Below, in pieces: positions 1 to 64,000 of a stretch of DNA of 64,000 nucleotides (the first letter of the stretch is position 1; every line of letters begins with the position of its first letter). Origin of the DNA: Geosiphon pyriformis uo1 (lineage: Eukaryota; Fungi; Glomeromycota). The DNA lies in the NCBI GenBank assembly GCA_016748015.1, contig JAAOMT010000786.1:685814-749813 (forward strand). The letters are read 5' to 3'. The notes under the pieces are model-generated. The model had not been told where the DNA came from and made no database searches. It worked only from the letters and a program-made list of their open reading frames with translations. The translations under genes and the position numbers were made by a program.

Positions 1-1049
1 ATAAGTTATTAATTTATTCAAATGGTTTTATTTTCCAACTTTTACATAATAAATAAATTTTTAAAATACATACTTTTTTTGAAATGAAGTATATATTAAA
101 CATTATACTAACATTAAAATGACAGTTTTTGTTGAATAGCAATTTTAATAATACTATAATATTAGTTACATAATCTATATTAAAAGTAGACTTTAATAAT
201 AATAATAAAAAAGAACTTAATAAAATTGATCATTATATTTTTAAAAAAATGGCCAATAGAAAAATAAATGTAATGATATAGTGGAAGGTATATTACAAAA
301 AATATTTATCTAAATTAATATGTTATTAATAATTTAATATTTAGGCACATTAAACACAATTTTTTTGTTTTGCATATAGGATTTGTAATTATTTGGCAAT
401 TTAAAAATTATCTGTTGTTTTTGAATATGTCTTTTCTGCAAATAAAAATATAATTACAAATATAAAATTTTGCTTAATATCTAAAACTATAAGAGCAATA
501 CAGTGTTTTTAATCATAAATATAAAGACTATTGAAAAAAAAATTAAATAATAATATAGTATAATATAATGTTTTTAATAGTTGAATTTAAACATGTTTAT
601 AAATTTTAAACTAAACTTGAACCAGAATTGTTGTATGTGTTTAAATTTAGTTTAAGTTTAATAATTTTAAGTCTAATTCAGTATAAATTTGAAATTTTGC
701 CAAATTTTTTGTTTAAGTTTGGTTTAGTTTAGTGGTTCAATTAAACTTAAACCAAATTAGACTAAACATTGGAATTTTAGTCTGGTTTTATTAGACTTAA
801 GTTGGTTTTTAAAGACAATATTAAGTTGTTTTATATAAATTTTGGTTTTATAACTTCTTTAATTATAGTTATTAAAGTTTTTATTAGTGGTTTTTTTTTA
901 ATTATACTTAAGATTATAAAATCTTTTGTAATAGTTTCTGGCTTTTTTATTTTATAATATCCTAATTGATACATCTTTTAATAACATTAAAAATGCTTTT
1001 GGTATTTTTGGTGCTATTATTTTTATTAAATTAAAGTCTGTTGATTTGT

Positions 1050-2230
1050 AGCAATATGCTATTGTTAATTTTAAGAACTTTTTTCTGCTGTTGTTGTTTT
1101 TAGTAACTGGTTTGTATTAGTAAAAAAACAGTATTTGGATTTTTTTTTTTCTTAATTAAAAAAAATTATAAAATTTTTTTTAAAGCCAAATTGGTTAATT
1201 TTTTTTTCAGTTATACTATTTTTGAAATCAGTAATATAATTTTTTAGATTGGTAGTCATACTTGTTTTATTTCTTGTTTTCTGAATTTTTATTATTATTA
1301 ATATTTTGCTGTTGTTATTTTTAAGTCTTATAAAATATTAAAGTTTGTTATAGTAAAAACTAGTACTTTGTACAAATATTATATTTAATAAAAAATTTTT
1401 AGATACTAATACTATTATAGATATTAAAGTTTAAACTAATTGTCTGTTAATTATAAGATGTTTTCATTTTTTTTTTCTAAGTTGTCTTTTAAGTTTGTTG
1501 TTGGCTCTTAGTTTTTTGTATTATTTGTTGTTAATAATAAATTTTATACTATGGTTTTTGTCTCTCTGATTTTTTTTGTTGCTTTTTTGGCTGTTTCTGT
1601 TGTTAATTTTGTTATCAAGTTTAAATTAAATTTATTGAAATTTCAAATCTTAAGCTTAACTGCTTTGATAAAGTTTATTATTAAATCTATTGGTTTTTTG
1701 ATTGCTTTAATAACTTTTTTTGTGTTTGAAAATATGCATAAAAATTACAAAATCGAGAAAAATTTGCTTATTGTACTTAATACTTTTTAAAGCTTTGTTT
1801 CTTTTTTGGTTAATGTATTTAAAAACTTTGTTAATCTTAAAATTAAAGTTGAATTTAATAATATAAACAATAATTTAAGTGCTGTTAAAGCATGTTTTTT
1901 AAGTAAAAAACATGTAATTATATGATTATTTTGTGATAAATATGTAGTTTTAAAGTTAAAGATAGTATTAAGCAAATTAAACTGTTTTTAAGTGAGTTTA
2001 TTTTTGATTCTAGAAATTTAAATAATATTATTAAAAGATTTGATAAGCAAAATTTACTTTCAACTTTTTTTGGTTCAGCTTAATTAGTGTTTTAACTAAC
2101 TTAAATAGTTGATTATATATAGAAAATATATAATTGATATCTAATTTAAATTACTTAATTTAACATATTATATTGAATAGTTTTTGAACACACTTTATTA
2201 GAACATTAATAATAATAAAAACTTAATAAA
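1050..2230. repeat. Degenerate AT-rich dispersed repeat, copy A (inverted relative to copy B at ~18680-19849)
   Basis: Aligns by eye over ~1.2 kb with the reverse complement of 18680-19849, e.g. AATATGCATAAAAATTACAAAATCGAGAAAAATTTG vs AATATGTGTAAAAATTACAAAGTTAAAAAAAATTTG. ORF-track peptides 1551-1790(+) and 18984-19169(-) are similar. Confidence 0.85.
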
Positions 2231-2901
2231 AGTATACTTAATTAAAACAAATAAAAATAAAAATAAAAATATTTTATAAAATATTTTTAAATAGATTTTT
2301 AAAATTACAGACTAAATTTTATATAAAAAATAATTTAAAACTTATTATATTAATATACATAAATTATGATTTAAAAAAAATTTTGTTAAAAATTATAATT
2401 TGTTTATACATACATTATAATATTACATATAAACAATGTTTAATTATATATATTAATTAAAAACAAAATTGCAAATATAACAAATAGATTGTAATATTAT
2501 TTTTAATTATAATATTGTTTTATTTATAGCTTTTTAATAATAAAATAGTTACAATTAAAGATATTATTAAAAATAAAATGTTGCTTTTATAAAATAATGC
2601 AAATTCGAAATCAATAAATTTTTTGTTATAAATTTACACTTGACATTTACAAGTTCAATAAATCTCCTTAAAATGTAATTGGTTTGCCTTGGTTTGATTT
2701 GACATAGTTAACTTTTATTATTGAAGTTCAAATTGTTGGCTTAGGCCCTTGGACTACATTCATTGGGAAGCTAAACTCCAAAATATCACGCTTCGGTTTT
2801 TTTGCTCAGATCATAATTCACCATCAAAAGAAACCAAACCAATTGGATTCCTAAATGTTTTAGGACATATGGAATCAAATGGCTTAAAGGAATACAATAA
2901 A

Positions 2902-4495
2902 TCATTCACTCTCGCTCCAAGAATCTTCATCCAGCTAAAGTTTACAAAGACGATTTTAGACCACAATAGGGTATATCCTTGAGTTCAAGAGATGAAGAAA
3001 ATATATTTGAATTACCATAAAATCATCCATATCTTCTCCGTACTGATCTTCAATCTTTGACCGCCAAACGAGAATACGATTATCATTGTCCCCAGAATAT
3101 AGCTCCTATGGAATAAGAGGGAATTAAATCTTTCGAGATTTTTTTTCAAAATTATCATGAGAAATGCATACGTGTCGATGTCGTCTATACGCAGCACAGT
3201 TTATTCGGGAAAGAGGCCCGCGTAATTGCTTCACTAGTACACCTTGATACAATTGGAATACTAAAATTCGTGAATCGCTGGAAGGATAAAAGACTAAAGG
3301 AGGAAAACATTCATCTAAAGGGGTGATAGTTAACGGTAACGAAAGTTGCGTTGAGTTGGAAATGTACGTATTATTGTATTGAACCTGATATAATAAAAAA
3401 TATATATTGAGACAAAATTCCCTCGATATGTATAGAATAAATAATGAGAATAGGTTGACAACCATAGTATTTTTTCCCGTATATATGTCCCACAGGCGTA
3501 AAGTGTTATCTCTTCCAGTAGTGAGCAAATGAAGGCCATCGGAAGTAAATGACAATCCGTTTATGATCCCATCGTGTGCCTTGTTTTTCAGCGAAGACGG
3601 CATACCTATAATTTAAATTATATGTCATCAGAAACCTTTTAATATGGAATAGAAATTCAATAACTTCTTGCCTTTATTCTGACTATCTAAAGATATTAAA
3701 CACTTGTTCATTCTTCTTGAATCCCAGATTCGAACTGTATGGTCAGCACTGTCAAAGAAAACAACAATGGTCTTAATTAATGTTTTGCATGACTTTGCGA
3801 TCGTCAGAGAATTGTTGAAAAATTATTACCTTCCAGATGCCAGCATGAATCCATACCGCGGTGACCACTGCACGCAAAAAACTGGAGCTGTATGACCTTA
3901 GATGTCCATTTAATTTTTGTTTGAATGATTGATTGATTGAATCAAAAACAAATAGATTTGAATACCTTGAAAGTACCTGTCAAGGACATGAGTGCAAGTC
4001 GACTTCGGGGATCACACAACCGAATATCCTGATGCGATAGGGCAGCTTTAACAAAAAATTTTCAAATGAACGAAGAAATTAAGTTAATTATCAAAGTTTA
4101 ATCTATAATACCAACCTGCAATATACCTATGATCAGCGGTCGGAGATAAGGCAAGGGAATAGACAAAATCATCAAATCTATATGTACATATATCCTTCAC
4201 ATTTCATGATCGAGTCCGAGCCAACAAAAAATGTTAATATTCATTTCATCCCAAGGAAAAAATGATCCAAACGATTAAAAAGAAAACTGTTACTAAAAAC
4301 AAACCTTCATCGTTTCAACATCCCAGATTTTGATGGTCTTATCCATCGAAGAACTTGCGAAATAGCCACTATGATTAGGATACCATTTCAAGCAGGTGAC
4401 CGAGTATCGATGGCCCTCGTTTCTATCATTTGCATAAGAGATAGGATTTCTTTATTTTCAAGGATCAAGGGCAATGCTTTGATTGATAGATAGAT

Positions 4496-4530
<35 letters not shown>

Positions 4531-4967
4531 AAAGAAAAGTAATAATACCTTTGTATATCAACTACCGACTCGAAACGTATATTTTGATCCAAGGAATTTG
4601 GCGTGGAGTTTCTTTCCAAATCATATAATCGTATTTCAGAATCGGCAGCACCAGATAGCAAGCTATGGTACATCCAAAAAAAGTGAAAAGGAAATTGAGC
4701 TCAATTATCCTTTACGCAGCAATTCCTCAAAGCTTCTATATATTTAATAGTCATCAAACACATAAAATGTCTATTTTTTCCATAAAATACAACCTATCTT
4801 CCTTCCATATTATCTACATCCAAAGAACTCACTGGAGCAGAGTGCTCTCTCGCGAATTCCGTTTTGGTGCATAAATCGATAGAGTATAAGCGTCGGGAAG
4901 CTTCCCAGCGTTGAAGAAAGTTTGGCGACTGTTGACCAAGTTCTCTTGCTAGCAAAAGTTTATTCAT
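2902..4967 (-). CDS. ERCC8: WD40-repeat transcription-coupled repair protein, CSA/ERCC8 (Rad28/Ckn1) ortholog; 11 exons
   Basis: Spliced translation MNKLLLARELG...EGRYLLSGAADSEIRLYDL...GHRYSVTCLKWYP...SSMDKTIKIWD...[31 protein letters not shown]...ELYSG...DEDSWSESE* is colinear with human CSA motifs ([40 protein letters not shown], ELYSG). Intron 1 has a non-canonical donor (see findings). Confidence 0.9.
4485..4539. repeat. (GATA)n/(GAAA)n microsatellite in CSA intron 2
   Basis: gatagatagatagaaagaaagaaag... read directly. Confidence 0.9.
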
Positions 4968-5231
4968 GCTGGGGAGCGATCAGACTTCAAGAGAAATGTA
5001 AAATTTAATTTTCGTGAGATAAATTAGATTTTCCCACCATTAACTCTGCGTCATGATAGATGGAAAATAGATCAATCAAACGCGCATTAAATCATCATTT
5101 TATCGTCATCACTTTTACCCTGTCGTAATAATCTCGTGATTAATAAAACATAACGAAACCATATATAAACATCTTTTGAATCACTCCCTATCAGCACGCA
5201 GAGTTTTTTAATTCTAAAAAAAAAAATCGAA
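4968..5231. promoter_or_regulatory. Divergent (bidirectional) promoter region between CSA and PDC; TATA-like TATATAAA at ~5162-5169
   Basis: 264 bp between head-to-head ATGs; TATATAAA ~65 bp upstream of the PDC ATG; CpGs retained. Confidence 0.55.
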
Positions 5232-7362
5232 ATGCCCTTCACGAACGAAACCTCTACTAAGATCCCTATTGGATCCTATCTTGTGGGCCGGCTCAAAGAA
5301 ATGGGCGTTGGTCACGTGTTTGGTGTACCTGGTGATTTTAACATGGAGTTTTTGGACGTGATAGAGGAGACTGATGGGGTGAAATGGATAGGTGGATGCA
5401 ACGAATTGAACGCTGGATACGCTGCTGATGGTTATGCTAGGATCAACGGGATCGCGGTAAAGTTACTACCAATCTTGTAAATATCAATTGAATGCAGAAC
5501 GATCCCAATTTAAAGGACCTTTAGTCTTTTTGAAGATCGGAGGGTTTTTAAAGTTTTTGCCTAATCAAATTACAAGTGCTCTCGAAACTTTCAAGTGATT
5601 TCAATTATGCTCAAATGAATAAGGTTGATTAATATATTTTAAATGCTGAATTCTTAAGGCTCTCGTCACTACATTTGGAGTGGGTGAACTTTCAACAATA
5701 AATGCAGTTGCCGGCTCTTTTGCCGAAAAAGTCCCTGTAGTTCATATCGTAGGGACCCCATCAACCAAGATTCAATCGAAAGGTTTTCTCATGCATCACA
5801 CGCTTGGTAAAGGCGATTACAAAGTTTACGCCAAAATGTACGAATCAGTCACAGTTGCACAAACTAATTTGACACAAGCCAACGCAAAATTCGAGATTGA
5901 TAGAATTTTACGTGAATGCTGGCTTAAATCACAACCAGTTTATATTTCACTTCCTTTCGATATATGTCCTAAAGAAATCGAGGCGGATCTTTCAGTTCCG
6001 TTGGACTTGATGATTCCCGAAAATCCTCATGAAAGTGAACATGCGGCTATTAGTCAAATTCTTGATGCTATTCACCATGCTGATCGTACAATCGTCCTGG
6101 TGGATGGCGGTGCGGGCAGGCATCGTGTGATTAACGAATTAATAAAATTTATTGACCACACAAAATTTCCTTTTTTCGCGTCCCCAATGGGTAAAGGTTT
6201 GGTTAGTGAAGATCACCCGTTGTTTGGGGGTATATACATCGGATCCGTTAGCGAACCCCATATTAAACACGAAGTTGAAACATCTAATTTAATTATTGCT
6301 GTTGGCAGGATCAAAACGGATTTTAATACCGGGTATTCTTGGGTCTTTCTCGTGATTCACTTTGATTGCTTGTGACTTTTTTTATTCTGACCGATTTTTA
6401 TGTAGCGGTTTATCCTATCATCTTTCAGCTGCCAAAACAATTGAACTTCATGATGATCATGTAAAGATTTTTTATGCGACTTACGAAAATGTGGGCATGA
6501 AAAGGCTCCTACCTAAATTAACAAAAAGTATTGAGAATCATCTTTCATCACCTCTGACTCTACAACCTGTCTATCAACCCGCCCCAAGCGCTTCCGATGT
6601 TGAAAGAAAGAAAATTACACATGGATGGCTATGGCCAAAAATCGCGTCGAAAGTCCTCAAAAAAAACGATGTCATCGTCGGAGAAGTAGGAACATCTATG
6701 TTCGGGTTGATGGATATAAGGTTTCCGGAAGGTGCAATTTGGGTCAGTCAAGTCTATTATGGGAGTATTGGATACACTGTCGGTGCTACCTTGGGTGCGG
6801 GCCACGCAATCGAGAATTCTAAAGAAGAAAGACGCGTCTTGTTGTTTATTGGTGATGGGTCTTTGTACGAAATTTCCAGTTCTATTTTTTGATTCATTGG
6901 CTGCAGACAATTCTTAAATAATATGAAATTTCTCACAGGCAAGTAACGGTTCAAGAAATTTCTACGATGATTCGTTCCGGCCTATCCCCAATCATCTTCG
7001 TAATCAACAATGATGGGTATACAATTGAACGGCTGATCCATGGGAAAATGGAAAGCGAGTATAACGATATTCAACCTTGGCAATATATGAAATTGCTAGA
7101 GTTTTTTGGAGCCGGTAATAGAGGTAAAATTTAGTAAAAATTGTAAAATTTTAATTTTTGCTTAAACAAATAAATTACATTATTATTTCACGCAGGCCAC
7201 TCCACAAAAATTCAAACTAAACAAGAATTGGAAGATTTTATTCCACGTTTGAATACCACTTCCGGTTTGCACCTTATTGAAATTGTAATGGATAAACGTG
7301 ACGGACCACGCGCGTTGCTGGGAACTATAAAAGAAAATAAGAAAAGGCAAGAGGGGAAATAG
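5232..7362 (+). CDS. PDC: ThDP-dependent pyruvate/2-oxoacid decarboxylase (PDC/IPDC family); 5 exons
   Basis: Motifs [41 protein letters not shown], ThDP-binding [13 protein letters not shown]...NNDGYTIE; four GT-AG introns restore the frame; stop TAG at 7360-7362. Confidence 0.93.
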
Positions 7363-7558
7363 ACTAATAGCGAATAGATTCGAAAATAGAAAATATAGAT
7401 ATTGGTGAAAACCTAATTTTAAATACAGCTCTACAATTTCGTCTTTATATAATGGGTTCTTGTGGTTGACCAAAAAAACTGAAATGATTGACTAAGAGTT
7501 AATCTTTCTGATCAAATAATAATGAAATTTTTTTTGGTTCCCCTTTTTAATATTGCCA

Positions 7559-9954
7559 ATGTCGTCAATAGTAAAACCCACCATTCTTTCTCTTCCCGTT
7601 GAAGATTTTACTTCTTTTTTACGTGTTCAAGGCATTTCAGCCTTCCATTTTGTTTACAGCCCCAAACTTGGGAAAACTATAGCTTCGAACCCCATTCTCC
7701 AACAAATTGGAGATTATTTTGCCCAAGAGCAGACTGATTTTGATTATCACGAAGGTGTTTTTGGGCAAGTGAGTTGAAAATGGGCAGGAGGGTTTCAGTT
7801 GATGAATTTCTTGATGATTTAGAAAATGATAACTACAAACGCTGTATAACTTTTTGATTCATAATTTATTCGTTCGCGCCTTTAGATAGGGCCAAAATCG
7901 GGAGTATTACAGGTACAAAGTCAAAATATCTTGATCGGTTCTTTTGACACAACACTGATTATTCATAAATCGCACCGATCTCTTAGGGTGCCTTCGTCCA
8001 CCGTACGTGTCGTGGTGCCGCTGCTGGTGGGGTGCGAAATTGGACATATGAGACAGTAGAGGATTGGTTCCGTGATGGGTTGCGTTTATCCAAGGGTATG
8101 ACCCATAAAAATGCTTTGGCACAACTATGGTGGGGTGGTGGAAAAGGTGTTATAGTTATGAATACCGGAAAAGGCTTGTAAGTTTGCAAATTCCAATAAT
8201 CTTGAATGCTCGGTTAAATTCAAATTTGAGTCAAATCCATATATGTCTAGACAACCTGAATCTACTTTGGAACAACGGCGTGAAGTGTATGAAGAGTATG
8301 GAAGTTTCATAAGGTAGACCACTGAATTATTATTCCATCTGAAATAGGAAAAATTGCTTCATTACTAAATTTTATCTGATCTCATAGTTCCTTAAAAGGC
8401 TGTTATGTGACGGCTGAAGACGTAGGAACAACAGGTGGAGAACTCTTCACAGATGTTAATCTCAATAATTGAACATTATCTAACTATTGCATCACATCTT
8501 CAACAGAACGTGATATGAAAGCTGTCTTTGCGAAAACGCGCTTTACCACTTGTATACCACCTAGTCTTGGTGGATCAGGAAATCCGAGTGGTCCAACGGT
8601 TAATGAGAATTATTTTTGAGCTACTTTATCCATTCAGTCTTTTAACCGATATTTCTCAATAAATCAGGCGCGTGGTGTGATTCGTGGTCTTGAAGCTGCC
8701 TTCAAACAAGTCGGAAAATGCTTGAAAGATTCAAGCATTGCTGTTCAGGTGGGAAAAATTATTCGGTTGAATCCTTTGGATTTTCTACCAAGATATTGAT
8801 GTAGACGGGATTAATTCATGATAAAGGGAGCTGGAAATGTTGGATCATGGGTTATCAATTTCCTATTGGCAAAAGAAGTTGGCCGTATCATAGTTAGCGA
8901 TGTGAACTCTTCCCAACTCACGAGGCTCATTCACAAATATCCCAAGGAAACCGAGAGTGGGCAAATCATCACAAAACTTTCTTCTTTAGGGGAAAATTCG
9001 ATATTATTTGAAGGTAATTTATCGTAATCCATGTATCTGGACGAAAAAAATAGAATCTTATATTGAGGAAGCCTCAATTTCACATATTTTACAGAAGTTG
9101 ACGCGGTATCTCCATGTGCGGTTGGTGGAATTCTAAACCCACTAACCATACCGCAAATTAAAGCTAAAATTATATGTGGGGCTGCCAATAATCAGCTGGG
9201 TGGTGAGTATTGCTATTATATGGTTTTGTGAGCTATTTTCAGAGGGTGGAGTTATAATGGATACGCTGCACACGTTTTGTTCATTTCTGATGACAAAAAA
9301 TAGTTAAAGGCATAACTTTTTCGCTTTGAGATATTGATTATTTCTTTTATCGTCAGATCTTTCAAAAGATGATAAACTGATCGCCGAACGTGGAATCCTC
9401 TATGTGCCGGGTGAGTGTTGCTCTATTCAATATTATCTCCTCTTTATTACTAACTATCTTTCTCTGTTTATAATAACGAGTTTAGACTTCTTGGTGAATC
9501 GGATGGGTAAATAATTAAAGCGTTTAATTTTGGAGTAATTTCTATAATTCACTCTTTCTATTAATCAGGTATAGTTAACTGCGCTGATGAGGGCGTTGGC
9601 TATGTGGACGATGATCCACGGATTGAAATGCATTTAGGTGACACATGGGAGGTAGGTTATTAGGCTTTGATAATATCCTCGATGCAAATTCAATAGAATC
9701 TATGCTAATTTTTTGTTTTTGAAAATTAGAATTCAATTTATAATCTTACACTACAGGTTTTAAGTGATTCTGCTTCCAGTAATCGCACCCCACAACAAGT
9801 TGCCATTACGTTAGCTGAAAGTCGAAGCTTTGAGCTGCATCCGATATGGGGTCATCGTGGGGTAGAAATAATCGAAAGTTTGATAAAGAATCAAGAATGG
9901 AATGATAAATTAACTATTAATCAAAATGAATCAAAGACATTAAGAATAAGCTAG
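7559..9954 (+). CDS. Glu/Leu/Phe/Val dehydrogenase family protein, leucine-dehydrogenase-like; 13 exons
   Basis: Spliced motifs [67 protein letters not shown] (NAD-binding), [31 protein letters not shown]; 12 GT-AG introns; stop TAG at 9952-9954. Confidence 0.9.
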
Positions 9955-10597
9955 GCTAAGGATCGTTAAAAATATTGAACATAGAACATGATTTCTAGAT
10001 ATTGTGCAATTTCATGTTTGAATGCGTGGATGAGCCAACTGAAAAGAAATTCATAAACTAGTAGTTTTTAAAATGATTTATCACAATAAAAGAGTATCAA
10101 TATACCTCATGATATTCAAAGCCTTAAGGGAACCGCTATTCTAGGTTTTCTAATAAATTTCCATAACTTCCTTTTGTATCTTGACTTTCGTCTCGTCTAA
10201 AACTTTTTTCGAACCTTTTTAGCACTAAATCCAATAAATTTTTGCCTGGTTTACGCTCTATGTCTCTCTCGTACAAGAAATATGCTAGAGAGCCAACAAA
10301 TATTGAAAGAGCAATGTCACCACGACTATTAAGTATTGTGATTGAGTAGATAAAATTAGTAAATCACTATGGCGAAACGCGTTTCACGTTTAAATAGGCA
10401 GCAATTACCGGGATATAATATAGGTATAAGGAACCTGCGTCATGACTGAGTTTAGTAGAACAAAAAATTTTGGAAACTCCTGGTCAATATTTATCATTGT
10501 CTCTCGTCACGTGTAATGATAATCGTTTAAAAATTGTAAAAATAAGGATACCAACAATCAAATTATCATTCTAAAGTGATCCTATCCTAAATAAATA

Positions 10598-10945
10598 ATG
10601 CCACCAACATTCTCAACCCGACCGTTAAACGAAGCCAAATTTTTCAAATTGATGAAGAGACAACCGTTCCTTTTATTTGGGTTACCATTTGTAGTATGTA
10701 TAGTTGGTGGATCTTTTGGGTTATCGGTATTAACACGAGCAAGATATGATTTAGATCAGCAACAAAAGTCCACGGTTGGTTTATTAAGGATGAATGAATG
10801 AATGAATTAATTAATTAATTAATGGATGAATTAATGAATCCTAAAGTTAATTAAACAAATTTAAAATCTATTGCTAAATTCACTTTTTTGATTTATTCAT
10901 ACGTAGGTAACAAAAGAAGAAGAATTAAAGCTACAGAAGAATCGG
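10598..10945 (+). CDS. COX16: Cytochrome c oxidase assembly protein Cox16 (3' end lost in assembly gap)
   Basis: PFLLFGLPFVVCIVGGSFGLSVLTRARYD, then after a GT-AG intron VTKEEELKLQKNR, typical of Cox16; runs into the N gap. Confidence 0.85.
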
Positions 10946-11536
10946 NNNNNNNNNNNNNNNNNNNNNNNNNNNNNNNNNNNNNNNNNNNNNNNNNNNNNNN
11001 NNNNNNNNNNNNNNNNNNNNNNNNNNNNNNNNNNNNNNNNNNNNNNNNNNNNNNNNNNNNNNNNNNNNNNNNNNNNNNNNNNNNNNNNNNNNNNNNNNNN
11101 NNNNNNNNNNNNNNNNNNNNNNNNNNNNNNNNNNNNNNNNNNNNNNNNNNNNNNNNNNNNNNNNNNNNNNNNNNNNNNNNNNNNNNNNNNNNNNNNNNNN
11201 NNNNNNNNNNNNNNNNNNNNNNNNNNNNNNNNNNNNNNNNNNNNNNNNNNNNNNNNNNNNNNNNNNNNNNNNNNNNNNNNNNNNNNNNNNNNNNNNNNNN
11301 NNNNNNNNNNNNNNNNNNNNNNNNNNNNNNNNNNNNNNNNNNNNNNNNNNNNNNNNNNNNNNNNNNNNNNNNNNNNNNNNNNNNNNNNNNNNNNNNNNNN
11401 NNNNNNNNNNNNNNNNNNNNNNNNNNNNNNNNNNNNNNNNNNNNNNNNNNNNNNNNNNNNNNNNNNNNNNNNNNNNNNNNNNNNNNNNNNNNNNNNNNNN
11501 NNNNNNNNNNNNNNNNNNNNNNNNNNNNNNNNNNNN
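10946..11536. other. Assembly gap (N run) followed by a poly-A tract
   Basis: Ns in the sequence. Confidence 1.
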
Positions 11537-11596
<60 letters not shown>

Positions 11597-12562
11597 TGCA
11601 TCCCCTAATTGTTAAAAATTAATTAAAAAAGTGTGTGTCGCCTAGTAAAAATAACATGTTTCATAAATAGAAGCGATAATAATAATTGTGTATTCCCAAT
11701 AATGACGCCAAGTAACACCGATCGCAAATTAGCGCAAATTAGCGCAATTCACTGTAAAGCTCAAACTTACGTATTTAAGCCATACAGCATTGTTTGTCAC
11801 AATAATAACATTAAGCGAATCTACGGGTTTACTTTTTTTAATAAATATCGCGTAAAAAAAAAATTAAAAATATCGCGTATCCAATTACGTAAGAAAAAAT
11901 ATTCGGTACAATGTGATTGAGTTTATTATTTTCGATATTGCATGTTTTTTGTTAATGATTTTAATAATGAAATGATTTAGATCCTTTGATTTTGAATGAA
12001 TATGAATTTAAAAATGCAATGAAATGGAGAACAACCTTTGTAAGGTATGCTCATATGCTAGAGTTATTTGTACGTTATCATTCTTTGAAAAAAGGGAAAA
12101 GAGAAATTTTGTACAAGAGATATATAGATAGAGAGACAAACTGATGAATAGATAGACAGATAGGTAAAGTAGATACTAAATAAGAAAAGAAAAAAAGTGT
12201 CATGAATACTAAATACTAATTGAAAACTTTTGTACATGAAAAAAAAATGATAAAAATTTTTAAAAAGAAAAAAAAATGCAAGTAGACAAGAAAAAAACCA
12301 TATTCTTACTCGTCGTGATGGTTGTCTTTCGTTTCATTTACATAAAAGTAAGGACAAACAAACCAACAAATAAATAGTCCTGGGTCCGGCCCAAATTACC
12401 CTCAACCTCAAAAAACAAATCCACATGATATAATTACTCAATCAATAAATCAATCTCTCATTCTCTGGAAAAAAAAAATACAATTTTTTGTAAAGTCCGT
12501 GTCGGAATAAGGATTTTGTCGTTAAAATACTTCATACCGCACGCAAAAAACCGACATTTCTC

Positions 12563-14589
12563 TCAAATTTTTTTTTGTTCAAGACCTATTCCCCATAAAT
12601 CACTAAAACTTGGAGTTCTAATTGGTGAGGCGGTTCTCGTCGGTGAGAAAATATTGTCCATTTTTGATCCATCAAAAAATTCGGAATCTTGTCCCGCTAA
12701 TATTACCACTGGTTTATTGATTCTTTTGCTATTTATCGAATCAATTTTCAGAGACTTATGTGAAGAATAAGATAATACAGAAAATTGTTTGTTCTTCGAA
12801 TCAAAATCTGAAAAGGGTATTGGTATTGGGGAGGAAATGGTGGTAACTGAATTTAAAGAATTCAGGGGGATTTTGCTGGAAGGAAATTTTGGGGATAATG
12901 GTGTCTTCAGAGTTGACATTGGGCTGTCACGTTCTGCCGACGACAATGATGATAATGATGTTGATGAGTAAGACGATAATGTTGTTGATGATGTTGATGA
13001 AAGAGTTCGAGAGCTAGAACTATCATCAGGAGATAAAAATGATGAATTACTAGTCCGTGATTCTGATGGTGTAGGCTTTGAAGGGCTTCTTAAATGTGAA
13101 ATTGACTCTGAAATAGGATCAAGAATTTTTGGTGTTGTGGGAGATGATGAGCTACTAGTGGGTGATAATTGTAGGGATGCAGTTAATGGTGGTAACGTCG
13201 AAAGAGGTGACATTGGTGGGGCAATGGTTGCGGTGATGACATGAAATCTTCCCGTTCCTCCTTTCACGGTGACTTGAGGTTGTGTAGATGAGAAAAAATT
13301 TTCAAAACCTGGTCCAGGTGTTCTCGGTGGCGAATCATTGTAATTATGAGCGGTATTTGGATTAGTTCGATGAAGACTAGCACTTCGACGATGATGGTTC
13401 CCCAAAAGTAATTCACTCTCAATACTTGAGCTACGAGAATGTGATTTGATCGATTCGCTGCCGCCACCACCATTCTTAATTGATACACCATTATTCATGA
13501 TCGAATTGTTATTCACTACGTTCAATTTCAAAGATTTTTCAAAGTCCACCAATTGATAAACTAAACTCATATTCGGACTAATATAGGAACTACGATCCTT
13601 GACAAATTCGTAAGCTTGATTAAGGGTCATTCGATTGGCTTTCATGGCATAAGCAATGACCAAAGATGCAGATCTTGAAACACCACATTGACAATGCACC
13701 AATATGTTTCTTCCAGCACTTATAGCTTCATCGATATAAGCGAAAGCCGAAATAAAATCAGCAATCAAGTTTTCTTGATTATGAGTCCAAAAAAACTTTT
13801 TATATTCTAAGGATTTGAATTCTTTGGTCGCGGGAACAATCAAAGGATTTCCGGACGCTAAAGCATTTTGAGCAAATGTCAATGAGACTGAATTTGGACG
13901 AGAAATCAGAGCTGATGATCTCTTGTTTGAAGTTGTTCTTTTAACGAGAAATGGTGAATTTGGAGGAATTGGTGAATCGAGATTCAAGGGAGTGGGCGTA
14001 CTGTTTAGGGATGAAGTTGTCGTTTGATAGCTATCATCAGAAGAAACGGATGAAGAAGTTGACAAGCCGGGTGATATTTCATGATTATGATTATGATTAT
14101 GATTATGATTATGATCATCATCATCATCATCATCATCATCATCGTTACGAGAACTAACACCGGCAATTTCGTTCATGTAGGGAACCTCGACCTCTTTACC
14201 CACATTCAGAATGAATTCAATGTTTAATCGATTAAGCATTGAACGATTAGCGGCATTCAATTCGGTCCCAAGATAGAGATTTGGCAAGATACATATTGGT
14301 TCCTCTTTATAAGGAAAATCTTCACCAATGTCATTCTCTGTTCTTGAAATTAATGACATCGGATCTACTGGAGATTGTAAATATGAACCATGGTCTGAAG
14401 GTTTATTTTGATACACACATATAGGTGTTGAAGGACGTCTATTATGTGTAATACCAGTAGCAGATTGTGGAATCTGTGGTGAATTAGGTGCAGATATTGA
14501 TGATCGAACTGGAGGCACAATCAACTGAAGATTTTTCATATTTTTTCGACCTTTTGATAAAGGAGGGCCATTCGGTTTTCTCAAAATGC

Positions 14590-14623
<34 letters not shown>

Positions 14624-14944
14624 ACTATTATGAACTGGAACGAAAGTAACAGCATGAGTTTCAAGTTTGGCGTCGAGTGGAGTAATAGCGTGATAACTAT
14701 CCCTTTTGGAGTAGGCTTCATAGTTATCTCTATTGTTGTAACTTGTTTCGTAGCTATCCCGTTTATTTGATAAATCATTGACGTTTGCCCATGTGGGTGA
14801 AATCCCAGGACCAGCGGCCATTGCCATTTTTTTATGTAAGGAAATATCGGCAGATATTATTCCTGTTGGATTATGTTGAGAAGTTTCAATGGTAAGAACT
14901 TGATTAGAGTCAAACGGATAAGATCTTTTTAGCGTGGTGTTCAT
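12563..14944 (-). CDS. Dual-specificity MAPK phosphatase (Msg5/Sdp1/Pmp1-like), intronless, 793 aa
   Basis: PICILPNLYLG, catalytic VHCQCGVSRSASLVIAYAM, AYEFVKDRSSYISPNMSLVYQL; N-terminal D-motif-like RKNMKNLQL; poly-N, poly-D, (HN)n and S/P-rich tail. Confidence 0.92.
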
Positions 14945-15519
14945 GTAAAAAAAGTAGAAAATCTTTTTTGTGCGAGATCACACTAGATCCAAAGCAAGAG
15001 TCTTGTGCTGAGAGTACTTTTTTGTCTTCTTGATCGTAATACGTGTTCCTCTTGAAAAATCTAGTTTTAGAACTATTGTTTTTTTTTTTTTGGTTGACCT
15101 TCTTCCGTGTACAAAGGTGTGATACTGGTTTGGTGTTATTTTTGGGTCGTTTCGTGCGGTTGCTGTTGGTACCAGACTAACGAGAAGAAGACATATAAGT
15201 TTGTGTAAAAGGTAAAGGTAGAAGGTAAAGAAAGTTTACACAAATATGTTAGAGTTTTGATCAGACCAGCTGTATCAAAGTTATCTAATTAATTTATTTA
15301 TTTTTGCCAAAAAAACTATAGTACAATATGAACCAACATCCAAAAGAAAACCACTTTTCTCAATTACTAAAATATTATTGTTCAAAGAACAATAAATATC
15401 AAAGAATAAAAAAAACTAGTAAACTTTTAAGTTTGTTTCAGGTTAAAGAAATAGGTTAAAAAAAAATATTTTTTTTTATTCCAAGTAGGTGGGGATAATA
15501 ATATTGTTGAACTTAAAAA

Positions 15520-16285
15520 AGAAAAGGAAAAGGATAAGGAAAAGGAAAAGGAAAAGGAAAGGGAAAGGGAAAGGGAAAGAGAAAAGAAAAAGAAACACGA
15601 AAGTTTAATAATATTAATAAAACCAGTAAAAAACCGGTTCAAAAAAAATCTCAAACGTGAAAAGGGAAAAAAAATCTTGAGACACTGAAAGGAGGTTGTG
15701 TGTGTATATGTATTATGTCTACGTCTGGAAGTAGGAGGGGAGGATAACTAAAAAGTAAAAAAAGCGGTGAGGAGTAAGTAGTTAAAAATAAAAGGTTTTA
15801 GAAATTTTTTAAAGAATGAATTAATGAAATCCGATTGATTATTTTAAATGAGTGAATATATATCGTAACCACCAAATATGGTTTAAGGAGAGTGCGTAAT
15901 AAAATAAACCGAAGGTGAACGGATAGAAGAAGAGGAAGAGGAGGAAGTGAAAGAGGAAGAGGAGGAAGTGAAAGTGGAAGAGGAAGAGGAAGTGGAAGAG
16001 GAAAAGGAAGAGGAAGAGGAAGAGGAAGAGGAAAAGAAACTGAATAATAAATTTTGAATGGAGTAACTTGAGTTATTCCCTCACAGAATAAAAAAAAGAT
16101 AACGACTCAAAAAGTAATAAATTGTAGGTAATATGGTACAAAGAGTAATGTTAAAGACAAAGTTCTTTTTTTGAGTTACATATAATTTTAATTGAAAAAA
16201 GAAAAAGTCTAAATATAACTAATGATAATTGTAATAGCAGCAATTGTAATAATAAGGGTAAATTTGTAATGTTTCACAGACATAG

Positions 16286-16330
<45 letters not shown>

Positions 16331-16479
16331 TATACACATACGAGATACAAAAAATAAAACGATTCTTGAAACGTGAAATAAAAATTCAAGGAGAATGAGG
16401 AGAAAAAAATTCGGCTAAACAAAGATTTGTAAATACTTTTTTTTTTAAATAGTTATTCCCATTTCTTCTTACCTTTAAA

Positions 16480-16512
<33 letters not shown>

Positions 16513-17720
16513 CTTCCTTTGCTCCGTTCAAATATTCAGGATGAGTTTGAATTTTTTTTTGTGTGTGTATGTGTGTGTGATTTAGGAAGAAAGAAGGATA
16601 ATAGTAAAATGATTATTAGTTTGATTCGTTGATTGATTGATTGATTAATTGATTGATTGGTTGATTTCACTGTCCTCCAAAAAAAAAAAAAAAAAATGAT
16701 TTTTTTTTTTTTTTTTTTTTTTNNNNNNNNNNNNNNNNNNNNNNNNNNNNNNNNNNNNAAAAAAAAAAAAAAAAAAATGATTTTTTTTTTCTCACAATTT
16801 ATCAAGGAGATTTGTTTCTTTTTATAATACCGTGATCCCTCTCTCTCTCTCTATATATCTCTCTCTCTTTCTCCATCTCCATCTCCGTTATTTAACTTTT
16901 TAAAAATTTATTTTTAGTAAAAATGAGATATCGATGAATATGTAATTAAAAATTTATAAATACGGTTAGATTGTGGCAAAATAATAAATTCTCATTTATT
17001 TCGCTTAAATTATTTAGTCATGAATCGAAAAAGGGATTTATTGATTGTTTCTTTTTTTATATTTTTAAATTTTATTTTTAAATTTTATCATCATGGGTAA
17101 TTGACAGTACCTATCTTGAGGAATTTCTATTTTTTTGGTGTGTGACCTTTTTACAGATGTTTGTGTGTTCTTGTATGTTCAAATAAAAATAATTTTTTTT
17201 TATAGAACATACGTATACGTATATCATCTATCTATGTATGTTTTTATGTGTATATCATATCATTTATGTGTATATCATATCATTTATGTATATATCATCT
17301 TTCTATCTATATATAATATATGTATAACGTGTTCTATCTATGAATACCATTAAAATAATATGTATAATTTAAATATTACACATCCTTATCACTTTATTGT
17401 ACAAACATACATACATACATACATACATACATACATACATACATACATACATACATACCTACATACATATATATATACATTCATTCATTCATTCTTTAAT
17501 TCATTTACTATGAGATGAGATCTATTCTTTTGTTGAAACATACTTAGAATGTTATTTATAATAATCATAACCATTTTATTCATATTCATATTTTATAGAT
17601 CATTCGTCTTTTTTTTTTGTTTTATGTGTGTTTATTTATTTATTATTTATTATTTATTATTTATTATTTATTATTTATTATTTATTATTTATTATTTATT
17701 TGTCTGTCTGTTCGTTTGTT
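15520..17720. repeat. Microsatellite-rich region upstream of the phosphatase gene: (GGAAAA)n, (GAGGAA)n, (CA)n, (AAT)n, (TACA)n, (TTATTTA)n; small N gap at 16723-16758
   Basis: Simple repeats read directly. Confidence 0.9.
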
Positions 17721-18271
17721 TTTTTGTTTGTTTATACCACTTTTTTAAATGGTTTTTTTTAAAATAGTTTTTTATTTTACATTTAACTTTTTTAAAACTA
17801 TATTCTAATTTAAATTATTAAATTTAAATTTTCTATTTTAAAAAATTTTATTGAGAAAAAATGTTATTTTAATTTGTTTATTTGTTTGTTTTTTTGATGT
17901 GTTTTTGGTTTTACCATTTTTATTCAGAAAATTAATTAAAAAATTTTTTTTTAAAAATTATAATTATTATACATCATAATTAGATGTAATGTTTTTTATG
18001 AAAATTATATATATTTTTTTTTTTAATAATAATAATAAAAACTTGTTTAAAAATTTAAAATTTTTTATTTTATTTTATTAAACTTTAATTAAAAAAATTA
18101 TTTTTATATATTAAAACAGTTAATAATATATATTTTTTAATAATTTATTAATATTTTAATTGTTTTTTATAAATTGTTTATATTGTTTAATTCAATTTAT
18201 TAAAAAAAAATTTAACTTAATTTATTTTTTTAAAATTTAATATACAATTTATTTTATTATTATTATTATTA

Positions 18272-18304
<33 letters not shown>

Positions 18305-18679
18305 TAATAATACTATAATATTAAATACTATTAATAATACTACTAAATAACATAATTATATTATTAATTATATAAATTTATTTTATAATATACAAAAAAA
18401 AAATTATAAAATTATTATTATTATTTGTTTTTAAACAAAATTTAGTTTAAAATTTATTTAAAAAATTATAATTAACTTTTATTAAAAATACAAAAAATAA
18501 ATTAAACTATTAAAAAACTATTAAATTATTATATTAAAATTTTATTAAAATTTTTTTAATTAACTATTAGAAAAGTATAATTTTTAAATATTTAATTTAA
18601 AAAATAAAAATAAAAAAGTTATTAAAAAATTATAAAATAATAATTATAAATTATAATATTATTATTTAAATATTTAACT

Positions 18680-19849
18680 AATATAAATTTTTTTTATTAT
18701 ATTTTAATAAAATATGTTTAAATACCATCTAAAACAATAAACCAAACTAAATAACTTAAATTATATATTTTTTATATATTTTTTATATATAATTAACTAT
18801 TTAATTCAGTTAAAACATTAATTAAATTAAATTAAATTAAATTAAATTAAAAGAAGCCAAAAGTAAATTTAACTTATTAAGTTTTTTAATAATAGTATTT
18901 AAATTTCTAGAATTAAAAATAAAATTATTAAAAACCAATCTAGTTTTTTTAATACTACTTTTAATTTTAGAATTATATATTTGTTATAAAGCAATTATAC
19001 AATTATATGTTTTTTTATTTAAAAAAAATGTTTTAACAATACTATATTTATTTTTATTCATATTACTAAATTTAACTTTAGCTTTAAAACTAACAAAGTT
19101 TTTAAAAATATTAAGTATAATAAACAAATTTTTTTTAACTTTGTAATTTTTACACATATTTTTAGACAAAAAAAAATAACTTAAGTAATTAAAAAACCAA
19201 TAGATTTAACAATAAATTTTATTAAAGCAATCAAACTTAAGATTTGAAATTTCAAGAAATTTAATCTAAATTTAATAACAAAATTAACAATAAAAACAAT
19301 TAAAAAAGCAGCAAAAAAAAACCAAAAAGACAAAAATTATAATATAAGTCTTATTATTAATAAAAAATAATATTAAAAACTTAAAATTAACAACAAACTT
19401 AAAAAACAACTTAAAAAAAAAGATAAAATATCTTATAATTAACAAACAAATAATTTAAACTTTAATATTTATAATAATAATAACATTTAAAAATTTTTTA
19501 TTAAATATAATATTTATATAAAGTACTAATTTTAACAATAGTAAAATTTAAAACTTTACAAAAGTCAAATATTACAACAACAAAATATTAACAATAATAA
19601 AAATTAGAAAAATAAAAAATAAAACAAATATAATTACCAATCTAAAAAATTATATTACTAATTTTAAAGATAATATAACTAAAAAAAATTAATTAATTTA
19701 ATCTTAAATGAATTATGTAAAATAATAACTTTTTTTTGATTAATAAAAAAAAAAATTCAAATATTATTTTTTTAATTAATATAGACCAGTTATCAAAAGC
19801 AATTGCAATAAAAAAAAAGTTCTTAAAAAAAACAATAATATATTATTAC
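18680..19849. repeat. Degenerate AT-rich dispersed repeat, copy B (inverted copy of 1050-2230), abutted by an LTR at 19850
   Basis: Reverse complement aligns with copy A; more AT-eroded. Confidence 0.85.
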
Positions 19850-20135
19850 TATTACAAATAAACTTAATAAAGTATATTTATAATATTTGATATTTGTAAT
19901 TTACTGTTGAAAACAGTTTGTAGATTAAATAAAATTGTTTTAAATTATATTGTAAATTATTAGTTTTTAAAAATTTTTTCTGTTTAATATTCTATTTGTT
20001 AAGTTTTTTGGTTATAAAACATAAAAATATAATTTTTCTAATTATATTGTTCTTATTATATTTTTTTCTAAGTTACTAAATACAATTATTAGAGTTTGGT
20101 ATTGTTTTTTTGTTTTTTTGTTAAGTTAACAAAAT
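19850..20135 (-). mobile_element. Left part of a decayed family-3 LTR, split by LINE-A (continues at ~36836)
   Basis: TATTACAAATAAACTTAATAA matches TGTTACAAGTAAACTTGGTGG at 61489; colinear up to ...TTAAGTTAACAAAATAAA. Confidence 0.75.
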
Positions 20136-22379
20136 AAATAAATTTTAAAAAACTTCTTTCTCTGTTACCTTCAAAAATCCTTAAAAAAGCCCATTTTTTA
20201 AAAAAGAAGTTTTTTGTTTTCTCTTATTAGTTTTTCAATATTTCTTTAAATAATAACCCTTTTGTCGTGGATTTAAAGGCTGCTTCAAACAGTAATATGT
20301 CTAAAAAAAAGGTGCTCAAGGGTGCTTTTTATGGTTCTGCTGGTGGCTCTTTTTTCCAGAAGAAGAGAGTGGTCCTGAGTAATATTAAACACTTGAATAA
20401 TGAAAAAGACATTTTTTTGAACAAGTCTGATTATGATAGCATGTATTTGGATTTGAAGAGTAAATCCAGTAGTGGAGAAGACAATATTATCATAGAAAGT
20501 GTCGACAGTAGGTCTCTTTTGGGCTCAGCAGCTAATACTTCTAAGGTAAAGAAAGTGAATACTGGTATTGTTTTTGGATCTCTTCTTGGTTCTCTTAATT
20601 ATAGTATGGATGATAATAAAGTTGTGCTTCTTTCTTGCTTGCCCATCTTTTTAGAAAAGAAATGGATAGATCCGAAGATCATCAAAACTCCAGTGAAAGT
20701 GTTGGTTAAGAAATTGTTTACTTTGGATATTAATCTTTCAGTAGTAGAAGGCAAATCTGCCACAGCAAAAACTCAGCTTATTAGAAAAATTTTTTCAACA
20801 GTCAATAGTTTTGGGGGGGCCACTACCCCCTCAAAATTTGAAGGGATCATCCAATCTACCTTCACTTCCAAAAAAAGCATGAATATGACTGCGTTATTGG
20901 CCAGAGAAAAAGGAATTGTTGTAAACACTGATCTTAAGAAACAAGGAATTCATTTAGATTGGGCTGTAGTCATCAAAAAAATTCCCATAGATATGCCAAA
21001 GGAAATGATCGTCACTGCACTAGCCAAGTTTGGTGAAATTAAGTCAATCAAAATTTAACTTATTGGATTGTGGCAAAAAGCTGTGATAGAATTTATTAAA
21101 CTAAATCAGACTGAACAATTAACTGTTAAATAGTCTTTTTTGATTGAGAAAGATTCGGTGCAAGTGGCTATGGCTGTGGGGGATTGTGAAACATGGGCAT
21201 CAAGGGACTGGTTCAGGGCTTTGTTGTTTACTTTGCCTGTGGAGATGACTGCTCATGATTTGGGCACTCTTTTGGAAGGAGTTGGTGAGAAAACTTGTAT
21301 TTTAAATCGTTCATTGAATTCTGGCAATAAAATTCACTGTGCTGTGGTTGGCTTTGAATCTGAAGATGCAATGGAATTTGCTTATTGCACTGAGCCAATA
21401 TTTGGTGATATCAAACTATTTTGGGCTAGATTGGACTTGGTTTGCTGTTAAAAATGTGGTCATCTTAACCATTCTGCTCTGGAATGTAATACACTGATTC
21501 TGCCCATTGCCAAACCTTCAAAAATTGTTAAAAAAGTTGCTTCAGAAGTCTATCATTTTTAGCTAGTAAAATTGTATGCTAAAAAATGTGTTCCTATTTC
21601 TAGATCTGCTGCCTTTAGTAGCAAATCTTGGATGCAAGTGGTTTCACTTGCTTCTCCTTCTGGTAACCCCTATTTCAACTCTGGTTCTAGGTCTGATCCT
21701 TCTCCTTCTGGTTCTTTGGGTATTAAGGAAAGCATGCTGGTTGTTCAAGATAAATCTTCAATTAATGATCACTTAGCTTTACTCAAACATTCCTTAGAAT
21801 TACTAGCTGATCAGGTGTTAAGTATTATGCGTAGATTAAATGGTGTGGAACTGGTGCTCCTGGTGCCTATTATTCAAGTTGTACATTGACATCACCGGAT
21901 ACTGATATGGTTTTGAATGTCTCATGGCCATCTCTTCCCTCTTCTTCTTTAGTATTAGAAGACAAGATGGCAGATTTAGGTCTAAGCAGTTCAAAAGTTC
22001 TTATCTCCAAAGTTGGTGGTTTGGAATCCAAGATAATGGCTCTTGAAGTTTCTATTGGCTCAATCTTGGGGAAGTTAAATCTGTTGTATATAAATTTGGG
22101 TTCTCTGGTGCATTCTTTGCATCAATGAGTAAGCTTATTTGGAAAGTGGCTATGTGCAATATTAGAGATATGACAAATTTAGCTAAACAGGAAGACATTG
22201 TTTATTGGCATAAGGATTCAGGAAATATGATTTCCATTGTTACTGAAATGAAATTGAGGTCTGATATTAGACTTTGGATCAAGAATAAATTTGATGGACT
22301 TCGGGTTTTTACTTCTGATTTGGATGTTGAGTTTTGTGGTGCTGGAGTTGCCATAATTATGAACAATTCTTTGGCTCGG

Positions 22380-23362
22380 TGTTACCAGACAAAATTAGAG
22401 ATATTGTTTAGCATGAAATTATCCTTATTAATCTTATCATTAATTAGCATATATTATCGTTTCAAATTATCACTTATTACATTAGCAAAATATATCTGAA
22501 ATTATCATTTAATTAATAACCCAATTTGTACATAACACAAATGTAACCTAATTGTGATGATCAATCATGCAATACCCTGAACTATGTAACATTCAAAAAG
22601 TTCACCAAAATTTGTAAGAAATTTGTTGAAATAATTGATAGTTCGCCAAAATATCTAATAGTTCGCAGAAATAACTTGTAGTTCACCGAAATGTATCTTT
22701 AGTTCAGCGAAATTATAGAAAATAGCAAAGTTCAAGTTCATAGAATAGTGTTATGACAAGTTGTATAAAAGAAGAGCTTCTCTCTTTGAGAAAATATATT
22801 TTATTTTAGATTTATCTCTTAAAACCATTCCTACACACACAAAAAAAAATAAATATCAAATAATTTGAAAAACCAAATTCTTTAATTATTGTACTTGAAA
22901 AATCCCCAAAACCCAACTAACATTTTGAAATTGATTAGCTACCAATTTCAGTAAACTGTTAGTGACTCCAGGCCTGGATAGAAAACGTTTCCCTTGATAA
23001 AATCCTATTTCTTTTATATTTCTTTTATTTTTCTTTTCTTTTTTCATTACAATCATTAGGGTAGCTTACAGACAAGATTCCTGTAGAAGAGTTAACTTTC
23101 ACAGCAAAGTAACTACACATTTTTAGTGAGCTTCCAGACAAGCAATTCCTGGGAAAGAGTTGACATTTACTACAACGTAACTACATAAAATAACTTGCAA
23201 GAAATTGGCTATTCTACTTATAAGTCCAGCAGTTCGAATTATAGAAGATAATTTGAAGATAAATTCAGTTACTGGAGGTTCAACCACATCCAGAAAACGT
23301 GAATTCACAGCAAACAGGCATTAACAACATTTAAGAAAAGAGACCAAAAACCTCTGGTAACA
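22380..23362 (+). repeat. Gypsy-1 5' LTR
   Basis: Direct repeat of 31286-32268; 10-bp terminal inverted repeat TGTTACCAGA/TCTGGTAACA; TATAAAAG near 22764. Confidence 0.96.
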
Positions 23363-23364
23363 TT

Positions 23365-23375
23365 TGGTGCTCTCC
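23365..23375 (+). other. Primer-binding site TGGTGCTCTCC (complementary to a tRNA ending ...GAGAGCACCA; elongator Met or Ile(UAU) plausible, unresolved)
   Basis: 2 nt after the LTR end; same core sequence in Gypsy-2 (53201-53211, minus) and decayed at 38161. Confidence 0.8.
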
Positions 23376-23376
23376 C

Positions 23377-26300
23377 ATGGAAACAACACAGCAAAAACAA
23401 ATTCAAAGTGGTGACCACACCAGATGCAACAACTCTAGAGTACTACCAGTCAATTTACACCCACTGCAAGCAAAGATTCAACATTCCAGATGGAATTGAA
23501 GTTGTCAAGAAATCAGTATACCAATACATTGAAAACTGCATCAACAATTATCTTTTTGGAAATTACAATATCTCAGAAGTTAAAAGCAACCTTTACAATA
23601 ATTTAGCACACTATTTACAGTTGGAAACTGAAAACTTTAACAGTGAAACACTTGCCACTTACTTTCAAGAACTTAATTTTAACATTATCAAGTACTGTGA
23701 AGAAACATATCCAGTGCAGTCTCAATATTCTATTGATTTTGAATTGGAAACAGAAACAAGCAACAAAGGCAAACACAAATTGAAGCAATACTCAAAAACC
23801 ACCCCAAATACTCCAATACTACCAAAAACAACTGCCAAACACTTACAAACACCTGAACAAAGAACAAGTTCAAAACTCCCACTCACCATCACACCTTTTT
23901 TAGCTTCACTTGCACAAGCACAAACACCTAATTTACCCTTGAATTGATTTGCGAGACCAGAAAATTTTACATCACTCAGAAGTTCTACCAGACAGCAAGA
24001 ACCCCTTCAAACTAGTTCCAATCTTCTTGATTTTCTAGCTGAAAATCAAAGTAAACACTCTGAGACAATAGCAAATGAAGAAAACAACTCTGAAATAACT
24101 GAAGAAGAATCAATCGACAGTGAAAACGAAGAAGACAAAATGACAGCATACATCACAAAAATCTCTGAATTTAATGGAGAAAACATTAAGACCAGTCCCC
24201 AAGAATGACTCAATTAAGTTATTAAAGCTGGAAATACAAATGAATGGAATGCTGCCAGAATGTTAAGAACAATTCCCTACTTTCTCAAAGGAACAGCAGA
24301 AGAATGGTTTGAAAACTTGGCCACTCCATTCAATGATTGGGATGCTTTCAAAGCAGCCTTCCTTGAACAGTTTACCAACAATAATACCTCCATCACCTTT
24401 TGAAATCGGTTTCACAATATCAAACAAGAATTCTCCAAATCTGTTATGACTTATATTGGGAAATTCAACAAACTTCTCAGACAAATTCGCCAACTTGAAA
24501 CAAATGATTATTATTCTGATGCTCAAATCTTGGATTAATTTATCGCTAGTTTAAAGGATAAACTGATTAAAAAGATTTGTCTACATGTCCCAAAAGATTT
24601 AAACTCTGCCATTCAGCATGCAAAAAAATATGAAATGGCCATGGAAGAAGCCAATCATACAAAACTTGTGAACTTAGCCATTGGAGAAACCAGCTCAGCA
24701 GCTAAAGAGAAAATTGACCAACTTGCAAAAAAAGTCGAAAACTATTTCACCAATCAACAACAACAGCAACTCCAAAGATATCAACCACCCCAAAGACAAA
24801 ATCAAAATAACTTTGCACCACTTTCTAATAACCAGTCTCAGAATTGCCATTACTGTGGAATCTCTGGCCACTAGAAAAGAGATTGCAGAAAGCTACAATG
24901 AGACCAACAAAATAGGAATAATCAATGTTATCCTTCACCACAGCAATCTTATTATCAACTACCACCACCAGCTCACTATCTACCAAGACCCCAATACCAA
25001 AATAACTATTATCAGCCCACCCCACAGCCAATCCAACAGCAATACCAACAACCATCCACACAATATTATCAAGTACCTGCTTGAAAACTGATTACACAAA
25101 ATCAATTCACACCACAAAACCAATACCAAGTAAACAACAATAAAATCAGTTTGAACAACCAATTGGTTCCCCAAAATTCCACTCAACCAAGACCCAACCA
25201 CTATCACACTCAACCCAGTTATCTAACAATGCCAGAAGAACAGGATTTTCACCATACTGCACCCTCGGAAGGTAGAGCTGCAGCACAACAACAAAATCCT
25301 TCCTATACTCCCATCACAATCCTACCAGCCAGAATCACTGAAAACCCCAACCTTTCAGATATATTCCCTTTTGAGTTTGAAGCAAATGAGTCACCATTCC
25401 TGCTTAGCAATACAGCCGCCAACAAACAAAAAACAATTACAGCTATGTATACTGAAGCAGAAGTTGAAGGAAAAACAATTCACTTGATCCTAGACAGTGG
25501 ATCCGCCGGAAGCATTATCACCTACTAGTTAATACAACAGTTGAAGAGAAATGTCAACCGATCAGCTCAAACAGTAATTGTCACTGCTGATAGCATGAAA
25601 AAGACCCCAGTAGGAGAAATTGACAATTTTCCGTTTACTCTTGATGGAATCACCATTCCAGTCAAAGTTTTTGTAATGGACGCACTTCAGTATCAAGCTC
25701 TTGTTAGAAATGATTGGCTCCAAAAAACCAATGCAAAATTAGACTGGAAAACCCAAGAATTACAACTCTCCCATCAAGGACAACATACCTGAGTACCCAC
25801 TACTTGTGATACATTCAACAAATGCTCTGAGAAAGCCTCGGCTTTTGAATTCAAACTGGAAGAGGAAAAACCCATCATTGAAACGTTTATGACACTTGGA
25901 TCAACCTCCAATTGGGCTGATGAAACTGAACAACAGTACTTTTCAACAAATGATTCTCTTGAAACAAAAGAACCAGTAACAACTGGATGGAATGTCCCCT
26001 ATTCAAAACCAGAACCACGAAAACAATGCCCTTACATTCTACTCAAATGCAAAGATTGCCACAAAAAACTCTTATCAATGGGAGCCTACATTTTACCTGA
26101 AGAAGAATATGAAAATCATACTTGTTATTACTGCAAAACTTGTCACAGAAAACGATAGAGCCATCTAATAAAAAGAAGTGGAAAATGGGACAACACCTCT
26201 TGTTTGACTTGTGGAGATATGCTACCAAAAGAATGCAATTGGATTGATGTAGCAATAAGAGGAGGAGTCTGTAATCAGACCTGCCAATATGCTTTATCAA

Positions 26301-29300
26301 TTTCAGAAAAAGTAAAAAGAGGAACACCCTTTAATGTGGCATATAACAGTGCTCTCAACAAACTTTATTACTACTCCCATAATGCCAAGATGATTTTTGA
26401 CCTAGCAATGGCATTAATTAATAGAGCTACCAAAGAAGATGTCCATCAAATGAAGGAAGCAGAATACATTGAATACACCATGGAATTAGCTGGATTCGAT
26501 TACGAAGATGAAGTAGAAGTCTACTACCAAATTGCAAGTTACACCTACTCAACCCAAGAAGCTCAAATTCAATGATTAGAGCAAATGAATATTAGGCTAT
26601 GTGAAGAATGCATTATGTCTTGTAATGAACAGTGGTGTCCTGAATGCTATGCTCTTAGCATCCCCTTGCCCAGTGAAAGTAATGAGAAAGAAATTGAATT
26701 TGGAGAACCTGAAGCAATGGAAGAAATTGAAACAACATCTATCTACCTTATCAAAAATCAGCCTGCCTTACAACTCAAATACTTCAACAACAATGGACAA
26801 GAAATAAAACCTGAAAAAGCACACAAAATTGATGCTGGATATGACCTAAGATATCCAGACAAGGATACTCTTGTTCTCAAACCCAAATCTCTCACAAAAA
26901 TCAACCTCAAAATTGCACTCGAAATCCCGCCAGGAGCAATGGTTCAAATCGCCTCCCAGTCTTCTCTGGCAAGCAAAGGAATCAATGTTAAAGAAGGAAT
27001 AATAAATGCTGGATATACTGGAAACATTACAGTAATGCTTCAAAATAAAACTAACAAACCATTCAAGATTGAACATGCTGAAAAAATTGCCCAAGCTATT
27101 TACCTACTCCTAATCAACATTTTGGGTTTGCAACTAGTCAATCAAAGAGAACAATTAGGAAAAAGTGATAGAGGAACTCAAGGTTTTGGTTCAACTGGAT
27201 GATTCACAGTTCCAGTTAATATAGCTCTTAACACACAGAACAAATTCCACCAGATTTTCAGACTTCTACAACCAATTACTATCTCACTCTTTGGAGAACA
27301 TTCGAAAATCTACATCTGTCCAAAGCCAACAACCACACAACAAATTTTTGAGTCCAATAAACAAGTCTGTTTGGAACATAATATTTTGATTCCAAACATT
27401 TATATTCCAGAAGAAACAAAGAAAGTCTGAGTTACTTTTTACAATCCCAACAATTACTCCATAGTTTTATTAAATAATTTAAAAATTGGAGTTATTCACA
27501 GTAATATATTTCAACAAGAATTACCCCAAACAGTTTCCGATTTCTCTAAAATTATTGGACATTCACTACCAAAAATCAACCCAAACCCCAGCTCTGAAAA
27601 CTATTATGTTGTCATGGAAAAACTATCTCGAATCAACATGGGACAACTTGAACCACAACAACAAAACCAGCTCAAAGAGCTAATTGCAGAATTTGCTGAT
27701 ATCTTTGCTGAAAACAACAATGACTTAAGAAGAACTGATTTGGTTCAACATCAAATCTACACAGAAGATGCCAAACCAAGGCAACAACAAGCCTACTGAG
27801 TTGCTCTAGAAAGCCACCAATTCATCCAAGAAGAAGTACAACAAATGCTTAACAACGGGCTCATCCAACCCTCCATAAGTTCTTGGACTTCACCTGTAGT
27901 GCTAGTTAAAAAAAAAAATGGAAAGATACAATTTTGTGTTGACTATTGACAACTCAACAGTGTTACAATTGGAGATATCTACCCCTTTCCCCAAATTGAT
28001 GACATGTTAGATGCCCTTGGAAAATTCAAATACTTTTTAACACTAGATTTAGAAAGCAGTTACTGGCAAGTTGCTATGGATTCCAAAGATTGTCCTAAAA
28101 CAACATTCACCACCTAAGATGGAAATTATGAGTTCAATGTAATGCCTTTTGGATTATGCAATGCACCAGCAATGTTTTAGAGATTAATGGATGTTGTGTA
28201 CCAAGGACTCCTTTAGAAGTCAGTAGTCATTTATCTTGACAATACTGATGTTTATTCTCCATCATTCGAATTACACTTAAAACACCTGTGAAAAGTTTTT
28301 TAACAATTACAAAAAACAGAACTAAAACTCAACATCGAAAAATGCTACTTTGGAAAAACAAGCTTGGCCTTTTTTGGTCATATCATTAGTAAAGATAGAA
28401 TCAAACTGGATTCTGGAAAAATCAGTGCTGTCAAAAACTTCAAAATTCCTTGAAACACTACAAAACTAAGAGAATTCATAGGGTTAGCTTTCTACTATCG
28501 GAAGTTTATCAAAAAATTCTCAGAAATTGCAAAATCTCTTAACCAGCTTACCACCAAAAACATTGAATACAAATGGACTGCTAAATGCCAAAATGCATTT
28601 GAAATCCTCAAAGAAAAACTAACGACAGCTCCAATTCTCACCTACCCAGATTTTGGCAACTGATTCTGATTAGCAACAGATGTCTCTTATACTGCCTTTG
28701 GTGCTATTCTATCATAATTGGATGACAATGAAAATAAGCAAGTAATTGCCTATGCTAACAGAACATTAAAACCAGCTGAAAAAAATTATCCTGCTACTGA
28801 ATTGGAAACAGCAGCTGTAATTTGGGCCCTACATTATTTCAACCTTTATCTCGGCCAAAGAAATTTAATATTATCACTTATAATATTGGACTCAAATGGT
28901 TTCAGAACAAAAATACTCAGCTAAACGCAAAACAAACCTGATGGACAGGATTTCTAGCAAACTATCGATACATAGTACATCACAAACCAGGAAAACTCCA
29001 CACTAATGTTGACTGTCTCTCCAGAATGAGACAAGATTAGAAAACACAAAAACCAACACTCAACTTAACCAACCAAAACAGCCAACAAACAATGAATTAG
29101 GAAAACTACAACAATCTCAAACAATATTTAGAAACATTAACAATCCCAACAGATTGGTCTCCAGATGAAAAACATTGACTACAACAACAAGCCAAACAAT
29201 ATTTTCTACACAACAACATTATTTATCATCAAAATTTCAAAAACCCAGACAAACCACTCAGATTAATACAAGAACAAGAAAAAAAGACTATTATACAACA

Positions 29301-30476
29301 TGTACTCAGATCTTTCATCAGCACACTTCGGAAAAGACAGCACCACCCAAAGAACACTAGAATACTACTTTTGGCCTCGAATAAGAAAAAACATTCATGA
29401 ATATATCGAATCTTGTGATAGTTGTCAAAGAAGAGAAGGAACACACCCTACTGAATCATTAAATCCAATCAAAGTTGGACAGCCTTTTGACTGAGTTGGT
29501 ATCAATTTAGTCAGACCACTCCCTATTACAAACCAAGGAAACTATTATATTGCAGTAGCTGTAAACTATCTTACCAAATGGCCTGAAGCCAGAGCTATTC
29601 AATGAGCAGATGCGAAATCAGTAGCAAACTTCATCTATGAAGACATCATTTGTAGACATGGATGCTCAATAGAACTTTTATCTGATCAAGGAACACACTT
29701 TGTGAACAACCTGATACAAAAAATTTGCGAACAATTCAATGTCAAAAGGCCTCTGTCTTCATTCTACCATCCACAAACAAACAGACTTGTGGAACGTTTT
29801 AACAGAACATTGTGTGAGTCATTAGCCAAAGTCTCAACCAATTTTGAGCAAGAGTGGGATATCTTTATTCCATCAATGTTATTAGCATATAGAACACTAA
29901 AACAAGATACCACAAAACACACACCATTTGATTTAACTTATGGAAGAACAGCAACATTACCAATTAGTTTTATAGTGGAAACATACCCAGCACAACCAAT
30001 CAATAAAAACAATTTTCAGGAAACACTACAACAAAGAGCCTACACTCTGCTTAACACATTGGAAGGAAAACGACGAATAGTAGCAACTCATATTGAACAT
30101 TCTCAAGCTCAACAAAAAAAAAGACATGACAACAAATTACCACCTATTACCAATGAATTTAAAGTTAAAAATAAAGTTCTCTTACACAGAACTAAAGCTG
30201 AAAAACAATGGAGTGAAAAATTTGAAAATAAATGAGATGAACCATTCTTTATCTATGAAATTCTAGGCAACGGATCATATAAGCTAAGACTTGATGACAA
30301 AATCCTAGCAAAAGTTGCACATAGAGATCATTTGAAACACTATAATTCCAGAAACAATCCTGAACCATTAATTCCACAAATTGGCACACATTCCCCTTTA
30401 ATCAATCCTGAAGATATTCTCTGGAATTTAGAATCAATAGTTGTCATTGAACAACCTCCCAACTTGAACACTTAAT
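23377..30476 (+). pseudogene. Gypsy-1 gag-pol (stops/frameshifts): gag ~23377-25300, protease ~25430-25790, Cys-rich ~26040-26650, dUTPase ~26770-27200, RT ~27620-28600, RNase H ~28610-29040, integrase ~29092-30476
   Basis: CHYCGISGHxKRDC; LILDSGSAGSII; DAGYDL...GIINAGYTG...RGTQGFGSTG; VMPFGLCNAP, YLDN; LATDVS; HFG...CDSCQ, SDQGTHF, VERFNRTL. Confidence 0.92.
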
Positions 30477-30597
30477 TTAAATTTATTATTATAGTTATAT
30501 CATTATAATTTAGAAACAATCTCACAAAAACAAAACAAAAATAACATAAAAACCCATACACCAAAAATAATTTTCTTTTATTTTCAAATCTCTTATA

Positions 30598-31317
30598 ATG
30601 ACTATTCCTCAAAACATTCAACAATTATCCCAAAAACTAATGTTAGCTTTAAAAACAATACCCAAATTATCTATTACTGTTACTGGAAACCACATTAATT
30701 ATACCTAAACAGAAGTAGTTACAAATTTAGCCCCAAATTCACGAAAATATCACCCATATAAGAAGAACACAAAAAGTTATTCTGGAATTCACCTGCCAGA
30801 ACTTTTAAAGCTTGCTTTAAGAGAAAATTTAATGTTCACTCCTATTAGTATTCCACCAAATACTACTATTCAACAAAAACTTCAACTGTGTCTTAATGAA
30901 GAAAACCATGACTATACTCCAATATATAGATATTTCTACATTGGAAAAACACTTCACAAACAAAAATGGGAGCTTACAGCAGCAAACCTCACAAAAGAAG
31001 CTATTCAAAAACAACTCCACAATGAATTCAAAACAACAGCTGGACCTATAAACAGTCGCTATAAACTAAAAGCTGCTCTTAGACTTTATGACCTATTCCA
31101 CACCTGTGAAAACGTCCTACAAAACCCAATTTTACAATCTTTGAAGATTCAATACATCGGAAAGCTCACAGAACTGAAATTTTAACAATTTTCAGACCAA
31201 ATTTCTTCAATAATTTTGGATTATTATCTGGAAATTACAGACAGTACTTGGACTTCGACGGAGCTCAATCTTGAGGAGGAGGTTATGTTACCAGATGAAA
31301 TTAGAGATATTGTTTAG
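30598..31317 (+). pseudogene. Gypsy-1 3' accessory ORF of unknown function (~240 codons, two in-frame TAA), reading through the PPT into the 3' LTR
   Basis: ATG 30598 is in frame with ORF-track 30832-31185; homologous ORFs lie at the same position in Gypsy-2 and Gypsy-3. Confidence 0.75.
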
Positions 31318-32268
31318 CATGAAATTACCCTTATAAATCTTATTATTAATTAGCATATATTATTATTTCAAATTATCACTTATTATATTAGCAAAATATA
31401 TCTGAAATTATCATTTAATTAATAACCCAATTTATACATAACACAAATGTAATCTAATTGTGATGATCAATTATGCAATACCCTGAACTATATAACATTC
31501 AAAAAGTTTACCGAAATTTGTAAGAAATTTGCCAAAATAATTGATAGTTTGCCAAAATATCTAATAGTTCGCAGAAATAACTTGTAGTTCACCGAAATGT
31601 ATCTTTAATTCAGCAAAATTATAGAAAATAGCAAAGTTCAAGTTCATAAAATAGTATTACGACAAGTTGTATAAAAGAAGAGCTTCTCTCTTTGAGAAAA
31701 TATATCTTACTTTAGATTTATCTCTTAAAACCATTCCTACACACACAAAAAAAAATAAATATCAAATAATTCGAAAAACCAAATTCTTTAATTATTGTAC
31801 TTGGAAAATTCTCAAAACCCAACTAACATTTCAAAATTGATTAGCTACCAATTTCAGTAAACTGTTAGTGACTCCAGGCCTGGATAGAAAATGTTTCCCT
31901 TGACAGAATTCTATTTCTTTTACATTTCTTTTATTTTTCTTTTATTTTTTGATTACAATCATTAGGGTAGTCTACAGACAAGATTCCTGTAGAAGAGTTG
32001 ACTTTTACAGCAAAGTAACTACACATTTTTAGTGAGCTTTCAAACGAGCAATTCCTGGGAAAGAGTTGACGTTTACTACAACATAACTACATAAAGTAAC
32101 TGGCAAGGAATTGGCCATTTCACTTATAAGCCCAGTAGTTCAAATTATAGGAGATAATTTGAAGATAAATTCAGTTACTGGAGGTTCAACCACATCCAAA
32201 AAACGTGAATTCACAGCAAACAGGCATCAACAACATTTAAAAAAAGAGACCAAAAACCTTCAGTAACA
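31286..32268 (+). repeat. Gypsy-1 3' LTR
   Basis: Direct repeat of 22380-23362, differing mostly by C/T and G/A transitions. Confidence 0.96.
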
Positions 32269-35200
32269 TTGGCATGTTTTGAAAGTAGATGAGGTTCCTA
32301 GTCATTTGATTTCTGTGCACCTTTTGTTTAAGAACAAGCTTTTAGTTACAATCTTGGATCTGTATACTGGTGCATCTATCAACACACAATTTAGTCAGGC
32401 TGCTAACATCAATTCTATGGTTTCTAAGGCAGTCAATTCTAGCTCTTTTGTGGTTTTGGGCAGTGACTTTAATGAAAATGGGTCTGGCAAAAGTGCAAGT
32501 TTCAAGTTCTGTTTGGGTTTGGGCCTAGTTAATACTTTTAATGGACACTCATTGGCCAAGGCTTTCACCTGGGGCAACTCTAGAAGTGTTGAGAGAGTAA
32601 TTGATTTATTTTAGTAAGTTGAAATTTGGCATCTGCTATGACATTGCATTTTGTCAATAATGTGTTTAAGTTTTTTGATACAGATCATAAGTCTGTTTCT
32701 GTTTTGATTGATTTGGGTGGGCTGCTGGATACACATCTTATTAGCATTTGCAAACAAGCCAACCAAGACCAGTAGAAGGTTAAATTAAAGGATGCAGATA
32801 ATATTCAGTGGTTAAGCTTTAAAGACTGCTTTTCTGCCAAGCTGTTGGCTAGGTTAGACATGTTTAAGAAGGCAAAAGTCAATGGTGACTTGAATACAAT
32901 GTGGAAAATATTGGAAGAAGCCATAGTTCAGACTGCTGACACAGCTTTTTTTAGGATCTGGTATAGTGAATATGACTGTTTGAGGAATAAACAATCTTCC
33001 AAATTCTTTGAATTAGACCTGCTTGTTGCAAAAGTTGTGAAATGTTAGAACTCTGGTGATCTCCTAAATTTCAACCACCTTATTAAGGTGTGGTTGGCTA
33101 TTAATGTAGTCAAAGCTTTTAAAATTGATGACATAGTTTTGAATGGTGTGAGCTCAATGGAGTTGATTAAACATTTATCAGTAGTGAAGAAAGGGTATTG
33201 TAAGTCCAAGTATTATAAGTCTAAGATTGCTGAGAATACCACTATAAGGAAGACAATTGACCGTCATATGGAAAACTTTTGTTCTGACAAAGGAAAGATG
33301 ATAAAGAGCATTCTGGAATGTCCATTTCACAAGATGGTTTTGGATCACTTGGTTGTGGATGATAAGCTGGTGATTGAGCTTAATAAAGTAAAGCTCAAGA
33401 TTGATGAAATTATGGAAGAATGGACAAGAAAGTGATCAGTTCTTCCAAAAATACCTGACCTCTGGGCTCGACAATATATGCTTCTGAATTATATAGATGA
33501 TAATACTTTCTCTAGTGTAATGGTTGAAATTGGTATGGAGGAATTGTTTTTGGTTGTTGATGATCTGCCAAACAATAAAGCAGCCAGGTTATCTGAGATA
33601 CCTAATAAACTCTGGAAACATTGTGGTGAGGAGGTTTTGGCCTGTCTTTTGAAATTGTTGAATTTGTGTTTGAATATGGGTGCAGTTCCTAATCTGTGAA
33701 AGAAGGCGTGAATTTCAATAATTCTGAAACCTTATGAGTAGAATGGTGTTTTAATAAATACCAGATCTATTGCATTGGTCGAAATAGCACATAAAATACT
33801 ATTTAAGATCTTGTCTAATTGAATATCTTTGGCTTGTAGCAAGTTTAATGTTCTTTGTAGTGACAATTTTTTGGTATTGAAGAGTACTTTGACCCAGTCT
33901 CTTATATTTGCTATTGGCTCAGTTGTTGAGGATGTTTTGGAAAAAAACAGGGAGTTTTAATTAGTGCTGCAGGATATGTACAAAACTTATGATTTAGTAG
34001 GCTGGTATCATTTGCGAGTAAGCTTGTATTGTATCAAAATGTGTGAACATTTCATCCAATTTTTTGGCAACATTCATGGGGACTGGATCAATAGGGTGAT
34101 AACCGACTTTAGGCTTTGGATAGTTATAGAGTACATAATGGGTTGGATCAAGGAGAAGTCTTTTCCTTGCTGCTTTGAAGAATATTTTATGATCCACATT
34201 TGTGTGAAGTAAAAAGGCATAAGCACTTATGTGAATATAGGGTTGATTCTAAGTTTGTAGCAAAGTCTGGCAGGATTGAAGTGAGTGGTAGGAAAACCTC
34301 TTTTTTGGCTGTGGGAGCTTTTGTTGATGATACGATTTGAGTCAAAAGTAGTTAAGTATCTATGCAGTATATTTTGAACATTGCAAGTGAATTTTTTGTA
34401 ATTAATGACATCTCAATTAATAATAATAAGATAATAACAATTTCTATCAATTAGGAAGTTAGAGATGCTTTGCTATTAATCAATGGATTGCCAATTTTGA
34501 TTGCTAAAAAGTGTAAGTCACACCAATATTTGGGTATTTTCCTGTCAACTGAGGGTCTCTTTAAGTCCAATTTGGTTCAAGCCCATAAGAATGTCAGGTT
34601 TTTTTCTAATATAGTGTTAAGAAAAGCTATTATGAACAAACAATTCTGTTATTTGGTCTTGGCAGTTTTGCAGCCTATTGTTAACTATTGTGTGCAGTTC
34701 AGTTTTGTTACTTTAGATGTGTGTTGTAAGTAGAATATTATAATTAAAAAAGGTTTTAAAGCCAAAGCTAGTTTACCACATGACTTTCCCAGTAAAGTCT
34801 TACACCATTCTTCTTTATATGTTTTGAAGTCCTTTGAGCAAGTGCAGTCTGAAGAAAAGCTGGCATTACTGATTTTATTTTTTAATGGCCATGGCATTTT
34901 TAGGTGTTTGTTTAATCATAAATTTTTGGATTTGCAAGGTCTGAGATGGTCTCCTTTGAATCTTTTGCAATTTTCTGTTAGGTTGCATGTTAGTTCTGTA
35001 AACAATTTTTTGGCAGGGGTGGTGAAAATTTTTTTGGAGAATAAATTATCTTTGGTAAACAATTTATTTTGTGCCTTCTGTGGGTCCAGCAATTTTCTGA
35101 TGTCTAACATTTTGGGTCAGTCTTTGTATTACAAATCTGTTTTTTCATTGAAGCATTTTGGTGTTGCTTTTGGTAACAGAATTCTTGACAAGAGAGGAAG

Positions 35201-36835
35201 AGTGATGGACTGGAAAACATTTTGGTGTTGAAAGCAATTAGACCCAAGAGGCCCTGTGTCTTACTGGTTTTCTTTGACATCTGATTTTATGAACAATTGT
35301 GTTTCTTTGGGAGTCGGAGCTGCTACTACTGCTAAAGAGGATGTGCTGAGTGTTTTGGATTCTGATAGGTTCTCTGAAGTTCGTGATAGTCTTCTGGAAA
35401 TGTGGTCTAATTGTATTGAGGCTTATACAGATGGGTTTTTAAGATATGCTGGTTCTGTTGGAATAACAGGTGGTGCAGTTACATACTTTCCAGCTGTGAA
35501 TGCAAGCATTGGAGTTAAGGTTGCTGGACTTTTGTCCTCTACTTTAACTGAGTTGTAAGCTGTGGTGTTGGCTTTGGAGTGTGTTCCATCTTCTTGCTCA
35601 GGGGTTTTGTATTCAGATAGTCAATCTGCAATTGATGCCTACATTTCTGAGGCTTTTTCAACTACACCTGATTTCTGTAACCAATGTTGGATTAAAAGAT
35701 TGCATATTGTCAATCTCTTTAAAGACAAGAATATTTCAATTAAGTGGGTGAAGGTTAAAAGACATTCAAATGTGTTGGACAACATAAGGGCTGACATGCT
35801 GGCTAATGAGGCTACTTTCTCATCTCTTTTTTTGCCAGTTAAAATCTGGAAAAGGTTTCTAGTCACTGAAAAAACTGCCATATCTGGCAATGTTTGTCAT
35901 TTTGCTCAGGACTTATACTGGTCAATATGCTGTGCCCATTGGGAGGCTGGTTCAGATTTTGATATAGTTCTAAACATTATAATTAAGGAAATAAATTGGA
36001 ATACTACTGCAGCAATTTGGCATCTTGATTGACACATGCTTTCTGGGTTTACCAGTAGAAAGTCAGCCAATTTGTGCATGTATTTGATGAAGGCTGTATA
36101 TAGATGGCTGCCAATTGTAGTTAGAAAAAGGTTGTATAGCAAAAGTTATCCTAATGTTTTGTGTTTGGTGTGTGGTGAGGTGAAGTTTTCTGATCATGTT
36201 TTCGCTTGTTCTGATGACTCTGGTCTCTGTGAAGACATTTTGGTTAAAGCTGCTAAAAAATGGATATCAATGTCTGGTCTTTCGAGTTCATTCCCATCTA
36301 CTATTTTGCTTTCACTCTCATTATGTTTTTTAGATATGAGTCTTTATACAGCAGTGTACAAGGGTTTTGTAATAAGAGATTGGTATGCTGAAGTTGTTTC
36401 AGTTTTTGAGAATAAAAAAAAAGCTATTCAAACTTTAGTGGAATACATCAGGTTTCAACACACTTGGATATGAACTGTTAAGACCAAGCACAGAGTGGAA
36501 ATAAAAAAAGCTGGCTTAGTTGGAGATAATAGTGTGATTTCTGGCTTGTCCAGCAGTATAGTTTCTACATTGTCAGATGGTGTTGTTCGCATGCTTGGTG
36601 TTATAGAATCTTTTGCTGTTAGGTTTGATAGGTGCAAATTGTGTCGTTTTTTCTCTGGTTTAAGTGATAATGCTTTTGTTACTATAGGTATGTAGTATTG
36701 TCTTGTCTGGCCCGAGTAGCTGGCCACATATAGTTTGTGTATAAGCTGCATTTAGTTGGTTCCACTTAGTTTGGTTCTATGTACTAAATAGTGGTTGGGC
36801 TTTACTTGTAAAACTTGTAATAAAAAATAAAATAA

Positions 36836-37500
36836 AATTAATACTTAAATATAAAAAGAGCTTTTTTTTATTAAGCTATCATAAAATTTATTTCTAAATA
36901 GTTAATTTTTAATGTTATTACTCTACAAAAAAGAAAAAAAATTAAAATAAAATTAAAATTAAAATTAAAAAAAAATTTTAATATTATTAATTACTATAAT
37001 TAAAAACAATTGGTCCAAATTATTATAGTTTTAAAGTATTTTTATGTTAATAGTATTTGATTTAAAGCAAAGATAAAAAAGACAATTGATTTAATTTTAA
37101 TAATCAAAATATTGAAATCATATACATGTAAATTAAATGATAAAATTTTATTAAATTGATTTATAAATATATATAAGATAAAATTAATTAAATTAAAATT
37201 AAAATATTAGAAAAAAAATAATTTTTGTTTTTTTTTTACTGTTTTTTTTTATTTATTAAAATTATTTACTTTTATATATGTTTTTTAGTTTTATAAAATT
37301 GTTTTTAATTACTTGTTATAATTAATTATTGCTTGCTATTTTAGCTATTACTATGTTTTTTTATGCTATAATTAATTATTTTGTACTATTTTGTATTATT
37401 ATGTATTATTTTGTATTATTTTAAGTTATTTTGTGTTATTTTATATTATTTTGTTTTATTCTGTTATTATAATTGAAACTTATAGTTTTTATTAATTATT
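36836..37500 (-). mobile_element. Right part of the split, decayed family-3 LTR
   Basis: AAAGAGCTTTTTTTTATTAAGCTATCATAAAATTTATTTCTAAATAGTTAATTTT is colinear with 61797ff and 39163ff; right end approximate. Confidence 0.7.
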
Positions 37501-37529
37501 ACATATATTAGCTATTAATGTTATATAAT

Positions 37530-38843
37530 TAGCCACTTTATTTTTAGATAGTAATTATTAACCTGATCAATAACCTGATTATTGATCTGATCATTGACTT
37601 AGTTGTTAATCTAATTATTAATTATTTTTAATAGCTATATAAATAATGAGTCTTTTAGCTATAAAAAGTATCAATGTAACAAATAATTAAAAATAAATAA
37701 AATAATAATTATTATATTAATTTTTCTTATATTACTTATTTTTTTTTTTTACTTTTAAGTATCTAAAAATTTTGGAATAAAAGATTATTTTTTGGTATTT
37801 ATTTATCTTTTTTCTAATTTGTATAATTGTAGCATTTAAAAATTTTTGAATAAAACATGACTAAAGAGTATATCTAATATCTGATATTAAATTCTAAGAA
37901 TATTTACATAAGACATAAAATTATACCAATGTATTATCATTTGTTAACAATACAGATTATTCTTTTACCTTTAGATTTTCTGATTATCTTTTAAAAAAAA
38001 TAGCAATTAAGATATTTTATAAGACTGATCTTGTACATTAAATCCATACTTATTTAATTCATTTTTTGAAGTTGAATTTTCTTTGATTAATTCTATTATT
38101 CTACAATTCTGTTTTTTCTTGTTATTCATTAGGTTATTACTTCAACTTATAACATAAAAGTAATGCTTTCTGTAAGATTGTTAAAATCCACTTATTTTCT
38201 TATTATATAAGTAATTATTCATATCTGTTATAATAATTAAAAGAATACTTTAAAGCACACAACAAAAATAATCTAGATTTCATTGTACTTAATCTTCTGC
38301 TTTCTTGTTTAATCTGTTTCTTTCTTAAAAACAATCCAGTAGACAATTTTAAAACTTTTGAAACTGGTTTCTAAATAAGCATTCAGCTAAAACCTATATA
38401 GTTTATACAATCTATTTCTTTAATCAAGCCTACTTTAAAAAAATTCTTGAAAAAAAAAATAACAATATCAATCAGCTCTTATACTTAACAACTTTTAAAT
38501 AACAACTTTCTAATTTTGAATATCTGAATTACCAAATTCAAATCTGGATTGCTATTTATTAATTAACTGAAATCTTTTTTGAAACAGAAAAAGAAAACTA
38601 TCAAACTGCTTCTGTTTTTGATTTCTTTTTAAGTAAATCAAACTATTTTATTCAAACACCTATTTCTGAACCAATAACTATTAACTCTATGCAAACAAAC
38701 ATCTTGGTTGCTCTTCAAGATATAAAAACTATTCTAGAGTAAAAAAACAATACCTTATTACTATTATTTAAAAGTAATGTATAAAATCTAATTAAATAGT
38801 TAAATAACTTTAAAAGAGCTACTACAACTAATTAATATAATGC
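37530..38843 (+). mobile_element. Heavily decayed 5' fragment (LTR remnant, PBS remnant, gag start) of a fourth Gypsy family
   Basis: TATAACA...TAATGCTTTCTGTAAGA at ~38148-38177 resembles an eroded LTR end plus PBS; gag-like LLFKSNVxNLIKxLNNFKRATTTNxYN near 38760-38840. Confidence 0.55.
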
Positions 38844-39856
38844 TGTTACAGATAAACTTGGTGGTATAGAATGATAATGTTTGGTGTTCACAATTTGGGT
38901 TTTTAGAGAGCTTTTGAAGATTTTTTTTTAGTAAGTCTGTTTAATATGTTAATATTATTAGTCTCTAAAAGTCTTTTTAATTAATGTGAATTTATCTGTA
39001 GAGTTTTTTGTTTATAAAACACAAAAAGATGGTTTTGTGGTGTTGCAATTTTGTATATGTAAACTATTTTCTCTAAGTTAGTTAAGCATAGCACTAAGAT
39101 CTGGTGGTGTTTTTTTATTTTTCTGATAAGTTAATAAGATAATGTTAATATCCAATTCTAAAAAAAGCTTTTCTCTTTTATCAGGCTATTATAAAGTTTA
39201 TTTCCAGACAGTTAATTTTATGTTGTTAATTCACAAAAGAAAACAAAAAATAAAATAAAAAGAAATAAAAAATAAATAAAATAAAAAAAGAGAAATTAGT
39301 ATTATCAATTGCCATAATTAAAAGCAATTGGTTCAAGTTATAATGATTTGTGATGGTTTTATGCTAAGAGCATCTAGCCAAGAATAAAAATAAGAACAAA
39401 ATTAATTTAGCTAATATGTAAAAACAGAAATTATATAGATGTAGATTTTGGGTTTTTAATATTTTTTTTTATTTCAGTAATATAAAATATAAGATATAAT
39501 AAGGAATATATAGCAGATATAAGTAAAAGAAAATTGATTCTTGTTTTTTCTGTTTGTCTTTTTATTTTCTACAACTATTTTTTTTTATATATTTTTTTTA
39601 GTTTTATAAAACTGCTTTTGATTATTTCATTATTACTAATTATTGCTTGCTATTTTTGTTATTGTTTTATTTCTCTATATTATTACTAGTTATCTTAAGT
39701 TTAACTAGTTTTTTTGTGTTATATTGTGTTTTTGCATTTTGTATTGTGTTATTTTGTGTTATTACACGTTATTCTGTGTTTTTTTGTATTATTCTGTATT
39801 ATTTTATGTTATCACATTTTTTTATAATTTGAATTGGTTTTTCTACTTAAGTAATA
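38844..39856 (-). mobile_element. Solo LTR of family 3 (no TSD)
   Basis: TGTTACAGATAAACTTGGTGG...TTCTACTTAAGTAATA is colinear with 61489-62563. Confidence 0.85.
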
Positions 39857-42800
39857 TCAGCACCTGTTATTCACACTGTTTTTTTTGGTGGTATATCATA
39901 AATTAAGATTGTTGGTGGATTCTTTTTTTCTTCTCTTCTCATAAGAAATAATTCAGTAAACTTTGGCTTCTTTTTGGAGATGAAGTCTTTTTTACTTGTG
40001 TTTAAAAAATTAAATAGTAGATTTACTATTTTTGAGTGCAGTTTTACCAGTCTCATAGAGCAAGTTGGTGAGCTAGCTAAGAGGTTGAATGTATTTAGAC
40101 CAACAGTTTTCTAGTATAGCTCTGAATATTAACTATTAATAACTCTTTTATTACAGAATTAAGAATGAATATAATAATAAATAAGAGTTTAAATATAATT
40201 ACTAATAATAAAACTGTTGTAAAAGCAATGGTTTTTAATCCATTAGTTGTTTCAAAGTTAGAAGAAAATATGAATAGTTTATTGGCTATGGTTATAAGCT
40301 TAATAACCAAAATAAACAAAATTAGTTTAAATTTAAATACTTGTTCTTTCAAATGACCAGTTTAATTTAAAAAATAGCTGTATGCAATGTTAAGAAAATA
40401 AACAATTTGGTTAAGCAAAAAAATATTGTTAAATGGCATAAAAAATCAAATAATCTAATTTCTATTATTACTGAAATAAAATTGAAAAAACAACAGATAT
40501 TATGAATAAAAAACAAGTTTTCTAATATGAAAGTGTTTGTGTCTGGTTTGGATTCTGGTTATCTTGGTTTAAAATAGCAATAATTATGAATAATTTAATT
40601 GCTTAGCATGTATTCAAAGTATTAGAAATTCCAAGTTATTTTCTATTAATTCACTTTTTGTTTAAAGATAGTCTTTTAGTTGTAATCTTGAGTATATATA
40701 CTAATGTTTTAGTAGATACATGTTTTGGCCAAGCTGGTAAAATGAACTCATTTATTTTCAAAGCTATCAGTTCTGAAATCTTTGTGGTACTAAGTAGTAA
40801 CTTCAATGAGAATATAATAGAAAAAAGTACTAGCTTTAGTAAATATTATAGTTTAGATTTACATAACTTATTTATAAAAGATTTTTCAACTAAGATACTA
40901 ATATAAAGCAATTTTAGAAATATAAAAAAGACTATTGATTATATTTTTGTCAATGAACATTTGTTGTCAGTAATTATTAACTATAGAGTTTTTAATATAA
41001 CTGAGTTTTTTAATATTGACCACAAAGCTATAACAATTTTGTTTGACATTAATGGCTTTTTGGATGTTTATTTAAATAAAGTGTGCAAACAAATTAATTG
41101 TAATTATTAGAAATTTAAATTAAAAAATGCAAATAGGTTGAAGTAAACTTATTTTAAAAAAAACATATTATTAAGCTTAGATTTAGCTTAGCATAAATTT
41201 CAAACAGCAAAAAATCAAGATGTTTTAAACAGAATATAAAATTGTTTGTAAAAAGTGGTAATAGATTTGGTAAAAAAGTTTTTTCTAAAATATGATACAA
41301 TAAGTTTAATACATTAAAAAATAAACAGTTTTCAAAATTTTTCAGGTTGGAATTATTGGTTTTTAAGATAGTCAAGACTTTTTTCTTTAAAAATAATTTT
41401 GAATTTAACCAGTTCATAAAAGTATAATTAGTGGTTGATCATAACAAAGCTTTAGTTGTCAAGTTATTGGTTAAACAAAAAATTAGATCTGAAAAAGTTT
41501 TTGGTTATCTGTTTGAAGCTAGAAAAAAATATCATGTATTAAAGTTTCAGGAATTAAAGACTGCTAAGGCATTAGTCATTAGAGAAACTATTAATAAAAG
41601 AATAAAAAATTTTAACACAGACAAAGACTGCATAATAAAAATTGTTCTAAAATAATTATTCTAAAAGATAGTATTAGATTATTTGGTGGCTGATAATAAG
41701 TTAGTGCTAAAGCCAGATAAGATAAAAAATAAAGTAGACAATATTATAGAAGATTAAACAAAAAAGAGCTTGGTACTAGATATTATGTCTGATTTCTGGT
41801 TTTATTAGTATGCTCTTTTGGAGCATATAAATAATAGTGCATTTTTTGGGATAATAAAAAACATCAGTTTTAAGGAATTAAAACAGATTGTTGGCTGTCT
41901 TCCTGATGGCAAAACAGCTGGTTTATCAGGTATTTTAAATGAATTGTAAAAGCATAGCAGTAATAATATCTTAAAGTGTTTTTTGGATCTATTAAATAGT
42001 TGTTTGATTTTGGGATTTGTTTTTGTGTTTTAAAAAAAGGCTTGGGTTTTTATAATTCTAAAACTTTATGATTGGAAAGATGTGTTAATAAATACAAAAA
42101 ATTGTGTTGATTGAAACAGCAAGAAAGATCTTTTTAAAAATTTTGTCAAATTGCATATTTTTTGCTTGTGTTAAGTTTAATGTGTTTCATAAGACAAATT
42201 TTTCAGTGCTTAAAAACACATCTACTCAGAATCCTATTTTTGTGGTGAACTTAATTGTTAAAAATACTTTGGAGAAAGACAAGAAAATATGACTGGTTTT
42301 GTAAAATATGCAAAAGGCTTATAACTCAATTGGCTAAATTTATATACAGCAGAGTTTGAAGCATATAAAAATGTCTAAGAGATTTGTTGTGTTTTTTGGC
42401 AATTTGCATAAAAACCAAGTTAATAGGATAATAACAGATTTTGGCTTCTTAAAAAGTTATAAAGTACACAATAGACTGGATCAAGATAAGATTTTTTTAC
42501 CACTTCTTTGAAGAATATTTTATGATTCTGTTTTATGTAAGATCAAAAGACATAAAAATTTATGCAGTTATTATATTAACACCAAGTTTGTTGCCAAATT
42601 AGAAAAAGTGAAAGCCAATTCAAACAGAATGTTATTTTTTGTAGCTGGAACTTTGTTGATAATATAATTTAAATAGGAAGTAGTTATATTTCTACTCAAT
42701 ATATTTTGGATATTACTAGCAAGTTTTTTTTTATCAATAATGTTTTAATAAAAAATAAAAAAACTGTGGCTATTTCTATCAATCAGAGAATTAAAGTTGC

Positions 42801-44049
42801 TTTCTTGTCTATAAACAGCTTGCTAATTACAATTGCATAAAAAAATGTGCTATACAGATATTTGAATATCTTTTTTTCAACAAAGGATTTGTTCAAATCC
42901 AGCTTGGCAAGATGCATTTGAATGTAAAATTTTTTTTTTAATATGGTATTAAAAAAAACTTTTTCAGATAAATGGTTTTTGTATTTGGTTTTAGCTATAC
43001 TACAGCCAATTATAATTATAGAATGCAATTTAGTTTTATCTTAAAAAGTATATATAACAAATAGAATACTTTAATTAAAAAGAGACTTAAGACCAAGACT
43101 AATCTACTAAGAAACTTTTTTGGTAAATTTTTGTATTATTTATCTTTGTATAAATTGAAATTATTTGAATAAATACAAGCTAAAGATAAGATCACATTAA
43201 TAACAGCTTTTTTTAATATTACTGGTATTTTTGGTAGGCTGTTTAAACACTATTTTTTGGATTTACAGATTTTAGGGTGGATGTTTTTAACCTTTTTGCA
43301 ATTCCCTGTAAAATTAAAAGTTAGTCTAATGAACAATTTTTTGATAGGATTGGTTAAACTTTTTTTGGACAACAAAATCTCTTTGGTTAACAATTTATCT
43401 AGTGCTTTTTATCATGCAAGCAAATTTTCAATGTTAGTGATTTGGAAAATTTTTGTTATTATGACATAGTCAATTTATTAAAGCATTATGAGATGGCTTT
43501 TGATAATAGACTTTTGGACAAATATTAAATAATTGTAAATTAGAAAATATTTTATTATTAGAAAAGACTAAATTCAAGAAGTTTAATACCATATTAATTT
43601 GTTATTGTTTTTGGATTTATGTTTGCTTTTTGTTATAAGTCTTCTTAAACACTATTATTTAATAATTTTAATAATGTTTTGAATTAGAACTATTTATATT
43701 AAGTTTGGTCTAAAAGTTTTAATGTTTATATTAATAAATTTTTAAAGAATAAGAGTTTATTTTCTGTGGTTTGTGAAATGGTAGTTTATTTTCTAAATGT
43801 TGATTTGAGTATTGGAGTAAAGATTCAAAATTTGGTTTCATTAACAATAGCAAAATTACAAGCAGTTGTATTGGTTTTAGAATGTGTTTTTATGTTTTTT
43901 TAGTAGTCTTGTATTTAAATAGTCAAGTAATAATAGACATATGTATTTCTGATTTAGAGCTTTGGCAGCCTAATTTTTATAATGTTTGCTGATTGGAATA
44001 CAGACATATTGTTAATTTAATTAGAGATAAAAATCTAATAGTTAAATAG

Positions 44050-44824
44050 TATTATAGATAATTATTTGGGATTTCAAATCAAATAACAAACTCGTAACTT
44101 GGTGCTCAATTAATAGTTGATAATGTTGGTTTCTGAAAGTGTTTATGGATCTGAAAATTTTGGTGTAGAGTTCTTTGTATAATGGACAGAAATTTAATAG
44201 TTGTTTCAATAGTCTCCTGGAATTGCAATTCCATCGAATTTTTTTCTCAGCATGGTAACCAGTAATCTTTCTGGTAAGCTATTCTCAAATTTATGAGTGT
44301 TTTACCCTTGTTTCAAGAGTTTTTTACCAGTTCCTATGATGTCTGTAACTCAGTGCTTTAATTCTTAATCAATTAGTCAACCAAAAAAAAATACAAAGAA
44401 AATAAAGAAATGAGCAAAAGCAATTGCAAGTTAGTATTCCGTCAATAGCCATAATTAAGAACTATTGTTCCAGCATGGTTAAGTATCAATTATTATCAAC
44501 ATGAAGTATTGATAGTGGGGAGTGAATTGAGATAGTGAATAATTATTTATTGATATTTTTGAATAAAAGATTGCTTAGATCAAATCTAAACTGAGAGGTC
44601 TGTTTTTTCTACTTCTAACACTACTGCTATATATACATAATTGAGATTCCTCAATTCCTCAATTCTTCACATCAGGAATCCTGTAATTCCTTGTATGAAA
44701 ATCCTGAAATTCTTGAAATTCTGCAATTTCTTTTGAGAGGAATCCTGGAATTCTATATTTATTATGGTTATTTCTAATTGGCTAATTTATATGCTAATAT
44801 ACTTCCTATATTTTATAAGTAATA
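44050..44824 (-). repeat. Gypsy-2 3' LTR
   Basis: Repeat of 53214-54004; adjacent to the PPT. Confidence 0.93.
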
Positions 44825-44829
44825 TTATT

Positions 44830-45476
44830 CTCTTCTTTTTCATATTGAGCTCTGTTGAGATCTCCCAAATCTCCTAACTCTAATTCTCTGTCATTGAGTA
44901 TTTCTTGAACTTTTTTTTCGAGAATTATTTGAGTTATCTTGTTCTATAATTCTTCAAATTGGGTGTTGGTTATTTTTCCTATTTGGTTAACTGTAATAGA
45001 GTCCAATTCCAGATTAAATAAAATTTCTGGTCTGTCTTGGAATCCCATATGTAACTTATAGATGGCTTTTGCTTGTGTAATCAAATTGTTTTTTTCTACA
45101 AATTGTTCCAGTTGTTGCAGTATTGTTGTGTTAAATAATTATTTTGTTTTATCTGTGTATAAGTTCTGAATATTCAAGTGTTGTCCCAAGTGGAAATAAC
45201 AAAAGTTTCTTGGAAATTTGTGTATCCACTATTTCCAAGTTTCTTTGGTTAACTCTTAATATGTGGTGACATTTATTGGTTCTTCTATTGCTAATTTTAT
45301 TTTCAAACCATTTTGTTGATAGTGTTTTCTGTTTTTCTTTGACTTTTGTATTTGGGTATTTTTCTGGTGTTTCAATATCAAATGGTTTGTTAATTGATAG
45401 TAATTTCCATATTCTGTTGTTGAATTAGTTGGAAGAATTGTTGTGTTAGTGAGTAGATATTGTCAGTGATTTCCAT
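44830..45476 (-). pseudogene. Gypsy-2 3' accessory ORF (decayed)
   Basis: MEITDNIYSLTQQ...CYFHLGQHL...AKAIYKLHMGF...ITVNQIGKITNTQFEEL; homologous to the Gypsy-1 ORF. Confidence 0.7.
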
Positions 45477-45534
45477 TTTTCTGATGTCTTTTGTTATGTC
45501 TACTATGTCTTTATATACTCTTTTTATTGTTCAA

Positions 45535-48500
45535 TTTTATGTGTTTGGTTCAATGATTATGATTGGTTCCAGATCTTATGGAATCTTATCTGGTTGGATT
45601 AGTATTCTCTGTACTCCTAATTGTGAAATATTACTGGTGGATGGTAATAATATATGGTAATATAGTTTTAGTTGATTATCATGTGCTGCTTTGACTAAGA
45701 TTTTGTTGTCTCATCTTAATTTATAAGCTCCATTTCCAAAAATTTTTTCTATGTGAAATGGTTTGTCTTATTTGGGGTCAAATTTTTTATTTTATTGTTT
45801 TTTTGCTTTAGTACAATGTAGAAGTACTTTGTCTCCAATCTTGAATTCAACTGGTTTATCTGGTAATTGGTTATTATGTTTTTCTTTTTGTTTTTTCTGT
45901 AATTTGTGTATGTTATCTACTGCTCTTTGCTGTTTGTTTTCTAGTGTTTTCATCAAGTTATATGTTTTTTTTAGCAATGTTTTCAGAAAATTGTCTTTAG
46001 TTATTGGTTCTGTTGGATAGGTGTTAACTTCTATCTCAACTGGTAATGTTGCTGTTCTACTGTATACTAATTCAAATGGTGTTGTTTATGCAGTGTCCTG
46101 TTTCATTGTCCAATAAGCAAATAATACTGATAGTATAAACAAGTCTCATTCATTCTGGTTTTTTTGACTGATTTTGGCAATTGCTTCACACAATGTTCTT
46201 TTAAATCTTTCAACTAACCTATTTGTTTGTGGATGGTATGATGATGATAATGGTTTTTTTATTCCAAATCTTTGGCTTAATTCTGCTAATGTTCTATTCA
46301 CAAAGTAAGTTCCTTGATCAGATAATAATTCTTTTAGACATCCATATTGACAGATCAGATTTTAATGAACAAATTTGGCAACAGATTCTGCATCTGCTTT
46401 TTGAATGGCTTTTGCTTTTGGCCATTTAGTAAGATAGTCCATGGCTACTACAATATATCTGTTGTCTTTGTTGGTGATTGTTAATAGTCCAACTAAATTA
46501 ATTCCAATACAATCAAATAGTTGTCTTACTTTGATTGGTTTCAATGGTTCACTGGGTTTTGTTTCTCCTCTTCTCTGATAAGTATCACAGTTTTAAACAT
46601 ACTGAATAATGTCTGAATACATTGATGGCCAATAGTATCTTTTTCTAGTTCTTTTTATGATTGTTTCTTTATGAAAATGTCTTACTGTTGGATCTGAATG
46701 CATGTTGAACAATATTGTCTCTTTTTCCAGTTCTGTAATTACTCTTGTTGGCTGGTCTGGATTTCTTTTGTTTTTCTGGTAAAGTATATTTTAATGATTA
46801 ATAAAATATTTTGATTGTTGTTTTATGTTGTTTTGTTCCTTTTGAGATAATTTCTCCTTGAACAATTAGATATTTATATAATATTGGAGTTGTTAGTATT
46901 TTTGTATATTCATCTTTTGTTAAATTTTTGGGTTTGAAATGTTTTAGATTTGTCTCATTCATGACAAACCATTGGCATTTCTATTGTTTTTTCTCTTTTT
47001 ATAATGTACTGTATAATTGAATGGTGAAAGTTCTATTTTTTATCTGACATGGTGGTCATCTCCAAATTTTTGCTTCTGAATTGAAGTCAATTTCTTGTGA
47101 TCAGTGTACACCTTAAATTTTTGACTCAAGTATTCCTTCTACTTAATAACAGCCCAATAAATGGCTAAGTGTTCTAATGCTGAAGTTCCATAGTTTTTTT
47201 CAGCTGGACTTAAGCTTCTACTGGTGTAAGCTACTGGGTGTTCTCATCCATTGGGTCTTTTCTGAGATAATACTACTTCCAATGCTTGACCAGATGCATC
47301 AGTTGTGATTATGAATGGCTTGCTATAATCTGAATAGATTAATACTGGAGCTTGAATAAGCTTTTTTCTTAATATATTAAAAGCTTCTTGCTGAGTTTTT
47401 GTTTATTCATACTTGGTGTTTTTTGTTTGGAGCTGGTGCAGTGGTTGAACTATTTTAGAAAAGTCTTTGATAAAGTGGCAGTAGTATCCAGCAAATTCCA
47501 AGAATGCTCTCAATTTTGTGAGATTATTTGGTACTGAAAAGTTCTTGACAATTTCAATCTTGTCTGGATCCATTTTAATTCCATCTTTGTTTACAACATG
47601 CCCCAAAAACTTGAGTTCAGTTTTTCCAAAAAAACATTTGGTTGCATTTAGCTTTAATTTGGCTCTTTTTAGTCTTTCAAACACTTGTTGGAGATGATAC
47701 AGATGATTATCAAATGTTTTTGAGAACACATTGGTGTTATTTAAGTATACAACTACTGATTTTCATAGTAGCTCAGTATAAACAATTTCCATAAGTCACT
47801 GGAAAATGGCTGGAGCATTCATCAAGCCAAATGGCATTACTTCGAATTCAAAGTTTCCTTCTCAAGTTGTGAAAGCCATTTTTTCTTTGTCTTTTGGTTT
47901 CATGGCTACTTGCCAGTAATTACTGTCTAAGTTTAACATTAAAAACCATTTCTTTCCTCCAAAAGCATCAAACAGCTCTTGAATCTTTGGCATTGAATAG
48001 CTATCTCCTTTGGTTACTCTATTTAACTTCCAGTAATTTACACAAAAGTGAATTTTTCTATTCTTTTTCTGGACTAGTACCACTGGTAATGACCATGAAT
48101 TCATTAATGGCTGAATTAGCCTATTGTCAAGCATCCAATTGATTTCTTGACAAATAATCTCATGGCTAGTTGGTGGTACTCTGTATACTCTCTGTTTAAT
48201 TGGCATTGTATCTCCAGTCTTGATTTAATATTGGATGATGTCAGTTCTGCCAAATTCATTTTTGCTGGCAAAGATGTTATTGAAATTGTTGAGTAATATT
48301 TTGAGCTGCATATGTTGTAATGGATCTAAGTTTTCTATGTTTATTTGTTCCAATTGTTTTGATTGAAGCAAATAACATTCTTCTTGTCTGTATATGGTTT
48401 GAGATATAATATCCACATATCCACACAGTTGTGAAAAATCTGGAATGGTGTCTGGAAATTGGTTTTCAATTTCTGTGGTCAAGTATTCAATGGTGGTTTC

Positions 48501-50132
48501 TTCTGGTATCTCAATAATGTCTTCTGTATTGTTGTAAATAGAGATTTTGATGTGGCTGTGGTTTTTGGCTGGTATGTGTAGATTGACTAATTTGATCTTT
48601 TCTGATTCACAAAGTGTTGCTTCCACTTCAAAAATCTGTATTTGATCTTTTACTTTTTTTTCTATGACTACCATGTACTGGTTATATGATAGAATAGAAA
48701 TTAGTTGACGAGTGGAGATAATTTCTCCCTTGTCAATAAGTTTTTCTTCTGCCATATTAACCAGTACATCTATTCTACTTGTGGATCTGAATTCCTGTAT
48801 CTCTCTAGCTGTGATCCCTAATTCTTTCCTGTTTCCCACTGATACTAATTGAGCTATTTTAAACAGAAACAGGAATATTGTCTGTGCTATCTTTTTATTT
48901 GGATCTATAATATATGTCTTTTCTAAATTATTTTGTAGCATTGCAATAATATTTCCTATGTATTCTGTGTCAATTATTCCTTCTCTAATGTTGATTCCTT
49001 TTTTGGCTAAGCTACTCCTAGATGCTAACTGAACTATTGTTGTTGCTAAAATTTCTAGTGCTATTTTGAGATCAATACAGATGTGTGAATGGGATTCCAA
49101 TTTGATGGGATTTTTTCCTGGATATTTCAGATCAAATTCTACATCAGTATTATGTATGTGTTCTGGCATAATACCTTCATTATTATTGCTAAACCATTTA
49201 AGTTCCTGTTTCTTGGTAAGATCAGGGAGTGTGATGTATGTTTTGGGGTTTGAATTAGAGTTTGAATTACTATATTTTCCATTGCCACATTGAGCAGAGC
49301 TGAAACTATTGTTTTTATTATCATCATTGTCAGAGTTTAAATCAGAATTGAAAGTTGATTCTGATTTTAATATGCAGCTGCTAATTGGTTCCTCTTCTTT
49401 TGGAATTGTATAGATCATGCAAATTGGTGGATTGTAAATGAGATTATACTTATTACAATATTGAAAGTCATATGGAATTAAACAATGGTCACAGAGTTTT
49501 GTATTTATTTCTTCCAACCATTGCTTTTATTCCTCTCTAGTGGGTACTAATTTCTGGTAGTGTTCATAGAATTGTTCTAAATCCAGGAGGTTTATGACTG
49601 GTTCTGGGTCTCAATCAAGTTCTATGGGCTTAGGAGGGTTATTTTTGATTATCTTTATTTCTTTTGATGACACTCCTTTGATTTTGGCGAAAGCCATTTG
49701 TCAAATTTTGTTATTGTCATGTGGACATCTGTTCAAGTGTTTGACTGCTTATCTCTAGGCAGCATCTATGAGCATTTTTTTTCTTACTCAGTCACTTATA
49801 AGAATTGTGTACTGACATGATTTGTCACATGTTTTTCCTTTTTTAAGAATGTTATTCCACATTCTTTTGTCAAGGAGAGTTTTACCACAAGCCAAGCACA
49901 GCTTATTATCTTATTTTTTAACTCGTTTTGGTCTTCCAAAGCATTCAATGACATATAGGCGGCAATAAAATTTAGTTGCTGTTAGGTATTTTTTATTGTC
50001 GTCACAGCATGCACCCATTAATAACAATTTCTTGTCACAATCAATGCATATAAGCTTTGGTCAACAATAATGTAATTGTGGTGGTTAAAAGTAAGTATAT
50101 GAGATATATGTTGGGGTAGTGATTGGTTTTGG

Positions 50133-50163
<31 letters not shown>

Positions 50164-53100
50164 CAAGTCCAAATTAGTGCCTGCTTGCTTTGACTATTAC
50201 TGTCTCAATAACTTTAGTTAGTTTCTCCAGTAAGTTCTTCTTCTCTTCTTTCCTTTTCTTTGTCATTCCATAATAGTATTGGCAGTAGTTCATTATGTTC
50301 TGTGTCAGTTTAGAAGACTTGGTAGGCTTCTTAGGTAGGTTTTCTTTCTTCTTCTTTGAACTCGATGAGTGAAGCTGATGTCATGTTGCTAGACTTGAAG
50401 TGGCCATATGTGGCTGGTACACATAGGTGTTGACCATTTTGACTAATTTGGAGCTCTTGAGTGTTTCAATTGAGTGTTGTATTGGCTTTGAACAGCCAGT
50501 TATTACCAACAAGTGCTTGATATTGGGTGGCCTCCATAATTAATGTTTTAATTGGTACAATAATGCCATTGACTTCTATACAAAAGTCATTAATCTCGCC
50601 AATTGAAGTTTTGGTTGCTTCATCAGCAATAATTATACATGTACTGGCAGTGCGATCAACTTAGTAACCTAATTGGTTCATAAGTTGTCATGTAATGATG
50701 CTGTCAGCTGATTTACTGTCTAGGATCAGTTTGATGGTGTGACCATCAACTTTCACGCCAGTGTACATGGCAGTGATCAGTTTGGTGTCAAGAGTGGCTC
50801 TACTGAATAATAAAATTGATGTGGTTTTCTCGAGTTTGAAAGAAAAAATTAGTAGGGATTCATCATTGGAGATGATTGTTGGTAGAATATTGCTGGTAAA
50901 ATATTGTTGGTAAGTGGCTGCTTCTGTTTGGGTTCTCAATTGTTGGGTGAGGCATCTTCTGAAGTAACTAGAAGACTTAAATACTGTTGAGCATTTGGGT
51001 TTTGGGTGTATCCAGTGCCCAAATTCCATTGTCAAGATCCTAATAACTGGTTTGAGGAACTGGGGATCAGTTGATGGACTACCATTGATGATTTTTAACT
51101 CTGTTGTGTTAGTTTTGGCCTTTGAATTCCATTTTGAGATAAGTTTTGTGGTGGTGTTTGAATTTGTTGGGGTTGATAGATTATTTGAGGCTGCAGCTAA
51201 TAAATAAGTTGAGACTGCAATTGATAGATTACTGGTGTTGTTGGTTGATAAACTGGTGGTTGATAGATTGGTTGTTGTGTTATAAGTAGGTAATTTGGTT
51301 GATACAGTTCTGGATTTGATTGATAATTCGGAGTCTAAAACCTGCAATTGGAGTTTTAATATTGATTTTCCCATTATTGGTTATCTAGTCTGAACCTACA
51401 GTCAATTTTCAAATGTCTTTGTTTACTACAGTAGTGGCAAACATGCATCTCTTACTGCCATGTCTGATTGGTTAAAGATGATAAACATGACTGATTTAGT
51501 GGGCAATTTATGCTTCTAGAATTATTACATTGTTGAGATGGCTGATAAATTGCGCAATTGTCAGCTAAATATCCTTCCAATTTCTGATTAATTGAATTAC
51601 TAAGCTGTTTCAATTTGGAATCCAAGTCAGATGATCTATTCATAATCAGGTTAACAGCTTAAGCATGATTTGCTTTAAGTTTTGCTGATTCAAAATCTTT
51701 TGCATTAGTGACTGCATTTTGGAGAGTTTGTAGGTGCATTGGGTGTACACATTGGAGAAGACTACTGCACAGTCCATGGATAAACTGGTTTAGGATCTGT
51801 GGCACTGTAAAATAGTCAGCTTGAATTGCTTGAATTTGGCGTAAATTCCTGTGAAAATGTCTTAAGTAAATGGTAACTGCTTCAGTTTCTCCCTATTTAA
51901 TTGTGGTAAAGGTGTTGACTAAGTGATTAATACTGTTATTATTACTGAAATATTCCAAGAACACAACCCTGAATTCCTGGAATGTTTGAGGTTTGGTGGC
52001 TAAACTTTGATATCATGAATTGGCAGTATTTTGGAGAAAATAGGAAATGGCTTAGAGTGCTCTTATGTTGTTCCATCCATTGGCCGTGATGGTCTTTTCA
52101 ATGTCATTAAGCCATATTTAAGTGTCATCTTCTTTGCTAGTGAATTTCTCAAGTTTTGCTATTGGAACATAGACCATTGAATCCAAGTTTGATTGTTGAA
52201 GTTGTTGTTGTAATTGTTGGGGTGGTTGAAGCGACTGCTATTGAATCAGTTCAATAATTGGTTCAATTGGTGGTTGATCAATGATGATTACTGAAGATAA
52301 GTGTTGCTGATTAATTGTTTCAGGGTTTGTATTGTTCAGATTTTGAGGAGTTTGAAAGTTCGGAGTTTCAATTTCTGGATTTTTTAAATTTGGATCTTGC
52401 TGAATCTGAAAGTTTGGGGTTTCAATGTTTGGGTTTTCCAGAATCAGGTTCTGGTAAGTAAATTCTTAATCTTCGGCTTCTTTTTCTTTCTTCTTTTCTG
52501 ATTCTATTATCTTTCAGGGACTCACATTTCCGAAATCTGGTTGAGATGGCAATGATTGAAATCTTGATGGTGTTGGTGATCACAATTTAAATCCTTCAAA
52601 ATAATTGCCATAGGTTTCTAGTAATTCTGTTTTCTTTTGTTTACTTTGAAATGGGAATTGTTTAAATGTTAATGTCATGTTTAATGTGAATGCATCTACT
52701 GATGAAATATTGATGACACTTTCTGGTATATAATAATATGATGGATTGGTTGGTGATTTGACTCTGGTTTTCTTTCAAATAGGTGGTTGTATTTGTTTTG
52801 GTGTTACTGCTGGTGTTTGTAATCTTTCTTTGCCTTTGTCTGCATAGATGATAAGGAATTGTTGTTGTGTGTATCTTTCAATGGTTTGATTGATTTCCCT
52901 GATAATTGGTACAAAACTGTAGTTTTTTGGTAAGCTGGTATGTTGAAATAATTCTGTATAGAAATTTTTCTTTGTGAATTCAATGTTAACTGTTTCTCCT
53001 AAGCAGTTTGTGATTTTATCATTAACATAAAAGTTGAAGACTGATTCTGTTGAAAAATGGTTATTGTTTAATCCTAATTGTTGGCTATACTGTTGAAACA

Positions 53101-53180
53101 AGAATTTGGTGAATTATAAGTGGTTTGTTTCTATAATTTCTGATTCTGCCACTTTTAGATGATTGTTGTTGGTGCTATTT
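45535..53180 (-). pseudogene. Gypsy-2 gag-pol (decayed): gag, protease ~50800-50430, Cys-rich ~50050-49440, dUTPase ~49200-48780, RT ~48330-47400, RNase H, integrase ~46913-45535
   Basis: ORF-track fragments 52775-53101, 50688-51374, 48225-49517, 47862-48206, 47403-47729, 46362-46544, 45792-45977. Confidence 0.9.
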
Positions 53181-53213
53181 TCTATAGGATTATATTTCAC
53201 AGAGAGCACCAAA

Positions 53214-54004
53214 TGTTACAGGTAATTATTTGGAGTCTCAAATCAAATAACAAATCTGTAACTTGGTGCTCAATTGATAGTTGATAATGTTGGTTTCTAA
53301 AAGTGTTTATGAATCTGAAGGTTTTAGTATAGAGTTCTTTGTATAATAGACAGAGATTTAATAGTTGTTTCAGTAGTCTCTCAGAATCACAATTCCATCA
53401 AATTTTTTTCTCAGTATGGTGGCCAGTAATCTTTCTGGTAAGCTATCCTCAAATCTATGAGTGTTTTACCCTTGTTTTATAGGTCTTTTACTAGTCCTTA
53501 TAATGTCTGTAACTCAGCACTTTAATCTTTAATCAATTAGTCAACCAAAAAGAAATACAAAAAAAATAAAGAAATGAGCAAAAACAATTACAAGTTAGTA
53601 TCCCATCAATAGCTGTAATCAAGAGCTATTGTTCTAGTATGGTTAAGTATCAATTACTATCAACATAAAGTGTTGATAGTGGGGAGTGGATTGAAATAAT
53701 AAATAATTATTTATTGATATTTGTGAATGGAAAATTGCTTAGATCAAATCTAAACTGAGAGGTCTGTCTTTTTTACTTTTAACACTACCACTATATATAT
53801 ATAATTGAGATTCCTCAATTTCTCAATTCTTCACACCAAAAATCCTGAAATTCTGGAATCCTACAATTCTTTGTATGAGAATTCTGAAATTCTTGAAATC
53901 CTGTAATTCCTTTTGAGAGAAATCCTGGAATTCCACATTTATTACAGCTACTTCTAATTGGCTAATTTATATGCTAATATACTTCCTATATTTTATAAGT
54001 AATA
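53214..54004 (-). repeat. Gypsy-2 5' LTR
   Basis: Ends ...CTGTAACA followed by TT and the PBS on the minus strand. Confidence 0.93.
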
Positions 54005-55625
54005 ATAGATAAAAGTCAAGAGTTATTTGAGTAATATGAGAAATAACTAAGCAAATACTTTAACAAAAGTTGCAGCTTACTTTGGTTTGTTTCTTGTTTA
54101 TTATATTCATAAAAAGTTTTTGTTGGCTAATGATAAAACAATATCAAGAAATATCTGTTATTTTATGCATAATATTTATAAATCAATTAATTATGTTAAC
54201 TAAAAGATTGGTTCTGACATTAGAATTATAACTGACTTATTTATTTGTATTATCAATTAGCAGTACACAGCATTAATTTGGCATTCAGATTTTTACATAT
54301 GTGCTAATACTATTGGCAAAACATCTTCAGATTTGTGCACATATTTTATAAAGACTATACATAGGAGACTATCAGTTGTTATTAAGAAGAAGCTTTATAA
54401 TAGAAGTTATCTTGGTGTTTGATGTTTAATATGTAGTAGAATAGAGTTTTTTGATCATGTCTTTATATGTTCAAACAATACTAACTCTTATAAGAATGTG
54501 GTATAAGAGATGGTCTTTCACTGAAAAGCTTTAGTTAAAGCAAACAAGTTTTTGGTATTAGTGATTATTCAGAATTTTTTGTCAAGTTTATTAAATGTTA
54601 ATCTGTATGAGCTTTTTGGTAAGAGTTTTGTCTTAAAAAGATAGTATAAAAAAGTGATAATAATTTTTAAAAATAAAAAAAAGACAGTTTTGGTTATAAT
54701 AAAATTTGTTTACAAATTTGTTGTGTATTACAAAACTATAATATGAACTTTTAGATCCAAGTTTAAAGTGAATATAAAAAGCAGTAGTTTGATTAATAAT
54801 ATGAATGTGATTTCTGAAATTTCATGTTTTAGGTCTTTTTAATTGTTAGATAATATTATTCATTTGTTTAGAATTAAAAAAATGTTTGTAATTAGCTTTG
54901 GTTTCAGAGTTCTTGTTTGTTTTTTTTAGGTTTGAATAATAAGATCTTAATTTAAATAAGTATATAGTATAGTCTTAATTAGTTTAAATGACTAATTATA
55001 TGTAGAAAGCATGTAAATTATATTTGGTTAAAGACTCTTAATATGTTTTTTTGTATTAGATAGTAATTGGGCTGCACTCATAAAACAATAAAAAAAAAAG
55101 CTTTGAAATAATATTTATATTATTATTGTTAAAAATAATATTTTTATTAAATATTATTATTTATCTATATTAATATTAATATTAATATTATTCAAATTGT
55201 TTATTAAAGCAATTACTAAACAAGAAAAAAAGCCAGCATTATTATTATTAAACTTCAGAAAAAAACTTTTTTTTGTTTTATTTGTAAAAAAAATTCTTAT
55301 TAATAAAACTAAAATTCAAATCTTTAGTACTTTTATTAATACTAATAATATTACCAAACTTGTTAACAGTCTTATATTTAAACAAAAAAGATAAAAATAT
55401 CAAGTTAAATGTTGAAAACTAAAACAAAAGTAAAAATTCAATTTTAACTTTTATTATTATTATAAGAATAAGAGTTATTTAATCCAATCCAATATTGGTT
55501 ATTTCAGTCATTAGTTAACAACATAAAAAAAATAAATCAAAATATTTTTATTAAATTAAAAATCTTGTTTACATTTTCAGAATCTTTAATAATAAAAATA
55601 AAAAATCTTTTTTCTACTTCCCCCA

Positions 55626-56765
55626 ATGTATTCCGAGAAATAAGCACAGAACTTGGGCTGACCTCTCACCTGATTTTAATCAGTTATTGGAAAATGGTGA
55701 AGCTCACGATGTTTTGATATATGTCGGTGAAGGACCAAATATTAAAGAATTACGAGCTCATTCTCTAGTTTTACGAACGAGATCCCTATACTTTCGTATC
55801 GCTTTCTCGGGTAACTGGGTGCGTAAAGAATGGGATTTTTATATCTTTAGAAACTTTATGTTTAAAACCCAATTTATTATTTGCTACTGGGGAGCACTTA
55901 ACGTTAGAGCAGGCGGTTTTCACATTGTTGCGCCAGCGAGATGATTTTCGAATGAAAAGAAATAGATTTATGGGAGAAAGTAGTCACATGGGAAATTGCT
56001 CAAATCAAAGAGATCGATACCAATGTTATTAATTGGACAGAATATGATTTTGCTGCAAATGAGATTCTTACATCTTTCTTCGGAAGATTTCTATTATAAA
56101 GTGTGGCCTTACAGGGAATTACTGCCAAAATCTTTAAAGAATAAAAATTTGAAGCATTTTATGGTGCAGGTAGTCAAGATGACCTTTCCTTAATGCCACG
56201 GCGACATCCCCCAATCAATCCGGTTATTATTGAATCCAAGCATGCGGGGATCATTGCGAGTTTCTACAATAAAATTACCAATCCTTATCTCATCAAATTA
56301 TTTTACACAAGTTTAGGCTAAATAATCCGTAAACTCCTATTACGAGGAGGTCGAAATGGGTATAATGGAACGACACGCCATTTGAAATGTGATTTTAAAG
56401 GGCCAACAGTAAAGTAGCCGGCAAAGCTGACCTGATCGGTGGGTATAATCCGCTTGAATGGAAACCAAAACCAGGAATACCCATCGATCATAACGCTTTT
56501 TTGGGTAACATAGGATAGTTTCCTTTTCACCCTTGGTGATGGGAAAAATCTCGACTCGGCCAAAGTTAGACGCGTCAATAGTCCCACTTATGCGATTAGG
56601 CATATGACATCGGCTGGAGAAATCATTGGGCAGCCAAGCGCTTATGACGAAAATTTTATGAATGGCCGGCTAATGAAGCTACATGATTATGAAGTGTTTC
56701 AAATAATCAAATATTTGAGCCACAGACCCACAACAGATCGTCTAGACGGTTTTTTTGTGTTCTGA
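55626..56765 (+). pseudogene. BTB/POZ-BACK-TLDc domain pseudogene
   Basis: DVLIYVGEGPNIKELRAHSLVLRTRSLYFRIAFS (BTB); RFLHLSSEDFYYKVWPY; KLLLRGGRNG...KCDFKGPTV, GYNPLEW, SFLF, DYEVFQI (TLDc); stops, frameshifts and internal deletions. Confidence 0.8.
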
Positions 56766-56940
56766 CTTCCTACAGATCCTAATCTCATTAATTTCTGGAA
56801 TTCGAAATTATTTATCTTTACCCTTCTTTTGACTCGAAGCAATAAATCTAGGCTAATTCAGTTAGAATTTTTCAAAAACATCGGTACCCGATCAAGGATA
56901 TTAAAAGGCATTTCCGCTGTCACTAAGATTGAATCAAAAC

Positions 56941-57376
56941 TCAATGTGACAAATATTTGCGCCCTTTGAATTTTCTTCGAGCCAACATCTTTCTCCCATT
57001 TTTGGTTCTGATTCTTGACAAGTAACCGTGTTTTCTTTTCCGTTTTATGTTGCTAGGTTGATATGAAGTACCCCGTTTTTTGAATCGCACTTGTTGACAA
57101 AATGGTGGAAAGAAGAACGTTGTAGGAAACACAGTTGAAGGAGTATTCGGCATTAAGCGTGCTCCATGCAATAAATCGCTACAACTTTGAAATTAGAGAG
57201 TATTGGGCGCGTAAAATAAGTTGAAACTTAGGCGGGCAGGAAGTAAAATACCTAAACAAGAATGAGGGCCATGCTATTAATTTGTTGGACTGAAGAGTAG
57301 ATGGTGTTATGGTGGAAGGTTTTTCAAAAGAAGATTTGACGACTCTCACCAGTCGTCTTGTCCAGGACACAAGCAT
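56941..57376 (-). CDS. MRPL34: Mitochondrial ribosomal protein bL34m; 2 exons
   Basis: [44 protein letters not shown]; Arg/Ser-rich presequence; GT-AG intron at ~57180-57251. Confidence 0.93.
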
Positions 57377-57776
57377 TTTTCATGAATTTCAATCAGCTAC
57401 GTTGTCAATTCTATGGTGAAAGAGAATTTTGATTGGCTAATTAAATCTTTGGAAACAAAAATCTATTTTGATCAGTCATATGATTTGATTTTCGATTTCA
57501 ATCAAGGGCGAGACCCAGTAGATCAGGAAATTTTGGTTTTTCGATCCAGTCATGTTTTTACTTTTTCATATAGATGAACTCGTTACGGACATATGCCAAT
57601 ATATATATAATGAAGATCTAGATAATTAAGTATTGACATTAGGACGTTTAGAAAATGTTCTGGTAATTAGAGATTTGAGACCATATCGGCTTTAATCACA
57701 CCACGACTTTTCTTTGATGAATTATCCAATTTTGAGCTTCTCCTTTTGGACTCTTTGATCGATAGAATTCCATTTT

Positions 57777-60058
57777 TTAAACTTCGCTACTTTGATGAAA
57801 ACTTTTCTTTAATCTTTCGTAGAGTCTTCTAAAAAATCCACGCTTGTTGCTATCGCTACTTGTGCCTGTGTTGGGGTAAGAGTACGCGGATGATGATGAG
57901 GACAAGAATGAGAATGTTGAAGGGAAAGATGAGGAGGATGCGGACTTTTTACTATTATAGGAAATGCCTTCAACTGAAGCCCTGTAAGTTTCCATCAGTT
58001 CACGTTGCCGAGTCGTCAGATTCCTGATCGATCCAAAAAAAATTGTTAGGGAGTTTTGAATCAAAATGAATTAAAAAGTTAAATATGACTAAATAATCAC
58101 TTTGGCAGGTTCACTTTGAAGGTTATAATCTGATCGCCACGCTCTTCAGAATTCAGCTTCGGAACGCCACGTGACTTAAGCTTGCTCTGCTGATCAGGCT
58201 GAGCACCTGTTGGAACTTTTAGCTCAACCTCACCATCCACAGTAGGAATGCGAATAAATCCCCCGAGAATAGCAGTATAGAAAGGTATATTCGCATTATA
58301 TAGGATATCGAAGTTGCTACGTTTAAATATCGAGGAGGGCGCGACGTTTACAACAACATACAAATCACCAGGAGGACCATCAGAGTCGCGGGGAACGTCA
58401 CCTTGTCCAGTAAGTTGAATTCGCATCTTATTGTCAATTCCTAAAATTTTAAGAAATTTAAAACACACCTTATGTGAAACCCTCTTAACATTATTTACTT
58501 GATAAATGAGATTATTTATGCTTGCCTGGAGGTATTTCAACGTTTACAACCTTCTTTGCTTTGACCCTTCCAGCACCTCCACATGTTGTACAGCGATTAC
58601 CAGCAAGAACCTTTGTACCCTTACCCCGACATTCCCTGCAGGTATTTTGTACATGAAATCCACTAGAAAGAGTCATCCATTGCATTCCAGTACCTGAACA
58701 TGCCGGACATCTATCAGATTTCTTGCCACTTTTTGTTCCATAGCCCTTACAAGACTTGCAATAAGCTACTGGATCAATGGTGATTGTTCTGTTGGTCCCT
58801 TTAACGGCCTCCATGAAATCTATGTTTATTGATGTCTGTTTATCGTTAGAAAAAGCAAAGTTCAATGAATATATTTATAAGCATCATAAATCAAAGGTAT
58901 AATACCTCAATATCTAGCCCCTGTGAATATCCTCGTCCCTTGCCTGTAGTAAAGCTACCACCAAAAATATGGCTCATAAAGTCCAAAGGATCCCCAAACC
59001 CTCCACCAGAAGATTTGAACTTTGAAAAATCCTCGAAATCATGGCTGCTTCCAAACCCTCCCGCACCAGTGGGTCTTTCTGTTTATCAAATGATTGTTAA
59101 GACAAAGAAGGTTAAACTTTTCCAGAAACTGAAAGTTAGTTCTTAACAATCAATACCTGAAAAGGAATGTCCATACTGATCATATTGAGCACGTTTTTCC
59201 TCATCTGAAAGTATCTAATTGATTCGAACTCCTCAAGATTAAATTCATTTCAATATAAAAATCAAACTTGAAAAGTTCAAGAGCACAAAACTTGCATCGT
59301 ATGCTTCCTGAACCTCTACAAATTTTTCTTTTGCGTTAGGATCCTTATTGGTATCGGGGTGATATTTCTTGGCGAGCTGAAAAATCCAAATTTCTTAATA
59401 TTCAAGGTATATATTTTTTTGTTAAAAGAACTCCGAAAAATACCGAATAATACGCCTTTTTGATATCAGGTTGAGGAGCGTCTTTTGCTACGCCGAGCGT
59501 CGCGTAATAGTCCTTTTTTTGTAATTGATTCACTATTTTTATAACAAAAAAATTTCAGAATCATCAAAATCCAAGGCATTTGAAGGGATTAGATAAAAAA
59601 ACAAGTCTCACCTGACGTGTGGAATGATCGCTTATTTTGAATCAGAAAAATTTTCATTAATTAAATGCAGTTAATTTTGGTTTTGAAATTGGTAAAATAG
59701 ATAAATGTACCTTACATTTGATTGAAATATTATGATAGAGGATCGCGTAGAAGGCCAAATCAAGTTAGAACTGGCTGAGTTATTATGGAAGAGACAGATT
59801 CAGTCAAATACGTAGAAATTCTCAATGAGATCCAGGGTTTGCCATTAAAAAAGAAGGGCAATTTTCAAGCCTACTTGCAGAATATGGGGAAAGGTTTTTA
59901 ATATCAGCGGGTAGCCGTCCCCGCGTACAACTAAGCAGACCGCGGATTTGTTGTTTCCCCTTTAAAATTGGATTTTTATGTGTTGAAGAGGGAGACTTAG
60001 CATAATTATGAATGAGACAACGAACTGCAGAACGCAAAGAGGTTGTTTTTGAAGTCAT
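57777..60058 (-). CDS. MDJ1: Mitochondrial type-I DnaJ/Hsp40 co-chaperone (Mdj1/Tid1-like); 10 exons
   Basis: Presequence ending RSFHTS; J-domain DYYATLGV...[11 protein letters not shown]; G/F region; four CxxCxGxG repeats; GDLYV, IPTVDG; two GC-AG introns. Confidence 0.92.
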
Positions 60059-60267
60059 TAAAAATCTTTAGAGCAATGTCTTTGAATTAAATTTTAAGGC
60101 TAAAGAGTTCGATAAAATTAACGCACAAGGTACACTCTAACAGAAAATTTTTGAGTTAAAGGCCGTTATGCTATTTAAATATTTTAGATAGTCAGTGAGT
60201 CATTCAGGGCTCTCAAAATTGATCAACATAAAAATACAGTCGCGCGTCTCTATATTTTGTGTTTTAT

Positions 60268-60299
<32 letters not shown>

Positions 60300-60852
60300 T
60301 TTCCATTTATTCTTAACGTTATAATTTATTAGTATTTTTTTGATATATTTAAAATTTGTATTTTCTTTAAATTGTGTTTTATTAAATATTTTAGTTTTAT
60401 AATTTCTGAAACCAAAAATTATTTAATAATAATATAATTAAATAATTTGATTAACAATATAAAAAATAATTTAATCAAGTTAATTTTGATTACACTATCA
60501 TTATTTGTTTTACAATTATTATTTAATTTTAAATATGGAGATGCAATTTATTCTTTAATTCTTAAAGATAACTTTGAATAAATTATAAATTTAATAGCAC
60601 TAATTTTTATAAAATAAATAAATATTATTATATAAAAACACATTTTCAAAAATAAAATTGTATTAAAAAATAAATAATAATCAAATATTATTGAATTTGT
60701 AATAAAAAACATTATAAATATACAATAAATAATTATTAATGTATTTTTTAAAATTTTAAACAATTGTAATTTAAAAATAAAAAATAATTACAATATTATT
60801 TTTTATTGCAAAATACAAAATACAATTATTATTATTATTATTATTGTTGTTG

Positions 60853-61000
60853 TTTTTTTTTTTATTGTTTTACAAGTGCAGTCCAACCACTATCTAAGTA
60901 CATAAAATCATACAAGATTTTAAATTAAGCATAGCTTATGCTTTTTCTACATATAACTAGTTATTTGGGCCAACCAAAATAGTATTATACACTCAACTTA
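60853..61000 (-). mobile_element. 3' end (3' UTR plus poly-A) of a third LINE copy
   Basis: Reverse complement ...ATGTACTTAGATAGTGGTTGGACTGCACTTGTAAAACAATAAAAAAAA matches the LINE-A and LINE-B 3' ends. Confidence 0.75.
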
Positions 61001-61488
61001 CTTGTTAAGAAAACATTTCTTAAAAAACTGAAATTTACACTAAACAAATTAAAATGTAATCCAAAGCAAACATAAATATTTAACTTAACATTAAAACTAT
61101 AAATTAACTTAAAAGACTACAAAAATGACAAACTAAAAACTGAAAAGATAATTGACTTATTATGTAATAAAAAATTATGTTTTTCATAGTAAAATCCTAA
61201 CTTAATAACTGGCATCCAAATGGCAGATTTGTAATTTTTAACCAGACTTTAGACTAAATTAACAATTAACATATTACTATTAGATTCAGTATCCAAATAT
61301 TGTATTATGTTATTTATTTAACTTTTTAGCATGAAGCTCTTAGCTAATAATATATATAAATTAGTAGATAGCTTAATTTTATATAGAAACCAAACAATTA
61401 CATTATTTTTAGCAGATATGTTTAATAACCCATTTTATTTCATAATAGTGTTTAATAATAATTACTTCCTAAAGTTATTATTATGTGT

Positions 61489-64000
61489 TGTTACAAGTAA
61501 ACTTGGTGGGTAATGGAAATAGTAATGTTTAGTGCTCTCAATTATAGATAACACATCTTCTATATAACTCTGTTGGCTTAGTCTTGATTATCAGTCTCTG
61601 AAGGTTTATTTCTGGATGTAAATTTACCTGTTGAGTTCTTTGGTTATAAGGCACAGAGTTTGTCTTTTGTTGATTGCAACATTTTCTGTAAATGTAAGCT
61701 TTCTTCTCTGAGCTAATGAGTACAGTTGTTAGAGTCTGACATTGTTTTTTTACCCTTCTGATAAGCTAACAAGATAACATTAATATTCAAAACCTAGGGA
61801 GAGCCTCCTTTTTTTACCAGGCTATCATGAAGTCTATTCCCAGACAGTCAATTTTACTATGTTGCCACTCCACAAAAGAAAATAAGAAAGAAAAGAAAAG
61901 AAAGAAAAGAAAAGATAAATTAGTATCGTCAATTGCCATAATCAAGAGCAATTGATCTAAGTTATTAATAGTTCAAGACAATTATGCTAAGAACATCTGT
62001 TCTGGAACAAAGATACAAAACAATGGTTAATTCACATAAATTCCACACAGTTCGAGCACATAAATTCATGATTTTGATTTTTTAATAATGAATTTATTTC
62101 AGAAGATGAATATGGAATATAATAAATGAGGAGAGGGTATAAATATTTGTTTTTTTTCTAGTGGTTCGTATCTATCTGTCTGTCCTTTTTTTCTATTTTC
62201 TACAACTACTTGCTTTTATACATTCTTTTGGTTTTACAGGATTGTTTCTGATTGTTTTGTTATTGCTAACTATTGCTTTTGTTATTTCTGTTATTGCTTC
62301 ATTTTTCTATGTTATTACTAGTTATTCTATATTATAACATGTTACCTGGTATTATTACATGTTATTTTGTGTTATCCTATGTTATAACACATTATCTGGT
62401 ATTATTATATGTTATTCTGTGTTATCCTACATTATAACGCATTATTCTGTGCTATCCTAAGTTATAATGTATTATCCAACATTATTGTGCACTATTCTGT
62501 GTTATGTCATGTTCTGGTCACATTTTTTCCTAACTTTGAATCAGTTTTTCTACTTGGGTAACATTATTCCTCTCTTTTTAGTATTGAGCTCCTGCAAAAT
62601 CATATGTATCTGTTTCTATGTCTTCGTTCATGTAATGTTTGATGGTTGCATTGAGTATTGTTTTTTGTAGGTCTTCAAACTGTCAATTGGTAATTTGTCC
62701 TATGTTGTTAACTGTTATCATCTTTATAGATCTATACAACAGTATGTTTGGACAATATTGGAAAGTGGCATATAATTAGTATACTGCTTTGTAATATAGA
62801 ATTAAGTTGCTTCTTCCTACAAATTTTTCTATTTGTTGTATTGCTTCTTTGTTGAAAGTTTTCTGGCTGAGATCTCCATATGGTGTCTTCAAATTTAGTT
62901 GTTTACCAATTTTGTAGAACCAATATGCTGGAGGAAGTCTTTCTTTTTATTCCTGGATGTTGTCAGGCGTTTACTCTTCTGTTTTAGGGAGTTCAGTTCC
63001 ACAAGCTAAAGCTTTTTTTATTTCTTCAAGCTCAGAGACCAAGTATTTTCTTTTATAAAATAATTCTTGTTCCTCCATGTTTTTTTCAAGCCCTGTTTGA
63101 AACGAATTAATTCTTTTTTGTAAAAATTTTTTCTCGGGCAGAATGTAGGGATGAAAACAGTTAGTTCTAGTTGAATTTTTGCCCATCTCTTTTTTCTTTT
63201 TATCTCTATATCTTATCTTTTTTCTATTAATTATAATTTCTATGTAAGATGTCGATTTTTGAATTGTTTCAAATAATTGTTTAGATAATTTTAAAATTTG
63301 ATTTGGAAGGTCTATGTTAAAATTTCTATTGTTTCTTGCTGCTTTTCAGATGCTATATATATTTGAATTCTCCAATTTAATTTGCTGTATGTTGTCTATG
63401 TTTTGATAACGATGATTGGTTTCAGATCTTGTGGTATATCTTCTGGTGTGATTAATGAAATTTGTGTTCCTAGTTGAGGTATTGATGATGATAATTCTTG
63501 TTTTGCATGATAAATTTTTAACTGATTTCTATGCGCTACTTTCTTTAAAATCCTGTCTTCCAATTGTAATTTGTAAGCTCTATTTCCTAATGTTTTATGT
63601 ATGTGGAATAGATCATCCCACTTTGGGTCAAACTTTCCACTTCACTGTTTCTCAGCTTTTGTATGATGTAACAATACTTGGTCTCCAATCTTGAATTCCA
63701 TTAGTTGTTCTGATAGGCATTTATTATGTCTTTCTTTTTGTTGTTCTTGAGCATGACTAATATTGTCAGCTGCTGTTTTTCAATTGTTTTTCAATGTTTC
63801 CATTAGCTGGTACATTCTTTGGTATAAAGTAGCTTCAAAATTCTCTTCATTGATTGTTTCTGTTGGATATGACAGTATTACTCATTCAATTAGTAACATA
63901 GCTTTTCTTCCATAGACTAGTTCAAACAGTGTAAACTAAGTTATATTTTGTTTCAATATTTGGTATGTTAAGAGTACAGAAGGTATGAATAAGTCTCATT
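61489..64000 (-). mobile_element. Gypsy-3, 3' portion (3' LTR 61489-62563, PPT, accessory ORF, integrase C-terminus); continues beyond the window
   Basis: LTR TGTTAC...GTAACA with ~50-bp tandem units at ~62330-62510; PPT AAAAAGAGAGGAATAA; integrase tail (FELVYGRKA, QEQQKERHN, EFKIGD). Confidence 0.9.
62564..63186 (-). pseudogene. Gypsy-3 3' accessory ORF (decayed)
   Basis: MGKNSTRTNCFHPY...YWFYKIGKQL...KAVYxLYATF...ITVNNIGQITNxQFEDL. Confidence 0.72.

Follow-up and report, generated by a model that had tools for sequence, protein, structure and literature searches.

A conserved non-envelope accessory gene behind a separate integrase ORF in Ty3/gypsy retrotransposons of Geosiphon pyriformis

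Introduction

The role of the extra, non-envelope ORFs that are carried by some LTR retrotransposons is an open question (PMC7264820). Plant elements such as Athila and Bagy2 carry an env-like sense ORF, aORF-3S, in the interval from pol to the 3′ LTR; aORFs in antisense orientation are represented by gene23 of Grande, by RIRE2 and Retand, and by the fungal Boty (PMC7264820). LTR elements are given as covering 41.2% of the genome of the glomeromycete Geosiphon pyriformis (PMC11952901). A 64,000-nucleotide stretch of this genome (contig JAAOMT010000786.1, forward-strand positions 685,814–749,813; hereafter the window, to which all coordinates refer) contains three Gypsy elements with an ORF between integrase and the polypurine tract (PPT), which raises the question of what this ORF is and what it might do. 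The accessory ORF is a conserved, selected, non-Env gene of a fungal Ty3/gypsy lineage, with a fixed place after a separate integrase. The gene family is real, new and uncharacterized, and the Gypsy lineage that carries it was unusual to begin with, although other elements are known to have extra ORFs in the same interval.

Results

Structure of the elements and the separate integrase ORF

Three LTR elements were delimited in the window: E1 (22380–32270, + strand), E2 (44052–54007, − strand) and E3, which is truncated by the window end. The 5′ LTR of E1 (22380–23364, +) has TG...CA ends and is followed by a PBS-like TTTGGTG, and its 3′ LTR (31286–32270, +) is 93.6% identical to the 5′ copy. 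The E1 flanks (22376–22379 and 32271–32274) read TCGG and TTGG, a 4-bp target duplication in which a CG pair carries one transition. LTR pairing placed the 5′ LTR of E2 at 53216–54007 (−) and its 3′ LTR at 44052–44827 (−), with 86.7% identity between them and a 4-bp duplication, CTAT/CTAT. TG...CA LTR ends, PBS, PPT and a short target duplication, as in Ty3/gypsy elements, are present; Pfam detected a Ty3-type capsid, an aspartic protease, a dUTPase, a reverse transcriptase (RT) and an H2C2 integrase, and the order gag–protease–RT–RNase H–integrase is that of Gypsy.

In E1, the gag capsid, protease, dUTPase, RT and RNase H share a single decayed frame (24140–29040, +), with a frameshift near 28900 and a TAG at 29038–29040. 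The integrase begins with its own ATG and forms a separate, decayed ORF (29092–30475, +), as does the decayed integrase of E2 (45537–46913, −). The dUTPase sits between protease and RT in both E1 (26576–27199, +) and E2 (48228–49526, −), preceded in E1 by a Cys-rich stretch (about 25990–26620). An RNase H stop followed by a new integrase ATG was seen in all three elements examined (E1, E2 and L001, an element on a metagenome contig that is described below), and integrase in these three does not appear to lie inside one Pol polyprotein, as it does by the usual Ty3/gypsy definition. The separate integrase ORF, which the initial annotation did not mention, bears on the expression mechanism.

The spacers from the RNase H stop to the integrase ATG measure 51, 30 and 24 nt (29038–29094, +; 46911–46946, −; L001, 772–801). 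All three are multiples of three (1 in 27 by chance), so that in-frame read-through is possible beside reinitiation. The TAG after the E1 RNase H showed zero variants at ≥10% among 738 contigs; a different TAG, just within the E1 integrase, is copy-specific. Ahead of the accessory ORF lies an AT-rich spacer of 60–316 nt, which is free of ATG in three of four elements and in E1 (30476–30597, +) comprises 122 nt at 16% GC with zero ATG. A shared splice-acceptor position was not found in the four elements, the last AG lying 84, 4, 10 and 71 nt ahead of the ORF start. With a stop after RNase H, an integrase ATG and an accessory ORF, the element consists of three cistrons; as the accessory ORF is the third of them, its product is expected from a subgenomic RNA or by reinitiation.

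Other repeats were also noted in the window. Two further LTR-like copies are related to the E3 LTR (36934–37464, 38954–39815 and 61587–62438; 69% for the second) and bear tandem 10-bp repeats of the type TTATTTTGTG. Another kind of repeated element occurs at 33699–35191 and 42033–43521, its copies matching at 66%, and an RNase H domain lies close by (35559–36029). Between the arms of a 1.4-kb inverted repeat pair (1022–2401 and 18523–19871; 75%, about 16 kb apart) are a gene for a thiamine-pyrophosphate enzyme and an ORF for a dual-specificity phosphatase (12563–14977, −). At 10855–11622, all six frames are open for ~230 codons beside a long A run, probably reflecting low-complexity sequence or an assembly feature.

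The accessory ORFs and their homology

The accessory ORF of E1 (30598–31317, +) runs from ATG to TAG over 239 codons, the final 10 of which lie inside the 3′ LTR, and is broken by two internal TAA codons (30706–30708 and 31183–31185). In the contigs of sequencing run X1, C was read at 30706 in 222409 of 222831 depth and at 31183 in 787493 of 876394. Homologues at 82–88% identity are intact, and many database copies are uninterrupted at 239 amino acids. Both stops are therefore attributed to decay particular to one copy. The E2 ORF (44806–45476, −) starts at an ATG at 45476 and contains a frameshift near 45390–45330 and several stops. The E3 ORF (62578–63315, −) has four internal stops and ends at a TAA (62580–62578) ahead of the PPT. 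An ORF between integrase and PPT, as initially annotated, was borne out in all three elements; the start proposed for E3 (63186) was not, the true start being at 63315, where E3 reads ATA and family members have Met at the same place.

Homology of the three ORFs, which had been proposed from motif blocks common to them, was upheld by formal alignment, and every motif quoted in the initial annotation was found. Local alignment scores were 92 for E1–E2, 104 for E1–E3 and 206 for E2–E3, against codon-shuffle maxima of 56–60, and pairs among E1, E2, E3 and L001 lay at z values of 10–30 above 300 codon shuffles. True-frame alignments outscored all off-frame pairings tried. BLASTP comparisons across families gave E-values of 1e-6, 2e-5 and 6e-19, at an identity of just 24–34%.

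Distribution of homologues

A search with the E1 ORF returned 198 matches among 369 candidates; all 120 matches listed were hypothetical proteins of G. pyriformis, the best of those listed being 88% identical over the whole length. With the E3 ORF as query, 32 relatives were obtained among 246 candidates, again all from Geosiphon. When 1.84 billion representatives were searched with a profile, 90 matches were obtained, 77 of them with new identifiers. Twenty of these were inspected: 18 were from Geosiphon, and two (P0201 and P0202) were JGI/ENA records of full length, 28–30% identical to the E1 family, with the same PPT-derived peptide as the C terminus of P0202. Most of the remaining 57 were >55% identical to Geosiphon references. 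Divided by identity and inspection, the accessory proteins sort into about eight groups, two of which come from metagenome or ENA records.

In a metagenome scan, 2 of 256 candidate stretches were confirmed. The order in L001 is RT–RNase H, stop, integrase, spacer, accessory ORF, PPT and LTR; its integrase has its own ATG and one internal TGA, its spacer before the accessory ORF is AT-rich, 316 nt long and contains two ATGs, and its accessory ORF is intact (230 codons) at the same position as in the window elements. No relatives outside such elements were identified among the protein and metagenome matches inspected, and phage records and viral contigs gave zero matches to the accessory protein. 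No description of the ORF was found in the literature; supplements, Repbase, GyDB and the AMF repeat library lay outside this search and may already mark it. Many Geosiphon “hypothetical proteins” are one transposon gene, which affects gene-family and effector counts in these mycorrhizal-type fungi.

Selection and divergence

Selection was assessed at the protein level by comparing fixed with rare differences between two subfamilies across residues 15–216. A length filter kept 75 of 120 proteins, 72 of which fell into the two subfamilies (45 and 27); the set was clustered at 90% and is biased to open frames. The 43 fixed differences were milder than the 195 rare ones (mean BLOSUM 0.35 versus −0.44, p = 0.003). 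Fixed differences per site amounted to 0.11 in the core versus 0.52 in the linker, compared with 0.93 versus 1.33 for rare differences (Fisher p = 0.004). As fixed changes are conservative and avoid the helical core, the accessory ORF is under purifying selection, in line with the selected function claimed for it initially. Raw codon-position identities were set aside as proof of selection because protein-guided alignment inflates position 2. Changes among copies are mostly transitions.

Between families, the accessory ORF diverges faster than integrase (24–34% versus 54–62% identity, the latter for the integrase core). The integrase 3′ halves are almost equidistant (62–66%) and so uninformative on co-descent. 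The closest accessory ORF pairs, E2–E3 and E1–L001, are the pairs with residual LTR similarity (90 nt at 74% and 25 nt, respectively). The LTRs of the window elements had been described as not alignable by eye, which holds for E1 against E2 and E3 but not fully for E2 against E3.

A conserved motif at the polypurine tract

The motif GGAGCTCAAT has a palindromic GAGCTC core and lies directly 5′ of the PPT in all families, translated in differing frames. In E1, motif and PPT occupy 31260–31282 (+), with the PPT at 31273–31282 and the LTR from 31286. The motif lies at 44831–44853 (−) in E2, adjoining the PPT, and at 62570–62592 (−) in E3, where with the PPT it spans 62564–62592 and the LTR starts at 62563. 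Motif plus PPT occurs three times in the window, once per element, versus 0.03 expected; L001 also bears the motif, at about 3090. It probably acts in cis, as a signal for priming of the plus strand or for end formation.

The E1-type groups translate the motif/PPT DNA as ELxLEEExMLP and stop once ~10 codons of the LTR have been read. In the E2 and E3 families and in one additional group, the same DNA is read in another frame as GAQY/F with a stop ahead of the PPT, E2-family ORFs terminating at GAQY immediately before it. The initial annotation had the E1 frame running through the PPT into the 3′ LTR, and it does cross the PPT, ending 32 nt past the LTR start; the parallel it drew with the position of nef fails, with only ~10 codons in the LTR and a conserved C-terminal peptide that is the PPT/LTR end read as protein. 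Since the E2 and E3 families use the same DNA motif in another frame and have a stop behind it, the LTR overlap is best explained as a by-product of the cis element and not as a Nef-like design. Nef has a frame largely overlapping U3 and an N-terminal myristoylation Gly. Neither feature was seen here: the overlap of ~10 codons is confined to the E1-type groups, and full-length proteins start with MT, MS, MI, MD, MN or ME.

Predicted anatomy of the accessory protein

The best 19-residue hydropathy mean was ≤1.29 in all 10 accessory proteins, which indicates that the protein is without a membrane segment and agrees, as judged by hydropathy, with the initial view that it is not Env. The full-length model (pLDDT 73) contains a helix at residues 5–19, a hairpin at 24–37, a low-confidence linker at 39–64 and helices up to residue 220; the 158-residue helical core of L001, modeled alone, reached a pLDDT of 91 and a pTM of 0.86. 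The predicted architecture is thus an N-terminal helix plus hairpin, a disordered basic linker with a PY motif and a compact all-helical core, which in E1 is encoded at 30916–31245 (+, about residues 107–216) and is a candidate helix-turn-helix nucleic-acid-binding domain. Among the columns kept across groups are Y-x-Y-F/Y-x-I/L-G, G-K-x-N, A-x-x-R-L-Y-x-x-F and I-N-x-x-G-x-I/L-T. The net charge of the entire protein varies between −8 and +20. A homodimer prediction, in which the alignment was not used, scored 0.01 and weighs neither way.

The PY-NLS-type motif of E1, RKYHPY (30742–30759, +), lies within the basic linker, where disorder is predicted. R/K/H-x2–5-PY was found in the linker of 18 of 22 proteins and in seven of eight groups, against 2–5% per sequence on shuffling, so that the match to the PY-NLS consensus seen at first in two copies is kept beyond chance. 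Within 15 residues of the motif, the net charge is +1 to +6 in the 18 proteins that have it. In the E2 group, the motif is present in none of four proteins and the basic linker is kept. The rules described for PY-NLSs comprise R/K/H-x2–5-PY, basic character and a disordered segment of at least 30 residues (PMC2408616); the linker below pLDDT 50 (residues 39–64) measures 26 residues and is borderline by this rule, with pLDDT as a proxy for disorder.

Resemblances of the helical core

As initially annotated, no known domain could be assigned: Pfam gave zero families at E ≤0.01 for the E1 ORF, a PDB sequence search gave zero matches at E ≤1, and Foldseek gave zero matches at E ≤0.001, both when the full model was compared with the PDB and viral libraries and when the core was compared with the viral library. 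The best VIA-align Z values were 5.3 for the full model and 4.5–4.8 for the core, which prove the fold neither different nor new. These sequence and structure searches barely covered the N-terminal module (residues 1–37). The top Atlas match for the core was a cluster of 156 features from Mucoromycota, whose score of 0.93 was equaled by unrelated clusters; a Mucoromycota relative matching it was not found in three protein searches. PHROG 23683 was rejected as a lead (best E 2.8e-5; 11 of 32 rows, all of E1 type) after a search of 201 genomes gave one weak match in a frame unreadable as a relative.

The remaining leads, each weak, point to DNA-binding domains. Pfam DUF1016_N matched the accessory protein at E 0.05–0.12, far under the cut-off, and a DUF1016 cluster appeared in Atlas at 0.85. 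Among 50 structural rows were four ParB-family DNA-binding domains at Z 3.2–4.3, with unrelated helical rows of equal Z alongside: 1vz0 (Z 4.3, rmsd 5.2, 92 aligned), 1r71 (3.3, 5.0, 96), 3mky (3.3, 4.8, 94) and 6s6h (3.2, 3.1, 59), the first three alignments (92–96 residues) spanning nearly the whole core. Local HHalign of the core gave 0.8% to DUF1016_N and 0.2–0.3% to ParB, inside the shuffle range. A global profile alignment of the core with DUF1016_N (81 columns, E 0.027, bounds picked after seeing the data) beat 40 of 40 block shuffles and kept four motifs in order; the same test against ParB failed. As a control, DUF1016_N (the N-terminal part of YhcG) was aligned with the ParB helix-turn-helix profile (loci L004–L084 versus L085–L145), and the HHalign value of 92% over 91 columns indicates that these two are related to each other. 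The DUF1016_N set consisted of 72 stop-free N-terminal stretches from 81 loci, from which most near-identical enterobacterial rows were then dropped; the ParB set had 43 rows, with 7 of 61 loci skipped, and one wrong-frame row was present in the local HHalign and removed for the global test.

The core shares with the ParB/KorB/SopB DNA-binding domain and DUF1016_N an order of helices and motifs (an aromatic-x-IG helix, a Gly turn, a helix and GKL/I-T/S), together with the weak alignment and structural rows. By local profile comparison and by Z, this likeness is below significance. A ParB CTPase or a nuclease domain is absent from the accessory protein, which resides in a eukaryotic mobile element. 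That the core is a helix-turn-helix DNA-binding domain is suggested by these models and profiles at somewhat under an even chance.

Discussion

Function of the accessory protein

Our preferred reading, put forward tentatively and with rather less than even confidence, is that the accessory product may be a nuclear DNA-binding regulator of the LTR of its own element, in the manner of foamy-virus Tas. Such a regulator would be expressed from a subgenomic RNA or by reinitiation, imported into the nucleus via its PY motif by the transportin/Kap104 route, and bound to DNA through a ParB/DUF1016_N-like helix-turn-helix, the family-specific residues of which would read family-specific LTR sites; acting in trans, it would switch on or protect transcription of its own element family. 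Two points favor it: DNA-binding domains are what the fold leads suggest, and the closest ORF pairs match the LTR-sharing pairs. It is weakened by a helix-turn-helix assignment below significance, by an E2 family without the PY motif and by the wide charge range (−8 to +20), and the present evidence fits DNA, RNA or protein binding alike. When sequence 5′ of the ORF was compared with the LTR, no shared word stood clearly above chance, save a T-rich run in E1 (1 of 40 shuffles). In a fuller form, which we consider unlikely, these would be “complex” fungal retrotransposons made up of gag-pro-dUTPase-RT-RNase H, an integrase and a captured prokaryote-type ParB/DUF1016_N helix-turn-helix regulator that reads its own LTR. 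If true, fungi would have arrived independently at an equivalent of the retroviral Tas or Tat, and this might help to explain how about 41% of the Geosiphon genome came to consist of LTR elements.

The protein might instead act on element RNA, either in nuclear export, like Rev and CERV, or in reinitiation for integrase, like TAV; we regard this as doubtful, though a genuine contender. Both integrase and the accessory ORF have a start of their own that follows a stop, three of the four spacers ahead of the accessory ORF are ATG-free, CERV offers a precedent (PMC10309623), TAV is reported to promote reinitiation after long ORFs (PMC5902531), and PY-NLSs are described from RNA-binding proteins, among them hnRNPs, Hrp1 and Nab2 (PMC2408616). 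However, Pfam gave zero RNA-binding or TAV domains at E ≤1, the fold leads favor DNA-binding domains, reinitiation needs no nuclear signal, and the L001 spacer, with its 316 nt and two ATGs, is a poor fit to scanning. The place of the ORF, always directly after integrase, would also suit an integrase partner that imports the pre-integration complex or steers targeting in place of an apparently missing chromodomain, none having been detected in the C-terminal half of the L001 integrase. A PY motif and a DNA-binding-like core would be apt for such a tether, but divergence much faster than that of integrase fits poorly with a conserved interface, and a separate ORF has no evident route into particles, making this role distinctly unlikely.

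Fast divergence under constraint is what might be expected of a counter-defense protein whose targets are silencing factors of the host, from its RNAi or DNA-methylation machinery, and not element nucleic acid. For Rhizophagus, transposon silencing in mycorrhizal fungi is described as working through small RNAs and CG methylation (bioRxiv 10.1101/2021.03.30.436303), and the differences between copies are mainly transitions. The heavy load of transitions nevertheless means that any protection is incomplete, and no known suppressor domain was found in Pfam; we give this explanation a slim chance. That the ORF is a neutral passenger, or the decayed remnant of a movement or envelope-like protein, is very improbable and largely refuted: the ORF occupies the env position and all three window copies are broken, but a hydrophobic segment is absent, the model is helical and soluble, there is a selection signal, the L001 copy is intact, and the stops are confined to individual copies. 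The accessory protein is small, soluble and confidently folded, and its diverged families are each paired with their own LTR.

Comparison with known systems

The plant and fungal aORFs resemble the accessory ORF in being family-wide, in occupying the same interval and in their obscure origin and function. The plant sense aORFs are described as env-like, and membrane domains are present in some; GENE23 of Grande, which is nuclear and has its own promoter (PMC7264820), is antisense; the accessory ORF is, by these descriptions, set apart as sense, soluble, fungal and located behind a stand-alone integrase. LTR elements of bdelloid rotifers also carry a non-Env ORF3, in dUTPase-carrying lineages as in the window elements, but the ORF3s described are recognizable enzymes, namely a GDSL esterase and a DEDDy exonuclease (PMC5408684), whereas the accessory protein has zero Pfam matches and no evident catalytic motif. 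The caulimovirus TAV/P6 is likewise an accessory ORF of a reverse-transcribing element with several consecutive ORFs on its RNA; it is described as acting on ribosomes (PMC5902531) and has no homology to the accessory protein. CERV of the Caenorhabditis elegans element Cer1 is another novel nuclear accessory protein of an LTR retrotransposon, with a spliced mRNA and demonstrated RNA export in the account given (PMC10309623); for the accessory gene, neither homology to CERV nor a splice form is in evidence. Tas (Bel1) of foamy viruses is similarly small, encoded 3′ of the replication genes and adjoining the 3′ LTR, and is described as nuclear (PMC8003144). Tas comes from an env-bearing retrovirus of vertebrates, with an internal promoter and transactivation both demonstrated (PMC8003144), whereas the accessory gene is carried by an element without env and the two proteins are without homology; Tas accordingly serves here as a functional model.
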